Source: a virus
UHGV virus genome: UHGV-1370141
Length of the DNA stretch: 64,000 bases
Strand: one strand, 5' to 3'
Part shown: positions 1 through 64,000 of the stretch, piece after piece
Layout of the letters: each line of letters starts with the position of its first letter
How positions within the stretch are numbered: the stretch's first letter is position 1
The notes under the pieces: generated by a model
Told to the model about the DNA's origin: nothing
Databases searched by the model: none
What the model saw: the letters and a program-made list of their open reading frames with translations, nothing else
Made by a program: the position numbers and the translations under genes

Positions 1-2
1 AA

Positions 3-419
3 CGTATTGGTGATAAACGCTGGTATGAGGATATAATTGCGTTACATAATCACATCTACCATTACGGTTTTCGCGAGATGTCGCTAGTTTTGGACAAAAA
101 CATGCCAAAACCGTTATCTCCCGATCACGTTATGAACTTTATTTACGGGTATTTTAGAATTCAGGAAAATATAGAAAGACTGAACTCGTCCAATCGAAGC
201 GAGTGCGCGTTTACGCTAAACGCGTTATTTGATGAACCCTGTAATACATGTAGTCGTTGTTTTCGTATCGAGTCTGACGGTGCCCAGAACCAAGTAAAAA
301 ATGTTGAAATCGTAACGCAGCATGGCTGTAGTGACTTGGCCAGAAAGGTTGGCTTAGAAGCTTACGATTATATACGACGAGTGGTAGGGGCTAAGAATAG
401 GATTCCAGCAAAATTGTGA
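3..419 (+). CDS. radical SAM enzyme paralog, C-terminal part (5' end lies before window start)
   Basis: Open frame from window start; translation RIGDKRWYEDIIALHNHIYHYGF...MPKPLSPDHVMNFIYGYFRIQENIERLN parallels C-terminus of the 2011..2949 radical SAM protein; Cys cluster CNTCSRC...C near end. Confidence 0.6.
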   Translation, partial: RIGDKRWYEDIIALHNHIYHYGFREMSLVLDKNMPKPLSPDHVMNFIYGYFRIQENIERLNSSNRSECAFTLNALFDEPCNTCSRCFRIESDGAQNQVKNVEIVTQHGCSDLARKVGLEAYDYIRRVVGAKNRIPAKL

Positions 420-480
420 TATTTTTACAGAGAATGAATTATAATGTGCCTTAGCTGGCACTGAACCAGTAGGTGTTAAA

Positions 481-879
481 ATGGCGATTGGTTTATCTTC
501 TTTAAAAGCGCGTTTGGATAATATAGATTCTTCCGCGCTAAAAAACACTGGAGCAGTACAGAACTATATTCGTGGAAAGGCTACGAATAATGTCGATCTA
601 TTTGGCGGCCAACCTAAAAACCATTACGACTGTGGCGGTAGCTGTAGCTGGACGTGCTCTAGTTGTTCTGGTGGTTGTACCGGTAATGCTTCAGGAGGTT
701 GTGGTTCCTCATGTTCAGCAAACTGTGTTTCTGGTTGTAGTTCTGGATGTTCAGGTTGCTCTAGTTCATGTTCTGGAGGCTGCACGGGGACATGTATAGG
801 CCAATGTACGACTACATGTACAGGTACATGTAGTCGTACCTGTCATGGTGGCTGTTCACAATCGTGTACGGGAAGATAA
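481..879 (+). CDS. Cys/Ser/Gly-rich small protein, putative RiPP precursor peptide A (132 aa)
   Basis: About 50-aa leader-like N-terminus then core with ~25 Cys in repeated C-S-x-x-C units; shares leader and HY(D/N)C(G/N)GGCSW(T/S)CS motif with the next ORF; sits beside radical SAM/SPASM genes. Confidence 0.55.
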   Translation: MAIGLSSLKARLDNIDSSALKNTGAVQNYIRGKATNNVDLFGGQPKNHYDCGGSCSWTCSSCSGGCTGNASGGCGSSCSANCVSGCSSGCSGCSSSCSGGCTGTCIGQCTTTCTGTCSRTCHGGCSQSCTGR

Positions 880-882
880 GAA

Positions 883-1092
883 ATGATAAGTCTTAAAAAC
901 ATACGCGACAGATTAGTAACGGCAGAAGGGTACATTACCACAGCAGGAGCAAACAACTATATTGCAAACCAAGGTACAGTGTCATCTACTAATAACCTTT
1001 CTGGTTTACCGTTGAGTCACTATAACTGTAACGGTGGGTGTAGCTGGTCCTGTAGCGGTAGTTGTAGCCGTGGTGCTGGCGGTAGTAAGTAG
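883..1092 (+). CDS. Cys-rich small protein, putative RiPP precursor peptide B (69 aa)
   Basis: Paralog of 481..879 (LSHYNCNGGCSWSCSGSCSRG); starts 4 nt after the previous stop. Confidence 0.5.
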   Translation: MISLKNIRDRLVTAEGYITTAGANNYIANQGTVSSTNNLSGLPLSHYNCNGGCSWSCSGSCSRGAGGSK

Positions 1093-1115
1093 TAGAAACG
1101 TGTCAGAGGTATTCA

Positions 1116-2003
1116 ATGAAAAACGATTTACATTTAGCATATAACACTACATTTAACCATCCTTTGCAAATCTCTTCTCCAGATTCTGTACGTTATCATT
1201 TAAGTGATGACGTTCGTTTAATTACCATGCTACCTGGCGAATGGCCGAAATTACGGGGCCGTGATATCGTCAACCGTGATAATATCTCCGTAGAAAATAC
1301 TTTTACAATTCGTGATCTGCCGGTCGAACGTGTGATTGTTTTTACAGGAGATGATGAACTTTATGGAATGATTGTTGATGGTAAATACTTCTTCAGTGAC
1401 GGGGTTTTAAATGCTGGTAGCGATTTAGAACTTTTTTTTACACCGTTTGCTGAGCTTGACGCTAAGCCTATGGTTCGCAGATGGTGGAGTCCAGATTACA
1501 TGGGGGCTTTTCCGTATTACTATACTCTTGTTGGTAAGGATGTTGAAGAGTATTCCGATAGTGAACCATACACCAACATTGAAGGTTATCAGGACCTCGG
1601 AATTGCACATTTAGCTGATTTAATGGCTTATAGCTATAAGTTCGAATGGATTCGTGAACGTTCTGTTTGGAAAGCCATTACTGACGACCATGTTATTACG
1701 AAACGTATTCGTAAACCATGGATGCAACATCTTGTTCAAATACGATTTGGCCAAAGTCCAGTAACCGAGGCTGATATTTCTAAACTTGTTAGTTTTTTAT
1801 TGTCTAAGGTTGAATTGACTGATGAAGAAGCCGAAGCTGTTAAGCCGATGCTTGATCGTATTGTGACCTTAGAAGACCTCAAAAGAATGAATAGTCGTTA
1901 TAACGATCTTAATCGGTTGCTAGAGGCGTATAATTCGACAAAGGTTTTAAAACCTGGAGTCAATTTCGACGAAGATCCGTTGTTCGCTATCGACTATAAT
2001 TAA
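1116..2003 (+). CDS. hypothetical protein (295 aa) within the radical SAM cluster
   Basis: Long ORF between precursor-like genes and radical SAM genes, same strand, tight spacing. Confidence 0.55.
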   Translation: MKNDLHLAYNTTFNHPLQISSPDSVRYHLSDDVRLITMLPGEWPKLRGRDIVNRDNISVENTFTIRDLPVERVIVFTGDDELYGMIVDGKYFFSDGVLNAGSDLELFFTPFAELDAKPMVRRWWSPDYMGAFPYYYTLVGKDVEEYSDSEPYTNIEGYQDLGIAHLADLMAYSYKFEWIRERSVWKAITDDHVITKRIRKPWMQHLVQIRFGQSPVTEADISKLVSFLLSKVELTDEEAEAVKPMLDRIVTLEDLKRMNSRYNDLNRLLEAYNSTKVLKPGVNFDEDPLFAIDYN

Positions 2004-2010
2004 ATAATTA

Positions 2011-2949
2011 ATGGAGTCACCTGCAATGGCGACCAATGCGGAACCAAAATTATCAGATCAGTTATTTGACAATCCAACAATATTAGCCGTTATTACTACA
2101 TCCAAATGTAATCTGGACTGTAGTTTCTGCGGCGGAGCCTATTACATGAATCGTGAAGATTCTTCTCGAGAGTTTCAACGTGACCGAATTATGGAGGCGT
2201 TAGAAGCTAACCCAACAATCACCGAGATTCAATGGACGGGTGGTGAGCCTTTGTTAGCCACTCGTAAAATTGAGGCGTTTGTTGACGAGTTAAAAGTAAT
2301 TCGTCCAGAGCTCAAACATCAGTTATATACCAACGGTTTAAAGATGCGTAAAACGCATCTCCCGTTGTTAAAACAATTTGATAATGTGTATGTTAGCATC
2401 GACGGGTTTGAGTTGTCTGAACGCCCTTTTAAGCGTTTTATTAACGATGGTTGCTACGAAGCTTTAGAAGTAATGCATGAGCTTGAAAATGTTCATACAT
2501 GGGCCGTTTTAACTCGAGAACAGTTGGGTAACAAACGGTGGCATGAAGACATTATTGAGCTTCATAATGCGATCTATCACTACGGTTATCGTACCATGAC
2601 GTTGCTGTTAGACGCGAATATGCCAAAACCGTTATCTCCCGATCACGTTATGAACTTTATTTACGGGTATTTTAGAATTCAGGAAAATATAGAAAGACTG
2701 AATGTTTCCAACTCGAAAAGGTGTGACTATGTCGTAAGCAAAGTTTTTGATGGTGGGTGTAACGTATGCAGCAATAGTTTATGGTTAAGAGCAGATGGAA
2801 CCGAATATCAGTTGCAAAATGCCCCGAGATTATTAGAATCGGGATGTAACCAATTAGCTTGTTCCATCGGGTTAGAAGCCTACGAGTATATTCGACGAGT
2901 GGTTATGGCCAACCGTAATAGTGGAGTATTAAATGAACCAAGAAAATAA
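2011..2949 (+). CDS. radical SAM enzyme (312 aa) with C-terminal auxiliary Cys cluster
   Basis: CxxxCxxC motif (TTSKCNLDCSFCGG) near N-terminus; C-terminal cysteines CDYVVSKVFDGGCNVCS...GCNQLAC. Confidence 0.8.
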   Translation: MESPAMATNAEPKLSDQLFDNPTILAVITTSKCNLDCSFCGGAYYMNREDSSREFQRDRIMEALEANPTITEIQWTGGEPLLATRKIEAFVDELKVIRPELKHQLYTNGLKMRKTHLPLLKQFDNVYVSIDGFELSERPFKRFINDGCYEALEVMHELENVHTWAVLTREQLGNKRWHEDIIELHNAIYHYGYRTMTLLLDANMPKPLSPDHVMNFIYGYFRIQENIERLNVSNSKRCDYVVSKVFDGGCNVCSNSLWLRADGTEYQLQNAPRLLESGCNQLACSIGLEAYEYIRRVVMANRNSGVLNEPRK

Positions 2950-4255
2950 TTACCCGAAACAGTTGACTTACCAGATTGTTACAAACTTGTCGTGTAATTT
3001 GGACTGTGAGTATTGTTACGAGCGTAAATATCCCCGCAATAACAAAGCAGCAGATATTGTAGATTTTCTTCATGCCTGTTTCGAGCGTGATAAAGATTTA
3101 CCAAACGTAGAAGTCGTCATTGACATTATCGGCGGCGAGCCGTTTATGCAGCCTAAGCTTCTAATGGCCGCTTTCGAAACAGCCGAGCAGTTGTGTGAAG
3201 AACATAAACGCCCGTTTATGTTTAGTATCTCTACTAATGGGACATTATTAGATAGGCCGTTGAACAGGGAAATTATTGAACGTTGGAAGGACAGACTTTC
3301 TATCGGGGTGTCTATTGATGGGTTACCTGAGTCGCACGATAAGTACCGTATTTTTACAACGAGTCGCGAAGGTTCTTACGAGGCCGCTGTACGTGGTTAC
3401 AATTATCTAAAAGAAGTAGGTATCGCGGAGCTTGGGGTTAAAGCGACATTTACTTTGGAAACGCTCCCACATTATGCGGCGGGTATGAAATCCCTAATCG
3501 ATTTGGCTGGAGGTGGAACCATTTCTGGTAACGTAACCTTCGAAGACATTATGCCACGGAGTATGGCTACGTCGATAGCGCTACAAATGATGGATGTAGT
3601 CGATTATTGGGTTGAAAAGGGTTTACACACCAACCCACGTAATACCCTATCACATATCATCCCGGAAGGGTTAGATTTCGACACTATCTGGGAACCGAAC
3701 TGGCGGGATCAGCTACTTTACAACGATACTGTACGTTTAAACCCGGAACGCTTGCGTCCGTTCTGCGGGACATTAACTCACATGACTTGTTTAGGGTTTG
3801 ACAGGAAGATTTTCGGTTGTAACCGTTTCATGTCGACTGTAACGTCACGTTCTGCGGTATTTGAGTTAGTCGGTCGTGAGTTTGTTAGCTTAGACGGTGG
3901 GAAACTGCTGGAAGAGATTCAGACGCAATACACCAACTATCCTGAGACGTGCTTAGGTTGTCCGATGAAACACGCTTGTGGTAGCTGTGCAGCAGCTTCC
4001 TACGAGAATGGGGAAGGGACGTTAGAAGACCGTAAAGCGTATCACGCTGAACGTCGTCAATGTGGTTGGACAACTGCAAAATTAATGGTCGCGGAATACT
4101 GGAAACAGAAGATGGGTACAACATCTGTGAAGGATTTCCACGATAATAGCATGTGTTACTGCCCTCGCTGTGTACGTGAACGTGCCCAAAAAGAAAAACA
4201 ATTGAGAGAAGCCAAAGATGAAGCCAATTCTGATCCACAATATTACGAAGCGTAA
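2933..4255 (+). CDS. radical SAM / SPASM-domain enzyme (440 aa), anSME-like maturase
   Basis: CNLDCEYC radical SAM motif; GGEP motif; C-terminal CLGCPMKHACGSC SPASM-type cluster; overlaps previous gene by 17 nt. Confidence 0.85.
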   Translation: MNQENNYPKQLTYQIVTNLSCNLDCEYCYERKYPRNNKAADIVDFLHACFERDKDLPNVEVVIDIIGGEPFMQPKLLMAAFETAEQLCEEHKRPFMFSISTNGTLLDRPLNREIIERWKDRLSIGVSIDGLPESHDKYRIFTTSREGSYEAAVRGYNYLKEVGIAELGVKATFTLETLPHYAAGMKSLIDLAGGGTISGNVTFEDIMPRSMATSIALQMMDVVDYWVEKGLHTNPRNTLSHIIPEGLDFDTIWEPNWRDQLLYNDTVRLNPERLRPFCGTLTHMTCLGFDRKIFGCNRFMSTVTSRSAVFELVGREFVSLDGGKLLEEIQTQYTNYPETCLGCPMKHACGSCAAASYENGEGTLEDRKAYHAERRQCGWTTAKLMVAEYWKQKMGTTSVKDFHDNSMCYCPRCVRERAQKEKQLREAKDEANSDPQYYEA

Positions 4256-4790
4256 ATTCCGTTTTCTGGAAAAGTTTTTAGAAACTACGAAACTGTTTGG
4301 CTGTTATGTGCAGATTAACGGCGAAGATTTCAATGACGATGTTAAGCGTTTATTAATTCGTCACGGAATCACCGTTGTTATCCCGATGTATTGTACAGAA
4401 CTTACCGAACTTTCTGTGGCCGAAATCGAGAAACAAAATCCAGGCTTTGAACAGCGCGTGCTGGAATTTCCTAAACATAAAATCGTTCTTTTACGCCGCG
4501 CTTTGCAAGAGCCGAGCGTTGAATCTGTTGCTGCTCTAGGTTTATCGTTTCCTGGTGTGACAATTTATGTCACACGAAACCCAGAGTCCACCATCGATGG
4601 TTTTTACGATGAAAGGGAAACTTTTCATAGTTTAGTTTATCCCGAGCTTACAGAAGACGAACGTCAAGGACTACATATTGACTGGGACTCAAATTTTGAT
4701 AGTAAGTTTCGTAAAATCGATTTTGATCTTCTGATCGAGCTGGGTTTAATTAAAGGAGAAGACGAATGCCTGCTCTTGACAAAAGCTTAA
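4218..4790 (+). CDS. hypothetical protein (190 aa)
   Basis: ORF overlapping upstream gene end, consistent with operon; start codon uncertain. Confidence 0.5.
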   Translation: MKPILIHNITKRKFRFLEKFLETTKLFGCYVQINGEDFNDDVKRLLIRHGITVVIPMYCTELTELSVAEIEKQNPGFEQRVLEFPKHKIVLLRRALQEPSVESVAALGLSFPGVTIYVTRNPESTIDGFYDERETFHSLVYPELTEDERQGLHIDWDSNFDSKFRKIDFDLLIELGLIKGEDECLLLTKA

Positions 4791-5440
4791 TAAACGAAGA
4801 TATTCGCGCCAGATTTTTTAGCCGACTTTCCCCAATTGATCGCCACGGAAACTTTTTGGGTCATATAGGTACTGAAGATCGCGGCAGAACGGGTTTTTGT
4901 ACAATGCTTCATTACAAACTACTCGATGGCATGTCCGATGAAGACGCGTTAGATCAAATGCGTAGTTACAATATGTCAGATATTGAAGCAAATTTCACCC
5001 TGAAAAAAGCAAAAGAGTTCATTTCAGATGTATTGGAGATAGATCTGGATGAAATTCGAAGTAACGTTCGTTCAACAGCACGATATATTTATTTAGATGT
5101 TCAAAAGATCATGAAGGCGTTGGAGTCGCGTTACGAAGCAGAACGTTACGAACCAATTCAGCTGAATGATCGTCATTTTCAGGCTGATGCAATCTCCCGA
5201 CAAATGTTAGGGCAATATATCCAATCTGAAACTGCGCCAGAATATTGGTTGGATACCGCCAATACGCGTTTAGAACCCTTTACATTAGAAGAATGTAAGG
5301 AACTATTGTCCGAGATCGTAAAACGTGATCAGAAACTGCATGGACAAATGACCGCGCAGAAAAAAGAGCTTCGCCTCTTAGCTGAACAGCGTGACTACGA
5401 CACTATCCGTGCACTTGCACTGGAAATGGGATTAGAATAA
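4766..5440 (+). CDS. hypothetical protein (224 aa)
   Basis: ORF overlapping previous gene, followed by strong terminator. Confidence 0.55.
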   Translation: MPALDKSLINEDIRARFFSRLSPIDRHGNFLGHIGTEDRGRTGFCTMLHYKLLDGMSDEDALDQMRSYNMSDIEANFTLKKAKEFISDVLEIDLDEIRSNVRSTARYIYLDVQKIMKALESRYEAERYEPIQLNDRHFQADAISRQMLGQYIQSETAPEYWLDTANTRLEPFTLEECKELLSEIVKRDQKLHGQMTAQKKELRLLAEQRDYDTIRALALEMGLE

Positions 5441-5444
5441 AAAA

Positions 5445-5487
5445 TACCTACCTCCGTAAAGGAGGTAGGTAAACTTATTATTTTTTT
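5445..5487. terminator. bidirectional rho-independent terminator between convergent gene blocks
   Basis: Perfect 11-bp inverted repeat tacctacctcc / ggaggtaggta with 5-nt loop, T-run downstream and A-run upstream. Confidence 0.75.
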
Positions 5488-5509
5488 GTTATAGTAGTTG
5501 ACTTAGCGG

Positions 5510-6040
5510 TTAAGCAGTAAAACCGTCCAATTCACCGTTGGTGGTGGCCAGGTCAATACGATTATCGACAACCTTCGGTGTAATTACGAAAGTTGCCATT
5601 ACACCCGGTTTATAACGGAGGTTCTGTTCAGTAACGGTGCACGTCACGGTACGCAGAGTGACGTTTTCATGTTCGTCTTTCTGGTCTTCGGTGCTGTACA
5701 CAACGTCACCTGGCGCGATAGCGTCGTCAGGTTTTACTTTGTTGATGTAATATTGTAACCAAGCGCGGAGTTCGTTTTCTTGAACCCAGCGAGACAGATC
5801 ATCAGTTAGTTCAATCCGTCCTACAACACCTGGCTCCAGACGATCGTAATGCAGTTCGATTGCACCTTTGAAATTCTCAGAACCTGGTAGTGCAGTCATG
5901 GTAACTTTGGTATTCTTACTTTCGCCTTCCAGCGCAGTAGGGAGACCAAAGGACACTTCTTTATCAGTAATCTGATGTGGTAGCTCAGTGTTAGCAGCAT
6001 TATAAAGCGCGACCAACATCATCTGGTTAGTAGCGGCCAT
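5510..6040 (-). CDS. hypothetical protein (176 aa), paralog of 6112..6684
   Basis: ORF; C-terminus ...GELDGFTA shared with neighbour. Confidence 0.6.
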   Translation of the reverse strand: MAATNQMMLVALYNAANTELPHQITDKEVSFGLPTALEGESKNTKVTMTALPGSENFKGAIELHYDRLEPGVVGRIELTDDLSRWVQENELRAWLQYYINKVKPDDAIAPGDVVYSTEDQKDEHENVTLRTVTCTVTEQNLRYKPGVMATFVITPKVVDNRIDLATTNGELDGFTA

Positions 6041-6111
6041 TATCTTAGGTCCTTAATAGAACAAGTTAGAGAAATATCGGGGGAGGTCACCCCCCCCCCG
6101 ATTTAACTTAC

Positions 6112-6684
6112 TTAGCCACCGACACCCGGCGCAGTGAAGCCATCAAGTTCACCTTCCAGACCGCCCAGTGCTACCTTCTCAGGAGCTGGGTTGGAATAAG
6201 TGAAAGTAGCAATAGTACCCGCCAGGAATTTAATGTGGCCATCGTTTACTTTGACAGTGTAAACTTTAGCACCGCTGTCGCCTTCGGATTTAACGATAGT
6301 GAGTTCGCTCTCTGCAAACGCGTCATCGACATAACCTTTAGTAACCATTTCTTTGTTCAGTTTGGTTACAATGGCAGAGTTTTCCAGATCGAGACTACCA
6401 GCTTGTTCGTAAGCTTTAGCACCGATCAGGTCTTGGGATGCCAGACGGATATAATGGAATTCTTTCTCGCCTTTGAAGTTCTGGCTTTCTGCCTTGGCGG
6501 TCAGTGTAATTTTGGTGTTACGACCAGCGTCTCCGCTGTGCGCTTCGACAGCACCAAAATCGACATCACCAACCGTCAGATTAGAAGCGGTTGCAGAGTT
6601 TTTAGCAATTACAGCTTCGATGAGCTGTTGTTTGAAGGCTTTAGCCATCTTTTTTACCTCGTAAGTGGTAGGGGTGGATTGCAT
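6112..6684 (-). CDS. hypothetical protein (190 aa), paralog of 5510..6040
   Basis: ORF; similar length and C-terminal GELDGFTA motif. Confidence 0.6.
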   Translation of the reverse strand: MQSTPTTYEVKKMAKAFKQQLIEAVIAKNSATASNLTVGDVDFGAVEAHSGDAGRNTKITLTAKAESQNFKGEKEFHYIRLASQDLIGAKAYEQAGSLDLENSAIVTKLNKEMVTKGYVDDAFAESELTIVKSEGDSGAKVYTVKVNDGHIKFLAGTIATFTYSNPAPEKVALGGLEGELDGFTAPGVGG

Positions 6685-6786
6685 AAGAAAGTTATTTTAG
6701 ACATTTCCTAAAATATAGATATGACGGTTGGCAGTAGGCGCTAACCTGAAAAAATAATTTTTCTTAATTTTAATAAGGGTGAGTTT

Positions 6787-7266
6787 ATGCTAAAACGCAT
6801 TCTCGTGGTCGTTGCTTTTGTAATGACGTTGGCAGGTTGTGCTATTCAGCCGAACGCAGAAGGTCAGTTCTCCACCGTACCTGTTGACCAACATGATATG
6901 GTCATTTACACCTGTACAGGTGCTTCTCAAGAATTCGTCGATTTTAAACCGGTACCGTCTAGCCTAAAACTGATGCCCCTTTCGGTGTTAGTCATGGATA
7001 CAGGGGCGAATTGGGTCGCTACATGGGACGAAGGTAAAATCGAATCTCCGCAACTTTATAAAGACCTGTTAGGTAAGGTGGACGGTAACTTAAACGTTGT
7101 TACCGGTGAGCGCTATTACCGTGTAAACGGGTTACTGTCAAAAACTCCAACGTTTGCGTATTCTACCATCAACTACAAAACAGGTGAAGGTAAAGGTGTA
7201 ACGTTCTTCAGATGTCACGAAGGTAGCATTCCGGATACCGGCACTATGCTGCACCCGGTAGAATAA
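6787..7266 (+). CDS. putative lipoprotein (159 aa)
   Basis: N-terminal signal peptide ending in lipobox LAGC; lone plus-strand gene in minus-strand block; own terminator. Confidence 0.6.
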   Translation: MLKRILVVVAFVMTLAGCAIQPNAEGQFSTVPVDQHDMVIYTCTGASQEFVDFKPVPSSLKLMPLSVLVMDTGANWVATWDEGKIESPQLYKDLLGKVDGNLNVVTGERYYRVNGLLSKTPTFAYSTINYKTGEGKGVTFFRCHEGSIPDTGTMLHPVE

Positions 7267-7270
7267 TAAA

Positions 7271-7306
7271 TACCCTCCTGCTTAGCAGGAGGGTAGGTTT
7301 ATTTTG
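7271..7306 (+). terminator. rho-independent terminator
   Basis: Inverted repeat accctcctgc / gcaggagggt followed by tttatttt. Confidence 0.7.
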
Positions 7307-7386
7307 TCCGTAGAACGCGCTAGAACGCGTTCTAAGACGGTTTATACAAAATAAGGTACAATCATCCTAAGTTTCGGTTTACGCGC

Positions 7387-7902
7387 TTAGATTTTAACTA
7401 AGGCGCTCCAATCGATAGGGCTTTGTTTCACGACTTTCGCAGTACCGCGATTCGGTGACCAGAACGTGATATTCGGTTGGTTACGAACGTCGATATGCAA
7501 CCAACTGATGTCGCATTCGATAAAGTGAATAAACGGAAACTCATCAGGATTAGCGGCAATATAATCGTGGACTTGTTTTACCGTTGAATCTAACAGTGTC
7601 GCGTCGAACGCATTACCGAACTTGTGCTGACTCCCTGAATCGGAATAGAGTTGTAACGCACGTTGTTTATAGTTACCGCCCTTAGGCTTTTCTTGATTGA
7701 TGAAAAAGTCTAAGGTTCTTAGGCCACGCTGTTGCGCAGCAGACGAGTTAATCACCATTCTGCCGAAACGGTTACGAATCTGTTGCAGCGAAATCATTAA
7801 CAACGGGTTCATAAACCGAATTGCAGAATCACCGTATTTGGCGATGTACGATTGCGGTACTAACTCTTTGAGTTTAAAGTTACTCGGATTTGGATGAAAC
7901 AT
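7387..7902 (-). CDS. peptidase M15-like cell wall hydrolase (171 aa)
   Basis: SQHKFGNAFD (SxHxxGxAxD) zinc-binding motif and later WLHID histidine, typical of M15/VanY-type peptidases. Confidence 0.5.
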   Translation of the reverse strand: MFHPNPSNFKLKELVPQSYIAKYGDSAIRFMNPLLMISLQQIRNRFGRMVINSSAAQQRGLRTLDFFINQEKPKGGNYKQRALQLYSDSGSQHKFGNAFDATLLDSTVKQVHDYIAANPDEFPFIHFIECDISWLHIDVRNQPNITFWSPNRGTAKVVKQSPIDWSALVKI

Positions 7903-8554
7903 CTTCCCTCCCAGACAGAAAAGCCCGTTTGATGTTCAGGTATTTGACATTAACGGGACAACCTGTGGTGATATCAACACGTTCGTGGTCAGGAATAGCA
8001 GGCTCCTTAAACTCACGAACGAACAAATAGTTTCGATTGTAATCTAACGTACGGTAATCGTTAGTGGTATAAGACGGCTTCGCGTTAGGGTCTACGTAAG
8101 CATCCCAACCGAACCCCGCCACGGCTTTATAAAACGTTTGGCAGATATACGGTGAGATTTCCAACGACTGCATAATACGCAGGAATGTTAAGTCAGAGAA
8201 CTCTTTATCGATAATACGCGAAACGTTACCACCCGGTGTCATGGGATAGCTACGCTCCGTGTTACATTTTTGATAGAGTAAGTCGTGAATGCAGGCCGCA
8301 GGTGCCCACGGTCCGTCAGGATGGAAAATTCCCTGGAGGTGTTCAGGAATTGACGCTAAATCGGTAACGAACCCTTTCGGTGCTGTTAACCACAGTTGCG
8401 TGTCAGGCAATACACCCGTTAAATAAACCGCACGGTCTAAGTGTACGTGGTCGTGATAAATCTCACGTAACGTAAACGGATAATGGTAATCCTCCGTTAA
8501 TACAAACCACTTATTGTCTAAACGTTTATATTGAAGCTTCTCCATTACCCACAC
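7880..8554 (-). CDS. hypothetical protein (224 aa)
   Basis: ORF. Confidence 0.5.
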   Translation of the reverse strand: MWVMEKLQYKRLDNKWFVLTEDYHYPFTLREIYHDHVHLDRAVYLTGVLPDTQLWLTAPKGFVTDLASIPEHLQGIFHPDGPWAPAACIHDLLYQKCNTERSYPMTPGGNVSRIIDKEFSDLTFLRIMQSLEISPYICQTFYKAVAGFGWDAYVDPNAKPSYTTNDYRTLDYNRNYLFVREFKEPAIPDHERVDITTGCPVNVKYLNIKRAFLSGREDVSSKSE

Positions 8555-8661
8555 CTTTCCTTACAAAAACCAGAAGAACTCTTGCCCACGCTTTTCGTCT
8601 TTACGTTTTCGACCAGACGTTAACGCTTTCCACAATAACGCTAAGAGTTTAGCAAACCAGT

Positions 8662-9252
8662 TCATTTTACTAACCCCGCTTTTACCGCATAATCTGCCAT
8701 TTCTCTGAAGACGCGGCCGTACCAACCGTAGGTGTATTTCTCGTTTCTCTTACGTTTTTCGGAGATTTCCGTGTAGTAAGTTACTTGGTGCGAGATTAAC
8801 GCAAAGATTAAAATGCTCAACCCTTCATCTTTACGATATTTCAGGTAGGCGTTCAACGCACCCAGTGTCTTAGGACCCATACCGCCGTCGGTGTCAATAT
8901 CTGCGTAAAGTTTCCCTTCGTTATTTAAAACGTTGAGAATACGTTGTAACGATTTCACACAGTTAGCACGCCCTGCGTTAATACCAAAATCAAACATCCG
9001 GTCTGCGAGTAACGGTGAGATAGCGAAAATCTCATCAAGTTTGAGCTTCTTCCACCAACCGCGATCGTAAATATCAAACGCTTGTGCACGGGTGAGGTCT
9101 TTCATTTTCCCTGTGTAGCCGTATTCGCGTGCAGTAGTTAAAGTTACACCGTGACAGGTTTCTCCACCTTTGTCGTCAGGGTCGTTGACGTACCCGCCTT
9201 CTAAATCCGTTTTGGATTCAATAATACCTTCTTTAGTCCAACGTTCAGCCAT
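8662..9252 (-). CDS. GH108-family muramidase with peptidoglycan-binding domain (endolysin-like, 196 aa)
   Basis: EGGYVNDPDDKGGETCHGVT motif typical of glycoside hydrolase family 108. Confidence 0.7.
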   Translation of the reverse strand: MAERWTKEGIIESKTDLEGGYVNDPDDKGGETCHGVTLTTAREYGYTGKMKDLTRAQAFDIYDRGWWKKLKLDEIFAISPLLADRMFDFGINAGRANCVKSLQRILNVLNNEGKLYADIDTDGGMGPKTLGALNAYLKYRKDEGLSILIFALISHQVTYYTEISEKRKRNEKYTYGWYGRVFREMADYAVKAGLVK

Positions 9253-9315
9253 TTTCGTTCAACTCCTCTTTTACACAAAAAAGAAAAGAGGGTGGGGATT
9301 ACCCCCACCCTGTAA

Positions 9316-9795
9316 TTATTTTTTCTTCTTAGCGCGTGATGGCTTAGCTGGCGGTGTTTCAACAGCCGGTTTACGTGCAACACGCACTGTAAAACCACCA
9401 ACCCAGGTCAGACACTCAGGACGGAAGAAAATACCGTGTTCGATTGCGCTACCGTCCAACGGTAACTCACCAACCTGTTCTACCCATACATCGTCTTCTG
9501 TAAGGGTTAGGCTATACTGTTCGTTAATTACGGGCAGTAGGTCAGCGGTAGTCGTTGCAGACTCCACTAACAGTTTCGGTAATACGTTCAGGAAATACAA
9601 ACCTGCGTCAATGCGGTTATACTGGAACGTTTGTTCGTTAGTGTAACCGAGATTCTTAATTGACGCAACTGTGATTTCGGTATTGTACGTACCGGTGGTT
9701 ACGACCGGGTCACCCAGCGTGACTTTGGTGGTGTCGAACTCAGCGTCTGGGTTAGCCTTTTTAATAAGGTCGAAGATAGTTTCTTGATTGGTCAT
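9316..9795 (-). CDS. hypothetical protein with lysine-rich C-terminus (159 aa)
   Basis: ORF. Confidence 0.5.
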   Translation of the reverse strand: MTNQETIFDLIKKANPDAEFDTTKVTLGDPVVTTGTYNTEITVASIKNLGYTNEQTFQYNRIDAGLYFLNVLPKLLVESATTTADLLPVINEQYSLTLTEDDVWVEQVGELPLDGSAIEHGIFFRPECLTWVGGFTVRVARKPAVETPPAKPSRAKKKK

Positions 9796-9808
9796 TACTG
9801 TAATCCTC

Positions 9809-10657
9809 TTAATCTAAGAATCCCGGTAAGACCGGATTAGTCTGCGCTAATTCAATCTTCGACTTCGGACGATCGGTGCCGTTAAAGTGGATTAACAGAT
9901 TACCGGTCAGGTTAGAACACAGCGGGCTGAGCGTCAGCACCAACACACGCGTGAACTTCGTATTTGCGCCTTCGTAACCTGCGGTTGGACCATCGTAAAT
10001 AATCTTCGCACCATACAGGTTGTTAGCCGCGTTCTTAGGTACACTTACCCATTTCTCATCAACGACGTTAGCCAGTTTAGTGGCTAACTCAGCCAGGTCG
10101 ACGGTGTCGTTGATAGTAATCGGGTCAAGGTAATCTTTTTCTGCGGTGAAATCAATCGGGTGAGAATAAACCGCAGCGTTACCTTTCTTAGTAGACGGAT
10201 ACTCTACCAGATTCTCTAATTGAGTAACTGGTAACAGTTCAGTCAGGTCAATAGGATCACGCAGCGTAAGTGTTACTACACCGCACCACTCGTAAGATTT
10301 CTCGTTAGCGGTAAGCTGATGGGTTTCACCTTCAACTTTTGCGTCAACGATATCCGAGGGTAAAATATTTAGGTTGTATTTTGCGTTAATCGCATTAAGC
10401 AAATCCGATGCGGTTACCACACTGTCGTTACCGAACACCAACTCACCGGTTAGGTAGTCAGGTAAATTACGACGGTGGTAAGTCACGGTTAAAGTAGTAG
10501 ACTCATCGCCTTTGAGTTTAGAGGTCAGAACCACCTGGGTATCAACCCCAGTACCGGTAGGTTCTCCGATATCAACATCACTGAAAGTCAACGGTGGACT
10601 AATATTGTTTTCAGTGTTGATGAGTTTTAGCAGTTTCTGTTTTGACGTAAGAGACAT
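9809..10657 (-). CDS. hypothetical protein (282 aa)
   Basis: ORF. Confidence 0.5.
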   Translation of the reverse strand: MSLTSKQKLLKLINTENNISPPLTFSDVDIGEPTGTGVDTQVVLTSKLKGDESTTLTVTYHRRNLPDYLTGELVFGNDSVVTASDLLNAINAKYNLNILPSDIVDAKVEGETHQLTANEKSYEWCGVVTLTLRDPIDLTELLPVTQLENLVEYPSTKKGNAAVYSHPIDFTAEKDYLDPITINDTVDLAELATKLANVVDEKWVSVPKNAANNLYGAKIIYDGPTAGYEGANTKFTRVLVLTLSPLCSNLTGNLLIHFNGTDRPKSKIELAQTNPVLPGFLD

Positions 10658-10823
10658 CGCGTTAACTCACAGTAAGTAAAAAGGTTTAAGAGGTCGTTTT
10701 ACATCCCTCAGCCAGCATAGGAATAGTCGGGTAGGGTGTAAGTAAAGCGGTGTCAAAATAACAAAAAAGAAAAGGGAAAGAAAATTAATTCCGCTATAGA
10801 CCGAAGCCTATAGCGGAGAGTGG

Positions 10824-11255
10824 TTAGCGAACGTTGTGTGCTAAGTACATTAGCGTACGGGTGTCGATATCACGAGAAGTTTGTGACATTTGGTTCAGTA
10901 GAGTGCTGGCAGTAGGGTCGTTGTAAACACGACTTAACCACTCGTCAACCATTTCTGGTACAGTGTCGACTAAAAGCGGATAGTTAAGATTTTCCAGTGT
11001 GTATTCAACGAATTCGTGCATCAGATTCTGGTCACGATGCATAGTGTCACCTAACTCACCTACAGGGTACTCTTCACGAGGACGTTTACCCCAGCTACAG
11101 ATGTGCATGTAGTTAGTATTCACAATTTCTTGATATTCTTCTAACTTAACTAAATCGAAGTCAGTATTTGGACGACAGAAACCTGCTAAAACGCCTAAAG
11201 CAATCGGATTGTTACGAATGTAGTTACGGATATCATCTTTTAATAGGAAAAACAT
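10824..11255 (-). CDS. hypothetical protein (143 aa), paralog of 12521..12964
   Basis: ORF; similar N-terminal pattern and Y-P-x-G-x-x-G motif to 12521..12964. Confidence 0.5.
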   Translation of the reverse strand: MFFLLKDDIRNYIRNNPIALGVLAGFCRPNTDFDLVKLEEYQEIVNTNYMHICSWGKRPREEYPVGELGDTMHRDQNLMHEFVEYTLENLNYPLLVDTVPEMVDEWLSRVYNDPTASTLLNQMSQTSRDIDTRTLMYLAHNVR

Positions 11256-11331
11256 TTTAATGCTCCTTTAGGTAAATACAATAATAGAGGGGTGGATTAC
11301 CACCCCTTGGTTGAATTTAGAACGTCGTTAA

Positions 11332-12498
11332 TTAACGACGTTTTTGACAATTAGGGCAGTTGCAACCTACGCCAGAAGATATTTCTCTAAAGTACGCGTC
11401 GAGTAAGTGCTCGTTATTATTAAGAAAACGAACTGACCACAAGTCACGCAGATGAGTTTTTAACTTTCCAATAATACCGGGTTCATAGTTGAGTAGAATG
11501 GTAAGTGCGTTGTCTGTGTAAGTCCACTGACGGACTTTCTCAGGAAACCAACGAGTGATATCACGCATAAACGTATCGGCATCTTCTTTCCCAATAGCAG
11601 TGATTGTCAGAAGACGTAGACGGTTGTTAACAAACTCATCAATGAGACTATGAATTTCTTCTTCAAAAGCAATGTTCCACCATTTCCATTTAAAGGTGAG
11701 TTTTTCGCCCTCGAGTTTGGTCTCTACCTTGGTAGAATAGAATGCTGTCAAAGTGTCATTAATCGCTTCGGCATCTGGACCAGTGTATGTAAAGGCTTTC
11801 AACACATCGGACTCTTCACGCGGTTGCTCCCCTTCTTCGAGTTGGTTAAGAAAAATTTTCTTTGTTAACTTACGCATACAGATGTTCAATTGATTAATAA
11901 CAACAGGGTCATTATCAACAATCACTGTTAAAGTATCGCCAACATAATTAGACTGGCGAATTTTCTCCTTGTGTTCGTGAACAACTATACGCATGAATTC
12001 GTCCGCTTCACCTTTTCCGATACCTTGAAACGAAATAAGACGAACGGTGTCGTTATCGATCATCTCAGCGACAGAACGTACTTCTTCCATGAGGTTACGA
12101 TCGTCTTTCTTCAATCGAACGACGAGTTTGCTGTTATCCCAGTAAATGCCTAAATCGTCGGGATAGAAGGTCTCTAACGCCTCTTTAATATCCTTAATCT
12201 TTTCGCCTTCGTACCAGAGGACGTGCGGTTCGTCTTTCTGCTGCTCTTCGACTTTCGGTTGTTCAGTCTCGGCCGTTTCTACCGGGTTGAGCAACTCACC
12301 GATTTCCACCGCGATAGTGTCGCAAAGATAATCGTTGCAGTGAGTCCAGTAGAACACGATGCTTTCATCATTGACCTGCTCTACGCGGAAATGTACACCT
12401 TTATCCAGGAATATACGATAAAGTTGATCGAGTAACTGTGCTTCAGGAACCGGACGGATTTCGGTTTTAACGAGCGGTGTAATCTCGATATTATACAT
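11332..12498 (-). CDS. hypothetical protein (388 aa) with internal duplication and C-terminal CxCxxC
   Basis: ORF; two similar ~70-aa segments; ends GVGCNCPNCQKRR. Confidence 0.55.
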   Translation of the reverse strand: MYNIEITPLVKTEIRPVPEAQLLDQLYRIFLDKGVHFRVEQVNDESIVFYWTHCNDYLCDTIAVEIGELLNPVETAETEQPKVEEQQKDEPHVLWYEGEKIKDIKEALETFYPDDLGIYWDNSKLVVRLKKDDRNLMEEVRSVAEMIDNDTVRLISFQGIGKGEADEFMRIVVHEHKEKIRQSNYVGDTLTVIVDNDPVVINQLNICMRKLTKKIFLNQLEEGEQPREESDVLKAFTYTGPDAEAINDTLTAFYSTKVETKLEGEKLTFKWKWWNIAFEEEIHSLIDEFVNNRLRLLTITAIGKEDADTFMRDITRWFPEKVRQWTYTDNALTILLNYEPGIIGKLKTHLRDLWSVRFLNNNEHLLDAYFREISSGVGCNCPNCQKRR

Positions 12499-12520
12499 GT
12501 CAATTTTCCTTTTTGGTAAA

Positions 12521-12964
12521 TTATTCGTAGTTGTGCTTAAGGAACTCTAAAGCACGTTGGTCATTGGTTAATGCTACTGCCGACATTTTCTTTAAGGCTT
12601 GACGACAGTAAGCGTCACTCACAATACGTTGTTGCCAAGCATTGACAATTTCCGTAACGGTTTCTCCTTCTACAGCCGTATTGAGTTTATCGATAAAGTG
12701 ACGTCCCATCAGATACGCAACTGCGTAGTCCGTGAACATCTCTGTACCGAAATCACCGTCTGGGTAGTCAGCACGTTTCCGCACTGACATATCGGTAACG
12801 ATTTGATACGACGACTTCACCACTTCGTGGAATTTTTCTACCGTTAAGGTGTTAAGGTCCATACCCGATAAAGAGAGTGAAGCCAGTACCGGAATACTGG
12901 CTGGGTATTTACGAATGTAATCACGCAACTCTAATTTCAGTTCTTTGCTCATTGAACTCACCAC
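12521..12964 (-). CDS. hypothetical protein (147 aa)
   Basis: ORF. Confidence 0.5.
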   Translation of the reverse strand: MVSSMSKELKLELRDYIRKYPASIPVLASLSLSGMDLNTLTVEKFHEVVKSSYQIVTDMSVRKRADYPDGDFGTEMFTDYAVAYLMGRHFIDKLNTAVEGETVTEIVNAWQQRIVSDAYCRQALKKMSAVALTNDQRALEFLKHNYE

Positions 12965-13431
12965 TTATATTCAAACAAATAGCTGGAGAAAACATCGGCG
13001 AAATTTTCTAAATCATCGGTGTCAATCAAATCCAATCCTTTATTCAGAGATCCTAGCCATGTACCGTCGTAGCAAACTGCCATTACAGAATGGCGAACTT
13101 TTAGTTTACCGTCATTAGTAAATGAACGTTCACCGTTCTCGCCCGCCTCGTAGCGTTCCCCATTGTCAGCCAAGATAACCAGTTTGTCTAACGGGATGAA
13201 AGCGTCCATTACAACAAAGTCATAACGTGCAGTGACATGATTGTCGGTTACAGTTAAACGTTCAATAATGTAAAGGTTTGAATCACGTTTCAGCTCTTTG
13301 CTTTTTCTCCATCCATTCTTAATCAGCGAAAAAGCATCGCTTCTGCCAGTAAACAGATCTTTAATTTTATAGGTTTTTTCTACTGAATGGAAAGCGGCAT
13401 GAACGTTGCTGTTGATTTCTAAGCTAAACAT
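12958..13431 (-). CDS. hypothetical protein (157 aa)
   Basis: ORF. Confidence 0.5.
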   Translation of the reverse strand: MFSLEINSNVHAAFHSVEKTYKIKDLFTGRSDAFSLIKNGWRKSKELKRDSNLYIIERLTVTDNHVTARYDFVVMDAFIPLDKLVILADNGERYEAGENGERSFTNDGKLKVRHSVMAVCYDGTWLGSLNKGLDLIDTDDLENFADVFSSYLFEYKW

Positions 13432-13479
13432 ATTCTATTCCTTATATACAAGTCGAAGAGTTAATGTGTTAATTTTCGT

Positions 13480-13974
13480 TTAGAGATGTTTTTCGATAAC
13501 TTCCGAAACTAATTCGTAAAGGTCATCGTCGCTGCACACTTCTACACTAATTCCGATATCGATACTACGACTACGGAACCCAACTTTGAGCGATTTACCG
13601 AACTCGGTTTGAAAGGCTTTATAGAGGATGTTCTTATCTTCTTCTGTGAGGCGAACAGGTAGTCTAACGGTGAACTTGTAATGTTCTTTCGAAACAAGTT
13701 CGTTGGAATAATTGAGTCGTTTGGCTCCACGCGTTCCGACAATCTGTGTTACCAGCTTAAACATTTCCTCGTCGGTATACGCTGTTGCGCTATAACCGAT
13801 ATCGATAGTGTTTCTGCGGAAACCTGCGCAGAACAAAGCACCGAACTGTTCACGGAATTCTTTGTACAGGACGTCTTTTTCTACGTCCAGTAATCCGTAA
13901 CCCAAGTCAACAGTAAATTTGTATTTTTCTTTGTCAACCAATTCATTAGTGTAATCAAGTCTAGTGAAGTTCAT
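13480..13974 (-). CDS. hypothetical protein (164 aa) built from two tandem ~80-aa repeats
   Basis: ORF; halves LDYTNELVDKEKYKFTVDL... and LNYSNELVSKEHYKFTVRL... are clearly homologous. Confidence 0.55.
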   Translation of the reverse strand: MNFTRLDYTNELVDKEKYKFTVDLGYGLLDVEKDVLYKEFREQFGALFCAGFRRNTIDIGYSATAYTDEEMFKLVTQIVGTRGAKRLNYSNELVSKEHYKFTVRLPVRLTEEDKNILYKAFQTEFGKSLKVGFRSRSIDIGISVEVCSDDDLYELVSEVIEKHL

Positions 13975-14025
13975 GGTATATGCTCCTAAAATGGTTTTAG
14001 TTAAGTGAGAGCTTTCGTACTCTCA

Positions 14026-14050
14026 CCTAAGTAATATATATCTGAAAATA
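14026..14050 (-). promoter_or_regulatory. conserved promoter-like motif (copy 1) with adjacent hairpin
   Basis: Minus-strand TCAGATATATATTACTTAGG, one of three near-identical copies; followed by hairpin 14005..14026; upstream of gene 13480..13974. Confidence 0.5.
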
Positions 14051-14056
14051 TTTTAA

Positions 14057-14395
14057 TTAAAACCCAGCAATAAAACTGCCTAATGAAAGACGCTGTAAGT
14101 ATTTTGGCTTACGTGCCAGGTAACAGTTCTTAGGATTACCTATCGCCATCTGTGCAACCGCACGTTCTAAACGCGGTGCTTCTAAGATAGCACGATAGTT
14201 CCCTTCGTAATGCATTAACCATGCACACTCTTCAACAAAACGTTTTGCTTCTCGGTATTCTAACGTACGAATACGTTTCTTACCACGATACAAAACCACA
14301 TCACCATTACTACGAAATACAACCGTTTCACGATTCATTGATTTTACCCCATAATTCTCGCCGTAAAACTTGTTTATACATATCGACCTGAGCAC
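14057..14395 (-). CDS. hypothetical protein (112 aa)
   Basis: ORF. Confidence 0.45.
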   Translation of the reverse strand: MLRSICINKFYGENYGVKSMNRETVVFRSNGDVVLYRGKKRIRTLEYREAKRFVEECAWLMHYEGNYRAILEAPRLERAVAQMAIGNPKNCYLARKPKYLQRLSLGSFIAGF

Positions 14396-14642
14396 GACAA
14401 TCTTTTGTGGCCTTCTCTAGTATTAAAAAACCAGCTTCTTTTGGCAATTTCTCCTCGCAAATGTACTCGGTAATAGCACAAAGCTTGTAATAAAGCTCTA
14501 GCTGTTCCCTGAGCGATTTTTCCTGCACTTTAATTAATTCATCTTGCTTAGCAATAACCTTTTCATTAACTTCGCAGACAGGACATTTCTTACGTTTAAA
14601 TAGCCGAATTAGTTTAAAAACCATTATCGCCACCGTTTGCAA
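14328..14642 (-). CDS. hypothetical protein (104 aa)
   Basis: ORF, overlaps neighbours; start uncertain. Confidence 0.4.
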   Translation of the reverse strand: MQTVAIMVFKLIRLFKRKKCPVCEVNEKVIAKQDELIKVQEKSLREQLELYYKLCAITEYICEEKLPKEAGFLILEKATKDCRAQVDMYKQVLRRELWGKINES

Positions 14643-14922
14643 TCCAGGTTGCTACACGAACGTGTGCACTGTGAAAGTTAGAGACTAAGAGTATTACACC
14701 ACCTAACGTACGTGGAACGCGTAAGGCTTCGAAACGACGACAGTAAGAACGTACACAATACTCAGAACCTAAGATAACGATTTCGCAGTATTCTGAACGA
14801 ATCGGCAGTAGTTGAGAAACGAGTTTATCACACGTTTCTTTGTTGTCTTCTAATAACCCGCCACTGAGAATATAGTTGACGATGTTCTCAGGTGCCGATG
14901 TGTTTGCGATTTTATTTTCCAT
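14614..14922 (-). CDS. hypothetical protein (102 aa)
   Basis: ORF. Confidence 0.4.
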   Translation of the reverse strand: MENKIANTSAPENIVNYILSGGLLEDNKETCDKLVSQLLPIRSEYCEIVILGSEYCVRSYCRRFEALRVPRTLGGVILLVSNFHSAHVRVATWIANGGDNGF

Positions 14923-14924
14923 CG

Positions 14925-15323
14925 TTAAACTCCTATAGTGATCTCCGTGATGTGCATTCTTCGCATCTCACGAGTCATTCTGTCTATTGCCCGTTGACAT
15001 TCGAATAAATTGTCGTAGTATTTCTGGGCAGTAACGTTGAATATAATCCGACCTTCTTTCAATTGTTTAGCAACGACTTTTGTAGTTTCCGATTCAAACA
15101 GCAGACCACCTTCCCTGCCAATCTTAACTAAAACGTCACGAATAGCAACGTTTATAAGCTCGCCATTTGGGGAAACCACGATTTCCGTATACCAGTCGCC
15201 CTCACTAACGATACGTTGTACCCTTTCACCGCATAGCCAGTTTTTGACTTTCCCATTGACGAATAATTGGGCCTTTAGTAACAAACGTCTTTTTAAGTAA
15301 GATAAACGCATCATGCAAATCAC
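14925..15323 (-). CDS. hypothetical protein (132 aa)
   Basis: ORF. Confidence 0.45.
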   Translation of the reverse strand: MICMMRLSYLKRRLLLKAQLFVNGKVKNWLCGERVQRIVSEGDWYTEIVVSPNGELINVAIRDVLVKIGREGGLLFESETTKVVAKQLKEGRIIFNVTAQKYYDNLFECQRAIDRMTREMRRMHITEITIGV

Positions 15324-15357
15324 CTTATCTCCCTCGGGAAAACCGAGGGAGTGCTAA

Positions 15358-15639
15358 TCACAGTTTCTCTTCTATTGTATCGATTCGAACTAACGCATCG
15401 TGACTGACTTTACGTGCGTGTCCAATCGTACTACCTAAAGCTTTTGTTGTTGGGTCTAAGGTATTCAGACGGTGATACTGATAATCGATATCTCGTATAC
15501 AACGCGCCTGTTGTTTTACCATCCGAATTAATTGTCGTTTGGTCTGACGATTGTTACTAAGTTCCTGTCGTAATCGCGTGTTTTCTTTATAAAGCTCCTG
15601 TTGACGTGTGTTAATTAAACCCAACAACCAATCTAACAT
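15358..15639 (-). CDS. hypothetical protein (93 aa)
   Basis: ORF. Confidence 0.45.
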   Translation of the reverse strand: MLDWLLGLINTRQQELYKENTRLRQELSNNRQTKRQLIRMVKQQARCIRDIDYQYHRLNTLDPTTKALGSTIGHARKVSHDALVRIDTIEEKL

Positions 15640-15641
15640 TT

Positions 15642-16157
15642 TTACCCCCTGTGCAAGAAAATGCGGTTAGTGTTTTCGAATTTCGGTTCTGTCCACTCTA
15701 GTTCCCAGTAAGCCTGGTTAATATCGCGAGACGTGAGTTTCAAATTCGAAACACCGGGGATATCGATCTGTTGCAGTAAATTAATAATCGTCACCAGCTC
15801 TTTACGAGGACGGTTCCAGATAACTTCAAGATACTCTTTCAGACGTTCTGGGTAAGCAACGGGGCGAATATAGACTAGCCCAGAAGGATACTCAATTGCT
15901 GAGGGTGTTCTTGGCACTAACCAAACCCAGTCTTTTAATAGCGGTCCTGGGTGATAATTCGAGAGTTGGGTAAGCGCGTTCGCGACGGAACAACAGCGAA
16001 AATACATGATGTCCCAGTCTTTTTCGAAACAATTACGTGCGACCAGGACCTTTAGCTTATCGATAGGTTTACCGTCAATCGTAGTAACACCTGGCTGATT
16101 AGCCAAGATTTGACGTTCACGTTTGGTATAAAGATTCATGTTGATTGTTACAGACAT
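15642..16157 (-). CDS. hypothetical protein (171 aa)
   Basis: ORF. Confidence 0.5.
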   Translation of the reverse strand: MSVTINMNLYTKRERQILANQPGVTTIDGKPIDKLKVLVARNCFEKDWDIMYFRCCSVANALTQLSNYHPGPLLKDWVWLVPRTPSAIEYPSGLVYIRPVAYPERLKEYLEVIWNRPRKELVTIINLLQQIDIPGVSNLKLTSRDINQAYWELEWTEPKFENTNRIFLHRG

Positions 16158-16199
16158 TTAATGCTCCTTTAGGTAAATAGTGGGGTAATTAAGCCTTCG

Positions 16200-17042
16200 T
16201 TATTTAAGATTCCGAACTTCTCTCATCTCGTTACAAAATCTATCAAACAGCTGGGCGTATTCGCCAACGTGAGCTTCTAGCTGTCCAAAAAAGTGGCGTG
16301 AAAGTCGTTCGCTGATTTCTTTTTCGTATTTCTTGAGAACGTGTTTAAAATATTCACCGTCTCTCTTAATTTTCTGCGCAAGGGGTTCCAGAACTTTAAG
16401 AACCCATGGTTTGTTTGGGATCAAGAGATTCAGGTTACCTTCAAGATATTTGCTTTGATAAATTATAAATAGATGGTGTTCGTGTTCATCTTTCACTGCG
16501 CGAATAAACTCGGCAGCATCGGCCTCGCTAATATCCTCAACTGTAAATAGCAGAATATTTTCTTTCTCTATGTCATTCAATAGGTTATTTAAAAAAGCGC
16601 GATAAGTAGCACCTTCATAGTTCACTTTAAGCACGTTGTTTTCAACCAGATAAGTGAATTTGTCGTTGTAAAAAAGGTATAATATCGAACCGATTTTACC
16701 TGCCTGTTTGGGGGTAAGTGGAATCTCGTCTGTGAAGTAAGCGACGTCTTTCGCAGTTGGCTTGTCTTTTAGCCTACAAGTCATTTGATCCGGAATTTCT
16801 GGATCTTTAGGCGTCTCAACAGCCCGTACTAAAATATCCATAACCGCACTAATGAGCTTGTTAGGGAAATCGACCTCGCCTTCTACCCAGAAAATGTTAA
16901 ACGCTTCTGATTTAACTTTATAGTAAAACGTGTATGTGTTTTGTAGCTCAGTGATTTCTTTAATTTGATCCTCAGTAGGGATAGGGGAAATTTTAAACTT
17001 GTTGATAACCTTTTCTTCTTCGGTGAGTTCGAACTGAAACAT
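16200..17042 (-). CDS. hypothetical protein (280 aa)
   Basis: ORF. Confidence 0.55.
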   Translation of the reverse strand: MFQFELTEEEKVINKFKISPIPTEDQIKEITELQNTYTFYYKVKSEAFNIFWVEGEVDFPNKLISAVMDILVRAVETPKDPEIPDQMTCRLKDKPTAKDVAYFTDEIPLTPKQAGKIGSILYLFYNDKFTYLVENNVLKVNYEGATYRAFLNNLLNDIEKENILLFTVEDISEADAAEFIRAVKDEHEHHLFIIYQSKYLEGNLNLLIPNKPWVLKVLEPLAQKIKRDGEYFKHVLKKYEKEISERLSRHFFGQLEAHVGEYAQLFDRFCNEMREVRNLK

Positions 17043-17053
17043 GCTACTCCTCC

Positions 17054-17497
17054 TTAAATCATTGCTGGGAATTCGAAATCAATCTTATTTACGATCCCGT
17101 AATCTTCTTTTAGTTGAATGTTTAATGTTCCCTGAAATAACTCAAGAGAACCGATGAAGAACGCTGTGTAGCAGTTTCCACGAACAGAAAAGGCAAGATC
17201 CAATCCCCTTAAACAGCGTTTTAAGGTATCGTGTTCTTCTTTACTACCGAACAACTGGAAATTGATAACGGTAATCTGTTTGTTAATGATTGCCATTAAC
17301 CAATTTTTAATTCTTTTCGTGGTTATACTCTCTTTAAAATCGTTAGCTTCTGGTAGCCAACTAACGTGAACAAACGGAGCGGCATAATCCACGCGAACCT
17401 TTTGCTGCCAACGTACTTGCATCAAACCACGAATACGATTTGCTAACGTTTCAGAATCACAAAGTAGCATAATGCCATTAGTAGTATTTGGTTTCAT
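17054..17497 (-). CDS. hypothetical protein (147 aa)
   Basis: ORF, preceded by promoter-like motif copy 2. Confidence 0.5.
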   Translation of the reverse strand: MKPNTTNGIMLLCDSETLANRIRGLMQVRWQQKVRVDYAAPFVHVSWLPEANDFKESITTKRIKNWLMAIINKQITVINFQLFGSKEEHDTLKRCLRGLDLAFSVRGNCYTAFFIGSLELFQGTLNIQLKEDYGIVNKIDFEFPAMI

Positions 17498-17568
17498 AAT
17501 TGTCCTTCCTTCTTAATGTACTCTTCAACTCAGCTATAACTAGTGGAGTGAACGTAATTTTCACTCTC

Positions 17569-17597
17569 CCCTAGGTAATATATATCTGAGAAAAAAT
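17569..17597 (-). promoter_or_regulatory. conserved promoter-like motif (copy 2) with adjacent hairpin
   Basis: Minus-strand CTCAGATATATATTACCTAGG; hairpin gagtgaa/ttcactc at 17546..17566; upstream of 17054..17497. Confidence 0.5.
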
Positions 17598-17603
17598 AAA
17601 AAA

Positions 17604-17630
17604 GGTAGTAGGGGCTAAGCCCCTACTACC
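17604..17630 (-). terminator. stem-loop terminator
   Basis: Inverted repeat ggtagtagggg / cccctactacc with ctaa loop, downstream of gene 17637..18257. Confidence 0.6.
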
Positions 17631-17636
17631 TAAAAT

Positions 17637-18257
17637 TTATTTCATTCCGTTCTGAGAAAGTGTTGTCCCTGCAAGATGCTTAATAACGATCTTGACAGGC
17701 AAATTACTATTCTCGTACTGTACTTCGGTTTCAGACAAATCGGTGATATCGACAACTTTAGAAGGTACTTTCGCTAAGACAACCCGAATGGTGTGGGTTA
17801 TCGTACTGGCTGTGGTCTTTGTATTACTAATGTAGAAGTACGCATCAATAATACCGCCGTCTTCTGCCAGATAAACCAATTTATTTTCCAACAGACACTG
17901 GGTATAAATTGACACTCCAGATAATTGCGAAATCCCCAGTCTATTATTAACGTCAACTGTTGTTTTGCAGATTACCGCACCACCTGTCAACGTTTTTTCT
18001 ACCACCATATTTCCCGATAAGGTTTTTGCATCCATTTTTGGTACAATCGGATGAGTGCCGTCAACAAACAACCCATCGCTGTTAGACTTAAGGATGTTAT
18101 TCGCCGACGGACTCACTGTAACCTCGCCACCCCCTAATTTCTCAATCGGGAGTTGGTATTCAGTTTGTTCCTTAGACGCTAAGACTACTACACCCGTGAT
18201 GTCTTCTGAAAGTGTCTCCAGTTCATGAATGCGCACCTTTCCTACCAGTTCAGCCAT
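17637..18257 (-). CDS. short tail fibre protein with shared N-terminal anchor domain (206 aa)
   Basis: N-terminus MAELVGKVRIHELETL... homologous to N-termini of 20032..24513 and 27597..28058. Confidence 0.55.
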   Translation of the reverse strand: MAELVGKVRIHELETLSEDITGVVVLASKEQTEYQLPIEKLGGGEVTVSPSANNILKSNSDGLFVDGTHPIVPKMDAKTLSGNMVVEKTLTGGAVICKTTVDVNNRLGISQLSGVSIYTQCLLENKLVYLAEDGGIIDAYFYISNTKTTASTITHTIRVVLAKVPSKVVDITDLSETEVQYENSNLPVKIVIKHLAGTTLSQNGMK

Positions 18258-18772
18258 TAGTGGCCTCCGAATGTTAAGACACGGTTATCTGCGGTAACGA
18301 TTAAATCGTTGTCTTTTACTACAGCGGCTTCTTCATCGTTACCGAAAACCAGAACGGAGAATTGGCCTTTATAACCTAACGAGTTGGGTGAAACCTGTAA
18401 CGTTACAGCGTCTTTCCCTACGGTAAATGATTCGTCGGTAAGATCGTCGGGTTGTAAATTACAACCACAAGCCGCGTTAATTCCGTCGATTAGATCGTGT
18501 GCGGTAAAGCCATTACCGGAAACCTTTACCAGAATAGGTTGCTGGTTTAACCACCGCTCTGCGGTTAAACGGTTGTAATAAATCTGTAACGTTCTGTTGT
18601 CCGGACGTTTTATCTTTACAACAGCAGTGGTGTCACGATCCATTTCGTTACTGGTCTTTACGTCGCTGACTTCAACCTCGTTCTCTTGCAGGTCGAGCTG
18701 GAGGTCATGGTTAACCAGTGAAATAACCATGTTAAGTGAAGTTAACGACAAATCTGGCGTGAATTGTTCCAC
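18257..18772 (-). CDS. hypothetical fibre-associated protein (171 aa), paralog of 28024..28587
   Basis: N-terminus MEQFTPDLSLTSLNMVISLVNHD... matches 28024..28587; start codon is GTG at 18772 with AGGAGGT RBS. Confidence 0.55.
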   Translation of the reverse strand: MEQFTPDLSLTSLNMVISLVNHDLQLDLQENEVEVSDVKTSNEMDRDTTAVVKIKRPDNRTLQIYYNRLTAERWLNQQPILVKVSGNGFTAHDLIDGINAACGCNLQPDDLTDESFTVGKDAVTLQVSPNSLGYKGQFSVLVFGNDEEAAVVKDNDLIVTADNRVLTFGGH

Positions 18773-18870
18773 GTATGGTTACCTCCTATGATTGGGGAGA
18801 CGTAAAATGTTGGCTAAAAACATTTCACCCCCCCCCGATTACGTTTTCAAGCACACTCGCTTGAAAATTA

Positions 18871-19377
18871 TTAACTGATTTTGAAATCTCTTAACGTACC
18901 AGTTGATCTCATCACGTTTTGAAAAGCAGTGCTGATGTTATTAGTCCAGTAGTAATGCTGTCCGTTAATAACCTGCTGATAGGTCAGTGCGCAAGTGTTA
19001 CCGCCTAGATTTACAGTGATGTTAGAGGCCCTGCCGCCTTGTAAGTAAACCGCTAAACTAGGCCTTGCGTTGCCAACTACCGTCGTTAACTGTAATTCGA
19101 TACCTACTAAAGTTCCCACCCCGCAGTTACCCGCGTTTTGAATGGTCCCCTGATTTTTCTGGTTTAACGGCCAATTTGGTCCTACTGCGCCCCATTTCTT
19201 ACCTAAAGAATCTCTATATGCGGCAGTTGCAATTTTACAGCCCATAGATCTTCCCACCATTTGACTCATCATAAAAGGTCTACTCAATCCTAATTTACTA
19301 CCCGCAGCGCTCATCCACTGTTCGCCCGTTTCATTCCTAGCTGAAGATCCGACCCATCCTGACGCTACCCCCCCCAT
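18871..19377 (-). CDS. glycine-rich adhesin-like protein (168 aa)
   Basis: N-terminus GWVGSSARNETGEQWMS... paralogous to 19394..20032; located just downstream of long tail fibre gene. Confidence 0.5.
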   Translation of the reverse strand: MGGVASGWVGSSARNETGEQWMSAAGSKLGLSRPFMMSQMVGRSMGCKIATAAYRDSLGKKWGAVGPNWPLNQKNQGTIQNAGNCGVGTLVGIELQLTTVVGNARPSLAVYLQGGRASNITVNLGGNTCALTYQQVINGQHYYWTNNISTAFQNVMRSTGTLRDFKIS

Positions 19378-19393
19378 CTACCCTCCTTTTTAA

Positions 19394-20032
19394 TTAAACA
19401 CGTGAACCGTATATTGCACCTACTGCGTCCCATCTTGGCGCATTACCAGTAACAGCTTTACCAGCTGCTCCGCCGTTATATTCTGTACCGTTACCATGAG
19501 TATTACATCTTCCTCCAGCAGCACCGACATTACCACCCGAACCGCCTGTATATGCACTAAGAGACCCCTCACCAACAGATCCTCTACCAGGAGCGGAAAT
19601 AGTACCAGCAGCTGCACCGGAACTCATATGAGAGGAAGACCCACCAGCACCGCCTGGCGAGTTAGAACCACCGTTGCCTCCTCTGCCGTATACTGTAACC
19701 CCAGGATTGATGATGAGTGTAATATACGAATTTGGAAGATTGCTAGGGAATTCTAAACAAGGAACCCCGCTACTATAAGACACTAAATCCCCTGTAATGG
19801 TCACAACGACAGCAGTAGAGCCTAAAGAACGTAAATAGTTAATAAGAGTATCCTTATTATAGCTATGGTTAGCACCAATAGAATAATGGACCTCTTTTGA
19901 TTTTCCCGCCAATTGCGACATCCAGCCTGGAACCGGCACACCAAGTGTGCGCATCGCGCCAGACATCCATTCGTTACCAGCTTCAGCTTTTGCTGAAGAA
20001 CCAATCCAACCACCTACGCCGACAACTGCCAC
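19394..20032 (-). CDS. glycine-rich adhesin-like protein (212 aa)
   Basis: Gly-rich segments (GGNGGSNSPGGAGGSS...) separating other sequence, reminiscent of T2-type gp38 adhesins. Confidence 0.5.
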   Translation of the reverse strand: MAVVGVGGWIGSSAKAEAGNEWMSGAMRTLGVPVPGWMSQLAGKSKEVHYSIGANHSYNKDTLINYLRSLGSTAVVVTITGDLVSYSSGVPCLEFPSNLPNSYITLIINPGVTVYGRGGNGGSNSPGGAGGSSSHMSSGAAAGTISAPGRGSVGEGSLSAYTGGSGGNVGAAGGRCNTHGNGTEYNGGAAGKAVTGNAPRWDAVGAIYGSRV

Positions 20033-23000
20033 TAGGATCTCCCTTTGATTTCGTTAACCTCTTGACGCAACGCTTTCATACCCTCTACTAACAGCGCAAT
20101 AACGCCATTGTAGTTTAGACGTAAACGTTTTTCGCCTGAAATGGCATCATCATCCTCAGACACAAGTTCAGGTAACGCTTCTAATGCGTCTTGAGCAATT
20201 AGACCTACAGAAGTTTGCCAACCGTCATCCGGATGCTGAATTTCGTACAAATAACCAGTTAGTAACTCTAACCGATCCAAAGCCTTATCCAGCTTCACCA
20301 GATTACGTTTGTTACGACGGTCAGAACGAATCTGTACGTCGTTAAACGAACCGTTACCGCTGCCAGTAACGTTATGACCAAAGGTTACTTGGCCATTAGC
20401 GTTATTAAAATACAACGGACGTAGTCCGTTCCAGGAACCCGTTGCAGCTTGTCCGGCGTCGGTTACTAAGAAATAGGTATTGGCACCATCGTTACGTAAC
20501 ATAAAGCCGTAGTTGCCGTAAGCGATTCGAAAATCAGGGTACTTAGTGACCAATTTACCGTTAACGGTTAAATCGCCACCTATAGTACCGCCCCCTGACG
20601 GTAACGCACCGATGTCACCAGCGTTAGGTTTGTTGTGTGTGCTGTAAATCAGATAGACGGTACCGTCTGTTAGTCCTGCGGGTTTATTAGCCGTATAGCT
20701 TGGCGATGTGTGAATCGTTACGTTGGCATTACTAGTGTAGTCCCACTGAATATTAACACCGGTGGCGTAATTACCTATTTCAACATAAATATCGTAAGTG
20801 TCACCAGATGTATTCACCCATGCAAAATTAGTGAAGCCGACTGAGGTCAGTCGCCATAACGCACCAGTAATACCTTTTGGATTCCCATTTCCTGCACGCA
20901 GAACCAGCTCAGAGATACCTGCTTGATGCGGGGAACCAACGTTAAACCCTGCACCACCAATCAGGCTTATGTAAACCACGGAACTGGCTTGTGGCATCGT
21001 TACAGTTGCTAGTTTGAACCATCCGGCACCACCATTAAAAGACACAGTTGTTGTGTTCGCGGCACCAACATTTCGTAAGAATTTTCTCTTATCTGGAATA
21101 TCGGCACCGTTCTGTTTCTTCTGCAATGACCCACCGGCCAATTCTACAGTTTGGCCAAGATTTAAACTTTCAGCCGTTATTTCGATGTTTTTAGTGCCGT
21201 CAAACGCAATACCGTTGATGGTTCTTGCAGTTTGCAACTTTGTTGCAGTGGCCGCGTTTCCGGTGGTCGACTGATTACCCGTTTGGTTTACTCCAGGAAG
21301 ATTAACGTCTTTCGTCCCATCGAAAACCACACCACCGATCCTACGTCCTGTTTGTAACTTGGTAGCGGTTGCTGCATTACCTGTCGTATTCTGGTTGCCT
21401 TGCTGGTTAACCCCCGGTAAATTGATATCCCCAGTACCGTCAAAGGTAACGCCGCCGATTCTGCGAGCGGTTTTCAGTTTCGTCGCGGTAGCGGCGTTGC
21501 CGGTAGTATCTTGATTACCTGTGGTATTTACGCCAGGAATACTGTCACGGGCAGTATAAACTTGTGCCCAATCTGACCACGGCGCATCTGCCGTATCACG
21601 TCGACTACGAATATAAACTGGCGCGTGCGCACCACTCGTGCCCGACCAACCAATTAACAACTCGCCTTCGCCTAGCGCAGCAGAACCACCCAAATGCAGT
21701 AAGTTACCATAAGCGGTCGGATAACCGTTATTGTAAACTTCGTACATCTGAATACCAGGCGTACCTTTGTTTGAACCAGTCAGTGCAGTAACACGTCCAC
21801 GTCCTACCAACGTGTTGATATTGATGTCTCTAGACCCATCAAATTTCACACCGTTGATGTTTCGAGCCGTTTGTAATTTGGTTGCGGTTCCCGCGTTCCC
21901 AGAGGTGTTTTGATTACCTTGTTGGTTAACACCTGGGAGGTTAACGTCGCCGCTACCGTCGAAGGCGACCCCACCAATTCTACGTGCCGTCTTTAATTTA
22001 GTGGCGGTTGAAGCATTGCCTGTTAACTCACCTGCTAACCCTTTTGCAAAGGTCTGTTTTTCTGCCCAGGTGTGCGCTGCGTTCAATACAGGCATCTGGC
22101 GTGGCGTAATTGTTCGACTACCTTTCTCACCAGCGATACGAACAGCAAAGAAGCGATAGTTGGCAGTAGACACCGTACTACGCCAAACCAACATGCTCCG
22201 ACCGGTGCCGGTGTCATCAGACGGCCCTACAAGGATGTTAACTAAGTTACCGTCAATCACACCCCAATCCATTCCCGCAGGAATATTTTTCATGGTGTTC
22301 AACGGTGACGTTAACATCTGACCGGGAACGAAGTCGTAGGTTTGCCAGTCTAACGGGTCAACCTTAGCAGCTACACCACCAATGCCTAAAACTAACGGAA
22401 GTGAATACGAGGTGAAAACCTCTCGCCACCCACTCCAAATGTTACCCGTACGGATACGTTGGAATTTACGACCTTTAGTTTCTCTACCCGTGCCGTATGT
22501 GGTATAATTCTGTTCGACCCCTGTACCGTCTAAGCGTAAGGTAACTTCACAAACGCCTACCACGGTTTCGCTAGAAGAACCGATAAGTGGACCGTTAGTT
22601 GCCTCACCAGTGACACTGAAACGACCCGGTTTAACGAGATCGTTAAAATTGGCTTTAAAGAAAGCACCGTCAGTCTGATAACCAACCTGAATCCAATCTT
22701 CCCATTGTGGGTTTGATGAATCCCACGTTGCAGTCAAACCACGGACATACATTGTGCCACGACGCGTAGTGTATCGCTGCAACCGTCCGAAAAGACCACC
22801 TTCCATTACTTCTAGTACGCCTTGCGCGTTACCGCCTTCTTCAGGGTAATGCCGGTCGAACACCGCTAACGAACTGGACGAGTTCCGCCAGTTACCCATA
22901 TGCTCAGCGCCACCCAGAGAGTTCAAGTCTATAGAGGTAGACAGTGGGCGAACACCAGTGGTTACCATTCTCCACGGTGACCAGGGTCCATTAGTTCCGT

Positions 23001-24513
23001 TCCACACACCTGACAACATACGGTTGTACACGTTACCATTACGACAGGTAAAACGTTGCGCGCCACTGTAGTTGCCCGCTTTATACACTTCCAGATAACC
23101 GACTGCACCGTCTTCTGGGAAGTGTTTTGCCATCGACGCATTGGTTGATGTCGACTTAGACCACGTTCCTGTGTAATTAGCATCTGGAGCAAATGTGTTA
23201 ATATCAGCATCTACAGGCATTTCGCCACGGAAACGCAGGTAGGTATCAGGAGATAGGCCGATGTTGCGAGCAAAAGTTTCTTTATCTGGGATATCAGCGC
23301 CGTTAGAGTTTTTCTGTAACGCACCATTCGCTTTATCGACGGTAGTTTTCAAACCCAGGAAGTTAATGATATCCGCCGTCGACCCTTTCGCTAACAAATC
23401 GCGCGCAGTCGAGGTGAAATCCGCTAATCCCACCCGATTACTACCGGTAAAGTAAGGGAGTTTGTTTGCAGCGGTGGTGACTGCGGCAATCGCTGTCAGT
23501 AACGGACTTAACGGCTGTTTACCCGCGAGTTGGTTCGTTATCGTTGTCGCAAAGTTAGGATCGTTTCCTAACGCGGCTGCAATTTCTGATAACGTATCTA
23601 ACGTCTCGGGTGAAGAGTCCACTAATTCAGCAATCGCTTGCCGTACCCATGCCGTCGTTGAGACTGTCGTGTCGTTAGAATCCGCAGCAGGAGTCGGAGC
23701 TTTTACTACGCCAGTAAACGTCGGCGAGTGACGGTTTGCTTTTAACTGCAAATCATCATTTAACTGCTTAACCGTTGACGGTGTAGCCGCTTCCGTAACC
23801 GAGTCACTGGTTAAGGTATTATTAAGTTTAACGATACCTTTACTGGACGTTGTTGCATCAACGTTACCTTTTGCAGCGATTTCCTCTGCACGCTTAGCGG
23901 CTGCCTCAGAACGCGTTGCCGCATTCTCTGCGGTTTCTTTGTCTGAGGTAACTTGCGTTGCTGTAGCCTCTACAGAGGCTTTTGACGACTCTACTGACGC
24001 GACAGCTTCGTTAACTGCCGTAAGCGACTGTTCTACTTGACCGGCTTGTGTGGCAACAGTTTCTGCTTTCTTCGTAACGGTAGTCACCGCTTGTGTGACG
24101 TTGGCCTCGCTTGCCGCTACCGCTTGTGCTTTCTCATTAACGGACACAACCTGGGTATCTACCGCCGTTTTCGCGGCTAACACTTCAGTGTGTTTTGTAC
24201 CGACCTCAGTTGCTTTTTCGGTTACAGTTTGCGCTTGTTGAGCAACCGTAGCCGCAACGGTGTCAGTTTGTTGTTTTGCTGTTTCTGCTAAATTCTTTGC
24301 TTGTGTAGCCTGAGTTGCAGCTTCTTGTGATTGTGTTGCTGCTGCTTGTGCATCAGACACCGCATTACGCACGGTGTCAATATCTGCAACGATCTCACGG
24401 ACTGGTAACTTATAATCTTTCTCATCTTTGGAGAAAAGTAAAACACCTTCACCGATATCCCCGGTGTATGGACGTAAGTCGTGTAAACGAATTTTCTTTA
24501 CCGCTTTAGCCAT
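20032..24513 (-). CDS. long tail fibre protein (1493 aa) with C-terminal S74-type intramolecular chaperone domain
   Basis: N-terminal anchor domain; multiple repeats ...GNAATATKLQTARRIGGVxFDGTxDxNLPGVNQ...; C-terminus ...SDRRNKRNLVKLDKALDRLELLTGYLYEIQ... typical of self-cleaving chaperone. Confidence 0.85.
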   Translation of the reverse strand: MAKAVKKIRLHDLRPYTGDIGEGVLLFSKDEKDYKLPVREIVADIDTVRNAVSDAQAAATQSQEAATQATQAKNLAETAKQQTDTVAATVAQQAQTVTEKATEVGTKHTEVLAAKTAVDTQVVSVNEKAQAVAASEANVTQAVTTVTKKAETVATQAGQVEQSLTAVNEAVASVESSKASVEATATQVTSDKETAENAATRSEAAAKRAEEIAAKGNVDATTSSKGIVKLNNTLTSDSVTEAATPSTVKQLNDDLQLKANRHSPTFTGVVKAPTPAADSNDTTVSTTAWVRQAIAELVDSSPETLDTLSEIAAALGNDPNFATTITNQLAGKQPLSPLLTAIAAVTTAANKLPYFTGSNRVGLADFTSTARDLLAKGSTADIINFLGLKTTVDKANGALQKNSNGADIPDKETFARNIGLSPDTYLRFRGEMPVDADINTFAPDANYTGTWSKSTSTNASMAKHFPEDGAVGYLEVYKAGNYSGAQRFTCRNGNVYNRMLSGVWNGTNGPWSPWRMVTTGVRPLSTSIDLNSLGGAEHMGNWRNSSSSLAVFDRHYPEEGGNAQGVLEVMEGGLFGRLQRYTTRRGTMYVRGLTATWDSSNPQWEDWIQVGYQTDGAFFKANFNDLVKPGRFSVTGEATNGPLIGSSSETVVGVCEVTLRLDGTGVEQNYTTYGTGRETKGRKFQRIRTGNIWSGWREVFTSYSLPLVLGIGGVAAKVDPLDWQTYDFVPGQMLTSPLNTMKNIPAGMDWGVIDGNLVNILVGPSDDTGTGRSMLVWRSTVSTANYRFFAVRIAGEKGSRTITPRQMPVLNAAHTWAEKQTFAKGLAGELTGNASTATKLKTARRIGGVAFDGSGDVNLPGVNQQGNQNTSGNAGTATKLQTARNINGVKFDGSRDININTLVGRGRVTALTGSNKGTPGIQMYEVYNNGYPTAYGNLLHLGGSAALGEGELLIGWSGTSGAHAPVYIRSRRDTADAPWSDWAQVYTARDSIPGVNTTGNQDTTGNAATATKLKTARRIGGVTFDGTGDINLPGVNQQGNQNTTGNAATATKLQTGRRIGGVVFDGTKDVNLPGVNQTGNQSTTGNAATATKLQTARTINGIAFDGTKNIEITAESLNLGQTVELAGGSLQKKQNGADIPDKRKFLRNVGAANTTTVSFNGGAGWFKLATVTMPQASSVVYISLIGGAGFNVGSPHQAGISELVLRAGNGNPKGITGALWRLTSVGFTNFAWVNTSGDTYDIYVEIGNYATGVNIQWDYTSNANVTIHTSPSYTANKPAGLTDGTVYLIYSTHNKPNAGDIGALPSGGGTIGGDLTVNGKLVTKYPDFRIAYGNYGFMLRNDGANTYFLVTDAGQAATGSWNGLRPLYFNNANGQVTFGHNVTGSGNGSFNDVQIRSDRRNKRNLVKLDKALDRLELLTGYLYEIQHPDDGWQTSVGLIAQDALEALPELVSEDDDAISGEKRLRLNYNGVIALLVEGMKALRQEVNEIKGRS

Positions 24514-24547
24514 GATATTTAATTCTCTATCGGGAGCTAAAAGATCT

Positions 24548-24569
24548 GGGGGAGGTAAGCACCTCCCCC
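24548..24569. terminator. stem-loop between spike and fibre genes
   Basis: Perfect inverted repeat gggggaggt / acctccccc with aagc loop. Confidence 0.55.
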
Positions 24570-24590
24570 AACATTTTTATAAGCGGGTTA

Positions 24591-27500
24591 TTATTGCTCC
24601 GGTTTTAATGGAACATCTTCTACCGTTAACGTAACGTCTAAGGCCGCTTGACTGTGGTCAGTAATCGCTAAGTCACGATAAATATTAGCATTGGCTCCGT
24701 AGGTTTTATAAGTAACGTAGAGACCTAACGCACGTAGCACTTCCCCAGTGTAGAACCCATAAGCCATTCCGTTATCAGAAGACTCTCGAGCGGCTGGAGA
24801 CCACGCTCCATTAATCGGCTTATTCGGAATTGAGGTAATCGTAAACCCTTCACCTAACTCCTTAATTGCCGCATTAACCACTTTATCGTAGTTCGGATTC
24901 GTTGCACCGGCGAGTAATGCCCAGCAACACCCTGCTAACCACAACCCACACATATGTGCGGTGAAGTCGTTTTCCACCCAAACAGCTTTATCCGGTGCTG
25001 TAGGGAACTCGTTAGGAGTGTGGCCATTAAACCGATCCACAAACCCACCTAGCCAATTCACCCAGTTGTCAATATAGCTTGTTAACGCCTCGGGAACGTC
25101 TTTACCTCGCAGTTTCAGTTCGTACCAACAGCGACATGCGGCATGAAACGCACGAGGCTGATACCCTGCCCAAGGATGGTCATCACCCCAATGGAACGTC
25201 GTCCAGGTATCCGCTTCTCCGTAGCTGTAGTTGTCCCAACGGTTCCAGATATAAGCTGCACAACCAGGTCCTAATTCCCCAATTTGCTGTTGGTAAGCCA
25301 ACTGCGAATCGTACAGGAATTGAATCTGGTTATCTAACCACAGCTTATACCGGTCGTCTTTGTGGATACTGTACATAAACGGATACTGATAACCCGGATA
25401 AGGCATCCCGTGCCAAGCACCTAACTGTTCCGAACCTTCTAAGTAGCTGTTCGTGAACGGTATCGTACCCGGACAGTACGCTAACGAATCCAATCGGTAA
25501 TCTACAATCGTACAATCACCCACTTTTGCATCAAACTCTGCACCACCGCGTAAGGCAATACGGAAGGTTAAAATATAACCATCGTCTTTATTAAAGACCG
25601 GTGGAACATCGTTAACACAATAGTAAGCAAAGTGCGCATGGTCAACCGTAGAGTCAGGAAGAATCGTGACCTGATCCACCTTATCGAAATTCGGTGCTGA
25701 AGGTTTAGGGTCAGCGTCTGTGTGGTCTGGCTGATAACCGGAAAGTGTGGCTTCATCTGGATTCAACGTTACCTGACGCCATTCGTTGTTTGTGTTGGGT
25801 AACATCCACCACCAACGCCAGTTATCACTGTCGACTAAACGCAAGTTAAAATCTGCGTCTGCACGGTAAACAATAGAAACGGGTTTTACCTTCTCTTCAG
25901 CGGTTAACCAAAACCCGATAATAAACCCGGCACTGTCATCAGGAAATTCAGCTTCTACCACGGTACCCGCGCGACCATCGTAAATGCTATCCTCAAAACG
26001 TTCTTCCCATGTACAACCACCATAGTCCGAACACGCACGGGCTTCAGCTATCAGGTAGTCTCCCCCTTCTGGGGTGGTAATACGGGAAAGTTGGCCTAAG
26101 TCAATATCGTACTGTTTAACGGTATTTACCGTAGACCGAGGTAAGGTTAAACCGTACCAGTTTACTTCCTCGGTATCAGCTTTCGCAGGGTTAATGTTCA
26201 CCATCGCTTTACAGTAGACAGGATCGCCATTCTTACAAACTCCACCGTACGTGACACGAAGTTTGGAGTCTTTGTTAATCCTGAATCGAACCGCTTGCTG
26301 CTCCATAAAGTGTTGTACCGCTTCAGGCGCATGGATGGTAATGTCTCCATTCTCATCACGGCCGTAGGTAACACTTACGGTGTCCGGGTAATTGAAGTCG
26401 TACGAAATGCCATCCGTAAACGGTGTTTCCGCAGCGGTAGAACGACGGAAGAATTTATCTACCGCATCAATATACGTGTACTCGTGTGCTGTGTAGAAAG
26501 CACAGTCTAACGCTTGTTTGTATTTCTCTTCACCTGTTATACGCCACAGCAAATAACAGGCGTCGATAAACCACAGTTCAGCATCAGCGGCGTTACCGTA
26601 TTGGTTTTTCGACCCTAAGAACGGTGTGTGGACCGGACGGTTGTGCCACGGCTCATTACGTTTAAATTCGTAACCGCCGTGTTCGACGGGAAGTTTTACC
26701 GCGTAGTTAATTAAATAGACACCGTTTAACTGTGTGTCTTTTAACTGTACGGTACCTTTATCAGCGTCTGCTAATCCCGTCTCAATAATTTCACTATCCT
26801 GGATTTTGTTACCCGTCCAGGCAATTATCCAGTCAACGTCGTATTTAGGAGCTTTTGTTGCAGACCCGCCCCAAAGCGGGGTGTAACCTGTAGCATTATT
26901 TAGCAGTGTTGGCCAATCGACCCAAGCGATGCTTTCGTAAGGCTTATCAGGATTAGTAATAACGTGAGTTAAAACGTCTTCCCAATTAATCGACCCTTCT
27001 TTGTCTTCCTTGATAATCTGTACATCTGCGTTAATCGCGGCCCAGGCAGGGTGGCCACGATGTGCAAACGTACAGATATCCAAATACTCTCCCCAGAAAG
27101 GTGCACCGTGCGGTATCTTACATTGGCCATTTGTAAACCTTACAGGAACACATTTATACCCGCCGTTGGTAGGTTCCGTAGGGTGAATAGGATAGTGTGC
27201 TAATACCGGTTCTTTCCCGTTTACTAACCAGTTACAAATCCGACGCTGGGGTGTTGTCGGAATAGGCTGTCCGGCGTAGAAGTACGTGTTGTACGCATCC
27301 CAGGCGTGTTTCGCAGCATCTAACCATCTTTCGTCTTTTGTTGCGATATACATGTGGCAATAACCGATAATGTGTAACGACTGACCCTCGGTCGTTGCGT
27401 CACCATTCGGTTGGTATTCCGCCATGGTATCAGCGATGAAATGACGGTTATTCGACAGAACACCTTCTTCGTTTTGAATATAGTGTTCGTTGTGCGCGTC

Positions 27501-27596
27501 GTGAGTCGTTCCCGTATTCCGGGTAACGAAGGATTGGTGTCCGTAAGCTAACGATAACGCGTAGCTAATCGCGTGACGCTGAAAATGTTTTCTCAT
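24591..27596 (-). CDS. tail spike-like protein, possible polysaccharide-degrading receptor-binding protein (1001 aa)
   Basis: Very long ORF in fibre module; Trp/Tyr-rich C-terminal region; directly preceded in-frame by anchor-domain ORF. Confidence 0.55.
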   Translation of the reverse strand: MRKHFQRHAISYALSLAYGHQSFVTRNTGTTHDAHNEHYIQNEEGVLSNNRHFIADTMAEYQPNGDATTEGQSLHIIGYCHMYIATKDERWLDAAKHAWDAYNTYFYAGQPIPTTPQRRICNWLVNGKEPVLAHYPIHPTEPTNGGYKCVPVRFTNGQCKIPHGAPFWGEYLDICTFAHRGHPAWAAINADVQIIKEDKEGSINWEDVLTHVITNPDKPYESIAWVDWPTLLNNATGYTPLWGGSATKAPKYDVDWIIAWTGNKIQDSEIIETGLADADKGTVQLKDTQLNGVYLINYAVKLPVEHGGYEFKRNEPWHNRPVHTPFLGSKNQYGNAADAELWFIDACYLLWRITGEEKYKQALDCAFYTAHEYTYIDAVDKFFRRSTAAETPFTDGISYDFNYPDTVSVTYGRDENGDITIHAPEAVQHFMEQQAVRFRINKDSKLRVTYGGVCKNGDPVYCKAMVNINPAKADTEEVNWYGLTLPRSTVNTVKQYDIDLGQLSRITTPEGGDYLIAEARACSDYGGCTWEERFEDSIYDGRAGTVVEAEFPDDSAGFIIGFWLTAEEKVKPVSIVYRADADFNLRLVDSDNWRWWWMLPNTNNEWRQVTLNPDEATLSGYQPDHTDADPKPSAPNFDKVDQVTILPDSTVDHAHFAYYCVNDVPPVFNKDDGYILTFRIALRGGAEFDAKVGDCTIVDYRLDSLAYCPGTIPFTNSYLEGSEQLGAWHGMPYPGYQYPFMYSIHKDDRYKLWLDNQIQFLYDSQLAYQQQIGELGPGCAAYIWNRWDNYSYGEADTWTTFHWGDDHPWAGYQPRAFHAACRCWYELKLRGKDVPEALTSYIDNWVNWLGGFVDRFNGHTPNEFPTAPDKAVWVENDFTAHMCGLWLAGCCWALLAGATNPNYDKVVNAAIKELGEGFTITSIPNKPINGAWSPAARESSDNGMAYGFYTGEVLRALGLYVTYKTYGANANIYRDLAITDHSQAALDVTLTVEDVPLKPEQ

Positions 27597-28058
27597 TTAG
27601 TAACCCGCTGCAAGAAGAGAACCTTTCCAGGTGGCACCCCCATCAAGGGTATAAAGCGACAGAGTGTCTTCCGCATTTGCCGCGTAGGATAAAACCGGTT
27701 GTGCACCGTGAGGCCATTTAACGTTTTCAGGCCAGGTTACTTTATTCGCCCCTGTTCCTTGCTTAATCGTTAGCATTACTTCGAAACGGGTATTTTCTGC
27801 AACGTTGGTAAGGGCTGCGAACGTCACTGTAGTGTTAGGATCGTTTAACACCAGAATAATGTCAGTGCTGGTATTGAAATCCAACGTGGCGGCATTATTC
27901 GAACCGTTAACCGTGGTGACTGTCGCAACCGGGGCTAACTTATCAACATCAATTTTATATTCTTTATTGTCTTTGCTATACAGCAGTACCCCGCCTTGGG
28001 GTGTGCCTGCGTAGCTTTCGAGCTCATGGAGTCTCGTCTTCTTCAGTGCTGTCGCCAT
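27597..28058 (-). CDS. tail fibre N-terminal anchor-domain protein (154 aa from MATALKK start)
   Basis: MATALKKTRLHELESYAG... homologous to N-termini of 20032..24513 and 17637..18257; stop TAA is immediately followed in frame by ATG of 24591..27596. Confidence 0.55.
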   Translation of the reverse strand: MATALKKTRLHELESYAGTPQGGVLLYSKDNKEYKIDVDKLAPVATVTTVNGSNNAATLDFNTSTDIILVLNDPNTTVTFAALTNVAENTRFEVMLTIKQGTGANKVTWPENVKWPHGAQPVLSYAANAEDTLSLYTLDGGATWKGSLLAAGY

Positions 28059-28587
28059 CTGGAACCTCAAATGTAAGAACGGCATCGTCACCAATACAGA
28101 AGATTGCATCTTCTTCGTTTGCTAATGCCCGTTCGGTTGTATCAAACAACGTCACCATAAACGCGTTCATCCACGCAGGAGAATCGTCGGCAACGTTAAC
28201 GGAAATGGGATCGTTACCTAAAGTGATATCTGAAGCACGTAAATCCTCGGGTTGTAAGTTCGTTCCGCAGAATTCATTTACAACACTAAGAATGTCACGA
28301 ACGTTGTCTTCAGTACCGTCTAACGAAATCAGAATGGGTTCATACGTTAATACTTCATCTGCGTCGAGTCTGTCGTAGTAAACCACAACAGACGCGCCAT
28401 CCGGTTTTCTGATTTTACTGATTTCGGTAATGGTGTTACGACGCGAAGTTGTTGGGGATGGGTTTGTTACAGTTCCGCTAATACGGATTTCGTTTAGTGT
28501 AAGCTGTAACCCGTTATCATGATTGATTAAAGCGACCACTAGCTCTGCTGAGGTCAGACTCAAATCAGGTACGTATGGTGTGGCCAC
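28024..28587 (-). CDS. hypothetical fibre-associated protein (187 aa), paralog of 18257..18772
   Basis: MATPYVPDLSLTSAELVVALINHD... ; overlaps start of 27597..28058. Confidence 0.5.
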   Translation of the reverse strand: MATPYVPDLSLTSAELVVALINHDNGLQLTLNEIRISGTVTNPSPTTSRRNTITEISKIRKPDGASVVVYYDRLDADEVLTYEPILISLDGTEDNVRDILSVVNEFCGTNLQPEDLRASDITLGNDPISVNVADDSPAWMNAFMVTLFDTTERALANEEDAIFCIGDDAVLTFEVPDGDSTEEDETP

Positions 28588-28713
28588 TTAACCCTCCGAG
28601 ATCAAAAAAAATAAAACACCTACCGCCCATAGAATCGGGCGGTAGGAGACTATTCTGTAGTTAAAAATCAAGAACGATTAGTGATTTTTTTCGGAAGATT
28701 TCGATAGAATTTT

Positions 28714-29088
28714 TTATTCGGTTAATTCTCCACACAACACAACGTCGATACCAAACATCATTCCCACTTCTTGAAGTTTGTTCGCCAGTAAGTGACGATG
28801 ACAAAACTTACCTGCGGGACAATAACACATCAAAACCAAATCATCGTGTCTGAGTAATGACACTAAAACTTCGGCGTTGGTATCTAACAGTCGTTCGAGC
28901 TTATATAAATACTTTATCGTGTACTCACGTTCAGCGACAGTGTCCTTGGCAGAGTTTTTATACGCCATTAAGAAATCCCAGTCTGGGGCGAGTTCCTTTC
29001 TCCCCGATTTGACTGTAATATCCACTGCGTGAAATCCTTTCTGCTTAGCTAACCGCCACTTAGCGAGTTGTAACGTCCAGATACGCAT
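28714..29088 (-). CDS. hypothetical protein (124 aa), possibly DUF488-like
   Basis: ORF; CYCPAGKFCHRH motif. Confidence 0.4.
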   Translation of the reverse strand: MRIWTLQLAKWRLAKQKGFHAVDITVKSGRKELAPDWDFLMAYKNSAKDTVAEREYTIKYLYKLERLLDTNAEVLVSLLRHDDLVLMCYCPAGKFCHRHLLANKLQEVGMMFGIDVVLCGELTE

Positions 29089-29285
29089 TAGGAACGGGTC
29101 TGCGATTCAGCCATCAGCGCACAACTTTTCACAGCCTGTGCATGAAGTTCTGTACCCGGTGTGTAATCCTTTATACAATCCTGATACAATTCGCTTTTCT
29201 TTTCTAAAACACGATTGTCACACTCGGCACTTGCTAGTGCCCCTGCGATAAGGATAAAAACTAGAATCGGCAACCAAATTTTCAT
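29088..29285 (-). CDS. small secreted/membrane protein (65 aa)
   Basis: N-terminal hydrophobic segment; paralog of next small ORF (shared Y-x-x-C ... V-x-x-C pattern). Confidence 0.4.
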   Translation of the reverse strand: MKIWLPILVFILIAGALASAECDNRVLEKKSELYQDCIKDYTPGTELHAQAVKSCALMAESQTRS

Positions 29286-29494
29286 TGCCCACCTCCCATT
29301 CGTTTAGCGTATTCCGTACATGCCATTACTAATTCAGCATAACGTGGGTTATCGACAGTGGTACCTGACATACATTCACGATAAAGGGACTCTTTACGCG
29401 ATTCGTCAGACGTCTTAACGTAGAACATCAGCATCGTTACAATCAGCGCAGTTGAAACAATTGCTGAGATGATATATCCGTCATTTATTTTCAT
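29282..29494 (-). CDS. small membrane protein (70 aa)
   Basis: N-terminal transmembrane segment; paralog of 29088..29285. Confidence 0.4.
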   Translation of the reverse strand: MKINDGYIISAIVSTALIVTMLMFYVKTSDESRKESLYRECMSGTTVDNPRYAELVMACTEYAKRMGGGQ

Positions 29495-30011
29495 CTATAA
29501 AGCACCAAGGTTCTGGATAAAACTCTGTAAGTAAATCAACGTAAAAGCAGTTTAGGTGGGTTAATTTTATAACACAACCCAACAGATCGTGTTCCCTCCA
29601 ATGGTAGATTACCACGGACGTTTCTGATAATCGCTTAACGTTCGTATATCCCGCATCTTTAATCGTACGATAAAATTGACCGAAATCGATTTGACCAGTA
29701 ACGTCCTTGTCGTCTGCGGTGAGATAACGTATTCGTGGAGCCTCGTTATTTACTAACGAAAGAAATTTCTCCACACTTTCAGCATGGATTCGTTCCATAA
29801 GGGATAAATGTGGGAACACTTCTTTACGTAATGCACCACTTGAAATCTTAGCAAAAACCTGACGTTCCGTTAAGCGCATTAACTCGCCTAATCTTTTCAA
29901 GTCTTTGTTATATCCCAAAAAAAGAGCCACTTTCTCGTCATGCGTAATAGGCGGCCATTCGACCGCCTTTGCCCGACGTTGCTTAAACCAACTCGCAAGT
30001 CGCGCTATCAC
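29481..30011 (-). CDS. hypothetical protein (176 aa)
   Basis: ORF. Confidence 0.5.
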   Translation of the reverse strand: MIARLASWFKQRRAKAVEWPPITHDEKVALFLGYNKDLKRLGELMRLTERQVFAKISSGALRKEVFPHLSLMERIHAESVEKFLSLVNNEAPRIRYLTADDKDVTGQIDFGQFYRTIKDAGYTNVKRLSETSVVIYHWREHDLLGCVIKLTHLNCFYVDLLTEFYPEPWCFIDENK

Positions 30012-30013
30012 GT

Positions 30014-30706
30014 TTAGTAATCCTCTTCCTGATTGACTACCGATTGGATACGGGTTGCGACTTCGCTGGTGTCCAGGTCAGTTTCGTCTACCTTATCCAC
30101 GAGTTTCTGTACTTTACGTACATGAGATTCGGTAATATCAAAACGACCACGATCGGCTAACAACAACGTTACCATATCCTTACGCGTAACCATCAGTTCT
30201 TCTTCAGGTAAGTGTAAGGATTTGTCTAACAGACCCGAATGCATGAAGTTTTCCAGTAAGCGTTCTTCTCCCTGGTCGAAATCATAACGTTCGTTAGGTG
30301 CAGCAACGAAAGCGTAACCGAAGTAGTTTTCTTCCGTCTCACGTAGCGACTTGATGATTTTATCACCATGCTGACAGAAATCACTTAACGTGTAGTCGTC
30401 AAGCGTTGCAACGATGGTTTCTGCTTGTACACCATTATCTGTTTCGTACAGATGTGCAACCCAAAGTTTCCAGTTACGCGGTTCGTCAAACAAACCACCG
30501 ATTAACATGTCGGTGGCTGCCATGCGCATACGCGGTGACGTTGTAAACTGGAAACCACGACCTGCATACGGACCGATAGGACGAATAGAGCTACCGACGA
30601 AAGTAATGCGGTTTAGCGCATTTTCAGCAATGGTGTGTGCAGTACGGTTAGCAGCCGCTTTCGGGTTATACTTTTTGTTACGAGGTTTCTTTTGTTTGGT
30701 AGCCAT
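30014..30706 (-). CDS. hypothetical protein (230 aa)
   Basis: ORF. Confidence 0.55.
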   Translation of the reverse strand: MATKQKKPRNKKYNPKAAANRTAHTIAENALNRITFVGSSIRPIGPYAGRGFQFTTSPRMRMAATDMLIGGLFDEPRNWKLWVAHLYETDNGVQAETIVATLDDYTLSDFCQHGDKIIKSLRETEENYFGYAFVAAPNERYDFDQGEERLLENFMHSGLLDKSLHLPEEELMVTRKDMVTLLLADRGRFDITESHVRKVQKLVDKVDETDLDTSEVATRIQSVVNQEEDY

Positions 30707-31188
30707 TATTTATTCTCAACTAATACTGTGTGAAATGCTTTATAAAGAGCTTGACGTGTCTCAATTAACACAGGGCGATTAATCAAGCACATATATCCGA
30801 TTTTCCAAGACCAGTAAGACGTGTCGTCGGTATTTAACCCGTAATCGGGTTCAAGATATACCAAATCCGTGTATGAATCTGGTATATAAAGACGACACAA
30901 ACTAAGATTCCAAAAATTAGGTAAATCCGATTTTGCAAGTTCGGACATAACCTGCATTGGAAGCCAGCTTCCAATGGCATCTGTTGCAAAAACAATGTGC
31001 AGATTTCCAGGCGACTTAGAATACATACCGTGACCTTCACAGCTCCACATTGTCGCCAAGTGCGGATGGTCGTTGATTAGTTTACAAGTATCACGAACAC
31101 CTTTCTCAATGTAACCGTTTTTGATTGCAGACTGAGCACGCTCTTTAAACGACGCCAATCTTTCTGCGTCAACAGAAAATTGAATCAT
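30706..31188 (-). CDS. hypothetical protein (160 aa)
   Basis: ORF. Confidence 0.5.
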   Translation of the reverse strand: MIQFSVDAERLASFKERAQSAIKNGYIEKGVRDTCKLINDHPHLATMWSCEGHGMYSKSPGNLHIVFATDAIGSWLPMQVMSELAKSDLPNFWNLSLCRLYIPDSYTDLVYLEPDYGLNTDDTSYWSWKIGYMCLINRPVLIETRQALYKAFHTVLVENK

Positions 31189-31691
31189 GACGGATTCTTC
31201 CCTAAAATTATCTCGCGCATTTCCAGGTAGGTGTCAAACGGCACCACGGTGTCTTTGTAACGCAACGTTACGTAGGTTACGAAATGCTGGGGTGCCAGGA
31301 AAGCACGTTTTGGCGACCCGTCGTGGTTGTAATACTGTTTCGGACGATAGTTGTTGAAAATGTCTTCACGCGGGAACAACGATTTCTGAATAACCACTTC
31401 CCAGCGATGCGGCGTTTCCAAAAGCGCGATACGGTTCAGTATGTCATCTACCCAACGTTCCTTATTTTCAGTTAACACGAAACTCACGTGATGGTGTTGG
31501 ACTTCTGCTAATGCGATTTCGGGTTCTTTATCCAGTTTCAACAATACCGCAAACAGAGGACGATAATCAGAATCGTACAGGTCACGGAAAGCGGTTTTCT
31601 CACGCTGTTTAAACAACTCAACAATTTCTTTAGATTCGAAGCAATTCATTTTGAAATCCCCAATTCGTAAGTAACCAAATCGAACAAACAC
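31185..31691 (-). CDS. hypothetical protein (168 aa)
   Basis: ORF. Confidence 0.5.
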   Translation of the reverse strand: MFVRFGYLRIGDFKMNCFESKEIVELFKQREKTAFRDLYDSDYRPLFAVLLKLDKEPEIALAEVQHHHVSFVLTENKERWVDDILNRIALLETPHRWEVVIQKSLFPREDIFNNYRPKQYYNHDGSPKRAFLAPQHFVTYVTLRYKDTVVPFDTYLEMREIILGKNPS

Positions 31692-32041
31692 ATTTCCAGC
31701 ATCGCTTGATACAACGTGTGTTCCCCATTACCCACAAAACCGTTGGTCAACATTTTATACGTATCTGCCCCAAACATCGTCTTTATGTCTATAGGACGTT
31801 TTTCGATAATACGTAATAGCGATATTTCCATTACAATCCAATAAGCAGGCTCAACCCTAATTCTAAATAACGGATTGATTTTACTTATTGTTTTATCCCA
31901 AATCCTAAACCAGCGAACCCATTCTGTGCTATTCTGGGGTTTACGCAATCTAAGACGCGTATACGGTGAGTTGTTATATTGGTCAATAAATGTCTCAATG
32001 ACATCAGCTTTTCTTGACATTATACCTAATATTGCGGTCAT
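31646..32041 (-). CDS. hypothetical protein (131 aa)
   Basis: ORF. Confidence 0.45.
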   Translation of the reverse strand: MTAILGIMSRKADVIETFIDQYNNSPYTRLRLRKPQNSTEWVRWFRIWDKTISKINPLFRIRVEPAYWIVMEISLLRIIEKRPIDIKTMFGADTYKMLTNGFVGNGEHTLYQAMLEMCLFDLVTYELGISK

Positions 32042-32087
32042 CTCTATATTCTCCTAATCATTAAAATAGCCGCAGTTGTAAAAAAGA

Positions 32088-32609
32088 CTACGGGTTAAAA
32101 GGTAGCGGTTTGCAATCCCGCTTTTTCAACTCTTCTACTAACTCAGGTAATGTACACCAACGTTTAAATTTGTTGTTGGCTTTAAAGTGACTAAGAATTT
32201 CCTCTACGCGTTCAATAGACCACTTCCCTTTACCCACGTTATCTAAATCTTTACGTACCGAGAGCGTCTCAATGGTAAACGCTAATTCTGAAGTGTCCGA
32301 GTGGTCGTACAGCAGTCTTACTGGTGTAGATTGGTGTAGCGTAACACGCCACCCTGACTCTTTAGCCCAGTAGACGTCTTTAATTCGACCACTGACATCA
32401 ATTACGGAACTGATATAGCACCACTCCTTTTCTAGTTTGTTCTCTTCAGCAGTTAATGCTTCTTCTAATCTTAAAGAATTAGGGGACGGAATCCACCAAC
32501 CGTACTTACCGTAATAATCGTCTATTACAGTAATACCTTCGTAATACAGATATTGAGTTTTTGTATTAACGAATATTTCATCGCCAATTAAGACAGCGTT
32601 TATCTTCAT
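32088..32609 (-). CDS. hypothetical protein (173 aa)
   Basis: ORF. Confidence 0.5.
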   Translation of the reverse strand: MKINAVLIGDEIFVNTKTQYLYYEGITVIDDYYGKYGWWIPSPNSLRLEEALTAEENKLEKEWCYISSVIDVSGRIKDVYWAKESGWRVTLHQSTPVRLLYDHSDTSELAFTIETLSVRKDLDNVGKGKWSIERVEEILSHFKANNKFKRWCTLPELVEELKKRDCKPLPFNP

Positions 32610-33094
32610 CGTAAGTGCTTCCTGTAAAATAAGTCATACGCCTCCGATGTGGCGGTATCAATAGATCCTACTAAGGGAATAATATTCTTTTCGCTTATAC
32701 CTGATGCCCAGGCCGCACGAGCAAAACCTTGACCCGAACCCGTTGCCCAAACCGTGTTTTTATTCAGTACACGGGATTCAAATTTACCCTCTAGCAGCCC
32801 GAGCCAGTGTGTTTCCTCAGCTGTGTAAATGATAATCTGATCGTAAAACTGTTCTTTTTCAATAAGATCTTTAAATAACCCTTCGATCTTGGCTCGCTTT
32901 TCTTCAATCAAATATTTTTCTGCTGCGACCATTATCGTCTTTTTCCAGAGATCCGAGTCCAATACGCGTTCCCCAGTATAAACAACGAATTTGTTTTTGT
33001 ACTTGTGTAATTTAGGTGCCGCTTTAACTGTACCGCCGTAGTCAACCAACCGATCGGCTAAAATGTAATCGTTTGTTACTAAAACTGTTGTCAT
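32606..33094 (-). CDS. HslV/proteasome beta-like Ntn-hydrolase candidate (162 aa from MTT start)
   Basis: Starts MTTVLVTNDY (HslV begins MTTIVSV); later ATGSGQGFARAAWASG resembles HslV GSGGPYAQAAARAL; longer ORF start at 33208 rejected because it runs through a terminator hairpin. Confidence 0.4.
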   Translation of the reverse strand: MTTVLVTNDYILADRLVDYGGTVKAAPKLHKYKNKFVVYTGERVLDSDLWKKTIMVAAEKYLIEEKRAKIEGLFKDLIEKEQFYDQIIIYTAEETHWLGLLEGKFESRVLNKNTVWATGSGQGFARAAWASGISEKNIIPLVGSIDTATSEAYDLFYRKHLR

Positions 33095-33121
33095 CACACA
33101 CCTCGAAGAAAAATAAAAGTA

Positions 33122-33145
33122 CCCTCTCTCCAAACGGAGAGAGGG
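33122..33145 (-). terminator. stem-loop terminator (identical copy at 33909..33932)
   Basis: ccctctctcc aaac ggagagaggg perfect inverted repeat. Confidence 0.6.
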
Positions 33146-33152
33146 GCACTGC

Positions 33153-33422
33153 TTAAATCTTACGACTGCTACCGTAGCAGCCACGACCTGCTGTCGTTTT
33201 CGCAGCACTGACAGGTGCTAACGCAGCCATCGTACCATCGGCCTTAACAATGTGTAAATTACCTGCGCGAACCAGACCTTTAAAGGTAATCTTCACACCT
33301 TTGCGTAAACTCTTCACTTCATACCCGTCGAGTTTGAGTGTTTTAACTTTTTCAGGTTTACCTTCTTCGTAATAGGAAAGAACATTACCCGCACGTTTCT
33401 CAACAATGTAAATCTTAGCCAT
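33153..33422 (-). CDS. hypothetical protein (89 aa)
   Basis: ORF ending just before hairpin. Confidence 0.4.
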   Translation of the reverse strand: MAKIYIVEKRAGNVLSYYEEGKPEKVKTLKLDGYEVKSLRKGVKITFKGLVRAGNLHIVKADGTMAALAPVSAAKTTAGRGCYGSSRKI

Positions 33423-33523
33423 TTTAGATTACTCCATTTAGTTAAGTGAGAATTCTCACATAGATGAAATATATCTTAAATTTTTTAGACCGTTAACAAC
33501 ACAATGCTGAAGCCATATCGAAA

Positions 33524-33856
33524 TTAGTGTGGCTCGGGTTCGACATAAATTTCCCCAAACACGTATGCGGTTCCGGCTTCATTTGTCGGTTTAGCAACAC
33601 ACCACATCCATTCTTTAGTTTCTTGGTTTTGCCAGGACAACAAAAGAACACCGTCACAAATTTCAGAAGTATCCACTTCTGGATGATACAACATAAATTC
33701 GTTGTCATTATCATCCATTACAACAAACTGCCCTTCTTCGATTCTTTCGAATTTCGCGACGCCTACCGCAATCGCGGGCTCCTCAACAGTAAACGACACG
33801 TCACGTTTTGGCAAATCACGGTGAATAGCACTTAACCACATCAGATTGTTCCTCAA
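33524..33856 (-). CDS. hypothetical protein (110 aa)
   Basis: ORF. Confidence 0.45.
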   Translation of the reverse strand: MRNNLMWLSAIHRDLPKRDVSFTVEEPAIAVGVAKFERIEEGQFVVMDDNDNEFMLYHPEVDTSEICDGVLLLSWQNQETKEWMWCVAKPTNEAGTAYVFGEIYVEPEPH

Positions 33857-33908
33857 TTAATTTTGTTTACTTGTGCATAACTACGGCTATACGCGTAAAA
33901 TAAATACA

Positions 33909-33932
33909 CCCTCTCTCCAAACGGAGAGAGGG
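33909..33932 (-). terminator. stem-loop terminator (second copy)
   Basis: 28 nt identical to 33121..33148. Confidence 0.6.
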
Positions 33933-33937
33933 GCAGC

Positions 33938-34444
33938 TTACAGCAGATTCTCTTCGCGATCATCTACCAAGATAGACGTAATAACATAACGCGCTAAGCG
34001 ACTACGCGCTTCTTCAGTTTCTTCGTCGGACGGTAATTGCTCACCTGCTGGCGCACACAGCGTCAGTCCTGATTCACGAAGCTGTTCCGTGTATTCTTCT
34101 ACGGCAGTTTCAAACGTACCACGAATACCTGCGACAGTGTCCATAATCTCATCAGTTGGGATAATGGATTCTTTCAACACAGCATGGGCATCAGTAGGTT
34201 CGACGGAGTCTAAGTTCAGTTCGACCAGCAACGCTTTCTTCGCCAGACAGTCAGTGATAAAACACGACAGAACTTTTTCAAACTCATCTAAACTGAATTC
34301 GGTGTCGTCAGAGGCACCGGTGATGAGCTGACCGTAACGGTTAAACAGCTCTTTACAACGTGTTTCATAATCAGCATCGATATCACGAACACCGAGGTCG
34401 AAATCGTGTTGTTCGAGCTGATTAAAATCCAGAGTCTCACTCAT
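33938..34444 (-). CDS. acidic hypothetical protein (168 aa)
   Basis: ORF. Confidence 0.5.
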   Translation of the reverse strand: MSETLDFNQLEQHDFDLGVRDIDADYETRCKELFNRYGQLITGASDDTEFSLDEFEKVLSCFITDCLAKKALLVELNLDSVEPTDAHAVLKESIIPTDEIMDTVAGIRGTFETAVEEYTEQLRESGLTLCAPAGEQLPSDEETEEARSRLARYVITSILVDDREENLL

Positions 34445-34483
34445 TATTAAAGTCTCCAGTTAAGAGGTCATATTACCTGCTGA

Positions 34484-34711
34484 CTAGAGGGCCAGCGTTA
34501 ACCCCGTGTGGGTTTGTACTGAACCAACACCGTCACGCGCTTTCGCTTTTGCGATAAGTTTGTCAATCACACGTTGGTGACTGCGCGTAATAACTTTACC
34601 CGGATAACCGATAATGAGCGCATTTTCGCTGTTGATTACCGCCGAGAATTCGTTATCACCTGCGACGTAAACAATCTGTTTGTTTTTGGTTACAATACGT
34701 TTAATTTCCAT
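34484..34711 (-). CDS. hypothetical protein (75 aa)
   Basis: ORF. Confidence 0.4.
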   Translation of the reverse strand: MEIKRIVTKNKQIVYVAGDNEFSAVINSENALIIGYPGKVITRSHQRVIDKLIAKAKARDGVGSVQTHTGLTLAL

Positions 34712-34720
34712 TCATCATCC

Positions 34721-35494
34721 TTAAAAGATAAAGTGGCCTGTTAATGGTTCTACCTCAACTCCGCCCATAGACGGTGGAGCTGTGTATGGAAACGTGAGGC
34801 GTACAGTTGCGCCTTTCAGATAAGCAATACGGAAATACGTGGTTAGTAGTGCGTTTCCGTAAGTACAGTCGTTATAGAAAAAACCTTCGGTGGCAAACGT
34901 CTTTTCGTTGATTTTCGAATAGACTAAGATACCTTCAACCTTACCATCTTTACGACAACACAACCCTTCTGCTGCACCTACGGCTAACAACCCTAAACAG
35001 TGCGTGTCCAGGTTGACATTAACAACCTTAGGAATCGTAAACGTCTCTTCCAACGTTAGGGATTCAACGTCGAACACGTCAGGTAAGTCAGTGCGTACTT
35101 CCGGCTTTTCAGTAATCGTAAGGTCATAATCGATAGACGTTGGTTGCATACCTAAAAACGACATTAACTGATCACGACGTTTTAGGTCGTTAGCAGGGTA
35201 CGTGACATCGAACATCTTCACGTTTAACAGACGTTTGAGTTGGGCGAAGTTGATGTTCTTCTTCGCAAACACAACGATTGCGGACATATAGAAAATCTTA
35301 CCGTCTGCACGCCCTGAAAAGATGCCCTGTAACTGGTTAGTATTCGAAAGGATGATAAAGGTAGGGTCTTCAGATTCCCGAATGATTTCTTTTTCCATTA
35401 ACCCTTTGCGTACACGGGTTAACGAAACCATTTTACCTTCTACACCAATCGCTAAATGATCATTACGATAATCGTGGATATCCACTATACGCAT
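34721..35494 (-). CDS. hypothetical protein (257 aa)
   Basis: ORF. Confidence 0.5.
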   Translation of the reverse strand: MRIVDIHDYRNDHLAIGVEGKMVSLTRVRKGLMEKEIIRESEDPTFIILSNTNQLQGIFSGRADGKIFYMSAIVVFAKKNINFAQLKRLLNVKMFDVTYPANDLKRRDQLMSFLGMQPTSIDYDLTITEKPEVRTDLPDVFDVESLTLEETFTIPKVVNVNLDTHCLGLLAVGAAEGLCCRKDGKVEGILVYSKINEKTFATEGFFYNDCTYGNALLTTYFRIAYLKGATVRLTFPYTAPPSMGGVEVEPLTGHFIF

Positions 35495-36309
35495 TAGAGC
35501 ACTCCTAACAATTCCGTTACCGTTTTACGAGCAGCACCTGACGCACCCATGTAACGCCCTACTTCTACAGAACGCCATTCGAACCCGTAATAAATCTCAC
35601 GCGTTAGTAACGTATCTGCATTGGACAACACAACGCTATTCCCCTTCTCAACCTGCTTAAACAGCGCTCTGGCGAGTTCCCGATGGTCAGCCTGGGAAAA
35701 CTCTTTCCGATGGTATTGCGCGTGTTTAGCGGTCTCTGAAAGCGGTATATAAGGTGGGTCCGCGTAAATCACGCTGTCTTCCGGTGTACGCTCTAAAACT
35801 GTTCGGAAATCTTCACAAACAATTTCTAAGTATTCCGGCTCTTGACAACGTTTAGCCCAACCACGAATTTCGTCTAACGGGTAATACACACCGTTAGGAT
35901 AGCGGCCGAATGGAACGTTAAAGCCACCACTGCCATTGTAACGACACATCCCGTTAAAACCGTGACGCATTAAATACAAGAACATCGCTGCCCGGTCTAA
36001 CGGAGCCATATCCGTTTCACGATTAAACAGTTCTCGTCTCTCCATATACTTAATACAATCGTTACCGTCTTCGAATAGCGGTTTCGACTTTAAGATAAGT
36101 TCTTCAGGTTGGTCTTTCGCCACGTTCAGCAACTGTATTAAATCGGGGTTAGAGTCAGCAAGAATGTAACGTTTATAACGTGTGTTCAAAAACACCGACC
36201 CTGCACCAACAAACGGTTCAACGAAAGTGGTACGTTCAGGTAAGACTTGTAGTAAGGTGTCGATAATCCGCGATTTGCCACCCATCCACTTTATAATTGG
36301 TTTATGCAT
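35494..36309 (-). CDS. dam: DNA adenine methyltransferase, Dam family (271 aa)
   Basis: N-terminal KWMGGK motif and catalytic DPPY motif. Confidence 0.8.
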   Translation of the reverse strand: MHKPIIKWMGGKSRIIDTLLQVLPERTTFVEPFVGAGSVFLNTRYKRYILADSNPDLIQLLNVAKDQPEELILKSKPLFEDGNDCIKYMERRELFNRETDMAPLDRAAMFLYLMRHGFNGMCRYNGSGGFNVPFGRYPNGVYYPLDEIRGWAKRCQEPEYLEIVCEDFRTVLERTPEDSVIYADPPYIPLSETAKHAQYHRKEFSQADHRELARALFKQVEKGNSVVLSNADTLLTREIYYGFEWRSVEVGRYMGASGAARKTVTELLGVL

Positions 36310-37288
36310 TAATTCCGCCTTGTAACGATGACATTTCGTCGCCTAACACTAACTCGACGCGGTTTTTCCGACGCTCCCAACTGACGACATCGTCGTCGCG
36401 CACTAAAACAAATTCGTACTCGTAGGGACGGAATTTAAACAAATCTACAGCCAGATGTCTAAATGCTGGGTTGTTATTGTAACACCCTATTTCTAATGGT
36501 GCCGCTGTTGTCGATGCAATCTGTAAAGCACGATACAGCAACGCACGCCCAATCCCACGGCCCCGGTGTGATTCACTTACCGCAATGGCTTTTAGTTCGC
36601 ATTCGCTAAGATTACGTGATTTAACTTGCACCACACCCACAACGTCATTACCTTCCATCCAAACGTAAGTGTAGTGATTGATGTGTCGCACTAACTCCAC
36701 CAATGTTTCAACTTGCGGCATTATTTGTCGAGAACGCGTTACAGGGTCAGCATTGATGTTTTCAACGATGCTAGTGCCAAACAACATCATGAGCTGTTCA
36801 CGTTGTGCTCCGGTTAAGTCTTTATAGAAGTCGCCGGAGACGTTCTTCACGTTCGTCGGTAAAGTGACATCCGATAGCGTACGTGTACCTAAACGATATG
36901 CTGTGTGGGTGTGTCTAAACCCTAAATCGTTAAGCTCAGCAATTTCTTCCACACCTCTGGCAATTCGGTTAAGGTACGTAAAACCCGTATAGTCAAGTAC
37001 CAATAGAAGACTCAGTTTGTTCAAACACCCTGGTACAATTTCGTGCATATACAAGCAGTGTAACGTTGGATCACCGTAAATGTGTTTTGTGATGATAAAC
37101 CCTTGGATTGTTTTTCCTTTTTGTAAAGAGAACGTATTCAGCTCGGTATTACACAGTGCCTCACGAATCACCGCACCGTTAGGGCCCGTTAAACATGCCT
37201 GAAGTTGAGGATTACGAATATCTCTACGGGCTAAGCGTCCTACTGTCAAATCAGAAGAGGTTCTTTCTATCGTTTTACGATATACCAT
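36302..37288 (-). CDS. GNAT-family acetyltransferase domain protein (328 aa)
   Basis: HRGRGIGRALL acetyl-CoA binding motif in C-terminal part. Confidence 0.55.
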   Translation of the reverse strand: MVYRKTIERTSSDLTVGRLARRDIRNPQLQACLTGPNGAVIREALCNTELNTFSLQKGKTIQGFIITKHIYGDPTLHCLYMHEIVPGCLNKLSLLLVLDYTGFTYLNRIARGVEEIAELNDLGFRHTHTAYRLGTRTLSDVTLPTNVKNVSGDFYKDLTGAQREQLMMLFGTSIVENINADPVTRSRQIMPQVETLVELVRHINHYTYVWMEGNDVVGVVQVKSRNLSECELKAIAVSESHRGRGIGRALLYRALQIASTTAAPLEIGCYNNNPAFRHLAVDLFKFRPYEYEFVLVRDDDVVSWERRKNRVELVLGDEMSSLQGGINA

Positions 37289-37374
37289 TTTAATACTCCT
37301 TATCGGCTTTCCTCACAACAAAAGAAAAAGTTGTAAAAAGAAAAAGGGAGCCGAAGCTCCCTGTTTGTTACAAA

Positions 37375-38058
37375 CTACCAAAGCTTAGAACTAGTGAATG
37401 CTGCACTAGAATCTGGAACCTTGCCTCTTAATTTATCGCGCAGAAGTTCAAAGAACATGCGATGATAAGCGTAATATTTTTCCAACCGTTGGTATTCGAT
37501 CAGGTTTTCTAACGCCGGATGAAAGCGAAGATGTTTGTTAGGACTGGTAAGGGAAAACGGAACGACTTCTTCATTAAGCAAGATAGGATACTTAACACTA
37601 TCGCCCATTTCAGCATACAACATTTTGGTGTCGAAAACGAAATAAGCCGTTGGGTGAAAGCCTAACCACGTTGAAGCCTCAACAAAGAAGTCAGTCAATT
37701 TACTAGCAATCTGGCTGATCATCTTATCGTCTGATTTAAACATCAAGCGCAGGAAAATCTCGCTAATGACTGAACCCGTAAGCAGTTTTTCTTTGTGGAT
37801 ACCTGGAACGACTGCCAGTATCTCGTCGTCGAGTCGACAGACAAGCGTGTACAGATCGAATACCGGGTAATGGTAAATATCGATCGTTAAACTCGCGCGT
37901 GGAGTGTAACTTAAGATTTTATCCCCGTGTATTTCTGTGGCAGGCGGCATAAGCGCAAGCTTCTTGCTAGGCTCAGTCTGCTTAACTTCTGCTTCCTTAG
38001 TTTCAATCGGTTTTTCTACAGTTTCTTTAACTTCGGTTTTCTTAGTTCTCGGTGCCAT
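37375..38058 (-). CDS. hypothetical protein (227 aa)
   Basis: ORF, terminator hairpin 37353..37370 downstream. Confidence 0.5.
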   Translation of the reverse strand: MAPRTKKTEVKETVEKPIETKEAEVKQTEPSKKLALMPPATEIHGDKILSYTPRASLTIDIYHYPVFDLYTLVCRLDDEILAVVPGIHKEKLLTGSVISEIFLRLMFKSDDKMISQIASKLTDFFVEASTWLGFHPTAYFVFDTKMLYAEMGDSVKYPILLNEEVVPFSLTSPNKHLRFHPALENLIEYQRLEKYYAYHRMFFELLRDKLRGKVPDSSAAFTSSKLW

Positions 38059-38079
38059 GATAATACTCCTTTAGGTTGA

Positions 38080-38439
38080 TTAGTGTGTTGCGGTGTTAGT
38101 AACAAAACGAATATTCTTCGCGGTACGTTTAAGGGACGTATTTGCAACGTAGTCCAACGCAGACTCTACGTGAACCGTTACTGAGCAACGCCCTTTAACG
38201 GAGTTAAACGTAATCTGATATTTCAGGCGAATTGCATCAGCAACCTTCATCATTATCGGTAGACTCAGGCGTTCGCTACGATCGTTCTTAATAGATGAAA
38301 TAACCGGTTGTGAAACTTTCGCAAGCTGGGCAAGTTCACGCTGTGTAATGTCTTTCGCTGTCAAATGACGAATCACGTAAGAAAGATGAAGACCGAATTT
38401 ACGTTTTGCTAAAACAATAGAGTTGTGATTATAAGCCAT
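38080..38439 (-). CDS. helix-turn-helix transcriptional regulator (119 aa from MAYNHN start)
   Basis: ITQRELAQLAKVSQPVISSIKN HTH-like segment; longer ORF start at 38577 rejected since it crosses promoter motif and hairpin. Confidence 0.5.
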   Translation of the reverse strand: MAYNHNSIVLAKRKFGLHLSYVIRHLTAKDITQRELAQLAKVSQPVISSIKNDRSERLSLPIMMKVADAIRLKYQITFNSVKGRCSVTVHVESALDYVANTSLKRTAKNIRFVTNTATH

Positions 38440-38493
38440 GGTAATTAATCCTAATCTGTAGAACAAGTCGTAAAAGAGATTACGATGTAATCT

Positions 38494-38523
38494 CACTAAG
38501 GTAATATATATCTGAGAAAAAAT
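38494..38523 (-). promoter_or_regulatory. conserved promoter-like motif (copy 3) with adjacent hairpin
   Basis: Minus-strand CTCAGATATATATTACCTTAGTG; hairpin gagattac/gtaatctc 38476..38494; upstream of HTH gene. Confidence 0.5.
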
Positions 38524-38530
38524 TAAATAA

Positions 38531-38550
38531 CCCCTACCCGAAGGTAGGGG
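38531..38550 (-). terminator. stem-loop terminator
   Basis: cccctacc cgaa ggtagggg downstream of kinase gene. Confidence 0.6.
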
Positions 38551-38558
38551 GTATGTGA

Positions 38559-39182
38559 TTAATTCTCTAAAATACAAGCAACGATTTCAGCCGCTTTTAA
38601 ACGGTAATCGTCGTCTTGCTTCACGGGTAATAAATGGTGTAGACAACCGCCTTCAGTGAGAATGTGGTGGGCGAAACGGTAGTGGTCACGTAACGCTTCC
38701 CAGCTTTGGTTGTCTTTTAAATACTTAACGGTAAGAACCTCATCGTCCCAATTCTTACCTTGTTCTTCTACCCGTTTCTTAAAGCGTGCTACTGCGCCGT
38801 CGTAATCCACATCTGTCCAAACGTACAAATCTGGTGCGTTGAAATGACGCGTTAGCTTACGTCGGAAAACTTCGTCTTTACCATCGACGCCCTGGTAAAC
38901 GACTGTAGAGGGACAGAACCTGTCGAAAATAACAACATCGTAATCGTCAACAACGTGGTCTAACGTGTGAAGGAAATCGTCGCACATCGCTTCGGCAATT
39001 TTTGCTTTTGCTGCGGACTGAATGACTAAACTGCGTGCGCGGATACCCGCTTCGGTCTCCGTCGTAGGGTGATTACGGATGCAGACCTTTAACCCCGCAG
39101 ATTCCAGCATACCTTTTACTATTTTGCACAACGTCGATTTCCCAGAAAAGTCAGGGCCATCAATAGACACTGTCTTAAGCAT
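38559..39182 (-). CDS. tmk: thymidylate (dNMP) kinase (207 aa from MLKTV start)
   Basis: P-loop IDGPDFSGKST and DRFCPSTVVYQG motif typical of Tmk. Confidence 0.7.
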   Translation of the reverse strand: MLKTVSIDGPDFSGKSTLCKIVKGMLESAGLKVCIRNHPTTETEAGIRARSLVIQSAAKAKIAEAMCDDFLHTLDHVVDDYDVVIFDRFCPSTVVYQGVDGKDEVFRRKLTRHFNAPDLYVWTDVDYDGAVARFKKRVEEQGKNWDDEVLTVKYLKDNQSWEALRDHYRFAHHILTEGGCLHHLLPVKQDDDYRLKAAEIVACILEN

Positions 39183-39243
39183 TATTGTTTTACCTTTACG
39201 CACTTTTAGATAAAAGGGGCGTAAAAACACCCCTTAATTTTAC

Positions 39244-39858
39244 TTACAATTCAAAATATGTGGAAATTAAACTCTCAAGGTTACGTTCTTCGTACACTTC
39301 CTTACTCGTAGGGTAGCCAACGGTATGGTATTTCGCTGTAAAAGAAATGGCCTTGTTTGCAATAACGTACCGGTCACCGACATTCACCTTTTCAGGATAT
39401 TTGAGGTTGAGCGTGACGGTGCGTATATGGGTCACCTCAAAATCTTTGATGATAACGCGATCTCTATGTCGTGAGATAACAATATTGCATCTGCCCGCTT
39501 CAAACTCTTCATAACCCCCTACCAGTTTAAGAGCTGCTAAACATGCGGTATAAGCAGGGTATTTATCAGCCAATAGTTGCTCTTTTGTTACAAAGAGTTT
39601 ATAGTCTTCCTCATCGCGAAGGTATCTCAACAATAACTGGGAACGGAATTTTGACAACAGTCTTTCGTACTGCGATTCCCAGAGTTTTCCATTTTCAGTG
39701 AAGAGATGACCGACAGTATACTTTAGTTTCTCACCTTCATAAATCAAAAGCGAATTTTTCGAGACAAAGCCCGCATCCTTTCTATTTTCGCTAATTTCAT
39801 TTTCAGCAACTTCAACTAAAGTGTAGTTGTTAGGAAGTTCAAAGCGTTTAATTTCCAT
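39244..39858 (-). CDS. hypothetical protein (204 aa)
   Basis: ORF. Confidence 0.5.
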   Translation of the reverse strand: MEIKRFELPNNYTLVEVAENEISENRKDAGFVSKNSLLIYEGEKLKYTVGHLFTENGKLWESQYERLLSKFRSQLLLRYLRDEEDYKLFVTKEQLLADKYPAYTACLAALKLVGGYEEFEAGRCNIVISRHRDRVIIKDFEVTHIRTVTLNLKYPEKVNVGDRYVIANKAISFTAKYHTVGYPTSKEVYEERNLESLISTYFEL

Positions 39859-39987
39859 AATTTATCTCTCTTTTCTAAATTGGTGAGTTACCGACTCACT
39901 ACGGTTGTCACATTGATAATATCAGTCTGTAATAAATTTTAGGATAAAAAAAGAAACCCGCCCCTACCGTTAGGTAGGGGTAAGGTT

Positions 39988-40596
39988 TTATTGATGGTCA
40001 ACAATCGGACCACTCCACACTTCTGACGTTTCCGGTGCGGTGAGATTAGCAGCCTGTGCAGACGGTACACACAGTATAACTAACCCTTGCTTAGCAAGAT
40101 AGTGCTGCATTCTTGCGGCCTGTACTGCGGTGTCCACAATAACGAGCTCAGCGCCTCGTAGAAGCGCTAAAGCCGCTTGGCCTTCTTGCGGTGTGGTAAA
40201 CGCGTCTGAGTCGTCCAGAATGCGTTTGAGGCGGTTATACGCAAGTCCTGTAACGTTACAGTGTTCGGTACGTAAATCAACAACCATTTCGTTATAGACC
40301 CCCACAACCTGTTGCGTAGAGTTTGGATAAAAGCGAAACGAGGCACGACGACGCGCACGACGGACTTCAGAAATCGCACGTTGGAGTACCACTAATACGT
40401 ATTTCGGTGCTGCGTCTGACGTCGGTCTACGCATCTTCGCTAACCGCGCTGCCAAATCGAGAACTTTCGTTAACGGGTAGCGGTGCTTAAACCCCTCCCG
40501 TTCAATCGTCACCCCACGCTTTGGTAGCTTACCGGTTTTGTTGATATACGCCACCGTAATCAGCAGTAATGAGTCGAGAATCATCTCTGACATCAC
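39988..40596 (-). CDS. hypothetical protein (202 aa)
   Basis: ORF. Confidence 0.5.
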   Translation of the reverse strand: MMSEMILDSLLLITVAYINKTGKLPKRGVTIEREGFKHRYPLTKVLDLAARLAKMRRPTSDAAPKYVLVVLQRAISEVRRARRRASFRFYPNSTQQVVGVYNEMVVDLRTEHCNVTGLAYNRLKRILDDSDAFTTPQEGQAALALLRGAELVIVDTAVQAARMQHYLAKQGLVILCVPSAQAANLTAPETSEVWSGPIVDHQ

Positions 40597-40606
40597 AATA
40601 CCCTCT

Positions 40607-40978
40607 TTAGAACCCCTCGAGAACAGCTTTCACAAATTCATAAACCGTGCGTCGGTGTTCTTCAAGTGGATAAACAAACTTAGAATAATCGTTGTTCCAG
40701 ACAACCGGATAGAGGTCACCGTCACAACTTAAATAGCTCTTACGAACCATGTAATAATCTAAACCTACACGGAAGTTTAACGACAGACTGCCGTGTTTAC
40801 TACAAACGTGTAGCTGGAGCGATTTCACACCGTCGCGGGTTGGCGTTTCAATCGTTTCCGCATACAATACATCCGAACACTGTTCTATAACGCTAACGAC
40901 ATCTCTGAGGTTGTTGTGAGCATCGATGGTCGCTTTTCGGAGAGCGTCGGTGTATTGCTGAAGTTCTCGATAGAACAT
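40607..40978 (-). CDS. hypothetical protein (123 aa)
   Basis: ORF. Confidence 0.45.
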   Translation of the reverse strand: MFYRELQQYTDALRKATIDAHNNLRDVVSVIEQCSDVLYAETIETPTRDGVKSLQLHVCSKHGSLSLNFRVGLDYYMVRKSYLSCDGDLYPVVWNNDYSKFVYPLEEHRRTVYEFVKAVLEGF

Positions 40979-41517
40979 CCTGCTAATCTCCTGTCTCTAC
41001 CGTAAGGCAGAGGAAATGCTTTGTGTTCGTATTCTGCAACGACGTAGGCAGGATAGAACAAAAGGTATTTATAGAACGTGGCTAATGTAACGTCTTTCGG
41101 GGTAGCCAGAAAATAATTAAGGTCAGGGTTATCCGGGAACGCAAAATGTAACCCAGTGTACACCTGACCGTGATATTCACCGTTAAAGGGCGTGACGGCA
41201 CAACGGGGATGTGTTGGCTCAACGTGTAACCAACGACTCCCTACGTGATAAACACCACGTACCGTCGCGTTTCGTGTTTTACCCAAATAACGGCAACGAA
41301 TATTCTTTTCCCACGCAGCACGTTGCGTGGGAGAACCCAGAGAAACAAACCGCGTTAAAGCTTCAGGTGTAAAGTAATCAAAAATGCCGGTCGGTAAACA
41401 CCAACACGCTTTATCGATTCGTACCACTCTCCAACCAGGACGAAAACCCACAGCGTAACGCTCTACACCAAAAGTATATCTAGACCCGTCGTGAAACGGT
41501 ACGAATCTTGCAGCCAT
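40885..41517 (-). CDS. hypothetical protein (210 aa)
   Basis: ORF; 94-nt overlap with next gene suggests a start uncertainty. Confidence 0.45.
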   Translation of the reverse strand: MAARFVPFHDGSRYTFGVERYAVGFRPGWRVVRIDKACWCLPTGIFDYFTPEALTRFVSLGSPTQRAAWEKNIRCRYLGKTRNATVRGVYHVGSRWLHVEPTHPRCAVTPFNGEYHGQVYTGLHFAFPDNPDLNYFLATPKDVTLATFYKYLLFYPAYVVAEYEHKAFPLPYGRDRRLAGCSIENFSNTPTLSEKRPSMLTTTSEMSLAL

Positions 41518-41518
41518 T

Positions 41519-41986
41519 TTAGATTTCCTTTATCATTTCCCTGCATTCGGTACGGAATCCCATTTTCTCATACAAGGAGATAGCTTTAACGTTGTTGTCT
41601 AACACATCCAGACTCATCCAACCACAACCTTTGGACTTTCCGTATTCACGGACTTTGTCCATAAGCGCACGCCCTACCCCTTGAGAACGTGCTTCAGGAA
41701 TCACATAGTAATTCCCGATGTAAACAAACGTGTCTTTTGAGCAAGAACCCAATGAGAACGTCATAAATCCCAGAAGCTGTTCGTTGTCACCCACCGCACA
41801 CGCACAGAGATAGTCTTGAGGCCAAATCTCTTCTAAACGCTCGATGGGGTTGAACGTGTCACGTCCAGTTAACTGACTAATACGCACTTTCTCTTCTGCG
41901 AACAACATGTTGTGCAGTTTGAGTACCTGGTCGCCGTATAACTTTCCGTATTTACTGTCGGGTTTGAGAATAATAGTGATACGCAT
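41519..41986 (-). CDS. GNAT-family N-acetyltransferase (155 aa)
   Basis: EARSQGVGRALMDKV...ISLYEKMGFR motifs. Confidence 0.7.
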   Translation of the reverse strand: MRITIILKPDSKYGKLYGDQVLKLHNMLFAEEKVRISQLTGRDTFNPIERLEEIWPQDYLCACAVGDNEQLLGFMTFSLGSCSKDTFVYIGNYYVIPEARSQGVGRALMDKVREYGKSKGCGWMSLDVLDNNVKAISLYEKMGFRTECREMIKEI

Positions 41987-43119
41987 TATTTAACCTCAAT
42001 CAGCGACAACCTGCACCATTCCAGTAAGCCTTCCGCAACACGCACTAACGAGGTAGTAAACGCATCTTCTAAACGCAGTGCGTTCTTATACCGAACGGTA
42101 GCGTCACGTAACTCACGACCGTCTAACGATTTCAGCTCTTTTTTCATTCGCTGAATTTCATCGTAAATACCGGTATAACCAACGCTACGTCGCTTCGTAC
42201 CACGCTGACGTAAAGCTCGGATAATTTTTTCAACGGCTTCGAGAGCTGAACCGATTTCGTGTAAGTTCAGAGATTTGATTGTGTGGCCAAAATCACCATC
42301 ACGGGCAATCGCCCACTCAATCTTACCGCTGTCGTGTTCAACGACCACCACGTTACCTGGCCACGGATACGCTTTCACCGTTTTAAACGGATCGATAATA
42401 CCGAACAGCCCTGCACTACGTTTAATCGCCCAGTTCGTTGAGCGGCCTACTTTCTCCAAGCCACTCTCAGTAACTTTCTTGCTCTTACCAATAATGGTGC
42501 GCGTTTTAACGGTATACTCGTTGACCATCGCATCCAATGCGTTCAGGTTCTTACTGAACTCAATACACGCTTTTACATTAGGTTTGTCTTCTAAACAAAC
42601 TTTGGTCGTCCAGCTTCCCGTGTCGCAGTCAACCGGTTTTAAGGTGTCTTTGTCACCGATTAAACTTAGACGGGCATTTAACTTTTGCAGTTTGCGCTCT
42701 AAGGTCGTCGCTTTAGACGTCGCTTCTTTTAATTCCTTAATGACTTCTTTACCCGCAGCTTCGGCAAAATCCACAAAACGTAAAGCAAGTTGTTTGGAAT
42801 GTTTACCTGCAAAGTTCGCTGACGCTTTTGCACCTGCACTGGCAGCACGTCCTGCTACCCGACTTACGCCACGAACCGCACGTCCGGTGAGTCGCGCCGC
42901 CGCTTTGCCTATCCCTTTATCAGGTTCCGTGTCTGACAAAAACTGTGCACGGTGCATCATGGCCGCAGACTCTGACGCAACAACCACATCATCCAAAAGC
43001 CAACGTTTACGGATAGCAACGATAGCCGGATAATTGTCTTTTACTCCAATGGATTCTAACGCTACGAGTCGGTCGTAATCGTCACAAAGCACTTCTAAGT
43101 CGCTATCTAACGTTGACAT
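41986..43119 (-). CDS. hypothetical protein (377 aa), paralog of 43126..44010
   Basis: C-terminal half aligns with neighbour (YTGIYDEIQRMKKEL... vs YSGIYQEAEKIKDKM...). Confidence 0.55.
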   Translation of the reverse strand: MSTLDSDLEVLCDDYDRLVALESIGVKDNYPAIVAIRKRWLLDDVVVASESAAMMHRAQFLSDTEPDKGIGKAAARLTGRAVRGVSRVAGRAASAGAKASANFAGKHSKQLALRFVDFAEAAGKEVIKELKEATSKATTLERKLQKLNARLSLIGDKDTLKPVDCDTGSWTTKVCLEDKPNVKACIEFSKNLNALDAMVNEYTVKTRTIIGKSKKVTESGLEKVGRSTNWAIKRSAGLFGIIDPFKTVKAYPWPGNVVVVEHDSGKIEWAIARDGDFGHTIKSLNLHEIGSALEAVEKIIRALRQRGTKRRSVGYTGIYDEIQRMKKELKSLDGRELRDATVRYKNALRLEDAFTTSLVRVAEGLLEWCRLSLIEVK

Positions 43120-43125
43120 GATAAT

Positions 43126-44010
43126 TTACTCGTTTGCTTTGATCGTCGCTTTCACCCAGGCTAACAACCCATCCGCTACTCGGTCGAGTGCAGTGGTCAC
43201 CGCGTCTTCCAACTTAATAACGTTTTTGTAAGCGCGTTTAACCTCGGAGATTTCATCCCGATCGACTTTGTACATTTTATCTTTAATCTTTTCAGCTTCT
43301 TGGTAAATACCGCTGTAGCCAAAAAGTCCGTTTTTCGCGTTGCGAGATTCCATGATGTCTGCAATCTTACGCACCGCTTTTAATGCCTGGTGACATTCAC
43401 GCTCGGTGAGTGCGGCAATAGTGTCTTTATACATCCCGCCGTTACCGATACCGAACGTAGTCTTACTTTTACCCAGTTCACCCTGCGTAACGACGTAGAC
43501 GTTTCCTGCTAACGGATACGCAGTAACTTCCGTGCCCATCAAATTAGGGATATACCCCATCGCACGATGAATCGCTGAACTACTGGAGTAGCTCAATTCT
43601 TTTAACATCCCGTCTTCAACTTTACGGTGAACTTCTTTAGGACCGATAGCCATCGGGTTAGTCACAACCAGGAATTTCTTCGCAGCCGCCTCGAACCCGT
43701 TTACGGAATCGACTAACTTAAGACATTCTTTTAAATCAGGAACGTCTTCGTAACACACGCGCGCACACCAGGTGCCCGCAGGAACCACTTTGGCAGAAAA
43801 CGTTTTGACGTCTTTCAACCGATCTTCTAATCGGTCAGCGTCTTCTTTCATCGTTTTCATTTTGCCGGTGACGACACGCTTAGCATCGTGTAATCGGTTG
43901 TTCACTAAACCGATAATTTCCAAATAGACCTGGTGGCCATACGAGGCAGAAGAGTCGGTGCGATCGCGAGACTCCTGTCCCACCTGTTGGCCAATCCAAC
44001 TACGACGCAT
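43126..44010 (-). CDS. hypothetical protein (294 aa), paralog of 41986..43119
   Basis: ORF; tandem paralogy. Confidence 0.55.
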   Translation of the reverse strand: MRRSWIGQQVGQESRDRTDSSASYGHQVYLEIIGLVNNRLHDAKRVVTGKMKTMKEDADRLEDRLKDVKTFSAKVVPAGTWCARVCYEDVPDLKECLKLVDSVNGFEAAAKKFLVVTNPMAIGPKEVHRKVEDGMLKELSYSSSSAIHRAMGYIPNLMGTEVTAYPLAGNVYVVTQGELGKSKTTFGIGNGGMYKDTIAALTERECHQALKAVRKIADIMESRNAKNGLFGYSGIYQEAEKIKDKMYKVDRDEISEVKRAYKNVIKLEDAVTTALDRVADGLLAWVKATIKANE

Positions 44011-44046
44011 ATCGAGATTTCCTTTGTAAAACGGTTAAAGTCAAGT

Positions 44047-44613
44047 TCATAATAAACGAAGACTTTCCAACCACTTATCTCGATCGGCGGTATGGTAGTA
44101 ACAAGGAACGTCGATTGACTTCGCATATTTTACACCCATCGCAGTACCACCTTTTGCGTTTCCGTGTTTGTCGTGGTCGCTGAAATAATAGACTGCGTCT
44201 ACCGGTTCGTCTAAGCGGTCACCTGCGATGATGTTCAGATTACGGCCGTGTAACGCCCAGGCAATCGGTGAGAGCTTATCTGGGTTTGGGTGGAGTGAAG
44301 CAACAACTGCTCGGTACTGAACGTCTTGTGGGATATAACGAAACTCTACCTTAGGGTGTATTTTCCCTAACCACATTTTCTTTTCATCCGGCAGATAACA
44401 AACGCTCTTAACGTCCTCGGTACGTGCTATCATAAACTGAAGTTGGTCTGGGCCTTTATAACATCCTCCAGAACGGGTGGTAATCGTGTAGCCTTTCTTT
44501 CGTAAGATTCGAAACCCTTCCCGTAACGTGTCTAACATTTCCTCCATAACGTCTTCCGGTGTTTCTCGAGACCCGATAATCGCGATTTTATATTCTTTCA
44601 TGGTCACCTCCAT
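44047..44613 (-). CDS. Rossmann-like SLOG/DprA-like protein candidate (188 aa)
   Basis: KIAIIGSRE motif near N-terminus. Confidence 0.35.
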   Translation of the reverse strand: MEVTMKEYKIAIIGSRETPEDVMEEMLDTLREGFRILRKKGYTITTRSGGCYKGPDQLQFMIARTEDVKSVCYLPDEKKMWLGKIHPKVEFRYIPQDVQYRAVVASLHPNPDKLSPIAWALHGRNLNIIAGDRLDEPVDAVYYFSDHDKHGNAKGGTAMGVKYAKSIDVPCYYHTADRDKWLESLRLL

Positions 44614-44682
44614 AAAGACCGTCGATAATGAAAAAAAGAAAAGTAGAGAGAGCCCGAAAGCTCTCTCTACCCACCGTTACTA

Positions 44683-45345
44683 TTACATTTCCAGGCCGCT
44701 TAAGACGACTGTCTCAACCAACGCCTGGCCCATCCACACTTCTAACTCACCGTCCAAATCCGCCAATGGTTTCTTGTTCAGTTCGTTATTGTAATTAAGA
44801 CCGTCTAATGTCGTGTCGTTAATCACCTGCCCTAAGTGTAGAGGTAAGATGAATCGGTTTCTCGCACTATAAATAAAAGAGTCGCACTCGTAAACAACCA
44901 CATAGCGTTCGATAGACTCGTCAAACTCAATGTGACACTGTGAACCGGTGTCCCAAGCGCGCGATATCACCATACCTCGGTCTTGGCACATTTTCTCTAC
45001 AGCGACTTTAGCGGAAGCTGCCCACGTATCGTAGTTCTTAGGTTGACCGTTTTCGAAATCAAACCAATCCAGATACTTGGCAGGAATCTCAAGGAAGTCG
45101 TTCAGTTGAAGCTTTGTGTAGGTAATCAGTACCGCATCGTTTATGTCGTTACGGTTCGTTAACTTTACCTTATAGCGTCCTTCCGGTGTTGGGGCACCGA
45201 CGAGCGTAACGTCTACCTTTTCAGCCGAAAGCTTTTTCCGTACACTGTCGCTGTTACAATAACTAACGAGATTAAGTAAGTTCTGTCTGTGGCCAACGTC
45301 GAAATCAATTACAAAAGACATACGAACTCCGTGGGGGCTAATCAC
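44683..45345 (-). CDS. hypothetical protein (220 aa)
   Basis: ORF. Confidence 0.5.
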   Translation of the reverse strand: MISPHGVRMSFVIDFDVGHRQNLLNLVSYCNSDSVRKKLSAEKVDVTLVGAPTPEGRYKVKLTNRNDINDAVLITYTKLQLNDFLEIPAKYLDWFDFENGQPKNYDTWAASAKVAVEKMCQDRGMVISRAWDTGSQCHIEFDESIERYVVVYECDSFIYSARNRFILPLHLGQVINDTTLDGLNYNNELNKKPLADLDGELEVWMGQALVETVVLSGLEM

Positions 45346-45734
45346 TAATACCCGTATAACGGATAACGTGCTGTGATTTCATCACCCGCATAAAAGGTTA
45401 AACGTTGTATATTAATGTTTTTATTCGTGTAAGGTACGGTTTCTAACGTCACCTTAACCATTGCAGAGCAGCTACCCGGATCAACAAACTGATAAGTTCG
45501 ACGTTTGATGTTCACCAGATAAAATCCACCCGCAGGGCATAAGTCCGTTTTGCCGTAATTCACCACTGCAAACTCATCGTTTTGAACCGCAGTGACGGGT
45601 TGGTCATCTGCTTTAAACACAACCGGTTTATCGCCAGGGACAGCGGGTTCGTAACGACTGATATCGTACGGTTTAAAATCCGCTAATACAGAAAACGAAA
45701 GTAACATTAGAAATGGAGTAATAAAACGTTTCAT
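45345..45734 (-). CDS. secreted hypothetical protein (129 aa)
   Basis: N-terminal signal peptide MKRFITPFLMLLSFSVLA. Confidence 0.5.
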   Translation of the reverse strand: MKRFITPFLMLLSFSVLADFKPYDISRYEPAVPGDKPVVFKADDQPVTAVQNDEFAVVNYGKTDLCPAGGFYLVNIKRRTYQFVDPGSCSAMVKVTLETVPYTNKNINIQRLTFYAGDEITARYPLYGY

Positions 45735-46210
45735 CAGTTTACCTCATCGAGATAAACACGAAGCCAAGGCATTGACTCTAAACGCGGCATCATATTCCGG
45801 GTGTTCGGAGACCAACGCAATGACTCGTGGTATTTCTTTTTGAAACGTTCCCAGTGATACGAGAACGGTTTGGGTTGAAAACCACGCTCTTTAAGCACTT
45901 CTTCCCAAACCAGGTCTTTAATGAAATCGTCGACTAACATTAAAACCAACACCTTCCATTTACTCCGGCGATAGTGTCGTTGAAAACACTTACGGAGTTC
46001 TGAAAAGTCTTCTCGTTTACTGGAACGTACTACTGGGACAGCTTTCTCTTTATATTGCGAACAATGGCTGTGTTGTACGATCTTAACCGGAACGCCCCGA
46101 ACCTTACCAGCTTGAATATCCAGTTCGTGTTCGGGGACGATTTCAACACAACGTAATGCTTTTGCTCGATTGTCTTCTAAGCACCGCGTCTCATATTCGA
46201 CACGTATCAT
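45734..46210 (-). CDS. hypothetical protein (158 aa)
   Basis: ORF. Confidence 0.5.
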   Translation of the reverse strand: MIRVEYETRCLEDNRAKALRCVEIVPEHELDIQAGKVRGVPVKIVQHSHCSQYKEKAVPVVRSSKREDFSELRKCFQRHYRRSKWKVLVLMLVDDFIKDLVWEEVLKERGFQPKPFSYHWERFKKKYHESLRWSPNTRNMMPRLESMPWLRVYLDEVN

Positions 46211-46226
46211 TTTAGACTCTCAACGG

Positions 46227-46703
46227 TTAATAAATTTTATCCGCAACAGAGAGAAAGATGGGCGTGTTTTCGATAAAATCCACCAAATATCCTTCTTCCG
46301 GCGGGGCGTATGACGAAACAACGTTACCGTTCGTCATACGAAAATACCGACGAGAGTCGCTGGCGATATACCAACGGTCAATCTGGTAGCCTTTTTTCGA
46401 AAAGAAACACAGGCCGTCAATGTTCGAAGGGTGGACACGACACGTCACCATTTGGCGATCGGAATTCAGTTGAACGTACTGCAATAAGAACGAACCCACA
46501 CCGAAACGTCGAGAGCCTTCCGCTACCACCAGATAGATAAGATTACCCGGTTCCCAAATCGCGATACCGTGCGTAATGTCGTCTTCTATCGCTAACGTAA
46601 TACGAACAGGTGTTTCGCGTATCGAGTTTAAGTCCTTGATATATTCGCGTAATTGTGGAAATTTAGCGGAGATTTTGTCTTCAGTAATATCTAACTGCTG
46701 CAT
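46227..46703 (-). CDS. GNAT-like acetyltransferase candidate (158 aa)
   Basis: RRFGVGSFLL and FFSKKGYQ resemble GNAT motifs A/B. Confidence 0.4.
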   Translation of the reverse strand: MQQLDITEDKISAKFPQLREYIKDLNSIRETPVRITLAIEDDITHGIAIWEPGNLIYLVVAEGSRRFGVGSFLLQYVQLNSDRQMVTCRVHPSNIDGLCFFSKKGYQIDRWYIASDSRRYFRMTNGNVVSSYAPPEEGYLVDFIENTPIFLSVADKIY

Positions 46704-47356
46704 TATTGTTCCCCAATTGACATAACGTTATTAACGAATTCAGCCCACGTAGTGTTCTCGCCGGAAGTAAATAAACTGCTAAGCGGAACGTTTCGGTGTT
46801 TTGGAATAATCGTATCGAGTTTATTTACTGGAACTTCGCTCCATAGCGCCCAGCCGTACAACCCCTCCACCGTTTTTCTCTCACCGTGCAATACCGGCAC
46901 CCACCACGCAAACTGTACGAATCTTTTACCGCGACAAGTTTTGAGAGTTGTGGTAAAACCGTGGTCTAACATGCGTACGTCATCAACCTTACAGTTAATT
47001 GAGAAAAGACCGTAGCGGGTGAGTAATTTTCTTATCTGAAACGTCAGTTCGATCTGATAACTCTTCAGTTTATCGGTGTCCAAATAAACCCGACCTTTCC
47101 CAACCCCGATTCCTTTCTGTTCTAAATACTCTGCGATTAACGCAGACGTACTCCCTTCTACGCCAGGGCAATCTAATCCGCCCGACAAAGGTACTGCATT
47201 ATAATAATGATGCAGCGTCTCCTGGAAAGCCGTCAACACAAATTCTTCGTCTTTAATGAAATCAATGACCTCCCCATTAGAGGCAGGCAATGGGGCAAGC
47301 TTCAATTCCCAGATAGGAATCAGTAGCGTTCTGGTCATTAAACGTAGTGGTTCCAT
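46703..47356 (-). CDS. hypothetical protein (217 aa)
   Basis: ORF. Confidence 0.5.
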   Translation of the reverse strand: MEPLRLMTRTLLIPIWELKLAPLPASNGEVIDFIKDEEFVLTAFQETLHHYYNAVPLSGGLDCPGVEGSTSALIAEYLEQKGIGVGKGRVYLDTDKLKSYQIELTFQIRKLLTRYGLFSINCKVDDVRMLDHGFTTTLKTCRGKRFVQFAWWVPVLHGERKTVEGLYGWALWSEVPVNKLDTIIPKHRNVPLSSLFTSGENTTWAEFVNNVMSIGEQ

Positions 47357-47444
47357 GATAAGTCTCCTTGTTCAAGTCTCACAGTATGATCAAAAATTGT
47401 AAAATAAAAAGAAGAAAACCTCTACCCGAAGGTAGAGGTTGGTT

Positions 47445-48023
47445 TTATTTCGTTGTCTTTGTTTCCGTCTTCGCGACGACCTGACCTGATTTCTCAAGTT
47501 TCTTCTCGACAACTTTGGTAGCAATCTCCAACGACTTGTAAGCCAATGTTTTAATCGGCCACGTTGCAAATACTACCAGTCCGAACAGCGGAAGTAAGGA
47601 TACAAACAACACTTCCATGCTGTCTTTTGGAAAGTTCTGATGCGTGTCGTACGCTAAGAAGCCTGTCACGACCACAGTGGCGAGAGCAAGCAGAACAATA
47701 ATGAACTTCTGTGCACCGGCAAGTTTCGGCCACAGCGTCAACATCGTTTCTTTGCTTACTTCGTCACCTAAACTCTCTACAGCGTTTGTGGCTTGCTGCT
47801 GAAAGTTTTCCGCCATCTTTCCAATGTTCTCAAGAAGCGTTGGGCGTAACTCCGACAGAATCTTTGTACCCGACCGCGTTACGTCTACAGAGACTTCGTC
47901 ACCGAAGTTGTCTTTGAGAATCTTAGACAGTTCTTCGGACTGCTCTTTACTTAACTTTCTGTTTCCTGCTTGGATAAGAATGTCAAGAATTGCGGCTGAC
48001 ACGTCTTGTGTTGGTTGCGACAT
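47445..48023 (-). CDS. membrane protein (192 aa)
   Basis: Two hydrophobic helices in C-terminal third. Confidence 0.5.
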   Translation of the reverse strand: MSQPTQDVSAAILDILIQAGNRKLSKEQSEELSKILKDNFGDEVSVDVTRSGTKILSELRPTLLENIGKMAENFQQQATNAVESLGDEVSKETMLTLWPKLAGAQKFIIVLLALATVVVTGFLAYDTHQNFPKDSMEVLFVSLLPLFGLVVFATWPIKTLAYKSLEIATKVVEKKLEKSGQVVAKTETKTTK

Positions 48024-48025
48024 CG

Positions 48026-48670
48026 CTATTTCCTCCGACGTCTTCTCCGCCGTTTTGCCGTCTTAGCAGACTTTTGTTTTGGCGGTAGGAGACTATTCAA
48101 GTTTAACAGGTTTACCCTGACAAAGATATTCCCCACCGCCACGGCATCGATACTGTGCTCATCCAACGTTGTAATATCAAACAACGCGTGGTCGCGATAC
48201 AACTTCGTTACGGCACGAAACATATCTGTTTTGTCCGTTCCTTTCGCTTCCACACCGACGAATGATTTTACAATAATCGGATTGAACCCGTGTAGCACCT
48301 TCTCTGGAAACACGTCCCATAACGCACGTCTTAACATCAGCTGTAACTCTACGCCAGATTCGTACGCGGAGAGTTTTGCCCGCCGCATAAACGGCGTTTC
48401 TGTTGCAACAAACGTCGGACGCGCAATCCGAAGAAACTCACGGTAGCACGCTTCGAGTTTTACTAAGCGATCGTCGCGTTTACCGACACACTCTGCAAAC
48501 GCACTTGGATGTGTTGGGTCTAATACGTGCATGGTATCAGCCCACACCACTTCGGCTTGGTCGCTGCCATATTCCCAATCCAGCACCGCCATCCCGAGAT
48601 GGCTCGTACCGGGGTCTATCGCCGCGATCCTGACCATTTTATCGGGAAGTCTCGGCTCAGGAATCAACAT
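48026..48670 (-). CDS. RuvC-like Holliday junction resolvase (214 aa)
   Basis: RIAAIDPGTSHLGMAVLD N-terminal motif like RuvC GIDPG; polybasic C-terminus. Confidence 0.6.
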   Translation of the reverse strand: MLIPEPRLPDKMVRIAAIDPGTSHLGMAVLDWEYGSDQAEVVWADTMHVLDPTHPSAFAECVGKRDDRLVKLEACYREFLRIARPTFVATETPFMRRAKLSAYESGVELQLMLRRALWDVFPEKVLHGFNPIIVKSFVGVEAKGTDKTDMFRAVTKLYRDHALFDITTLDEHSIDAVAVGNIFVRVNLLNLNSLLPPKQKSAKTAKRRRRRRRK

Positions 48671-49557
48671 TAATTCGCTGTCCCTAAGAAGAACGGTGCA
48701 GGTTGACCGATACGGATCGTCAGTGACAGTTTATCGTTCGTCTGCGCCAGGTTAGTAAACATCGAAATGTAATACAGGGCTTGTACACCGATAGCTTCAG
48801 TGTAGCTGAACTTCGAACCTGTGGCAGAGTCACCAGACGTTACCTGGTCTAAACCGGAGCACAGTGCCAGTTCAGAGATAATCGAACTACGAGGGCTACC
48901 GCGCATAATGCTGGTTACGTTCATGTACTCCTGAACGTCGAAGTCCGTCCATGGGATAACCAGGTCTGCACCTGACTCCACATAACGGCCGTCAGGAATT
49001 GCAACGGTACCGTCGTCGTCGTAATCGTAATCCGGCAACACTTTCGGTACCGGGTTCAGTTCAGTATCTGTATAAACAAAGTCTTCTACAGTTTCAACAC
49101 CGTTCTCACGCTTAATGTCGTAGTCGGTGGTTTTTACTGCACGCATGTCAATGCGTTTTAAGTAGTACGCCCAATATTCACGTTTGTTGATGGTTTCCAG
49201 AGTACGGAAAGCGTAGTTCTTACGCTGTTCATCAGACAAATCGTTGTCTTTAGTACGCAGGACAAACGGAACGCGTGAAAACATCCCGGACGCGATAGGT
49301 TCTTTAGCTACAGGAACAACATCAGCAACAACATCTGATGTGTCGACCATGTGGCCACGGTTACCAATCGCCATGTACTGCAAATGGGGACGTGCTTTAC
49401 CGTCCGGCACTGGGGTTTGCATGAGCTTATAAAACTCATTCAGTGTGGACTTCTGTGGGTATTGCACATCGGCACCGGTAATTAATGCGGTAGCCAGACG
49501 CATCGCATTAAGTGTTACCGTCGAGAGTTTACCGTCGTAAACTTTGACATTAGACAT
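48670..49557 (-). CDS. hypothetical virion-region protein (295 aa)
   Basis: ORF. Confidence 0.55.
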   Translation of the reverse strand: MSNVKVYDGKLSTVTLNAMRLATALITGADVQYPQKSTLNEFYKLMQTPVPDGKARPHLQYMAIGNRGHMVDTSDVVADVVPVAKEPIASGMFSRVPFVLRTKDNDLSDEQRKNYAFRTLETINKREYWAYYLKRIDMRAVKTTDYDIKRENGVETVEDFVYTDTELNPVPKVLPDYDYDDDGTVAIPDGRYVESGADLVIPWTDFDVQEYMNVTSIMRGSPRSSIISELALCSGLDQVTSGDSATGSKFSYTEAIGVQALYYISMFTNLAQTNDKLSLTIRIGQPAPFFLGTAN

Positions 49558-50104
49558 TGATTAATTCTCCAGGGCGGAACCCGTCCAGCGCAAGTTTCGT
49601 CACGAGAGACGCCAACGTACGTGGTGTGGGGTCAGTAAATACGACCGGAATCGTTCCTTTAAAAGATAAGTGATTCGGGACTAAGCGAACATCATAAGAA
49701 TCGAGTTCCTCACTGATAGGCTCGATCATAATGTCGTCTTCAGTCAAATCAATACCGGTCTGGGCAACGATATAGTCTGCTAGTTCTTGGCTGCTGGTTA
49801 CTTCGCCTTTCGGTACTGTAACCGGTTCGTCAGCTAAGAACGTTGCCAGGTCAACACGGGTTAAGATGAATTCCTGGTTCCCTGTAACACCGTTTTTAAA
49901 GTCGGCCGCCACTTTCGATTCCAGTCCGTAACGACGGGCTTCGTCTTTCGTCAGCGGTTGCACACCTTTATCGTTAAAATCGATGTTATCAGTGGTATAG
50001 GATACCCCGAAAACGTAGTTAATACGATCTACCAGAATTTGTTTCGGAGTTTTCGTTAAGTCGACGCGATATGCCATGGTTTTCTCACTTAGGTAGCTGG
50101 TCAA
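49550..50104 (-). CDS. hypothetical protein (184 aa)
   Basis: ORF. Confidence 0.5.
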   Translation of the reverse strand: MTSYLSEKTMAYRVDLTKTPKQILVDRINYVFGVSYTTDNIDFNDKGVQPLTKDEARRYGLESKVAADFKNGVTGNQEFILTRVDLATFLADEPVTVPKGEVTSSQELADYIVAQTGIDLTEDDIMIEPISEELDSYDVRLVPNHLSFKGTIPVVFTDPTPRTLASLVTKLALDGFRPGELINV

Positions 50105-52268
50105 GCGTGAAGCCGTCCAGATCGTTAATTTTCACCTGTTCGTTTAACGTCCAATCGTCAAGCGAAGATTTCACTTTAACAACCCCGGTAGTCGGCTCGT
50201 TAATATCCACCACAACCTGCTGTGTTACTTTCACTCGGATGCCCATGTAAATGTTCATCCTGAGTTTGATGTGCTGCGGCATCGACAGTTCTTTAATAAC
50301 AGGCGCTGCCGGTAACACAGTGTCGGTAGACATATACTGGTGACGCGTAACTTGCTGTACGCCTAAGAGGGGTTCAATAATTGTAATTGTCCCCTCCCCA
50401 CTCATAGGGATATCCCCTAAGATGGGACAGAGCGGGTCCATAACGTCGTAAGAATCTGACCCCATTCGCGCAGCAAAATGTACGGTGTAGGATGACAACT
50501 TCGTCATCAGTCGTACCATCGCACGCTGAATCTCAGACTGTGAAATCGTTGCACGGGTTTCCAGGTTAGTCGCGGTGTTAAACGCATCAATAGCAATGTC
50601 TTGCCACGTCTCCGCCGAAACCAACGTATAATCTAACCCGAACGTTTTAAAGAACTCATCGTAGTTACGGTAGTTCAGTTTTAAATCGCAGCGATAATCA
50701 CGATAATGGTAGTTAAACAGCATCAAGCCCGCAGCGCGGTCAGGAATCTTCCGACGGTTTTGGCTATAACGCCAACGACGACGTTTCTGGGTAATGATTT
50801 CATTAACCGTGTCGTAAAGCTCATCAGCACTAAGAATCGTTCCGACGACTTCTGTGTGCGTATCGGTATAATAGTTAATCAACGCATTGAAACGGTTTTC
50901 CCAGCTCGGGATTAAATGTTGTTCCATTTCGTCGAACGAAACCCAACGTTTGATTAACACCCCGAACACGTTGAACACAGGAATCTCTTCTAACGCAACG
51001 TCAGAATATCCTTTATACGCCGCATACAAGAACAGCGCCAATAACTCTTTTGAGCTAAGCTTTAAGGTATCCCCGTTTGTTGGGTTAAGAATCTCGTGGT
51101 AGATATTGTACTTCCCTTTCGCGACGAGATGTACCCATTCGTTAAAGAGGTTATGCAGATACTCAAAGCGCTCAATCGCTTCTGGGTCGACTGCTGTCAC
51201 TTCAATGAGTTTGGTTTTCAGGTTAGGGTATTGCGTTAAACTTAAACGGGTATCTAAGTCTTCCTGATACTCCGGTTCGTACGCCGGGTTATTGTACGCT
51301 AACGCGACTTCCTTCTGGATAATGTCCGTCGTCGTTACAATGTCAAGGTCTCGACCAGAATCCTTTTCTGTGTAATTAAGCGATTGCTGGTAACCGATCG
51401 GTAACGGAGTTAACGTGGAATCGTCATCATCCTTCGGCTCGTGTATTTGCTGCGCAACATTATACCCAACCGCAGGCATCCCCCAACCTGTCAGTAGCGC
51501 ATCAATCTGCCAGTCGAAAATCTCCTCTTTCCCTGAGTTACGTTCCCAGTAACGAATATTCCGATAAAGAATGAATTTCTGTTTCTGGGTCAGATACGGC
51601 ATAAACTCGTGAAGTTCTTGGTGTGATGCTAAGAACTCTGTCACGTAAAACGAGTGTGTTTCCGTGGTATGCTGTAAAGAAGAACGGATGTAACCAATAA
51701 TGCCGGGTAGCTGCGGATACAGAATACAGTAGAACGCTAACACGAACGCATCGTTGTGAACTTTCCACCCTTCTGACATATAGCGAACGTGAGCTGCCCT
51801 TATTCTGTCTTCCAATCTCGACATCAGCGACGTCTCTTGCGACTCCACTAATGAACTGTCGTAATAGAGAATAGAACAATCAGCCACACGGATGGCGTAG
51901 TTTATATCCACCGGATTAAACACACCTCGGATATAAATCGCGTAGTCAGGATACGTTCTGATCAGCTCCTCAACGTACTCGCCGTTCGAACGAAATACGT
52001 TTGAGGTCTTTTTATGACGGGACAGGTTGGCTGTCGTTAATTCTATCTGCTCTTGCGTGTCGAGCGACGTTATGTAAATAGGCTTATCCCATTCGTGACG
52101 TTGTCCTGCTAAATGCAGGTAGTATCGCCACGTACTTCGGTTATCGGAAACGAAACCGCCGTTCTCGGTTATTGCCAGATTCATCTGTTGTGCGATTGAT
52201 TCTGATTTAATAATCAGTGATTTCGCCAACGCGATGTTCTGTTCACGAAATATGTTAAATCTCTGCAT
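50085..52268 (-). CDS. large hypothetical virion-region protein (about 727 aa from ATG at 52268)
   Basis: Long ORF; track start at 52280 is TTG, first ATG at 52268. Confidence 0.6.
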   Translation of the reverse strand: MQRFNIFREQNIALAKSLIIKSESIAQQMNLAITENGGFVSDNRSTWRYYLHLAGQRHEWDKPIYITSLDTQEQIELTTANLSRHKKTSNVFRSNGEYVEELIRTYPDYAIYIRGVFNPVDINYAIRVADCSILYYDSSLVESQETSLMSRLEDRIRAAHVRYMSEGWKVHNDAFVLAFYCILYPQLPGIIGYIRSSLQHTTETHSFYVTEFLASHQELHEFMPYLTQKQKFILYRNIRYWERNSGKEEIFDWQIDALLTGWGMPAVGYNVAQQIHEPKDDDDSTLTPLPIGYQQSLNYTEKDSGRDLDIVTTTDIIQKEVALAYNNPAYEPEYQEDLDTRLSLTQYPNLKTKLIEVTAVDPEAIERFEYLHNLFNEWVHLVAKGKYNIYHEILNPTNGDTLKLSSKELLALFLYAAYKGYSDVALEEIPVFNVFGVLIKRWVSFDEMEQHLIPSWENRFNALINYYTDTHTEVVGTILSADELYDTVNEIITQKRRRWRYSQNRRKIPDRAAGLMLFNYHYRDYRCDLKLNYRNYDEFFKTFGLDYTLVSAETWQDIAIDAFNTATNLETRATISQSEIQRAMVRLMTKLSSYTVHFAARMGSDSYDVMDPLCPILGDIPMSGEGTITIIEPLLGVQQVTRHQYMSTDTVLPAAPVIKELSMPQHIKLRMNIYMGIRVKVTQQVVVDINEPTTGVVKVKSSLDDWTLNEQVKINDLDGFTLDQLPK

Positions 52269-52279
52269 CGGAGACCCCA

Positions 52280-54997
52280 ATGGACGATATTAGTAAATTA
52301 ACGGGCGACCCCGCCGTAGCTGCAATTCTTCGTAAAACTACGGGCCCAGCACCTCAGCAACAACGCGGTACGCGTAGCGAGGGTGGTTCTACGCCAACAC
52401 GTCAAGAACTCACGGCAATTGCGAGTTCACGTATTCGTACTATCAAAAATGCGGAACGTATCTTTGATGCGTTACCTGAACTCGAAACAATCGTTACTAT
52501 TGCAACTTCGAGCCTGCTATCAACAAAAGACTTAATCAACACGACGTTGATTTACGACAACGTCGCGGACATCCCCATTGATCTGCGTAACGCACTACTG
52601 ACACCGACCCGTGATTATCACGATAACATTCGTCAGCTACCTAAGAAATTATATCAGTGGATTTACGATGCGTTAAAAACCAAAGGCGCAAGTCCAGTGA
52701 TGATAATCTCGGATACCGGCTTCGACCAATTATTCGGTCTGAATACAAAGGTCGCTACTGAATCTGTTCGTCGTTCCCAAACGGCGTTCTTCGAACAGCA
52801 GCTTGGTATTCTCGGGCCTATTAATGCGCCGAAAGAAGGGCAGCGTGTTGGTGTGGAATCAATTCTCAACCGTTTACACGGAGCCGTTACTGGTCCACAG
52901 ACGTTGAAAATCGATTTCGGTAAGCACGATTCGATGTTCTCGGATAAATTCCAGATGGAAATCACGATTACCGATAACCCGCGCATTACCATGCTGCCAG
53001 ATTTGTATCGTCGTATTGCGCATGAGAACGCACGTACGGGATTGTACGGGCAATTAGAGCAAGCCGCATATGAAAAGCCGTCTACACCAAACGGTGGCAG
53101 TCCGTTCGACCCTAACCAATCTTTCGATGACCGTCAGCGTGACGCTGCTGAAAAAGGGTTCATTAACTTGGGTGATTTAAACGAAGCGTATAAGTCAACA
53201 CCGAAAACACAAACGTACGGTGATATTCCTATTATCTCAATGGATGAGAATAACAAAATCGAATACATCGAACGTTTACTGCCCGCAGAGTCAACGCTGC
53301 CACTGGTAATTGGCGATGACGTTCGTAACCCTATCGGTTATCTGACTATCGTAGATGACATGGGTAACTTCATCAATGCTCGCTCCTCGCTGTACGGCGA
53401 TGCGAACTTTATGAACTACCTGAATAACGACGGGATGACGGACAGCATCATTAACCGTTCTAATCTGGGCCTAGGGAACACTTCTCGTATTACCCCGGAA
53501 ATCGCCAACCGTTTAAGTGCACGTTGCGGTGAAATCGCTGAAAACGAATTTGCACGCGCATTAAGTCAGGCACTAGGTGGCGCAGAAATCAGCATGAATA
53601 TTACCGAAACATTCGGTCGTATTCTGTTAGCGCGTCATCTCGCAAAACGTCATACTCAGGTGGTTTACATTCCGGTTAATAACCTATGCTATTTTGCAAC
53701 GGACTTTAACGAAGACGGTATCGGGGTTTCTATTACTGAACGCTCCTTTATTATCTCTACTGTCAGGATGGCGCTGCTGTTCGCAACGATGAACTCATCT
53801 GTACTGAACTCGGCTCGTCACATGCAGTACGACATTGAGCTGTCACCAGATGATGCAAACGGTCAAAAAACCGTTGACCAAGTTAAATCAGATATCCTTA
53901 ATTCCTACAATCGTCGCCTGCCGATGTGGGGCGATATCAACGACGCCTGGTCAATGGGGGCTAACGCGGGGATTGCCTTTAACGTAACGGGTAACGATTA
54001 CTACGCCAGTCACAAAGTGTCTGTGTCTGATACCACGCCGGAGTATAAAGTTCCTGATCAACAAATTGACGAGAACCTGTTACGCCGTACATGTCACATC
54101 GCGTGTGTTGATCCTGACCTTGTACTTACCCCGGAGAACCTGGAGTTTGCTTCTCAGATTTATTCTAAATCGCTGTTGGTCACTCAACAGATTGTGAAGA
54201 AACAGGAAATCCTCTCAACCCCGCTTACGCGCTACGTTACAAACAGTCTGCAAGCTTCACCGAAACTGCAAGCAGAACTCATCCGTATTATCGTTGAGTA
54301 TATCCGTGAGCAGAATCCGGATGTATCTAGCGAAGAGATGACAAAACAAACGTCAGAGTATATGGCGAAGTTTATCAACGGTATGAAGGTCACCTTGCCA
54401 CCGCCTGATACTTCTGCAACAGCATCTCAAGCTGATCTCTTCGATAAACGCTATGAATTTATCGAGAAACTTGCAGATCTGGTGGTCACGGATGACATTG
54501 CTAATATGCTTCAGAACGAAGGTATTGAAATGTCACCTGATGACCTCAAGACGATGGTTAAGACCTTCTACGCGCGCAACTGGCTACGTAATCAGGGCAT
54601 TGAGAACGATATGTTCGACCTGATTTACGATGAAGAGAAACGCGGTGAAAATGTGAAGATGATCTCTGACGAAATTGCTTCTGCGTCTAAGACATTGATT
54701 CAGTTAGCAAAACGTGTAACAGGGAAAGTCGAAACATTAGCAAAAGCAGCCGATCTGAATCCTGAAGACGCCAATAACTTCGGCGGTGGTAGCGACTTTG
54801 GTGGCGGCACTGAAGATGACGGTGGCTTAGGAGGCGATGAGGACTTAGGGGGTGACGATCTGGGCGGTGATGAAGACTTGGACATGACCGATGATGAAAC
54901 GACGGAAACCGATACGACAACGGAAGAAGACGTTTCAACTGAAGGCACGGACGAGACGGATACCGGTACAGACGACAACACCGATGAAACTCTCTAA
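52280..54997 (+). CDS. large hypothetical protein with acidic Gly/Asp/Thr-rich C-terminal tail (905 aa)
   Basis: Long ORF followed by strong terminator; C-terminus GGGSDFGGGTEDDGGLGGDEDLGGDDLGGDEDLD... Confidence 0.65.
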   Translation: MDDISKLTGDPAVAAILRKTTGPAPQQQRGTRSEGGSTPTRQELTAIASSRIRTIKNAERIFDALPELETIVTIATSSLLSTKDLINTTLIYDNVADIPIDLRNALLTPTRDYHDNIRQLPKKLYQWIYDALKTKGASPVMIISDTGFDQLFGLNTKVATESVRRSQTAFFEQQLGILGPINAPKEGQRVGVESILNRLHGAVTGPQTLKIDFGKHDSMFSDKFQMEITITDNPRITMLPDLYRRIAHENARTGLYGQLEQAAYEKPSTPNGGSPFDPNQSFDDRQRDAAEKGFINLGDLNEAYKSTPKTQTYGDIPIISMDENNKIEYIERLLPAESTLPLVIGDDVRNPIGYLTIVDDMGNFINARSSLYGDANFMNYLNNDGMTDSIINRSNLGLGNTSRITPEIANRLSARCGEIAENEFARALSQALGGAEISMNITETFGRILLARHLAKRHTQVVYIPVNNLCYFATDFNEDGIGVSITERSFIISTVRMALLFATMNSSVLNSARHMQYDIELSPDDANGQKTVDQVKSDILNSYNRRLPMWGDINDAWSMGANAGIAFNVTGNDYYASHKVSVSDTTPEYKVPDQQIDENLLRRTCHIACVDPDLVLTPENLEFASQIYSKSLLVTQQIVKKQEILSTPLTRYVTNSLQASPKLQAELIRIIVEYIREQNPDVSSEEMTKQTSEYMAKFINGMKVTLPPPDTSATASQADLFDKRYEFIEKLADLVVTDDIANMLQNEGIEMSPDDLKTMVKTFYARNWLRNQGIENDMFDLIYDEEKRGENVKMISDEIASASKTLIQLAKRVTGKVETLAKAADLNPEDANNFGGGSDFGGGTEDDGGLGGDEDLGGDDLGGDEDLDMTDDETTETDTTTEEDVSTEGTDETDTGTDDNTDETL

Positions 54998-55011
54998 ATA
55001 GCAAAAAAAAT

Positions 55012-55054
55012 AATTCGAGCTTACTCCGACCCTTCTGGGGTCGGAGTAGCTTTC
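55012..55054 (+). terminator. rho-independent terminator
   Basis: tactccgaccc ttct gggtcggagta followed by T-run of ~13. Confidence 0.8.
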
Positions 55055-55063
55055 TTTTTTTTT

Positions 55064-55363
55064 TCACCACGCTATTTCGTCTTTGTTGATAGCAAGGTCT
55101 AACATAATTCCTATTGCTAAAGGATCGTTATCAAACGCCATCAGTTTCGCTAACAGTTCTGACTGACCTGATTTCTTGACGGCTTTCAGTAACTCATTAC
55201 GGGCATTATAGTAGATAAGCCAGTATCTACCGTGATTGACTTTGGTGTTTGAATGTTCTAACAGGTAACGATTAAACTCCATGGTTGCATTGGTTTCAGG
55301 TAATTCGAAGCGAAAACGTGGACTACGTTCGTAGTTTACATTAATAACAACATATTTAATCAT
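55064..55363 (-). CDS. hypothetical protein (99 aa)
   Basis: ORF. Confidence 0.45.
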   Translation of the reverse strand: MIKYVVINVNYERSPRFRFELPETNATMEFNRYLLEHSNTKVNHGRYWLIYYNARNELLKAVKKSGQSELLAKLMAFDNDPLAIGIMLDLAINKDEIAW

Positions 55364-55451
55364 TTCCTCATTCCCTCACTATAGTGGGCAGCTATAATAA
55401 ATTGGGGAATAAAAATAAAGGAGGAGAGCCGAAGCTCTCCTTGTGTGGTGA

Positions 55452-55706
55452 TTAACCAATAGCAGCGATACGTTCTTCGAGTAACAGTTTCTCTGCGGCC
55501 ATAACTTCTAACTCCGCAGTGATAAGTTTTACCTGCTTCTCGTCGATAAATAATGGACGTTTCTCAATAAGTTGTTCACGCTCGTGAATACGGACGCGAA
55601 GTTGATATAACTCCAAAGAAAGTTGTTGCTTTAAACGCTCTACGGTATCAATTACGTTTAGCTCTATCTTGGCTTTACTGTAATCAACATAAGCGGCCAT
55701 ACGCAC
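55452..55706 (-). CDS. coiled-coil small protein (84 aa)
   Basis: ORF, heptad-like charged sequence. Confidence 0.4.
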   Translation of the reverse strand: MRMAAYVDYSKAKIELNVIDTVERLKQQLSLELYQLRVRIHEREQLIEKRPLFIDEKQVKLITAELEVMAAEKLLLEERIAAIG

Positions 55707-55744
55707 TCCTTAAAAATGGGGATGTTTCCACCCCCAATCCAAAC

Positions 55745-57355
55745 TTAATAACGAACTGGTGCAGTAACGTCACCTGTGCTCAGTAGCGAATAAACATGAG
55801 ACGGGGTCTTAAGTTTAATGAACGCTTCTGGTGCTTTCTGGTTAATGACTTCGTAGATTGAAACAATCGGTTCGAAGCTGTTACCAAACGATGAGATTTC
55901 CACGATATGGCGATCGTTAGCGGATTGATAATCTGCTTGCAGAGAAATCGTGTACGTTACCTGAGACAGTTCAATAGCTTTATTATCGCAGGTCAGACGA
56001 ATGTGCAGCTTACGCAGAGAACGCGCGATCAGCAGGAACATTTCACGGAAATAATCCGCAGACTTGCTCACACCATTTTCACCGATGGTACGACCATACA
56101 CTGTCTCTTTAAAGTAGGTCATGTCATCCAGGCAGCATTCCAACTGTACGAATTTCGTACCCGGAACGTCTTTACCGTAAGCAGATGCCACGGAGATGGC
56201 GTTGTGAACCAGCACAGTTAATGTTGCAATGAAACGACGAGTAAACATTGAACATTCGCTACGATACGTTTCATTCTCATCAGATTTGGTGAGGAAGTAC
56301 ATTAACAAACGTTGTGCAAGGTCACGCAGTCTGAAGACGTCATTAGAAACACGCTCCATCAGCTTTTCAATATCGTCAATATCACGTACGGTATCGAGAT
56401 CGTCGATAATCTGGCGAACCGAACTATAAAACTCCTGGAGATACACCGCAGAAGTTTCAGTCTGTGCCATCGGATACAGACGATATTCGCTTTCGACTTT
56501 CACCATGATACCCGCATCGTCATACGAGCAATATTGTTTGTCGTTATCTTCAACCAGTTCACTAACCTTATCACCCCAGTCACGATGTTCTGCATACACA
56601 GAATTCTTGACGCGTGTATTAGCTTCTTTCGGCGAAACAACGTTTTGCTGAATCTTTTCTTTCAGCTCGTGATCTAAATAGTCTTCCACAATTTCTACCC
56701 GCAAAATGTCATGGTGAGGACGGTTAGCACGTTGAATGATATCATCCATCGTTTCCTTATTCATATCCACAGGCTTGCTTTTGTTCATCACTTCCTGCGG
56801 AACAGTCGGCTGAATAATAGCAGGCTGCGTTTGCGGCTGAGGTTGAGGTTGCGGAGTACCGCCGAATACCGGAGCGGGTTGTACAGGTTGCACTGTTACA
56901 CCTGCCGGAGTATAGCTGGCCATCGGTACAGAAGAACCCTGAATCGGTGCAGTTGATTGCGCATTCTGTGAATTCTGAATACCGAAGTTAACCGGTTCAG
57001 TACGTACACCGAAACCACCCTGCCCGGCACGACGGGCTTCTTCTGCAAGTTGATTTGCCAGCACAAACGCTTTCTCTAACGCGCTATGAATTTCCGGCTG
57101 CAACGGCGTCAGACCTAAACCTAACAGACGGCTATACAGCGTTGCCTTAAAGGTTTCGATAACCGCAACGTTAGTCTGGTCGTTAGGACGACGGTTTTGC
57201 AGATACCAGTTACCCACAATGCACGCTGCATTAACAAACGGATCTTCTTTTATCCCCTTCGCGTTCATCGCGTCGACGAGATAGTTCAACAGCTGATCCT
57301 GTTTAGCCATAAAAACTTTCAAGATAAATTCACGAGTTTCGCTGTAGCTTGCCAT
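55745..57355 (-). CDS. hypothetical virion-region protein (536 aa) with Pro/Gln-rich linker
   Basis: Long ORF; internal PQPQPQTQP low-complexity segment. Confidence 0.6.
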   Translation of the reverse strand: MASYSETREFILKVFMAKQDQLLNYLVDAMNAKGIKEDPFVNAACIVGNWYLQNRRPNDQTNVAVIETFKATLYSRLLGLGLTPLQPEIHSALEKAFVLANQLAEEARRAGQGGFGVRTEPVNFGIQNSQNAQSTAPIQGSSVPMASYTPAGVTVQPVQPAPVFGGTPQPQPQPQTQPAIIQPTVPQEVMNKSKPVDMNKETMDDIIQRANRPHHDILRVEIVEDYLDHELKEKIQQNVVSPKEANTRVKNSVYAEHRDWGDKVSELVEDNDKQYCSYDDAGIMVKVESEYRLYPMAQTETSAVYLQEFYSSVRQIIDDLDTVRDIDDIEKLMERVSNDVFRLRDLAQRLLMYFLTKSDENETYRSECSMFTRRFIATLTVLVHNAISVASAYGKDVPGTKFVQLECCLDDMTYFKETVYGRTIGENGVSKSADYFREMFLLIARSLRKLHIRLTCDNKAIELSQVTYTISLQADYQSANDRHIVEISSFGNSFEPIVSIYEVINQKAPEAFIKLKTPSHVYSLLSTGDVTAPVRY

Positions 57356-57394
57356 TCTTAATTCTCCTAATAGGTCTTAATACGTCTTTCGTGG

Positions 57395-59170
57395 TTAACG
57401 GCCAATCTTCGCAATATCTTCTTCGGTTGCTTGGATTAACTCGTCAAGTTTTGGATTACGAACCATCACTAACTGACGGTTAGTTTTCATGTACGGGTTA
57501 AGGACACCCCATTTGAACGGGGACGATTTCGGAATGTAATAAACGTTACCGCACTCCAGATGCGATGCAGAAGCGTGTTTCGTACGGTCGTTAAGGTTAA
57601 CCGTTTTACCGCCTTTGCTGTTACGTTTAGATTCCGTTTCAGTTTGACTAATCGCGTGTGTGGATACTCCTAACACCATGGACTCTGTTGATGCGTTGAA
57701 ATAACTTACACCGCCGTTACCAGTGATATTACGCAACACCAGACTCGTGACAATTTCTTTATTGAGTGCGCTACGAATCATATTCGCGCAGGATTCTGGC
57801 GAACGATTCTCCGTTTGTCCCAGATGGAAACGAATAGCCGCTACCGTTGGTGTAAACCCACGGTCACCTAACAGTAAGTAGTCAGTCACGGTTAAACGTT
57901 TTCCGTACATCGACGGAATGTCACCCTGTTTAGTCAAACGGGTACGTACCATCAGTTTCGTTGCATACCAGAAGAAATCAAACATATCCATGTCGTCTGG
58001 AATGTCAGGATCGGTCATCTTCAGTTCTGCACGGAACGTTGAGTTAACGTAGCGATCGCATTCGGTATAATGTTTCGCCATACTGTGTGCTAACTCAATA
58101 TCGGAAGGTTTTAGTCCTACGATACTTCTTCCCAGAATCTCACGCCAAATCGGAGCAGAGTTCAGGTTAGCAATATCGTCTTCCATCGCTAACTCGTTAA
58201 TTGCAGTAAACAGCGGCGGGAGCGGCGTGACGTTACCGTTCTTAATGGATTGTTTACTGCAATAGTAGTGAGCGGCTTTGAAGAACGCAGCAATTGCGGC
58301 CAGCAACAAATGCTCGTTTTGATCCCAACCAACTTTATCCACGTTCGGCAATGCTTCTGCGGGTACGACAACCGCGTACATTATCGAACGGTTATATTTC
58401 GATTCACCGGAACTGATTACAACTTTCTCGTTGAGATCGAGTTCTGGGATCTTAAACGATGGATAAATTTCTACGTCAACACCAGTATAGCGTTTAATCG
58501 CTTCTTTAAATCCATAACGTCCGAACAACCAATACATTAACGGTTTCTCGTCGGTATCAGGATGTGTTGCGTTCTTCGCTTTGAACAGGTTTTTGGTTCC
58601 TGGTAAGAATAGCTCCTCTTTTTTACCGTTGACTAACACACGGACAGGTTGCTTACAGAATTTCAACGAGGCTTTACGTTTAAAGTCAAAGTTAACAAAT
58701 ACCCCACCGTGTTCGCGACAGATACCTGGCTGGTGAATAACCGGTGCAACATGATACGTCGTACCGTAATAGTTCATTAAACCACCACGACGGATAAAGG
58801 GTAAGTTAATCGGTCTTGAGATCGGTCGAGAATCTCCTGGAATACGGAATGTTGACATGACCATATACGCATCGGTATTCGCAATGGACATCACACCACG
58901 ACGTCTATCCATTCTGCTGCTCTCAGAACGAGACAGCTTATAGATGAACGTTTCAAACGGTGACATTAACCGTACACCTAATACAGCCAGCCCTTCAGGA
59001 ACACGCGGATTATCAACAGGATGATAATCCAGCTCACGTTTCAAGATAATCTGAACACGCTCGTGTATACCGTCTTTGGCCTGTGTATAACCGACACCTT
59101 CCGCAATCGCTCGGTTAAAGGGTACTATTTTGCCATCCTCTTTAAGCTTTCTGATTGCATCTTTAAACAC
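57395..59170 (-). CDS. hypothetical virion-region protein (591 aa)
   Basis: Long ORF. Confidence 0.6.
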   Translation of the reverse strand: MFKDAIRKLKEDGKIVPFNRAIAEGVGYTQAKDGIHERVQIILKRELDYHPVDNPRVPEGLAVLGVRLMSPFETFIYKLSRSESSRMDRRRGVMSIANTDAYMVMSTFRIPGDSRPISRPINLPFIRRGGLMNYYGTTYHVAPVIHQPGICREHGGVFVNFDFKRKASLKFCKQPVRVLVNGKKEELFLPGTKNLFKAKNATHPDTDEKPLMYWLFGRYGFKEAIKRYTGVDVEIYPSFKIPELDLNEKVVISSGESKYNRSIMYAVVVPAEALPNVDKVGWDQNEHLLLAAIAAFFKAAHYYCSKQSIKNGNVTPLPPLFTAINELAMEDDIANLNSAPIWREILGRSIVGLKPSDIELAHSMAKHYTECDRYVNSTFRAELKMTDPDIPDDMDMFDFFWYATKLMVRTRLTKQGDIPSMYGKRLTVTDYLLLGDRGFTPTVAAIRFHLGQTENRSPESCANMIRSALNKEIVTSLVLRNITGNGGVSYFNASTESMVLGVSTHAISQTETESKRNSKGGKTVNLNDRTKHASASHLECGNVYYIPKSSPFKWGVLNPYMKTNRQLVMVRNPKLDELIQATEEDIAKIGR

Positions 59171-59180
59171 GCCACGCTCC

Positions 59181-60191
59181 TTATTTTAGCATCCCTATAA
59201 ATGCGACACCCGCCGCCAGATACGCAGGGACTGATTTAAATAGGTCTGACCCATCTTTACGAATGTAAGAACGAGTCTCGTAGAATTCTTTTCGTGCCTC
59301 TGCCCGAGACTTTGCTTCTAGTTCTTGTTGTTTATACGCTAGAGTCAAACGCTCCTTTTCCAAAGCCAAATTCTGTAGTTGTTTTTTGTGTTCTATTTCC
59401 AGTTTGTCTTTTGCCGAATCCAAACTTTCTAATTTTTCTCTGTATTGACTTTCCAGCTTTTCCTTTATCTCGTGAATATCCGGTAACGTTTCTTGCCATC
59501 GAAACGCAGTGGCTGTTTCTTTATCTTTAAAAACACGGAACGGTGACAATAAGTCATCGAACTCGAAGTGAATCATCCTGCTCCCTTCTACTTTGTCTCC
59601 ACCTCCGATTACCATATACACACCCGGTTCGTAATACCGTGATAGTACCGGTTGTACTTCCATGCGCGTTCCGTAGAATCTAATCCAACGATATAGTTCG
59701 GGATCGTCGTAACGCTGCACAACAATAACACCTAATGTAAATTCAGTTCTCTCACCTCCTGGTCTTACGCTCGGTGGCGTACTTTCTAATCGAACTGGTG
59801 TAATTGAAAATGCGAATCCTAGCTGCTTCAATACAACCAAGTCCCCACGTAATAAAGCACCGATATCGTCAACCACGTATCGGAGTGTGACCTCTCCTTT
59901 CTCCTTTAAATCTGCACAAAATTTAGTGAATTGTTTTTCTGGTAAGACTTCTGCAAACCCGTTCAGGTTAGCCAGATTTCCGAACGATTGATACGTTACA
60001 TAAACAACAACCCCATGCTCATCAGCCGGGCTTTTGGACGGAGTTAAAATAAAGCTACCGCCACTGGTTTCAGTGACGTAAATTGGCACACCAGTATTAT
60101 TCTCAAAAGTGATGAGTTTTTGTAGTCCTGACTTTTGATACAACGAACGGTCAGTAATACTGGGTACCACATCAATATCAAGACGGTTCAT
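59181..60191 (-). CDS. hypothetical protein with coiled-coil C-terminal region and terminal hydrophobic segment (336 aa)
   Basis: ORF. Confidence 0.55.
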   Translation of the reverse strand: MNRLDIDVVPSITDRSLYQKSGLQKLITFENNTGVPIYVTETSGGSFILTPSKSPADEHGVVVYVTYQSFGNLANLNGFAEVLPEKQFTKFCADLKEKGEVTLRYVVDDIGALLRGDLVVLKQLGFAFSITPVRLESTPPSVRPGGERTEFTLGVIVVQRYDDPELYRWIRFYGTRMEVQPVLSRYYEPGVYMVIGGGDKVEGSRMIHFEFDDLLSPFRVFKDKETATAFRWQETLPDIHEIKEKLESQYREKLESLDSAKDKLEIEHKKQLQNLALEKERLTLAYKQQELEAKSRAEARKEFYETRSYIRKDGSDLFKSVPAYLAAGVAFIGMLK

Positions 60192-60332
60192 GTAGGGGCC
60201 AGATTAAGTTTTAATAATGGTACATATCTTTAGTCTTAAATGTATTTTTTCCATAAAGTCTCCTTTAAACCAACTGACAGTCTCCCTTTGATAATATCTA
60301 TCCAAAAAATAATAGAAAGAAAAAAATAAAAG

Positions 60333-60356
60333 GTCTAAGCCCCGAAGGGCTTAGAC
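60333..60356 (-). terminator. stem-loop terminator after the 761-aa gene
   Basis: gtctaagccc cgaa gggcttagac; A-rich plus-strand flank gives T-run on minus strand. Confidence 0.65.
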
Positions 60357-60371
60357 ACTTTTTATTCGGTA

Positions 60372-62657
60372 TTATTTACCAGCTTTGTCTTTACCGTCGC
60401 CAGCAACATTACCTGCTACACCACCTTCGGTTTGTTTCTGGCCGTTCTGTTCTACAGAAACGTTGTAAGCCAGTTTTTCTTCAACCAGTTTAGTGATGCC
60501 TTTAACCCAAATCAGACCAGTGATCGGGCAGTGGCAGATATGCGCGTTACGCGGCTGTACAGCCAGTTCTTTAGAAGTAGAACTGTTACGCTGGATGTTG
60601 ATGTTGGTAACCATGATCGGAGACCAGAAGTGGTTACCCCAGTTCAGTACGCAGTAGGAACCATCGTCCGCAGTCGGAACTTTCAGGAACCATTGCAGAC
60701 GACGAGTCCAGGAATCGTCAGCTGCGTTGTAGATACGCCAGCGGTCATCGTTGGTGGTAACGACTTCGTATTCATAACGGTCGCCCAGCAGACGTTGGTC
60801 GCCCTGAACCAGCAGCAGCATGGATGCAGTCGGTTCGTCAGTTGCGATAATAACTTTCGGCAGAATGTCCGGATCAGCGGTCAGCAGGCGCAGTGCAGGA
60901 ATGAAACGAGAATCCTGGATAGCCTGAGTTACCTGGCTACCGATACGCTGCAACAGACCCTGACGAGCGTTGATCAGCGCTTCTTTGGTATCCAGAGACT
61001 GAACAACTTCATCGACTTTGTAGTCAGACTCTTTGAACCACGGAGCAACCCAGTGACGGCCCAGACCACGGATAGCCGGTTTGTCCCACGGAGTGATCAT
61101 CGCAGCGGCTGCGTTACGTACTGCTTCGGTGTAAGACAGCGTCTGAGTAATAGCCAGCTGTTCGTTACGGATGTTCACCGCAGAGATCAGGTCGTCCAGA
61201 CGTTCAGTGTCGTCGTATTCAACACCAACCGGAGACTTGGTCAGAATCGGAGAACCGTATTGCAGTTTGTAGTTTTCCTGTTCCCAAATTGGGTCAAGCA
61301 GCAGACCCTGGGTACGACGGTTTTCGTTGGTACGAGTACCATCGAAGCGCCAGCCCATCAGCTCGAGCTTCAGGCCGTCCAGGATAACTTTACCGGTACC
61401 AGACTTGGTATCAACTTTGTTACCAGTTGCATCGTACAGACCTTCGATTTCCAGTTTGTGGCCGGAAATGTCTACTTTACCACCGAACTGGCCGCTGGTG
61501 AACAGGGACATGGTGATGGTGATAACGTAGCGCAGGGTGTAGGAGTTCTGGCCCAGTGCTTGCAGAGCCGGAATAGCTGCACCAGTCCAGTCGGTAGTTT
61601 TCGCATTCAGAGAGAACGCGGTACGACGGAATTGCAGAACCAGTTCACGGCCGTCACCTTCAGCAGGACGCTGGAAGGTTGCGAACTGCATGTCACGAAC
61701 GTGCAGTTTGATGAATTTACCCGCTTTCGCTTCTTCGGTCGGTTTACGTACAGAAATCAGCAGGCTGCCCAGAGCACAACCCGGTGCGATTTCATCAGTT
61801 TCATCGTAACCTTCCTGAACGATACCCGGATGCGCAGACAGCTGGAACAGGTTCAGCGTGTCGTTTGCAAAGCTCAGGTAGTTAGTCGGATACGGAGGTA
61901 CACGACCCAGGCGAACGGTTTCGTTCGGAACCAGTTCTTCGCTTACGAAGTATTCCTGGTTTTCACCGGTTTCCATTACGTAAGGAACGATGTTGATCGC
62001 TTCGTCCTGGAGAACGGTGTGGTCAGTCAGTGCGTTGTGCAGCGGACGACGATGGTCTTCAACCACGTCTTTGCTCAGCAGCGCGTTCATGATACCGCGA
62101 GAAACGGTAGTCACTTTAGTACGTACGGTAATACCAACATCGTTGGTGTCAACGGTAATGGTCGGGAACAGCGTTTCAGCAAACTTGGACTGAGTTTCCA
62201 GAGCACGTACGTTCAGGGTCCAGGTCAGGCCCAGGTTTTTGTCGTAGTCTTTGTTGCTGTAGTATTCCTGAGCAACAACCATGCGCTCACGACCCCAGTC
62301 ACCACCTTGCGCACCAGGGATACCAATATCCAGGTTATACTTGCTGTGGAATTCCGGCTTAGCGTATTCCTGGGCAACACGTTCTTGCAGGTCTTTACCG
62401 TGGTTAGCTGCGCCCAGAATCATTGCGGAGGCGACAGTCGCAGCATGAGACATTTTCTTGCCACCAAAAGCGTTGGCATAGTGCTGTGATGCTTCGTCAC
62501 GCAGAGCGCCAAACACTTTTGCGTTGCTACGTACGGACTCGCCTGCAACAATCGTGTTCCACATTTCGCTGGCGGTGTTGTTGCCGATGACGTTTTGGGC
62601 CAGACTAGTACCGGCTTCTACGAGTTTCTCTAAATTAGAGATTCGGGTATCTTTCAT
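60372..62657 (-). CDS. major virion structural protein (761 aa), candidate major capsid protein (or tail sheath)
   Basis: Strong bias to CTG/CGT/GGT/ACC/GAA/AAA codons unlike neighbours, indicating very high expression; own terminator; size fits phiKZ-like major capsid proteins. Confidence 0.65.
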   Translation of the reverse strand: MKDTRISNLEKLVEAGTSLAQNVIGNNTASEMWNTIVAGESVRSNAKVFGALRDEASQHYANAFGGKKMSHAATVASAMILGAANHGKDLQERVAQEYAKPEFHSKYNLDIGIPGAQGGDWGRERMVVAQEYYSNKDYDKNLGLTWTLNVRALETQSKFAETLFPTITVDTNDVGITVRTKVTTVSRGIMNALLSKDVVEDHRRPLHNALTDHTVLQDEAINIVPYVMETGENQEYFVSEELVPNETVRLGRVPPYPTNYLSFANDTLNLFQLSAHPGIVQEGYDETDEIAPGCALGSLLISVRKPTEEAKAGKFIKLHVRDMQFATFQRPAEGDGRELVLQFRRTAFSLNAKTTDWTGAAIPALQALGQNSYTLRYVITITMSLFTSGQFGGKVDISGHKLEIEGLYDATGNKVDTKSGTGKVILDGLKLELMGWRFDGTRTNENRRTQGLLLDPIWEQENYKLQYGSPILTKSPVGVEYDDTERLDDLISAVNIRNEQLAITQTLSYTEAVRNAAAAMITPWDKPAIRGLGRHWVAPWFKESDYKVDEVVQSLDTKEALINARQGLLQRIGSQVTQAIQDSRFIPALRLLTADPDILPKVIIATDEPTASMLLLVQGDQRLLGDRYEYEVVTTNDDRWRIYNAADDSWTRRLQWFLKVPTADDGSYCVLNWGNHFWSPIMVTNINIQRNSSTSKELAVQPRNAHICHCPITGLIWVKGITKLVEEKLAYNVSVEQNGQKQTEGGVAGNVAGDGKDKAGK

Positions 62658-62669
62658 TTGTTTAATACC

Positions 62670-63194
62670 TTAATGAGATAAATGACATGCGTATAATTGC
62701 GTCAGCACTTCGTTAGCGGCAAACTGCGTTGAGGTACTGAAGCAGTCATCCACGACGCGAGTCTTGGTACGCATATATTTAAAAAGTTCTGCGCAGAACA
62801 TCTTTTTCGCAGCGTGGTCTTCACCCGAAGAAAAACCCGAACCGGACTTCGCTTCTGCAAATGACGCCACAATCGTATCACCACGTTGGGTAAAGACCCA
62901 GCGTAAGCGACAAGGAATTGTTTCCCCATATAAATCGTCAAGGGAAACCTTTTCGCCTGATTCGACCAGACGTAACACCTGATCATAATATTTACCTGGA
63001 AGTACAGGCGGAGCCATTAACGCTTTATAAATAGCAGAACGACTTACTTCAGGTATAATGATAGAACTGAAACCATTCGGACAGTCATATAACCAGTTAA
63101 AGAACCCTGCCTGGAGCAATTCTACACTTTTAACGGCAGCGCCTTTATCTATGTTAGGCTGAACTTCCCACGGTGGACTAAAACGAATTTGCAT
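62670..63194 (-). CDS. hypothetical protein (174 aa)
   Basis: ORF; start uncertain. Confidence 0.45.
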   Translation of the reverse strand: MQIRFSPPWEVQPNIDKGAAVKSVELLQAGFFNWLYDCPNGFSSIIIPEVSRSAIYKALMAPPVLPGKYYDQVLRLVESGEKVSLDDLYGETIPCRLRWVFTQRGDTIVASFAEAKSGSGFSSGEDHAAKKMFCAELFKYMRTKTRVVDDCFSTSTQFAANEVLTQLYACHLSH

Positions 63195-63207
63195 TTAAGG
63201 ATGCTCC

Positions 63208-64000
63208 ATGAATAACAAAATGATGTTGATAACCGCATTAGCCACACTATACACTGAAAGTTTGCTGACCGACCCTGAGAAGGATCACGAGGTCATAAGA
63301 AAAGTGCTGTTAGAGGCTAAGCTTCCTGATTACGTAGAGGAAGGTGACGAACGTGCCGCCCTCGTCGAAATCAAGGATATCATCACATCCATCATAGACG
63401 GCGGTATGCCTTACGACCACACAAACGTCATGAAACGCTTGAAGTTGGCCACTACGCAAATACGTCCTCTATACGATACGATTACCAAATTCCTGGAAGA
63501 TGATATTCCAGAAGAACCAGAAGCACGCATCGAGCATCTTAACCGTCAAGTAGCACAATACTACTTCCAATTACGTCAAGCTATTCAAGGCGTACAACTG
63601 AAACAAAAATTAGGTCGTACGTTAGGCGCACTGAACGGAACCGAAACGCGCGTTGATTTACAAACGGCGCTCAACGACCTCAGAGATAGTCTCTCTACGT
63701 TCAGTGAACGCTCTCATAATAAGATTCCCTCACTAGTTGGTGAGCTTATTACGGATAACCGTGCACCATTCGTACATGTCTTCGACTCAATCAGTAAGAA
63801 AGCAGCGGGTAACGGTTTACGTACCGGATGGAAAGCCATTAACCAGATGCTGGGTTGTAACAAAGGGATTACCGAAGAACTTTGGCTAATGCCTGCACTG
63901 CCCTTTAACTGTAAATCGCTTTTTAGTCTGTTGTTGTCTATCAGTATTCCGGTATTCAATACACCTGAAAAAGTAATGGAAAACGTTAAAGGGGATTTGC
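63208..64000 (+). CDS. hypothetical protein, 5' part (3' end beyond window)
   Basis: ATG at 63208 with upstream AAGGA, then 264 codons without stop to window end; not in supplied ORF track because it lacks a stop. Confidence 0.5.
   Translation, partial: MNNKMMLITALATLYTESLLTDPEKDHEVIRKVLLEAKLPDYVEEGDERAALVEIKDIITSIIDGGMPYDHTNVMKRLKLATTQIRPLYDTITKFLEDDIPEEPEARIEHLNRQVAQYYFQLRQAIQGVQLKQKLGRTLGALNGTETRVDLQTALNDLRDSLSTFSERSHNKIPSLVGELITDNRAPFVHVFDSISKKAAGNGLRTGWKAINQMLGCNKGITEELWLMPALPFNCKSLFSLLLSISIPVFNTPEKVMENVKGDL

What the first reader, a model, noticed from the sequence alone, without database searches (positions are those of the whole stretch)
6787..7306. Lone plus-strand lipoprotein gene with its own terminator inside a minus-strand block (moron-like)
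6787..7266 encodes a protein with a classic signal peptide plus lipobox (LAGC) and is the only plus-strand gene between 5.5 and 52 kb, followed by a strong terminator. Phage lipoproteins in such positions often mediate superinfection exclusion by masking the receptor (as T5 Llp does) or modify the cell envelope.
Basis: partly seen in the sequence, partly recalled or inferred. Interest (0 to 1): 0.5.

Follow-up and report, generated by a model that had tools for sequence, protein, structure and literature searches.

The report
Conserved late lipoprotein gene in jumbo phage
The lone plus-strand gene is real and encodes an outer-membrane-type lipoprotein, but it is a conserved gene of SPN3US-like and Goslar-like jumbo phages with a phage late-type promoter rather than a moron, and its function, most likely at the host envelope, is still untested.

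Summary
ORF 6787..7266 (+, 159 aa) has a textbook lipoprotein signal (K3/R4, hydrophobic core, LAGC, Cys18, Ala at +2). It is the only credible plus-strand gene between 5.5 and 52.3 kb. A strong, bidirectional terminator follows at 7271-7295.

"Moron" does not fit. The window is a Seoul-like (SPN3US-type) nucleus-forming jumbo phage. The gene (phrog_9559; SPN3US gp159, Goslar gp088) was found wherever it was searched for: 55 phage records and 14 IMG/VR contigs. Its GC matches its neighbours and dN/dS is about 0.1.

In the 14 non-Goslar loci mapped it lies head-to-head with a DUF7941 virion-fibre gene. An invariant TATGAC lies 38-70 nt upstream in 15 of 15 loci, matching the phiKZ late-promoter motif TATG, and the phage's early-promoter motif is absent.

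The AlphaFold model is a disulfide-closed beta-barrel. No sequence or profile link to Llp, spanins or MliC/PliC was found.

SPN3US virions lack the protein. Goslar virion preparations contain about 700 copies per virion, alongside host outer-membrane proteins.

Between close lineages the whole promoter-gene-terminator unit is replaced as a block (66-70% identity against 84-94% in the flanks).

Best reading: a late outer-membrane lipoprotein acting in exclusion or progeny protection. That function is inferred, not shown.

The parts
6649..6786 (.). Divergent intergenic control region shared by the lipoprotein gene (+) and DUF7941 gene 6112..6648 (-)
   Evidence: The true start of the minus-strand gene is Met13 of the listed ORF. 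This follows from the gene calls in relatives and from the PHROG alignment starting at residue 13. The region aligns across 8 phages with only a few invariant islands (alignment A2).
6720..6725 (+). Invariant TATGAC. Inferred phiKZ-type non-virion RNA polymerase (late) promoter core TATG, with predicted start at G6723 and a 64-nt leader
   Evidence: Present in 15 of 15 Seoul-like/Erwinia loci at -38 to -70 from the ATG. It is usually the only TATG in the 170 nt upstream. Goslar has TATGGA at -40. The phiKZ late consensus is T(-3)ATG(+1), and all four bases are required in vitro (PMC4666361). The extended early-type motif TTTCAGATATATATTACNTAGGTGAGAG is absent here.
6682..6685 (-). TATG (minus strand; TTATGCA at 6680-6686), the inferred late promoter core of the divergent DUF7941 virion-protein gene
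   Evidence: GCATA is invariant in alignment A2. The Wellington and ChrisDB equivalents read TATGAC and TATGAA on the minus strand. The SPN3US homologue gp160 is an abundant virion protein.
6775..6783 (+). Shine-Dalgarno-like AAGGGTGAG
   Evidence: Read directly from the sequence, 3 nt upstream of the ATG.
6787..6837 (+). Signal peptide (residues 1-17), ending in the lipobox L-A-G before Cys18
   Evidence: The pattern is conserved while the sequence drifts across the family.
6838..7266 (+). Mature lipoprotein (Cys18-Glu159) plus stop codon: a beta-barrel domain with invariant Cys43 and Cys143
   Evidence: AlphaFold2 mean pLDDT is 81.6 and 86-94 per 10-residue block over residues 31-110 and 121-140 (82 for 111-120). 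The model is all-beta with 11 strands. C18, C43 and C143 are invariant in 21 diverse members. The protein matches phrog_9559 at E=1.7e-71. dN/dS is about 0.1.
7271..7305 (.). Bidirectional intrinsic terminator: hairpin 7271-7295 with T-rich tails on both strands
   Evidence: The hairpin is kept in all relatives through compensatory sequence changes (alignment A3).
7307..7341 (.). Second hairpin containing the palindrome AGAACGCGTTCT, between the terminator and the stop codon of 7387..7902
   Evidence: Free energy is -19.2 kcal/mol on the minus strand (z -5.2). The sequence itself is conserved across genera (Asesino identical; Wellington and SPN3US similar). It is unique in the window. Its role is unknown.

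Best explanation
What it is (well supported). The gene is a conserved, separately transcribed gene of Seoul-like (SPN3US-type) and Goslar-like chimalliviruses. Its product is exported by Sec. It is then lipidated at Cys18 and cleaved by the host Lgt/LspA pathway. Because residue +2 is Ala rather than Asp, the Lol system should send it to the outer membrane. There it would hang a roughly 140-residue, disulfide-closed beta-barrel into the periplasm.

How it is expressed (inferred). Transcription most likely starts at G6723, from a TATG-type promoter read by the phage's non-virion RNA polymerase. This would be in the late (or middle) phase. The divergent DUF7941 virion-fibre gene appears to use the same type of promoter. 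Transcription ends at the bidirectional terminator.

What it does (inferred, not shown). The protein probably occupies or alters an envelope component, or a periplasmic step, that virions of this phage group need for adsorption or penetration. The infected, or persistently infected, cell and its debris would then stop taking up or trapping sibling virions. This is the logic of T5 Llp, Cor or Ltp, without any homology to them.

The confidence of 0.4 is a compromise. Identity and localisation are about 0.9, late expression about 0.65, and the exclusion/progeny-protection role about 0.3-0.35.
For: Signal and sorting:
- The lipoprotein rule is met in 24 of 27 members. Residue +2 is A, S or V and never D. 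The mature part always has exactly two Cys.
- C18, C43 and C143 are the most conserved positions in the family.

Real, conserved gene:
- dN/dS is about 0.1 and GC equals the neighbours'.
- Homologues occur in 55 phage records and 14 IMG/VR contigs, all 220-250 kb jumbo phages of Salmonella, Erwinia, Escherichia or Proteus.
- Only 14 hits appear among 1.84 billion representatives, so the family is narrow and phage-restricted.

Fold:
- The model is a confident all-beta barrel.
- Its nearest folds are periplasmic or lipoprotein 8-stranded barrels.

Promoter:
- TATGAC is invariant in 15 of 15 loci.
- The phiKZ late motif is TATG (PMC4666361).
- The conserved early-type motif found elsewhere in the window and in SPN3US is absent here.

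Link to host recognition:
- The head-to-head pairing with a DUF7941 gene holds in all 14 non-Goslar loci mapped.
- DUF7941 proteins are proposed host-recognition fibres (bioRxiv 10.64898/2026.04.21.720040).
- In Goslar the gene directly follows the tail-fibre and tail-fibre-assembly genes.

Specificity-cassette behaviour:
- Against the L007 and L019 lineages, promoter, gene and terminator are 66-70% identical.
- The flanking genes are 84-94% identical.

Lifestyle:
- The window is about 93.5% identical to 224-kb contigs in Salmonella isolate assemblies.
- Such contigs are the "persistent" Seoul-like phages of bioRxiv 10.1101/2024.12.31.630880.

SPN3US gp159 is absent from the virion proteome.
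Against: - No functional test exists, and there is no homology to any characterised exclusion protein.
- Known exclusion genes such as T5 llp and T4 imm/sp are early genes (from memory). This promoter looks late.
- The family's core motif (D-x-G-A-x-W-V-A-T...G-K-x-E-S-P-Q-L-Y-K-D-L-L-G-K) is kept across phages of different hosts.
- SPN3US is reported to adsorb to flagella, which argues against simple masking of one outer-membrane receptor.
- Goslar gp088 is the fourth most abundant unmodelled protein in purified virions. Its estimate is about 490-1160 copies per virion at 77.8% coverage.
- That could mean true virion association. It also shows that Goslar virions still co-purify with outer-membrane material.
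- The TATG motif is short, and the timing of expression has not been measured in any relative that I could read.
Confidence: 0.4

Rival explanations
1. The protein is genuinely virion-associated. After lysis, or by an unknown route, it binds the DUF7941 fibre cloud or baseplate and travels with the particle. It would then be an accessory adsorption or infection factor rather than a cell-resident protein.
For: - Goslar gp088 (YP_009820773.1) is estimated at about 740 copies per virion, with 20 peptides and 77.8% coverage in CsCl-purified virions.
- The gene is head-to-head with, and appears to share a promoter type with, an abundant DUF7941 virion protein.
- In lineage L019 the DUF7941 neighbour and the lipoprotein are both divergent, at 66% each.
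Against: - The lipoprotein signal is the most conserved feature of the family. Export to the periplasm separates the protein from cytoplasmic virion assembly.
- SPN3US gp159 is not among the 83 virion proteins detected.
- The Goslar preparation also contains OmpA, OmpC, OmpF, Lpp and Pal peptides, plus chimallin and PhuZ. Co-purifying envelope fragments are therefore a sufficient explanation.
- The N-terminal peptide C20-K31 was not seen although neighbouring peptides were, which fits a lipidated membrane protein.
Confidence: 0.2
2. It is a lysis accessory: an o-spanin-like or other outer-membrane-weakening or lysis-timing factor. In this window it is convergent with the lysis module (M15-like peptidase, DUF1353, 34-aa peptide, GH108 endolysin).
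For: - An outer-membrane lipoprotein with a late-type promoter lies next to the GH108 endolysin cluster in the window, SPN3US, Asesino and Wellington.
- No spanin is annotated in SPN3US.
- The phiKZ o-spanin is a lipoprotein of about 120 codons (PMC12894885).
Against: - There is no adjacent or overlapping same-strand i-spanin gene, and no other gene for a membrane-spanning or lipobox protein lies next to it; the nearest predicted membrane proteins are over 20 kb away.
- The mature part is a well-folded barrel, not a short proline-rich tether.
- The lysis module sits on the other side in ChrisDB, Caitlin and Huxley and is absent from the Goslar neighbourhood, whereas the DUF7941 pairing is constant.
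- SPN3US has a separate textbook-looking pair. The gene at 180017-180487 has an N-terminal transmembrane segment and a Pro-rich tail. The gene at 180497-180976 is a lipoprotein with LTGC.
Confidence: 0.12
3. It is a periplasmic inhibitor of a peptidoglycan hydrolase, MliC/PliC/PhiA-like in fold and T4 Spackle-like in logic. It would block the virion-borne wall-degrading enzyme of incoming sibling phages, or restrain the phage's own endolysin.
For: - MliC is likewise an outer-membrane lipoprotein with Cys residues near the start and end of its barrel domain (sequence); that they form a disulfide joining first and last strands is from memory.
- A BFVD neighbour from phage RB49 is named "Lysozyme inhibitor LprI-like".
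- The convergent neighbour, the M15-like peptidase, is the homologue of SPN3US gp158, which was detected in virions but not in tailless particles.
Against: - There is no PF09864 match in any of 18 members.
- hhalign of the mature family against an MliC alignment gives probability below 1%. The only aligned stretch is the signal peptide.
- Foldseek against the PDB finds nothing at E<=0.001.
- The link to the hydrolase genes is not conserved.
Confidence: 0.1
4. It is a classical moron: a recently acquired, dispensable host-fitness gene (Bor/Lom-like) with its own host-type promoter.
For: It is a lone gene on the opposite strand with its own terminator. A weak sigma-70-like match lies at 6728-6755.
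Against: - The gene was found in every relative the searches returned, in a fixed position, with typical GC and under purifying selection.
- The sigma-70 match count in the region is no higher than in shuffles (3 found against 3.4 expected).
- The conserved upstream element is TATGAC.
Confidence: 0.03

Closest known systems
phrog_9559 / SPN3US gp159 (SPN3US_0159), Goslar gp088 (YP_009820773.1), Asesino gp174, Wellington gp172, ChrisDB gp174
   Same: These are direct homologues at 34-62% identity (97% to uncultured relatives). They share the lipobox, the Cys pair and the core motif. Outside Goslar they share the head-to-head position with a DUF7941 gene.
   Different: None has an assigned function. 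UniProt's automatic name is "Lipoprotein" for some. Goslar gp088 is listed only as a high-copy virion-associated protein of unknown function, and the passages of that preprint read here do not mention a lipoprotein signal (a search of its main text for "lipoprotein" finds none).
T5 Llp and Cor (phi80/T1/N15) exclusion lipoproteins
   Same: They are phage-encoded outer-membrane lipoproteins made from small autonomous genes near adsorption genes. Their proposed logic is to make the infected cell and its debris refractory to the phage.
   Different: There is no sequence or fold match. This protein is about twice the size. Its promoter looks late rather than early. The relatives do not share an FhuA-type receptor, and SPN3US is reported to use flagella.
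MliC/PliC/PhiA lysozyme (peptidoglycan hydrolase) inhibitors (PF09864)
   Different: No Pfam or profile-profile similarity was found. The inhibitory loop motifs are not present. The barrel here is larger, with 11 predicted strands.
Two-component spanin o-subunit (lambda Rz1, phiKZ gp141.1)
   Same: Both are phage-encoded outer-membrane lipoproteins. The promoter here looks late, as expected for a lysis gene.
   Different: There is no i-spanin partner gene. The periplasmic part is a folded barrel rather than an extended proline-rich segment. SPN3US has another, better candidate pair.

Membership tests
Bacterial lipoprotein (Lgt/LspA substrate; PROSITE PS51257-type signal) | Positively charged N-region, an uncharged hydrophobic stretch, and a lipobox [LVI][ASTVI][GAS]C with Cys at position 15-35 | tested here: met
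   K3 and R4, then VVAFVM-TLAG-C18. The rule was coded from memory and run on 27 family members, of which 24 pass. The three failures are a partial sequence, a mis-called start and a short signal.
Bacterial lipoprotein (Lgt/LspA substrate; PROSITE PS51257-type signal) | Outer-membrane sorting: no Asp at position +2 (Lol-avoidance rule of Enterobacteriaceae, established knowledge) | tested here: met
   Residue +2 is Ala here, and A, S or V in all members.
Bacterial lipoprotein (Lgt/LspA substrate; PROSITE PS51257-type signal) | Actual acylation and signal peptidase II cleavage | not testable with these tools
   Only indirect evidence exists. In the Goslar mass-spectrometry table the peptide C20-K31 is missing while D32-K44 and later peptides are present.
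phrog_9559 | Significant full-length profile match | tested here: met
   E=1.7e-71, residues 2-150 against profile positions 2-152 of 166.
Moron | Own promoter and terminator, transcribed independently of its neighbours | tested here: met
   Opposite strand, conserved upstream TATGAC and a conserved terminator. The promoter is phage-type, not host-type.
Moron | Presence/absence polymorphism among otherwise similar genomes | tested here: not met
   The gene was found, once per record, in 55 phage records and 14 IMG/VR contigs. It sits at the same place relative to DUF7941 in the loci mapped. The variation seen is allelic replacement, not gain or loss.
Moron | Atypical base composition | tested here: not met
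   GC is 0.44-0.455 in the gene against 0.42-0.47 around it.
T5 Llp / Cor exclusion lipoproteins | Sequence or fold homology to Llp or Cor | tested here: not met
T5 Llp / Cor exclusion lipoproteins | Gene placed next to the receptor-binding or tail-fibre gene | tested here: inconclusive
   This holds in Goslar, where it follows the tail fibre and its assembly protein. Elsewhere it sits next to DUF7941 fibre genes, not the annotated tail fibres.
T5 Llp / Cor exclusion lipoproteins | Expression confers resistance to the cognate phage by inactivating its receptor | not testable with these tools
   This needs plating and adsorption assays.
o-spanin (Rz1-like) | Gene embedded in, overlapping or immediately downstream of an i-spanin gene on the same strand | tested here: not met
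   Both neighbours are on the opposite strand, and no ORF with a transmembrane segment is nearby.
o-spanin (Rz1-like) | Short, proline-rich, largely unstructured periplasmic segment | tested here: not met
   The model is an 11-strand barrel with pLDDT of 82 or more per 10-residue block over residues 31-140.
MliC/PliC (PF09864) | Match to the family profile | tested here: not met
   No PF09864 hit at E<=1 in 18 members. hhalign against an MliC alignment of 123 sequences gives probability 0.7%.
MliC/PliC (PF09864) | Eight-stranded barrel with a first-to-last-strand disulfide | tested here: inconclusive

The most novel reading that the evidence does not exclude
An exported, lipid-anchored phage protein might end up as a high-copy passenger on released virions, at about 700 copies per Goslar particle. 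It could be bound to the DUF7941 fibre cloud or carried on outer-membrane lipid patches. Alternatively, or in addition, it could be the allele-specific exclusion determinant that lets Seoul-like and Goslar-like "virulent" jumbo phages persist for years in Salmonella and E. coli isolates. Either reading would tie an uncharacterised envelope protein to two recent open observations in chimallivirus biology.
Probability: 0.12. Interest if true: 0.7.

Novelty: new member of a known kind. Interest (0 to 1): 0.35.

Why it matters
Phage-encoded outer-membrane lipoproteins are a known kind of thing (Llp, Cor, Bor, Rz1). This family has no assigned function. It was found throughout the enterobacterial nucleus-forming jumbo phages searched.

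Three features make it a cheap, well-defined target for a first functional test:
- its fixed pairing with the DUF7941 fibre genes;
- its exchange as a whole transcription unit between close lineages;
- its unexplained abundance in Goslar virion preparations.

If it is an exclusion or anti-readsorption factor, it bears on phage-cocktail design with SPN3US-like phages. It would also bear on how these phages persist in clinical Salmonella isolates. If it is not, it remains an ordinary conserved hypothetical protein.

Tried and rejected
- Megablast of 5400-8600 against the phage collection found no match. The phage is known only from assemblies and metagenomes at this identity.
- Pfam found nothing for the protein, alone or across 18 members.
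- A PDB search by sequence profile returned only chance hits at E>=0.09.
- Foldseek against the PDB found nothing at E<=0.001. Foldseek against afdb50 was unavailable.
- MliC idea: I recovered E. coli MliC exactly and spent a large search on its homologues. That search returned only close enterobacterial relatives. hhalign showed no relationship.
- o-spanin idea: rejected on gene context and fold.
- Rfam on 6000-9500 found nothing above chance.
- Enrichment of TATG, TATGAC and TATGCA in intergenic DNA of the window is only modest: 19 against 12.5, 3 against 0.8 and 2 against 0.8 expected. The promoter call therefore rests on cross-phage conservation.
- Representative-library hit P0021 (5404 aa, 20 stretches) is a tandem-repeat protein and a false positive. 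P0024 and P0028 are scrambled copies of the family sequence, probably gene-calling artefacts.
- The search for related loci with the wide alignment A4 failed for lack of a conserved stretch. With A1 it returned only the same clade.
- The SPN3US infection time-course proteome (J Virol 2019, PMC6384053) is not held, so expression timing could not be read from data.
Full report
**1. The observation**

The sequence at 6787..7266 (+) is an ATG-started ORF of 159 codons, with AAGGGTGAG 3 nt upstream. Its N-terminus is MLKRILVVVAFVMTLAGC. That gives two basic residues, an uncharged hydrophobic run, the lipobox LAGC with Cys18, and Ala at +2.

I coded a PROSITE PS51257-type rule from memory. It is met here and in 24 of 27 family members. 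The exceptions are a partial sequence, a mis-called start and a short signal. The mature part always has exactly two further cysteines.

A greedy ORF map shows all other credible genes from 5510 to 52280 on the minus strand. The remaining plus-strand ORFs lie inside longer minus-strand ORFs. This is also the only lipobox ORF in the window.

The hairpin at 7271-7295 has 11 bp, including 7 G-C pairs. It folds at -21.5 kcal/mol (z -5.5) and is followed by GGTTTATTTT. It folds equally well on the other strand (-21.9 kcal/mol) with a T-rich tail. It is therefore a bidirectional terminator shared with the convergent gene 7387..7902.

**2. What genome this is**

Megablast against deposited phages finds nothing. 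The protein does have homologues in 55 phage records. All are 233-251 kb jumbo phages apart from one 197-kb record, and their hosts are Salmonella, Erwinia, Escherichia and Proteus. They include SPN3US, Asesino, phiEaH2, Wellington, ChrisDB, Machina and, at 34% identity, Goslar.

The closest relatives are 97% and 72% identical at the protein level. They sit on contigs of about 220-225 kb in Salmonella isolate assemblies and metagenomes. Local DNA identity to two of them is about 93.5%. A preprint describes exactly such "Seoul-like" and "Goslar-like" chimalliviruses as persistent virulent phages in bacterial isolates (10.1101/2024.12.31.630880). The window therefore belongs to an SPN3US-type nucleus-forming jumbo phage.

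**3. Not a moron**

- The gene is SPN3US_0159 (gp159), Asesino gp174, Wellington gp172, ChrisDB gp174 and Goslar gp088. It belongs to phrog_9559, of unknown function.
- Every record that matched holds a single copy.
- A profile search of 1.84 billion representatives finds only 14 hits, so the family is narrow and phage-borne.
- GC equals that of the flanks.
- dN/dS is about 0.1.

Mapping neighbours by tblastn gives one constant feature across 14 non-Goslar loci. The gene is head-to-head with a DUF7941 gene. The lysis module (GH108 endolysin, a 34-44-aa ORF, DUF1353, and sometimes an M15-like peptidase) behaves differently:
- It is the convergent neighbour in the window, SPN3US, Asesino and Wellington.
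- It lies on the other side in ChrisDB, Caitlin and Huxley, where the downstream neighbours are virion structural paralogues.
- In every arrangement mapped the lipoprotein gene remains a lone gene against the local strand.
- In Goslar it follows the tail-fibre and tail-fibre-assembly genes on the same strand, within a DUF7941-rich region.

**4. Transcription signals**

I aligned the intergenic region shared with the DUF7941 gene (138 bp in the window). That gene's real start is Met13 of the listed ORF. Across eight phages little is conserved except TATGAC at 6720-6725 and GCATA at 6681-6685, which reads TATGC on the minus strand.

TATGAC occurs 38-70 nt upstream of the start codon in 15 of 15 Seoul-like/Erwinia loci. 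It is usually the only TATG there. Goslar has TATGGA at -40.

In phiKZ the late promoters of the non-virion RNA polymerase are defined by T(-3)ATG(+1). All four bases are required in vitro (PMC4666361; PMC7598289).

The window and SPN3US also share a long AT-rich motif, TTTCAGATATATATTAC(C/T)TAGGTGAGAG. There are 3 copies in the window and 6 in SPN3US, with none expected by chance. In the window two of the three copies lie in intergenic gaps between genes. This motif fits the "extended, well-conserved" early-promoter class. It is absent upstream of the lipoprotein gene.

I therefore infer late (or middle) transcription from G6723, of the same promoter type as the divergent DUF7941 gene. The SPN3US homologue of that gene, gp160, is an abundant virion protein.

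This is inference. TATG is short and is only modestly enriched in intergenic DNA. No expression data for a relative were accessible.

The terminator hairpin is kept in all relatives through compensatory changes.

**5. The protein**

With 18 homologues as the alignment, AlphaFold2 gives mean pLDDT 81.6, with 86-94 per 10-residue block over residues 31-110 and 121-140 (82 for 111-120). The model is an all-beta domain of 11 strands.

Across 21 diverse members the invariant positions are C18, C43, G73, R109, Y111, S126, G133, G135 and C143. That is the lipid-attachment cysteine plus one cysteine in the first long strand and one in the last. I read the latter two as a barrel-closing disulfide, which suits a periplasmic protein.

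I tested the MliC/PliC idea directly:
- No member hits PF09864.
- A profile-sequence comparison aligns only the signal peptides.
- hhalign of the mature family against 123 MliC sequences gives probability 0.7%.

Membership is not supported. Only a fold-level likeness remains.

**6. Virion or cell envelope?**

- In SPN3US, gp159 is not among the 83 proteins detected in purified particles. Its neighbour gp160 (DUF7941) is abundant there. gp158, the M15-like peptidase, was detected in virions but not in tailless particles (PMC5105663).
- In Goslar, gp088 (YP_009820773.1) has 20 peptides and 77.8% coverage. Its estimate is 490-1160 copies per virion. It is the fourth most abundant unmodelled protein, listed as of unknown function (10.64898/2026.04.21.720040).

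The same Goslar preparation contains OmpA, OmpC, OmpF, Lpp and Pal peptides, and by the authors' account nuclear-shell and PhuZ assemblies. In the stored part of the peptide table, D32-K44 and later peptides of gp088 are present. Nothing covering C20-K31 appears, as expected if the N-terminus is acylated.

I read this as a highly expressed late outer-membrane lipoprotein co-purifying with envelope fragments. Genuine virion association cannot be excluded and is kept as the main rival.

**7. Other rivals**

o-spanin:
- No same-strand partner with a transmembrane segment exists, and the domain is folded.
- SPN3US has an unannotated but typical-looking pair elsewhere. The gene at 180017-180487 has a transmembrane segment and a Pro-rich tail. 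The gene at 180497-180976 is a lipoprotein with LTGC.
- The characterised phiKZ cassette has overlapping i- and o-spanin genes (PMC12894885).

Classical moron: contradicted by section 3.

**8. Cassette behaviour**

Against the L007 and L019 lineages, the block of promoter region, gene and terminator region is 66-70% identical at the DNA level. The flanking genes are 84-94% identical. In L019 the DUF7941 neighbour is divergent too, at 66%. dS within the gene is saturated while dN/dS stays near 0.1.

The whole transcription unit is thus replaced by a distant allele between otherwise close phages. This pattern is typical of specificity determinants at the phage-host or phage-phage interface. It is the best indirect support for an exclusion or adsorption-related role.

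**9. Verdict**

Shown or strongly supported:
- a real, conserved, purifying-selected gene for an outer-membrane-type lipoprotein with a beta-barrel domain;
- an autonomous unit with a conserved TATGAC element and a conserved bidirectional terminator;
- a fixed partnership with a DUF7941 fibre gene.

Inferred:
- late transcription by the phage non-virion polymerase;
- a disulfide bond between Cys43 and Cys143;
- outer-membrane, periplasm-facing location.

Proposed, with about one chance in three: the protein acts on an envelope component or periplasmic step used in adsorption or penetration by this phage group. It would give exclusion of siblings and/or protection of progeny, possibly relevant to persistent infection.

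Against this stand three points:
- the late-type promoter;
- the conservation of the core motif across hosts;
- the reported flagellar receptor of SPN3US.

The finding is an uncharacterised family within a known kind of phage gene. It is moderately interesting, mainly because of the Goslar virion-preparation result and the cassette-like exchange.

Noticed in passing
window 7307-7341: A second hairpin built on the palindrome AGAACGCGTTCT lies between the bidirectional terminator and the stop codon of 7387..7902. Its sequence, not only its structure, is conserved in Asesino (identical core), SPN3US and Wellington. It is unique in the window. It could be a protein-binding site or an RNA 3'-end element.
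   Followed up: partly
window 8561-8665 (-): A 34-aa ORF (MNWFAKLLALLWKALTSGRKRKDEKRGQEFFWFL) lies between the DUF1353 gene and the GH108 endolysin. It is called in the close relatives L006-L011, and small ORFs occupy the same slot in Asesino (gp172), Wellington (gp174) and ChrisDB (gp179). It has a hydrophobic N-terminal half followed by a cluster of basic residues. It is a candidate small lysis factor (holin-, antiholin- or disruptin-like). No PHROG hit.
   Followed up: partly
window 14020-14043, 17564-17587, 38490-38513 (all minus strand); SPN3US 56298, 65417, 94243, 113990, 165691, 223281: A long AT-rich motif, TTTCAGATATATATTAC(C/T)TAGGTGAGAG, occurs 3 times in the window and 6 times in SPN3US, with none expected by chance. 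Two of the window copies lie in intergenic gaps upstream of genes. It is probably the early (virion RNA polymerase) promoter consensus of Seoul-like phages and resembles the phiKZ early TATATTAC core (recalled from memory).
   Followed up: partly
L015 30017-30976 (SPN3US 180017-180976): An unannotated candidate two-component spanin pair in SPN3US. The first gene encodes a 156-aa protein with an N-terminal transmembrane segment and a Pro-rich C-terminus. It is followed 10 nt later by a gene for a 159-aa lipoprotein (MKLFLAAILVLLLTGC...). Both PHROGs are of unknown function.
   Followed up: partly
window 5510-6040 and 6112-6648 (-), also 9316-9795 and 9809-10657 (-): Four DUF7941 paralogues flank the lysis module and the lipoprotein gene. 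The two upstream ones end in a shared GELDGFTA motif. The copy number upstream of the lipoprotein gene varies from 1 to 3 among relatives. [quoted passage not shown]
   Followed up: partly
window 29088-29494 (-): Two adjacent small ORFs. The 70-aa one has an N-terminal transmembrane segment. The 65-aa one has a cleavable-looking signal peptide (...GALASA|EC). Neither has a PHROG match, and their function is unknown.
   Followed up: no
window 20032-24513 (-): The 1493-aa ORF shares repeated segments, at about 69-73% DNA identity, with the Goslar tail-fibre gene gp090 (P1 gpS-like). It is likely the long tail fibre of this phage.
   Followed up: no
window 4766-6648 compared with L009, L011, L007 and L019: The region just upstream of the lipoprotein cassette (190-aa hypothetical gene, DUF4376 gene, DUF7941a) is also much more divergent between close lineages than the lysis and structural genes downstream: 57-71% against 92-100% DNA identity to L009. 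This suggests a wider variable host-interaction module.
   Followed up: partly
representative-library proteins P0024, P0028, P0021: P0024 and P0028 contain segments of the lipoprotein sequence in permuted order, probably artefacts of gene calling or assembly. P0021 is a 5404-aa tandem-repeat protein that scores only by summing 20 weak stretches.
   Followed up: yes

Follow-up and report, generated by a model that had tools for sequence, protein, structure and literature searches.

A short shared N-terminal handle on differing host-recognition proteins of a Seoulvirus-like jumbo phage

A handle of about 42 residues was found at the N-terminus of three proteins encoded in the window, by which we mean the whole 64,000-nucleotide stretch of virus genome UHGV-1370141 that was analysed. 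The window comes from a Seoulvirus/SPN3US-like jumbo phage (Chimalliviridae), of the giant nucleus-forming type, of enteric bacteria. Positions 28646..17603 probably make up a variable receptor-binding (host-recognition) locus of this Seoulvirus-like chimallivirus, in which the handle would be the common virion-attachment module and the distal parts would be swapped by recombination. The overall design of one handle with exchangeable distal parts is familiar, while the handle itself has not been described before; the system is of a known kind, here built from a new handle.

The genes of the locus are all encoded on the minus strand, and their coordinates are those assigned in the initial annotation (Table 1). 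Their overlaps are −35, 0, −1 and −1 nt, with DUF7941-A reaching 35 nt and DUF7941-B 1 nt into the following gene, and the gene of adhesin 1 sharing 1 nt with the stop codon of the fibre gene. The earlier proposal of several distinct recognition proteins is supported, since the locus codes for a hydrolase-like tail protein and for short knob proteins in addition to the long fibre and its two gp38-type adhesins.

Table 1. Features of the putative host-recognition locus and related genes in the window
Feature	Position	Strand	Description
Terminator-like hairpin	28619..28646	-	11 bp stem, T-run; just upstream of locus
DUF7941-A, 187 aa, short	28024..28587	-	Pfam PF25613, E 7.5e-20, profile 3-153 of 276; heads first handle-gene array
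153-aa protein	27597..28058	-	Handle aa 1-42 (27933..28058) and beta-sandwich C-terminal domain; phrog_9017, E 1e-38; SPN3US gp123 orthologue
Hydrolase-like tail protein, 1001 aa, without handle	24591..27596	-	phrog_2871 'tail protein', E 0; SPN3US gp124 orthologue
Terminator-like hairpin	24546..24571	-	Between hydrolase-like gene and fibre gene
Long fibre, 1493 aa	20032..24513	-	Handle aa 1-42 (24388..24513), Ala/Gln/Thr-rich segment, fibre repeats, gp34-like trimerisation domain, S74 chaperone
S74 self-cleaving chaperone of fibre, C-terminal	aa 1397-1493, 20035..20325	-	Pfam Peptidase_S74
gp38-type adhesin 1, 212 aa	19394..20032	-	Pfam GP38 E 5e-45, Gp38_N E 3.8e-14; glycine-rich receptor-binding domain
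gp38-type adhesin 2, 168 aa	18871..19377	-	Gp38_N E 9.6e-19; phrog_1121 'tail fiber adhesin'; different distal domain
DUF7941-B, 171 aa, short	18257..18772	-	Pfam PF25613, E 6.9e-17; heads second array
206-aa short handle protein	17637..18257	-	Handle aa 1-42 (18132..18257) and ~160-aa distal domain; phrog_33169, E 5e-29
Terminator-like hairpin	17603..17631	-	13 bp stem; closes locus 6 nt past 206-aa gene
DUF7941 paralog, 282 aa, full length	9809..10657	-	PF25613 E 2.6e-52, profile 5-275; candidate scaffold protein
DUF7941 paralog, 159 aa, short	9316..9795	-	PF25613 E 3.9e-28; candidate scaffold protein
Fifth DUF7941 paralog, 184 aa, short form	49550..50104	-	PF25613 E 7e-14

The handle is common to the minus-strand proteins of 1493, 206 and 153 aa, the last of which starts at the ATG at 28058 and had been given as 154 aa. 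A shared N-terminal domain of about 45 aa had been claimed for the three, and pairwise BLASTP upheld it over about 42 residues: the identity was 52% over 50 aa between the fibre and the 153-aa protein (E 8e-12), 39% over 41 aa between the fibre and the 206-aa protein (E 7e-8) and 40% over 42 aa between the two short proteins (E 2e-8). Residues M1, A2, K7, R9, H11, L13, V24, L26, S28, K29 and Y34 are invariant in all three, the likeness ends at about residue 42-46, and no other ORF of the window matched the handle. The handle is made up of a basic lead, which is probably disordered, an R-[LIV]-H-[EDNQ]-L motif and a beta-hairpin. In the AF2 model of the 153-aa protein (mean pLDDT 80), the handle alone had low to moderate confidence; residues 1-17 were of low confidence, a beta-hairpin was placed at 24-37 and the C-terminal domain at 47-153 was confident. 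The copies are old, the handle DNA having a mean column identity of about 67% and lacking long identical runs; the protein sequence is better conserved than the DNA.

The handle is rare: a search of 1.84e9 representative proteins with an HMM built from the three window copies yielded only 19 clusters at E<=1e-3, of which 17 were matched at residues 1-46; the two weakest matches were a scrambled-looking 124-aa sequence and an internal match at E 2e-4. The carriers are 133, 154-156, 188, 205, 259, 273, 706, 710 and 1494 aa long, and their distal parts are mutually unrelated, comprising long fibres, small knobs, a SASA esterase with DUF6645 and an Ig/beta-propeller protein. The handle was found only in Seoulvirus-like phages, in about five distinct subtypes, each individually conserved and keeping its own sequence across relatives. 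Among these relatives one subtype is joined to different distal domains, and the handle of the fibre is itself nearly invariant. The comparisons support the handle as a real position-specific module fused to unrelated distal parts; that it is an attachment domain, and where it docks, we infer, and the common attachment site first proposed is in the same way putative.

The contigs compared, 222-227 kb long and 84-96% identical in nucleotide sequence in the flanks of the locus, retain the handles and the DUF7941 genes and swap the distal parts, in agreement with the exchangeable modules first suggested. The fibre tips diverge from about aa 1050-1110 onward, with a mosaic breakpoint at about window positions 21185-21355, and the gp38 genes are replaced in relatives by a 273-aa handle protein and DUF4376. 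Slot B, behind DUF7941-B, holds either the 206-aa protein, or a 205-aa protein that ends in another C-terminal domain, followed by a 710-aa handle protein and DUF4376, or a 706-aa fusion of handle and SASA esterase, and slot A occurs with or without the pair of 153-aa and hydrolase-like proteins. A short DUF7941 gene followed by one or more handle genes was found in every locus that was read through its upstream side, in about six architectures, those of SPN3US and of an Erwinia phage among them. The number of handle proteins ranges from 1 (SPN3US) to 5, and the ratio to local DUF7941 partners is 3:2 here and 5:2 in the relative L012, a mismatch by which the notion that each anchor has its own partner fails. 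Since the 206-aa and 153-aa proteins have unrelated distal parts, the duplication first described for a two-gene cassette is limited to the paralogous DUF7941 gene and the 42-aa handle.

The 206-aa protein covers positions 684-841 of the 842 of phrog_33169, and its distal domain thus corresponds to the C-terminal end of that PHROG family. Such a match to the last ~160 positions only is what an internal deletion would leave, and the short handle proteins might be taken for decaying remnants of longer fibres, similar without present function. This reading is disfavoured and very improbable, given that intact orthologues of the 206-aa protein, 90-97% identical, occur on many independent contigs of 170-225 kb (clusters of intact handle-protein orthologues have up to 339 members), that SPN3US gp123 is present in virions, that Shine-Dalgarno-like sequences and coupled starts are kept, and that the handle is conserved as a protein beyond its DNA. 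The 206-aa protein would rather be a short fibre or knob.

The long fibre matched Phage_fiber_2, Gp34_trimer and Peptidase_S74 in Pfam, and P1/Mu-type fibre S, T4 gp34 and the S16 gp37 tip (6f45) among PDB sequences; its Ala/Gln/Thr-rich segment suggests a coiled coil. The Peptidase_S74 match (PF13884, E 3e-10) covers aa 1397-1451 and opens with an S-D-x-R-x-K motif, SDRRNK at aa 1397. Its Ser and Lys we take to be the catalytic dyad of the S74 family, and cleavage is predicted. Both adhesins carry the N-terminal fibre-attachment domain Gp38_N (PF21721), and the 212-aa one alone carries the glycine-rich GP38 domain (PF05268); the 3′ part of its gene is 85-92% identical in nucleotide sequence to gp38 of the Krischvirus phages RB49, JSE and Phi1. 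Adhesin 2 resembles adhesin 1 in no more than the first 38 aa (53% identity), its distal domain belongs to phrog_1121 and phrog_33139, and it is 56-60% identical in amino acids to 'gp38' adhesins of Stx phages and CMS-2020a. Judged by these domains, the fibre has at its end a tip of the S16/T2 type, together with two gp38-type adhesins. In common with that system (gp37 with self-cleaving chaperone, gp38 cap; PDB 6f45) are the match of the fibre C-terminus to the S16 gp37 tip, the S74 Ser-Lys motif and a next gene with Gp38_N and GP38. Unlike it, the fibre belongs to a chimallivirus and starts with another N-terminus, and two gp38-type genes with differing distal domains are present instead of one. 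The tip of the long, presumably trimeric fibre would probably be bared by S74 self-cleavage and then capped by one of the two gp38 proteins, which would be alternatives on one fibre.

Rather than as a fibre of its own, the 153-aa protein is better read together with the next gene. Its C-terminal domain and a tail protein of ~1000 aa were encoded by adjacent genes in 4 of 4 pairs checked, and the 1001-aa protein occurs in 539 phage records that coincide almost wholly with those of the small subunit (~520-540 for the two). The two equal the conserved adjacent pair of a small 'phi92 gp140-like' protein and a ~1000-aa tail protein of many myoviruses, the names of which suggest rV5-, phi92-, PVP-SE1- and Felix O1-like groups and Vibrio phages; on the N-terminal side of the shared domain these phages differ from one another, and the handle was found only in Seoulvirus-like ones. 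In SPN3US, gp123 and gp124 were both detected in wild-type virions at similar abundance (SC/M 0.42 and 0.64), and neither was flagged as a head protein. The 1001-aa protein is 77% identical in amino acids to the Asesino tail-associated protein. The label 'hydrolase-like' is taken from depositor annotations and the Goslar preprint; the match to GH76 was sub-threshold (18.3 bits against a cut-off of 25.9), and no PDB sequence matched. Most likely, the 153-aa protein would be an adaptor or small subunit by which the adjacent, handle-less 1001-aa protein is tethered. The same C-terminal domain also ends many phage fibre proteins (BFVD), long ones among them, and could be a receptor-binding knob instead.

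The two partner proteins, DUF7941-A and DUF7941-B, had been called paralogous, and this was borne out (36% identity over 169 aa, E 5e-36). They score 72 and 62 bits against PF25613, a chimallivirus-specific family (gathering cut-off 27), at profile positions 3-153/166, which cover the N-terminal globular domain only; the AF2 model of DUF7941-B was poor (pLDDT 56). Both stop 20-35 residues past this domain, without the linker and C-terminal globular domain of the Goslar gp22 type, and of the paralogs in the window only the one of 282 aa spans the whole profile. The paralogs at 9316..10657 adjoin an endolysin gene (8662..9252), a synteny as in PhiKZ gp143-gp144. Known members in the Chimalliviridae are Goslar gp22/23/86/91/92/93/161, PhiKZ gp126/127/143 and the SPN3US 'paralog family B'. 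Two derivations of the handle proteins from DUF7941 were rejected by hhalign: as the detached linker and C-terminal domain (handle against full-length DUF7941, probability 0.15%), and, for the 153-aa family as a whole, as a split-off part (0.3%).

A profile of DUF7941-A and its paralogs matched PhiKZ gp127 (PDB 9xqd_0, PHIKZ127; E 2.5e-9, profile 14-154 on chain residues 15-161), to the N-terminal domain of which A and B are homologous. PhiKZ gp127 was modelled into the cryo-EM map at the outer (peripheral) baseplate (PMC13250141). By this homology, and by the translational coupling and invariant DUF7941-first gene order, the short DUF7941 might be a stoichiometric structural adaptor on the outer baseplate like gp127, with the downstream handles docking directly onto its globular N-terminal domain. 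Goslar gp92, the same hydrolase-like tail protein fused directly to DUF7941, adds a Rosetta-stone argument, and the Goslar preprint proposes that DUF7941 modules bear recognition domains. The near-absence of short DUF7941 from virions counts against such an adaptor: SPN3US gp122, the orthologue of the heading DUF7941, had 0 spectral counts in wild-type virions and 5 in one mutant preparation, though the smaller gp123 was detected, and Goslar gp91 has ~1.2 copies per virion against ~43 for the fibre gp90. Moreover, two local partners serve three to five handle proteins, and gp91 precedes a fibre with an N-terminus other than this handle. We regard the adaptor as possible but doubtful. A baseplate link of DUF7941 would also be tentative for this genus, as the SPN3US authors, who still found 'paralog family B' in a tailless mutant, assigned it to the head for that reason.

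Conserved adjacency and scarcity in virions would be reconciled if the short DUF7941 were a non-structural assembly factor that holds or delivers the handle and is then released, the final dock being the abundant full-length DUF7941 or another baseplate protein. Missing from the short forms are the linker and the C-terminal domain, which the Goslar preprint ties to head-to-tail polymerisation, although the short form gp23 is predicted there to oligomerise too. This role is an inference throughout and in our view rather unlikely; mass spectrometry easily overlooks small proteins, and the accessible literature on DUF7941 ascribes no chaperone role to the family. The same literature mentions neither the handle nor the DUF7941-first gene order.

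In Goslar, as here, a short DUF7941 (gp91) precedes a long fibre gene, and both partners and three more window proteins belong to the same family; the recognition proteins here are, however, not fused to DUF7941 and carry a separate handle unrelated to it. Alike in function are PhiKZ gp131/gp133/gp134/gp135 (PMC13250141), paralogous fibres of the same virus family with a shared N-terminus anchored in the outer baseplate and differing host-facing C-termini. Their N-terminus is a six-helix-bundle hetero-hexamer of ~200 aa, whereas the handle is of ~42 aa and showed no similarity to it (hhalign probability 0.1%, E 0.5), and SPN3US has separate gp131 homologues (gp168-170) besides the gp122-124 module. 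By analogy, the handle may work like the gp131-type anchor without being a member of that family. The PhiKZ proposal is also the precedent for handles binding each other as the hetero-oligomeric root of one branched fibre, the distal parts hanging from a single complex, and about five individually conserved subtypes would be expected for distinct positions in such a complex. This arrangement is unlikely, with the two N-termini differing in length and not homologous, and with a handle protein number of one to five, a variation hard to accommodate in a fixed hetero-oligomer. N-terminal anchor or adaptor domains are also a feature of the branched receptor-binding complexes of CBA120 (TSP1-4), G7C (gp63.1/gp66), phi92 and the Klebsiella jumbo phages RaK2 and phiKp24, but these have no sequence relationship to the locus, and the handle is far shorter than their T4 gp10-like XD domains.

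The preferred reading of the locus may be depicted as follows: The ~42-aa handle would be a common virion-attachment module, shared by three proteins here and by as many as five in relatives, and recombination would place differing distal parts behind it. Each array of handle genes begins with a short DUF7941 paralog to which it is translationally coupled, and from these coupled arrays and a family that includes the outer-baseplate PhiKZ gp127 it would follow that one virion carries several different recognition devices at once. By exchange of cassettes the lineage would alter its host specificity. The switchable host range first suggested has no support, and in a general reading of the locus no invertase, DGR or other device for switching came to notice. 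The short DUF7941 proteins might even be dedicated loaders rather than structural adaptors and pass handle-bearing fibres and enzymes onto a scaffold of DUF7941, which would be the outer baseplate or the 'filament cloud' that has been proposed in Goslar, a suggestion that is improbable as it stands. If it were true, the scaffold would be a programmable rack displaying any protein with the 42-residue handle, and host-range engineering of nucleus-forming jumbo phages would come down to fusing a binding domain to the handle.

The three minus-strand proteins proposed in the initial annotation to start with a common domain do so on pairwise alignment. The N-terminus of the fibre was 52% identical to that of the 153-aa protein (E 8e-12) and matched that of the 206-aa protein with E 7e-8, and the two shorter proteins matched each other with E 2e-8. 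This shared N-terminus, termed the handle, has 11 invariant positions among its three copies, and the similarity stops at about residue 42-46. The motif was absent from all other ORFs of the window. A search of 1.84 billion representative proteins with the three-copy profile returned only 19 clusters at E<=1e-3, and in 17 of them the match began at residue 1; the handle is thus a specific, position-bound module and no compositional artefact. The whole-library search found it in Seoulvirus-like phages only, and Pfam holds no model for it. The DNA of the handle copies showed a mean column identity of ~67% and no long identical runs. The copies are therefore old, and recent duplication or recombination between them was rejected.

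The handle belongs to a locus of eight genes, all on the minus strand. The genes of the 187-aa and 153-aa proteins overlap by 35 nt, those of the 153-aa and 1001-aa proteins are separated by a zero gap, and 1-nt overlaps join the fibre gene to the 212-aa gene and the 171-aa gene to the 206-aa gene. A scan for sigma-70-type promoters gave fewer matches than in shuffled sequence and is uninformative because the phage encodes its own RNA polymerases.

Genes and hairpins of the handle locus, with other window genes mentioned in the text
Feature	Coordinates	Strand	Remark
187-aa protein	28587..28024	-	DUF7941-A
153-aa protein	28058..27597	-	handle; ATG at 28058, so 153 aa and not the 154 of the initial annotation
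1001-aa protein	27596..24591	-	tail protein
1493-aa fibre	24513..20032	-	handle
212-aa protein	20032..19394	-	gp38-type adhesin
168-aa protein	19377..18871	-	gp38-type adhesin
171-aa protein	18772..18257	-	DUF7941-B
206-aa protein	18257..17637	-	handle
Terminator-like hairpin	28646-28619		flanks the block
Terminator-like hairpin	17631-17603		flanks the block
Terminator-like hairpin	24571-24546		third hairpin
DUF7941 pair	9316..10657	-	beside endolysin
Endolysin	8662..9252	-	GH108 and peptidoglycan-binding domain
Radical-SAM domain protein	2933..4255	+	phrog_1802, E 3.5e-115; left-end plus-strand block, unrelated to the handle locus

The conserved structural genes were ~74% identical at the nucleotide level to those of the Erwinia phages Asesino and phiEaH2 and of Salmonella phage SPN3US, and the major capsid protein was at most 80% identical in amino acids to theirs. 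By these values the window comes from a jumbo phage of the family Chimalliviridae that resembles Seoulvirus. No close isolate was present in the phage collection searched. Near-identical loci were found on 222-227 kb contigs, some of them metagenomic and others in assemblies that bear the names Salmonella, Shigella, E. coli or Enterobacter. Although no isolate represents it, this jumbo phage lineage may be common and travel with enteric isolates. [quoted passage not shown]

Gene order at the handle locus in the window and in related phages and contigs. D, short DUF7941 gene; a, handle protein with its length in aa appended
Locus	Gene order
SPN3US, Proteus phage 7, Erwinia pEa_SNUABM_29	D, a156-158, tail protein
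Window, L004, L005	D-A, a153, tail protein, a-fibre, gp38, gp38', D-B, a206
L008, L009, L012	D-A, a153, tail protein, a-fibre (1385), a273, DUF4376, D-B, a205, a710, DUF4376
L011	D-A, a-fibre, two Gp38_N proteins, a273, DUF4376, D-B, a205, a710, DUF4376
L016, L017	D-A, a-fibre (1497), two Gp38_N proteins, D-B, a706 (SASA esterase)
L018	D, a188

The idea that the distal parts are exchangeable modules was borne out by these relatives, which are 84-96% identical at the nucleotide level in the flanking genes and differ in the distal parts. Breakpoints were located at about residues 1050-1110 of the fibre gene and, further, about 70 residues into the 206-aa gene. Even where the gene order is that of the window, in L004 and L005, the fibre tips and gp38 lengths vary. 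The handles sort into about five subtypes, of which one can carry distal domains as different as the 706-aa esterase and a 710-aa Ig/propeller protein, whereas the handle of the fibre hardly varies among the relatives. Wherever the upstream side of a locus was read, a short DUF7941 gene immediately precedes the first handle gene of the array. The relatives also encode a DUF4376 protein of ~185 aa after the 273-aa and 710-aa handle proteins (L011 8836..9390 and 12797..13357; L008 18567..19121), which may, judged from gene position, act as a chaperone in fibre assembly; no such gene occurs in the window.

The two short proteins ahead of handle genes, DUF7941-A and DUF7941-B, are paralogous as had been proposed, with 36% identity over 169 residues (E 5e-36). 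The duplicated two-gene cassette described initially thus holds for the partners and for the shared handles, but not for the distal parts of the 153-aa and 206-aa proteins, which are unrelated.

The 1001-aa protein next to the 153-aa protein is a member of the large "tail protein" family phrog_2871, and its match to glycoside hydrolases was sub-threshold. The AF2 model of the 153-aa protein (mean pLDDT 80) predicts residues 1-17 with low confidence, a beta-hairpin at 24-37 and a confident beta-sandwich at 47-153, a domain with which many fibre proteins of phages end; a Foldseek search of the PDB with this model gave no match at E<=0.001. Phage records with the C-terminal domain numbered 523 and those with the 1001-aa protein 539, with closely similar counts per host genus (for example Escherichia 240/242, Salmonella 99/101, Vibrio 61/62, Erwinia 33/33), and the two matches were adjacent in all four checkable pairs (PHB05, Schickermooser, Vibrio phage K414 and SPFM22). 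Goslar lacks the small protein, and its homologous tail protein, gp92, is fused to a full DUF7941 module. The SPN3US orthologues gp123 and gp124 are both present in wild-type virions at similar normalised abundances (0.42 and 0.64), and neither is flagged "Head". From co-occurrence, adjacency, the Goslar fusion and the SPN3US virion data, the most economical inference is that the 153-aa protein tethers the 1001-aa protein to the virion through its handle.

Matches in the fibre are to Phage_fiber_2, to a trimerisation domain like that of gp34 and, at the C-terminal end, to the Peptidase_S74 chaperone; the C-terminus also matches the S16 gp37 tip (PDB 6f45). The Peptidase_S74 domain opens with an SDRRNK motif at residue 1397 (Ser1397, window 20323..20325). 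Should the fibre cut itself at this site, it would lose its C-terminal ~97 residues, and the tip to which gp38 binds as a cap would become exposed, as in phage S16. Both proteins encoded after the fibre begin with a Gp38_N attachment domain and are alike in their first ~38 residues only. In the 212-aa adhesin a glycine-rich GP38 domain follows, whereas the 168-aa adhesin has a different distal domain, which Stx phages and the T4-like phage PEi20 also have in their "gp38" adhesins. Towards its 3' end (19392..19652), the gene of the 212-aa adhesin was 85-92% identical at the nucleotide level to gp38 of the T4-like Krischvirus phages RB49, JSE and Phi1. For a distal fibre segment (20603..21128) the identity to the Yersinia phages vB_YpM_5, 6 and 39 was 81-85%, and E. 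coli phage CMS-2020a matched a wider stretch at ~89%. Such identities are evidence that adhesin modules were exchanged recently between a chimallivirus and phage groups unrelated to it, with flow from T4-like phages into the chimallivirus. Two Gp38_N-type genes were likewise present in L004, L005, L011 and L016, and to judge from sequence the tandem would give a single fibre alternative receptor-binding caps, a putative second layer at the level of the tip.

Both partners match Pfam DUF7941, limited to the N-terminal ~150 positions of the model, and the window encodes three further members of 282 (full length), 159 and 184 aa. A DUF7941 profile built from the window proteins matched PhiKZ gp127 in the PDB (E 2.5e-9). 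This protein was reached by the profile only; single-sequence PDB searches with the partner, 153-aa, 206-aa, 1001-aa and 710-aa proteins gave no significant match, and the AF2 model of DUF7941-B alone (mean pLDDT 56) was too poor for a fold search. In the phiKZ structural atlas (PMC13250141), gp127 forms the end of the gp139 band in the outer peripheral baseplate. A 2026 preprint on phage Goslar describes DUF7941 as chimallivirus-specific, reports that gp22 self-assembles into filaments, predicts that the linker of a protomer docks head-to-tail on the N-terminal domain of the next, and proposes a baseplate-anchored "fibre cloud" with some members fused to carbohydrate-active domains (10.64898/2026.04.21.720040). 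We found that "paralog family B" of SPN3US, with ~20 members, is the DUF7941 family; the SPN3US authors assigned it to the head on the grounds that a mutant without tails retains it (PMC5694885). The literature thus disagrees on the location, with the head on the one side and the baseplate (PhiKZ, Goslar) on the other. Eight consecutive members, gps 138-145, were examined in SPN3US (115393..122930, locus L015), whereas the window has only two at the corresponding place. The endolysin lies directly downstream of this pair; in PhiKZ, likewise, the DUF7941 protein gp143 adjoins the endolysin gp144.

The order of the genes and the fusion in Goslar make the DUF7941 system a candidate docking site of the handle. 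The handle itself is not a detached piece of DUF7941 left by a split gene, since hhalign showed no similarity between them. That the short DUF7941 protein next to the handle genes serves as a stoichiometric adaptor is weakened because it is almost absent from purified virions of SPN3US and Goslar, the two phages with proteomic data, whereas the neighbouring fibre proteins are present. SPN3US gp122 gave 0 spectral counts in wild-type virions, and Goslar gp91 (L003 11975..12502) amounted to ~1.2 copies versus ~43 for the fibre gp90. The near-absence is compatible with a role of the short form as loader or chaperone and with docking of the handle on other DUF7941 family members. By analogy with the PhiKZ gp131 model, handles might instead hetero-oligomerise with each other, but the number of handle proteins varies from one to five, which fits this poorly. 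The long fibre gp90 of Goslar does not carry the handle: its N-terminus is different, with no likeness by eye, and the library profile search returned Seoulvirus-like proteins only.

Most likely, the handle would be the module by which all proteins of a recognition set attach. Several different recognition proteins would be carried on one virion at once, recombination behind the handle would change specificity, and alternative gp38-type caps would provide a second level of exchange at the fibre tip. The switchable host range of the initial annotation is unsupported, as reading of the locus brought no switching device to notice.

Conserved N-terminal anchors combined with exchangeable distal domains and small adaptors are a familiar design, as in CBA120, G7C, phi92 and RaK2. 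The gp131 paralog set of PhiKZ is the same design within the same virus family (PMC13250141), but its gp131-type N-terminus and the handle are not homologous. In the portions read of the papers on DUF7941, there is no description of the handle or of the DUF7941-first gene order. As the principle of conserved anchor and exchangeable tip is well established, the handle locus extends it and does not change it.

Jumbo phages that form a nucleus keep their DNA out of reach of many host defences, which makes them attractive for therapy. To our knowledge, little is known of how they recognise hosts, and neither of the two published chimallivirus structures has a model for most of the outer baseplate and fibres. 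A short DUF7941 gene followed by genes that start with the handle offers a compact rule for locating host-recognition genes in Seoulvirus-like phages. The relatives with swapped distal parts form a natural series, and the handle, being short, is a candidate tag with which new specificities might be engineered.

Follow-up and report, generated by a model that had tools for sequence, protein, structure and literature searches.

Two small adhesin-like genes lie in tandem behind the long tail fibre gene of the phage genome UHGV-1370141, and the question arises how one fibre comes to be followed by two such proteins. In a first-pass annotation of the 64,000-nt stretch analysed here (the window), the pair had been described as glycine-rich paralogs that recall T2-type gp38 adhesins and would give the phage alternative receptor specificities. 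Both open reading frames were confirmed at 18871..19377 (ORF-B) and 19394..20032 (ORF-A), on the minus strand and, as the annotation had claimed, directly 3′ of the long fibre gene, which encodes 1493 aa with a chaperone domain; the downstream order is fibre, ORF-A, ORF-B (Table 1). The answer towards which we lean is that ORF-A and ORF-B are alternative monomeric caps for one fibre, ORF-B being the resident, essential adhesin and ORF-A an acquired accessory whose function in the window phage is uncertain.

The window phage is assigned by its major capsid protein to the phiKZ-like jumbo phages of enterobacteria. This protein is of the PhiKZ type (E 5.7e-207) and shares ~79% identity with those of Erwinia phage phiEaH2 and of SPN3US-like phages; the N-terminal ~50 aa of the fibre are similar to SPN3US-type tail-fibre N-termini. 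Among sequenced phages, megablast with 3-kb and 20-kb segments of the window found no close genome at the DNA level and returned only the 3′ 260 nt of the gp38 gene (ORF-A) and weak jumbo-phage matches. Relatives were defined by common downstream genes (DUF7941, a 206-aa gene, then most of the genes encoding 283, 147, 280, 171 and 93 aa). The fibre gene is followed by A and then B in nine contigs (the window, L005, L007, L008 and L041 to L045), and by an ORF-B orthologue with nothing between in four (L006, L038, L039 and L040). The locus thus varies among related phages, a point which the first-pass annotation had proposed to check: A is present or absent (9 vs 4 contigs), its alleles range from 176 to 263 aa, and B is swapped in L042. 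ORF-A starts with a GTG that overlaps the fibre stop (TAGTG), and ORF-B with an ATG 16 nt past the ORF-A stop. A consensus scan found no terminator-like sites at the fibre/ORF-A and ORF-A/ORF-B junctions (weak stems occur only inside the fibre gene and ORF-A), and both adhesin genes would be co-transcribed with the fibre gene, each with its own ribosome-binding site.

Table 1. Features of the fibre and adhesin locus in the window, in downstream order.
Feature	Position	Strand	Evidence
Terminator-like hairpin upstream of the fibre gene; possible transcription-unit boundary	24546..24571	-	Consensus scan only
Long tail fibre, 1493 aa, gp37-like distal end	20032..24513	-	Pfam Phage_fiber_2, Gp34_trimer, Peptidase_S74; C-terminal part vs S16 gp37 fragment 6F45_A, E 4e-14
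Fibre intramolecular chaperone domain, 97 aa, begins SDRRNKRN	20035..20325	-	Peptidase_S74, 3e-10; aligned to S16 gp37 SDRRIKKD segment
ORF-A: predicted T2/S16-type gp38 adhesin, internally deleted variant, 212 aa	19394..20032	-	PF05268, 5.3e-45; PF21721, 3.8e-14; phrog_2056, 4e-69; 6F45_D, 2.3e-30
Gp38_N docking domain of ORF-A, aa 1-42	19907..20032	-	Pfam PF21721
ORF-A deletion junction PGGAGG/SSSH, 144 nt, in-frame	19640..19654	-	DNA and protein alignment vs full-length L043 and L005 alleles
16-nt spacer with AAGGAGG ribosome-binding site for ORF-B	19378..19393	-	Sequence inspection
ORF-B: Gp38_N and glycine-poor beta domain, phrog_1121 'tail fiber adhesin' family, 168 aa	18871..19377	-	PF21721, 9.6e-19; phrog_1121, 4.6e-44; AF2 pLDDT 86.9
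Gp38_N docking domain of ORF-B, aa 3-41	19255..19371	-	Pfam PF21721
Spacer 3′ of ORF-B, two stable hairpins, the second with a G9 run as 5′ arm	18773..18870	-	RNA fold -34.9 kcal/mol, z -4.6
Terminator-like 13-bp hairpin 3′ of the 206-aa gene, where the fibre-A-B-DUF7941-206aa block may end	17603..17631	-	Consensus scan only

ORF-A and ORF-B have an N-terminal segment in common and diverge after it, as had been noted: residues 8-45 of ORF-A align by BLASTP to residues 7-44 of ORF-B (20/38 identical, 26/38 similar, E 2e-10), and both proteins pass the Pfam profile Gp38_N (PF21721) with 52.9 and 67.6 bits, respectively, above its gathering score of 25 bits. BLASTP found no further significant similarity outside this segment, which ends after about residue 45. 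The description of the two as paralogs over the whole gene could not be upheld, because only the ~40 aa of Gp38_N are common to both; a tandem duplication of a whole gene was rejected because the C-terminal parts are without detectable similarity and codon usage is different (GC3 of 0.30 in ORF-A and 0.44 in ORF-B, with 0.42 in the fibre gene and 0.545 in the capsid gene). As judged from these alignments, ORF-A and ORF-B are two different receptor-binding modules on one common docking domain. Glycine-richness, counted from the docking domain onward, holds for the longer of the two (21% Gly) and not for the shorter (14%).

Profile comparison places ORF-A among the true T2/S16-type gp38 proteins: it passes Pfam GP38 (PF05268; 154.4 bits, E 5.3e-45), matches phrog_2056 'tail fiber protein; host specificity' (4e-69) and aligns with the solved gp38 of S16 (6F45_D, E 2.3e-30) and PP01 (9V85, E 1.2e-15). 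The structure prediction that had been suggested as a check gave an AF2 model (67 homologues) that resembles 6F45_D (TM 0.71, E 7e-15), confident over residues 1-120 only, with pLDDT 42-78 over the glycine-rich residues 121-212; a polyglycine-II sandwich fold is on this basis a tentative prediction for ORF-A. Like gp38 of S16, T2, T6, PP01 and RB49 (PF05268 and PF21721; PDB 6F45, 9V85), ORF-A has a docking domain, a middle domain and the C-terminal motif WxxVGxIYGxRV, and like S16/T2-type gp38 it follows a gp37-like fibre with a chaperone that, by family resemblance, would be self-cleaving. It differs from these proteins in being 48 residues shorter, in its occurrence in a phiKZ-like jumbo phage instead of the Straboviridae, and in having a second docking-domain protein next to it. 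The likeness to gp38 stands for ORF-A, with GP38 and Gp38_N, the S16 and PP01 structures and a gp37-like, chaperone-bearing fibre 5′ of it; for ORF-B it extends to the docking domain and ends there, since glycine-rich motifs are lacking and the predicted beta domain is that of phrog_1121.

Gp38 is laid out as five glycine-rich motifs (GRM) between which four hypervariable segments (HVS) lie (PMC3157838). Compared with full-length alleles of the clade and with gp38 of JSE and T6, the 48 missing residues of ORF-A were lost through a clean deletion of 144 nt between direct repeats GGTGC(A/T)GGTGG, and the block that is gone comprises HVS1, GRM2, HVS2 and most of GRM3 in the T6 alignment (boundaries in ORF-A were assigned from the alignment in the present analysis). 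What is retained is GRM1, HVS3, GRM4, HVS4, GRM5 and the C-terminal motif, so that the full layout of five GRMs and four HVSs is not found; GNGTEYNGG, which corresponds to the RB49 host-range mutation positions E230 and Y231, is still present. In T6 gp38, single deletion of GRM2, GRM3, GRM4, HVS1, HVS2 or HVS3 resulted in no viable phage (PMC3157838). Because HVS1-GRM2-HVS2-GRM3 are lost, the binding competence of ORF-A is doubtful, although HVS3 and HVS4 are kept, and most of the adhesin work in the window phage, if not all of it, probably falls to ORF-B. The loss of four modules that are each essential in T6 also favours an explanation in which only ORF-B works and ORF-A is a decaying gp38 remnant, its frame open but the protein unable to bind a receptor or to dock. 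We consider this explanation, the strongest of the rivals, less likely than the preferred one: HVS3, HVS4 and the C-terminal motif of ORF-A are conserved and nearly identical to those of functional RB49-type gp38, and a still shorter, minimal gp38 of 167 aa is the sole adhesin in a T4-like contig (with the holin gene behind it).

ORF-B represents a different adhesin family. It fails the Pfam GP38 core, passes Gp38_N (9.6e-19) and is without glycine-rich motifs, and its residues 3-162 match phrog_1121 on profile positions 2-174 of 181 (E 4.6e-44). The match to members of this family is full-length, with the same Gp38_N and glycine-poor beta domain, and identity is 56-60% to the Stx-phage 'tail fibre adhesin' (P13374 ORF66; phi191, annotated as 'receptor recognizing protein Gp38') and to a gene of the phage-plasmid CMS-2020a (CP054387), and 39-45% to 'gene 38' products of T4-like Edwardsiella, Klebsiella and Kosakonia phages. 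A word-indexed search gave 11 homologues only; an exhaustive profile search of 1.84 billion representatives gave 97 proteins (most with the docking domain only, about two dozen full length) and a 29-sequence alignment, from which AF2 predicted a compact domain, mostly of beta structure, behind two short helices at the N-terminus (pLDDT 86.9). No solved structure related to this beta domain was found, and the matches in BFVD were small 'Gp38 N-terminal domain-containing' proteins of T4-like Proteus phages. The ORF-B orthologues in L006 and L038 to L040 and the Stx-phage homologues lie directly 3′ of a chaperone-bearing fibre, which in the phrog_1121 relatives ends GNGSFNDVQIR↓SD(K/R)RNKRN (the arrow marks the cleavage site predicted from the S16/T2 family); the window differs in that the gp38 gene intervenes and that the phage is a jumbo myovirus.

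Several database records of the ORF-B family carry the label 'distal long tail fiber assembly catalyst', and our literature search found no functional or receptor-binding study of phrog_1121 family members, so that ORF-B might be taken for a fibre assembly factor or adaptor instead of an adhesin. We regard this as very unlikely. The label derives from the gp38 of T4, a fibre chaperone that is released once assembly is done (PMC12892980); it has the gene name and position in common with the present proteins but is unrelated in sequence and role, and neither ORF resembles it. Furthermore, the fibre already has a chaperone domain of its own, ORF-B carries a T2-type docking domain, and no other tip protein gene adjoins the fibre in the B-only genomes. 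In L042, where the B allele is swapped, 47 of the 51 residues of the docking domain are identical and 57 of the 116 residues of the remainder; the variable, swapped part is the non-docking part, the pattern expected of a conserved plug with a variable receptor-binding module.

In the preferred reading both adhesins would cap the tip of the same fibre. The fibre is the only chaperone-bearing ORF of the window; over its last 140 residues it can be aligned with the gp37 fragment of S16 with which gp38 was co-crystallised (SDRRIKKD in S16 vs SDRRNKRN here), and by analogy with the S16/T2 family the chaperone domain would be cut off before SDRRNKRN, leaving a predicted mature fibre that ends ...GSGNGSFNDVQIR (...GNGSFNDVQIR). 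The fibre end is GNGSFND(V/I)QIR↓SD(K/R)RNKRN in ~33 of ~33 B-only loci (many of them near-identical prophages) and VY(I/V)R↓SD or LNVS↓SD in ~27 of ~27 A-only loci with a detectable motif, counts that come from scans for close relatives and are phylogenetically non-independent. Fibre tips in the tandem contigs are of either type, that of the window being the QIR type (DVQIR↓SDRRNKRN). As the QIR tip is present in all B-only and in no A-only loci, ORF-A may be mismatched to the window fibre; incompatibility of gp37 and gp38 between related phages is known, and was cured by a swap of the N-terminal 113 residues (PMC12892980). Incompatibility of QIR-tip fibres with gp38 was rejected as a rule, since L008 and L043 combine a QIR tip with a full-length A, and what remains is a statistical association, which may reflect docking specificity or mere cassette linkage.

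The correlation of tip type with adhesin type across genomes would also be expected if A and B capped two different fibres, one of them encoded outside the window, which covers 64 kb of a ~220-kb genome. We think this most improbable, as the window holds a single chaperone-bearing fibre and each near-complete relative contig likewise has one; the relative contigs of 151-225 kb appeared once each, in one of the two tip-type scans. Neither the window nor the contigs of relatives showed a second fibre that could serve as partner, in scans that detect close relatives only.

For the preferred reading, with two caps for one fibre, the origin of ORF-A is of interest. The fibre tip and chaperone are of the same type with or without A, and the difference is confined to the last ~12 codons of the fibre gene (...ALRQEVNEIKGRS with A, ...SLRRELKELKEK without), which indicates that the gp38 gene was inserted, or lost, at the extreme 3′ end of the fibre gene. 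Over its 3′ 260 nt ORF-A is 85-92% identical at the DNA level to RB49-like gp38 and 96% to CMS-2020a, which together with its low GC3 suggests that it came from an AT-rich T-even-like source; a T2/S16/RB49-type gp38 would then have entered by horizontal transfer, between the fibre gene and ORF-B. A B-type gene is the only Gp38_N gene after the fibre in L006, L038 to L040, the Stx prophages and one CMS-2020a isolate, and an A-type gene stands alone after the fibre in another CMS-2020a isolate; the occurrence of either type in these two isolates suggests that the types are exchangeable cassettes. Among the gp38 loci of IMG/VR, 38 of 41 have a single Gp38_N gene (243-277 aa), and a second one is found only in three loci of the jumbo clade.

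The two genes appear to differ in the selection acting on them. ORF-B is strongly constrained, with dN/dS of 0.05-0.18 (about 0.1) at dS 0.2-1.0 between orthologues within an allele family, equal in tandem and single contexts; dN/dS of ORF-A is 0.09-0.48. The A alleles of the tandem clade measure 263, ~256, 260, 260, 212 (three times), 199 and 176 aa. Internally deleted A alleles occur in 5 of 9 tandem contigs vs 0 of 36 single-adhesin loci of IMG/VR (Fisher p 1e-4, with only 2-3 independent events), an excess that points to relaxed constraint on A, and the comparison suggests that the gp38 copy is under weaker constraint than ORF-B. Such observations bear again on the idea of a decaying remnant. 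Independent, in-frame deleted A alleles (212, 199 and 176 aa) are recurrent and only in the jumbo clade, and all those with a known fibre stand beside the B-associated QIR tip; the ORF-A start is ATG in relatives and weakened to GTG in the window, and confidence of the ORF-A model is low at and beyond the deletion junction. However, the 212-aa allele is intact in three diverged genomes, with an estimated 9 synonymous and 9 nonsynonymous changes, fewer of the latter than neutrality predicts (binomial p 0.019, from small counts), and a cap that is blind but still able to dock would poison fibres and should be purged rapidly.

With ORF-A and ORF-B as alternative caps, the fibre trimer would fold assisted by the chaperone domain at its own C-terminus and, once this domain has been removed, a single adhesin monomer would dock on the tip via the ~40-residue Gp38_N, as we infer from the S16/T2 family. 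If both proteins dock, each fibre would carry either A or B, and the virion a mixture of two receptor specificities; the two alternative specificities put forward in the first-pass annotation are in this respect a reasonable hypothesis. A more speculative extension, which we offer only tentatively, is a plug-and-play tip, in which two structurally unrelated monomeric adhesins compete for one site per fibre, virions of mixed specificity arise from one infection as a bet-hedging strategy without a DNA switch, and the recurrent GRM-to-GRM deletions in gp38 either tune one arm or abolish it.

A tandem of this kind has a precedent in the Edwardsiella phage PEi20 (Kanagawavirus), in which two tandem 'gene 38' ORFs likewise follow gene 37, both with Gp38_N and with divergent C-terminal parts; the pair is annotated, but no discussion of it was found in the literature. 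Both copies of PEi20 are glycine-poor (ORF-275 is 43% identical to ORF-B and clearly B-type, ORF-274 24%), whereas two unrelated receptor-binding folds are paired in the window. In Mu and P1, S/U fibre tips are exchanged by DNA inversion. The T5-like phage DT57C is reported to have branched LtfA/LtfB fibres with several receptor-binding proteins (PMC4728585). The concept is the same in these phages, in that a single tail-fibre locus yields more than one specificity, achieved there by branching on a scaffold or by inversion and here by the proposed competition of two monomeric caps for one docking site. Literature searches found nothing on the A and B arrangement, that is, on two gp38 genes, on jumbo-phage gp38 or on Stx-phage gp38-like adhesins. 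Both protein families are already known, at least by annotation; what is new is that a phiKZ-like jumbo clade keeps two receptor-binding modules of unrelated type next to each other, each on the same kind of docking domain, and that its gp38 copy shows a series of natural deletions.

In T-even phages, no means of reprogramming host range is better understood than gp38-type caps. The present locus indicates that two or more unrelated receptor-binding modules are mounted on one docking domain, that two caps can coexist side by side, and that the module moved among T-even-like phages, SSU5-like phage-plasmids, Stx prophages and a phiKZ-like jumbo phage. If both caps dock, the locus would be a simple natural design for dual specificity and an engineering template for jumbo phages, the receptors of which are poorly known. 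The natural in-frame deletion series (260, 212, 199, 176 and 167 aa) would also lend itself to testing how much polyglycine sandwich adhesins need. As a minor observation, the G-run in the spacer after ORF-B ranges in length from G6 to G11 among relatives.

The last residues of the mature long tail fibre, compared across loci L001-L087 and the window, correlate with the type of adhesin encoded beside it. The fibre ends in ...FND(V/I)QIR at loci that have only the B-type adhesin (Gp38_N docking domain followed by a glycine-poor beta domain) and in ...VY(I/V)R or LNVS at loci that have only gp38, and both types of ending occur in the tandem genomes, in which fibre, gp38 and B-type gene follow one another. 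This correlation may represent a docking-specificity code, or it may be mere linkage of the genes within a cassette.

Two tandem contigs, L042 and L044, carry a 170-aa variant in place of the usual ORF-B (B-type) allele. In L042, the docking domain of the variant is retained (47/51 identical residues) and the rest has diverged (57/116), which indicates a cassette exchange at the domain boundary. In a T4-like contig (L046; gene order gp36, gp37, then holin t), the sole adhesin is a gp38 of only 167 aa, a natural minimal polyglycine adhesin, which is of interest relative to the single GRM/HVS deletions that abolish gp38 function in phage T6 (PMC3157838).

The spacer 3' of ORF-B is predicted to form two stable hairpins, and a poly-G run makes up the 5' arm of the second. 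The length of this run (G9 in the window) ranges from G6 to G11 across related contigs; it may act as a regulatory element of variable length, or be a sequencing artefact of the homopolymer.

The N-terminus of the window's long fibre resembles those of SPN3US tail fibres and matches the first ~41 residues of a 206-aa ORF (16/41 identical, E 1e-7), the remainder of which matches the C-terminal end of phrog_33169 (an 842-aa PHROG of unknown function). This ORF appears to encode an additional, very short fibre with a virion anchor common to the long fibre. A 489-aa DUF6645 gene, absent from the window, is inserted 3' of the 206-aa gene in L041. In L005, the C-terminal domain of the window's DUF7941 protein forms the end of a 644-aa protein, preceded there by a large additional N-terminal region, and relatives carry a further DUF7941 gene upstream of the fibre.

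A clue to the host comes from L040, an 83.7-kb contig of the same jumbo-phage clade found in the assembly GCA_044191855 of a Salmonella enterica serovar Chester isolate (its presence there hints at a carrier state or at contamination).

Features of the window and of the compared contigs
Feature	Contig	Position	Strand	Remark
Radical SAM / 4Fe-4S protein, 440 aa	window	2933-4255	+	encoded by phiKZ-like phage
206-aa ORF	window	17637-18257	-	N-terminus like long fibre's
DUF7941 'virion structural protein', 171 aa	window	18257-18772	-	
Spacer after ORF-B	window	18773-18870	-	fold -34.9 kcal/mol, z -4.6
Mature fibre end	window	20326-20391		
DUF7941-ending protein	L005	6217-8151		
DUF6645 gene	L041	8427-9896		
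ORF-B variant	L042	6656-7168		
ORF-B variant	L044	1767-2279		
Minimal gp38	L046	5001-5504		T4-like contig

Follow-up and report, generated by a model that had tools for sequence, protein, structure and literature searches.

The two adjacent open reading frames at 24591..28058 (minus strand) of the window, a 64,000-nucleotide stretch of virus genome UHGV-1370141, are very probably separate genes, co-transcribed and translationally coupled, for a two-protein receptor-binding module of an SPN3US-like jumbo phage in which a large enzyme would dock on a small adaptor. The boundary between the genes is conserved among relatives but their frame relation is not, in support of the 'two tightly coupled genes' option of the original prediction, and unrelated types of phage keep the pair together.

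The minus-strand sequence at the junction is ...GGT TAC TAA ATG AGA AAA CAT..., with the stop codon of the adaptor gene (TAA, 27599..27597) abutting the start codon of the enzyme gene (ATG, 27596..27594) to give TAAATG (27594..27599). A single TAA does divide two same-frame ORFs, as originally described: the upstream ORF (28058..27597) encodes 153 residues plus the stop, the downstream ORF (27596..24591) encodes 1001 residues, and the spacer is 0 nt. Mechanical ORF calling extends the upstream frame to 28109 (170 aa). The start at 28058 is right because close homologues (97, 84, 69 and 68% identity) are all 153 residues long and begin with MAT... or MAI.... A G-rich glycine codon (GCGGGT) 6 nt 5' of the junction could provide a weak Shine-Dalgarno sequence, and G-rich glycine codons before the large-gene ATG could do so in relatives. 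Neither a promoter nor a terminator was found at this junction. By a crude greedy ORF call, the window contains 75 same-strand neighbour pairs; 26 are spaced by -4 to +12 nt, and five of those 26 junctions are in frame. Tight packing of stop and start codons is the norm here, with about one-third of such junctions in frame by chance, and the adjacency of the adaptor and enzyme genes is no greater than chance expectation.

Together with the gene that precedes them, the pair forms a unit flanked on both sides by terminator-like hairpins. One hairpin, with an 11 bp stem containing 8 G-C pairs and a T-rich tail, lies just upstream of the three genes (28619..28646, minus strand). The other, also with an 11 bp stem, lies between the enzyme and long-fibre genes, immediately past the end of the former (24546..24571, minus strand). 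The first gene in the unit (28024..28587, minus strand) encodes a 187-residue virion structural protein of the DUF7941 family (Pfam PF25613, E 7.5e-20; phrog_2935) that is the counterpart of SPN3US gp122. It overlaps the start of the adaptor gene by 35 nt and occupies the same position in all relatives. Outside the cassette, a 1493-residue long tail fibre (20032..24513, minus strand) contains Phage_fiber_2, Gp34_trimer and Peptidase_S74 domains and carries an adaptor-type anchor peptide covalently at its own N-terminus.

The adaptor gene (27597..28058, minus strand) encodes a complete stand-alone small tail protein, orthologous to SPN3US gp123. The protein gives a full-length match to the 159-position family phrog_9017 (E 1.6e-38) and is composed of two parts. 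The anchor peptide (residues 1–48; 27915..28058, minus strand) also begins two other proteins, the long fibre and the fibre-like product of the ORF starting at 18257. Its identity is 52% to residues 1–48 of the long fibre (E 9e-12), with the similarity confined to these residues, and 41% to the 18257 product. Residues 1–44 are predicted to be disordered in a monomer model (pLDDT <50). The remaining ~105 residues have no counterpart in the long fibre and make up a beta-sandwich domain of their own (residues ~45–153; 27600..27923, minus strand) with the motif KQGTGANKVTWP..VKWP.G..PVLSY. The initial label of 'anchor-domain ORF' and the likeness to the long fibre are accordingly real over residues 1–48, and neither extends to the rest of the protein.

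A word-indexed search returned only 11 adaptor homologues, and an exhaustive search was needed to reveal the family. Among the 150 best of 3508 representative homologues, the adaptor domain lies within 10 residues of the C-terminus in 112 of 117 single-domain proteins. In the same set, many long fibre-like proteins likewise terminate in the beta-sandwich, and tandem copies occur. Searches of all PDB chains with the adaptor sequence and profile gave only chance matches to RagA (E 0.03), and comparison of the fold with CBA120 TSP4-N gave a modest match. A 'T4gp10-like' label for this domain was dropped, profile comparison with T4 gp10 and gp9 being negative.

The enzyme gene (24591..27596, minus strand) encodes a 1001-residue glycosidase-like tail-associated protein (phrog_2871), the orthologue of SPN3US gp124. 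In the structural model, the protein forms a complete (alpha/alpha)6 barrel into which beta-sandwich domains resembling carbohydrate-binding modules are inserted. The predicted fold is GH8/GH76/GH105-like rather than the beta-helix expected of a 'spike', as this ORF had been called, and points to a glycosidase-like activity on a putative carbohydrate substrate. The Pfam GH76 match is sub-threshold (18.3 bits versus a cut-off of 25.9), and a sequence search of all PDB chains returned nothing meaningful. The N-terminus is common to 116 of the 120 best homologues, with G19, H20, F23, N27 and T28 nearly invariant, and neither the domain of the small protein nor any anchor is present in these 120 sequences. 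The N-terminal helix (residues 2–26) is well packed in the model and is not obviously a free docking peptide.

A megablast search of phage genomes with this region gave only four partial matches (~70–72% identity), and relatives were traced by protein-level searches. The comparison of orthologous loci, which had been proposed as a check, shows that related phages carry two separate genes with variable spacing between them. The window and its 97%-identity relatives have TAA directly followed by ATG; the 84% relatives have TAG followed by ATG, one stop codon being swapped for another; and the 68% relatives have TAA-cg-ATG, which is out of frame, as is TGA-g-ATG in Asesino. SPN3US, Proteus phage 7 and pEa_SNUABM_29 have TAA-nnn-ATG. 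A 1-nt overlap (TAATG or TGATG) is found in the phi92-like Bas62, Vibrio phage G1, a Spongiibacter prophage and four metagenomic contigs, and an 8-nt overlap in ISAO8 and a Pseudomonas P2-like prophage. In the L013 lineage, the small ORF is followed by three successive in-frame stops. The genes thus overlap by 8 or 1 nt or are separated by 0, 1, 2 or 3 nt, and because the spacing differs in this way, the frame relation is not conserved. In contrast, a stop codon (TAA, TAG or TGA) ends the small gene in every relative examined, and all lineages, L013 excepted, have the ATG of the large gene at the homologous position.

These observations bear directly on programmed readthrough of the stop codon, which would add a covalent fusion of anchor and enzyme to the two separate products. 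Q-beta A1 protein is a programmed readthrough extension encoded by an in-frame ORF after a single stop. The window resembles this arrangement, and the genes are also in frame in Seoulvirus, with its 3-nt spacer, as well as in the window clade with none. The downstream ORF described here, however, has its own conserved start and the N-terminus shared by the large-protein homologues, and its frame varies, with the 1- and 2-nt gaps, the 1- and 8-nt overlaps and the triple in-frame stop of L013 all at odds with a readthrough product. Relatives use all three stop codons, and the codon here is TAA, generally the least leaky stop in enterobacteria. Folding of the junction RNA gave a structure no better than that of shuffled sequences (z -0.49), and hence no stimulatory element. 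We reject programmed readthrough because the frame relation is unconserved among relatives, and consider it highly improbable. Trace amounts of the fused product in lineages with an in-frame junction are far less likely than the portable docking cassette considered below.

Virion proteomics of SPN3US provides a further view of the gene products. SPN3US gp123 and gp124 (SPN3US_0123 and SPN3US_0124, 'tail-associated protein', with Seoulvirus and Erskinevirus counterparts) are orthologues of the adaptor and enzyme, with 46% and 71% amino acid identity, respectively. The two loci share the gene order DUF7941, small, large, a C-terminal ...G-Y-stop and an N-terminal M-R-K start, and differ in the spacer (3 nt versus 0 in the window). 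SPN3US and Asesino also lack the same-anchor long fibre encoded after the cassette in the clade of the window. In mass spectrometry of SPN3US virions (PMC5694885, Supplementary Table 1), the maximum for gp123 (16.5 kDa) is in gel slice 1, the slice of lowest mass, and that for gp124 (113.7 kDa) is in slice 9. After adjustment for mass, the two have similar spectral counts (0.42 for gp123 and 0.64 for gp124), and no head-protein flag is attached to either. The SPN3US orthologues are therefore separate virion proteins. A fusion of ~130 kDa would share the slice of gp124, which leaves some room for a readthrough product there, but the peak of gp123 at the lowest mass argues against it.

A recent nonsense mutation that split a single anchor-plus-spike gene would be in keeping with the neighbouring long fibre, in which the same anchor is covalently attached, and with the distant P0092 lineage, in which another anchor, Tail_P2_I, is joined to the enzyme. 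Against such an event, the stop codon and the methionine that follows it (an ATG in every lineage but L013) extend from jumbo phages to podoviruses and prophages, the small protein matches its PHROG family over the full length, and its domain is C-terminal in nearly all single-domain homologues and absent from the best homologues of the large protein. Since the stop and downstream ATG are this widespread, with the stop in all lineages examined, and the small domain normally ends its polypeptide, we reject this explanation and regard its probability as negligible. The in-frame arrangement is all that would favour a false stop created by a sequencing or assembly error. Three assemblies made independently from different samples (ENA ERZ27241592, Logan SRR25533030 and SRR13378612) contain the exact junction of the window, and the same two-gene architecture occurs in isolate genomes. 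An error is rejected because the three assemblies share an identical junction, and we give it next to no credence.

The gene pair is found in jumbo, phi92-like, FelixO1-like and T7-like phages and in two prophages, one of them P2-like. In 11 of the 12 lineages examined, the small-domain gene is directly upstream of the large-family gene, and this adjacency is kept while the surroundings change. The N-terminal part of the small protein is the only part that changes between lineages; in Autographiviridae members, its place is taken by PF03906, the N-terminal domain of the T7 tail fibre. The phi92 proteins gp140 and gp141 (Bas62_0024 and Bas62_0025, Justusliebigvirus) form a homologous pair with a TAATG junction. 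The small proteins are 39% identical over residues 39–152 and the large proteins 41% identical over the full length, and gp140 has a different N-terminal anchor. A review table lists gp141 as a glycosidase, and a 2026 cryo-EM study of phi92 names gp140 only as a candidate fibre protein, for which no place could be found in the density.

The arrangement resembles two systems described in PMC6872550, the 'anchor-branch' type with a truncated first RBP in Klebsiella podoviruses (KP34virus group A) and the K1-5/K1E/SP6 type with gp37 as the adapter. In these systems, the first protein is short and enzyme-less, with a virion anchor at the N-terminus and a docking domain at the C-terminus, and the second is enzyme-bearing and anchor-less with a conserved N-terminus; the docking domain is defined by homology to domains 2 and 3 of T4 gp10 (PMC6872550). 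As in K1-5 gp37, KP34 group A and G7C, the adaptor described here has an N-terminal virion-anchor module, and its partner is anchor-less and begins with a shared N-terminus. Podoviral representatives of the family studied here (ISAO8 gp38/gp39 and Vibrio G1 gp22/gp21) use a PF03906 anchor, as do the anchor-branch podoviruses. The adaptor domain differs in having no sequence or profile similarity to gp10, and the enzyme in being an (alpha/alpha)6 barrel rather than a beta-helix. In KP34, 5–8 genes lie between the two genes, whereas in the present family they are adjacent.

If the genes are separate and coupled, the small protein could nevertheless be an independent short fibre or knob, with the enzyme joining the virion through, for example, the DUF7941 protein or a baseplate protein. 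The terminal beta-sandwich ends many long fibre-like proteins, sometimes in tandem, as a distal binding knob would; the N-terminal helix of the enzyme appears to be integrated in the fold; and in P0092 the Tail_P2_I fusion has no adaptor-type domain. The packed helix and the occurrence of the domain on long fibre-like proteins are points against docking in general, and the terminal domain of the adaptor may have a different role. Strict gene adjacency amid changing surroundings is harder to reconcile with an independent knob. In the Autographiviridae members, moreover, the small protein and the enzyme are the sole tail fibre or tail protein annotations in the stretch from the internal virion proteins to the holin/terminase genes, and the enzyme is without another obvious means of attachment. 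We therefore consider an independent knob rather unlikely.

For the preferred arrangement of adaptor and docked enzyme, residues ~1–45 of the adaptor would serve as the baseplate-anchor peptide. The anchor-less enzyme would most likely reach the virion by non-covalent docking onto the beta-sandwich of the adaptor, and from there act on host surface polysaccharide. Docking, for which the conserved gene adjacency and the joint presence of both orthologues in SPN3US virions speak, is inferred, as are its stoichiometry, the enzymatic activity and the substrate. The abutting TAA and ATG probably reflect coupling by termination and reinitiation, which would favour matched synthesis of the two partners, and the shared reading frame of the genes is incidental. 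More specifically, the terminal beta-sandwich could be a dedicated docking module for this glycosidase, making the pair a portable cassette that moves between the phage and prophage types listed above by exchanging the N-terminal anchor alone. It would then be a K1-5/KP34-type adapter whose docking domain has no sequence relationship to T4 gp10, and we judge this extension about as likely as not.

For annotation, the two genes should be kept as they are, without merging and without a pseudogene or recoding-site flag. The current view of phage receptor-binding systems is unchanged, and the biological value of the locus is modest, as an example of a small adaptor that mounts an anchor-less polysaccharide-degrading enzyme. 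The spread of such a cassette over very different tail types by a swap of the anchor may be useful for host-range engineering.

On the minus strand the junction reads ...GGT TAC TAA ATG AGA AAA CAT..., with the stop codon of the small adaptor protein (TAA, 27599..27597) followed directly by the start codon of the large glycosidase-like enzyme (ATG, 27596..27594). The 1001-aa ORF of the enzyme (24591..27596) begins right behind the upstream stop and in the same frame, as the original prediction had described. The upstream ORF is open mechanically as far as 28109. The predicted adaptor coordinates (27597..28058) are nevertheless right, because the close homologues are all 153 aa long with an N-terminus of MAT... 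or MAI..., and GAGG lies a few bases ahead of the ATG at 28058. Adjacency of this kind is unremarkable for this genome: when ORFs of the window were called by a crude greedy method, same-strand neighbours lay −4 to +12 nt apart in 26 of 75 pairs, five of these 26 being in frame.

Four explanations had been offered for the single stop: programmed readthrough, a recent nonsense mutation, a sequencing error or two tightly coupled genes. We read the junctions on fetched contigs of relatives whose small proteins are 97%, 84%, 69% and 68% identical to the adaptor, every one of them 153 aa. Three independent assemblies in the 97% group share TAC TAA ATG with the window, and the 84% group has TAC TAG ATG, one stop swapped for another; both are in frame. 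The 68% group, including a contig of an Enterobacter ludwigii assembly, has TAC TAA cg ATG, which is out of frame, as is the 69% relative L013 (TAA TGA TGA, with the body of the large ORF in the +1 frame). Among isolate phages, SPN3US and Proteus phage 7 (TAA gcc ATG) and pEa_SNUABM_29 (TAA acc ATG) are in frame, and Asesino (TGA g ATG) is out of frame. More distant pairs overlap by 1 nt as TAATG or TGATG (phi92-like Bas62, Vibrio phage G1, a Spongiibacter prophage and four metagenomic contigs), or by 8 nt (Yersinia phage ISAO8 and a Pseudomonas P2-like prophage). Because a stop and a start are present at every junction read, with all three stop codons in use and six different spacings, both a recent nonsense mutation and a sequencing error are excluded, the latter also by the three assemblies with the identical junction. 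Since the spacing takes six values, the frame conservation that programmed readthrough needs is gone.

In L013 (6460..6490, Logan contig ERR14141103) the large gene starts as TAA TG ATG AGA AAA AAT TTC; the ATG frame is closed, the body of the gene lies in another frame, and a −1 slip on A_AAA_AAT would give back MMRKKFQRHAISY. The break could come from slippage, from an assembly indel in a homopolymer run, or from a genuine frameshift mutation, in which case the gene would start at a TTG or ATG further upstream.

Virion proteomics also supports two separate genes. The SPN3US counterparts are SPN3US_0123 and SPN3US_0124. Mass spectrometry of SPN3US virions (Ali et al. 2017, PMC5694885, Suppl. 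Table 1) places the peak of gp123 (16.5 kDa) in the gel slice of lowest mass (slice 1) and that of gp124 (113.7 kDa) in slice 9, with similar mass-adjusted spectral counts (0.42 and 0.64); neither is marked as a head protein. The SPN3US junction is in frame too, yet gp123 migrates at its own size. A minor gp123–gp124 fusion, which would sit in slice 9 with gp124, is formally possible. Two coupled genes are thus the sole survivor of the four options, and public relatives already annotate the arrangement as two genes.

Both proteins are complete by themselves. The adaptor aligns with the 159-position family phrog_9017 over its full length (E = 1.6e-38). When 1.84 billion representatives were searched exhaustively, its homologues filled 3508 clusters. 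In the top 150 of these, the domain ends within 10 residues of the C-terminus in 112 of 117 single-domain proteins, so it is normally last in its polypeptide. The large protein shares its N-terminal start with 116 of its 120 best homologues, none of which contains the small domain. Two large-protein clusters carry a ~177-aa N-terminal Tail_P2_I domain; covalent anchoring is thus found in this family, though via a different anchor. On contig L021 (ENA ERZ1755730, a P2-like element; 4001..7294), the 1097-aa homologue P0092 fuses the glycosidase family directly to the Tail_P2_I baseplate domain and the small adaptor gene is absent beside it, a covalent counterpart of the two-gene arrangement.

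In the AlphaFold2 model, residues 1–44 of the adaptor are disordered and residues 45–153 form a confident β-sandwich (pLDDT 80–90). It carries the conserved motif KQGTGANKVTWP..VKWP.G..PVLSY. Neither PDB chains nor T4 gp10 and gp9 gave a positive result in sequence and profile searches, so the domain is not labelled 'T4gp10-like'. Homologues P0133–P0135 (1389–2036 aa) hold 4–5 tandem copies of the β-sandwich in their C-terminal half, so the domain can also serve long fibres as a repeated building block.

The likeness of the adaptor to the long fibre (20032..24513, minus strand) is real (52% identity, E = 9e-12) but confined to residues 1–48. A 206-aa protein (17637..18257, minus strand) also begins with the anchor peptide (MAELVGKVRIHELETL..., 41% identical to adaptor residues 1–41), so three different tail proteins have one common N-terminal anchor; they may compete for, or share, one baseplate site. 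The long fibre with its anchor copy is present in all close relatives (L007–L015); SPN3US and Asesino have small hypothetical genes at that position instead, and the fibre has the look of a clade-specific insertion. Its C-terminus is a Peptidase_S74 intramolecular chaperone, unusual alongside a gp38-type adhesin. Closely downstream are two minus-strand ORFs with similar N-termini, 19394..20032 and 18871..19377, the latter grouped with the former solely by this resemblance, judged by eye. Recent horizontal transfer of gp38-like sequence into an SPN3US-like jumbo phage is suggested because, for the first ORF, the stretch 19392–19652 is 87–92% identical in nucleotides to gp38 adhesin/fibre-assembly genes of RB49-like T-even phages.

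Terminator-like hairpins on the minus strand (28646..28619 and 24571..24546) enclose three genes, encoding a DUF7941 virion protein, the adaptor and the enzyme. Neither a promoter or terminator signal nor an unusual RNA structure was found at the adaptor–enzyme junction. The small-domain gene lies directly upstream of the large-family gene in 11 of 12 lineages examined, spanning jumbo, phi92-like and FelixO1-like myoviruses, T7-like podoviruses, a P2-like prophage and the Spongiibacter prophage. Across them the small protein changes only in its N-terminal part, which podoviruses replace by the T7 tail-fibre N-terminal domain PF03906. On the fetched podovirus stretch, from internal virion proteins to holin/terminase, annotations as tail fibre or tail protein fall on the genes of this pair alone.

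Translation of the two genes is coupled through stop and start codons that abut or overlap, with the G-rich Gly codons right before the stop possibly providing the Shine-Dalgarno sequence for the enzyme. The best reading is that the adaptor, anchored in the baseplate or tail, would present the anchor-less enzyme; docking, stoichiometry and substrate are inferred. Such a pair would resemble the systems of KP34-like, K1-5 and SP6 phages that work with a truncated first RBP or an adapter (PMC6872550).
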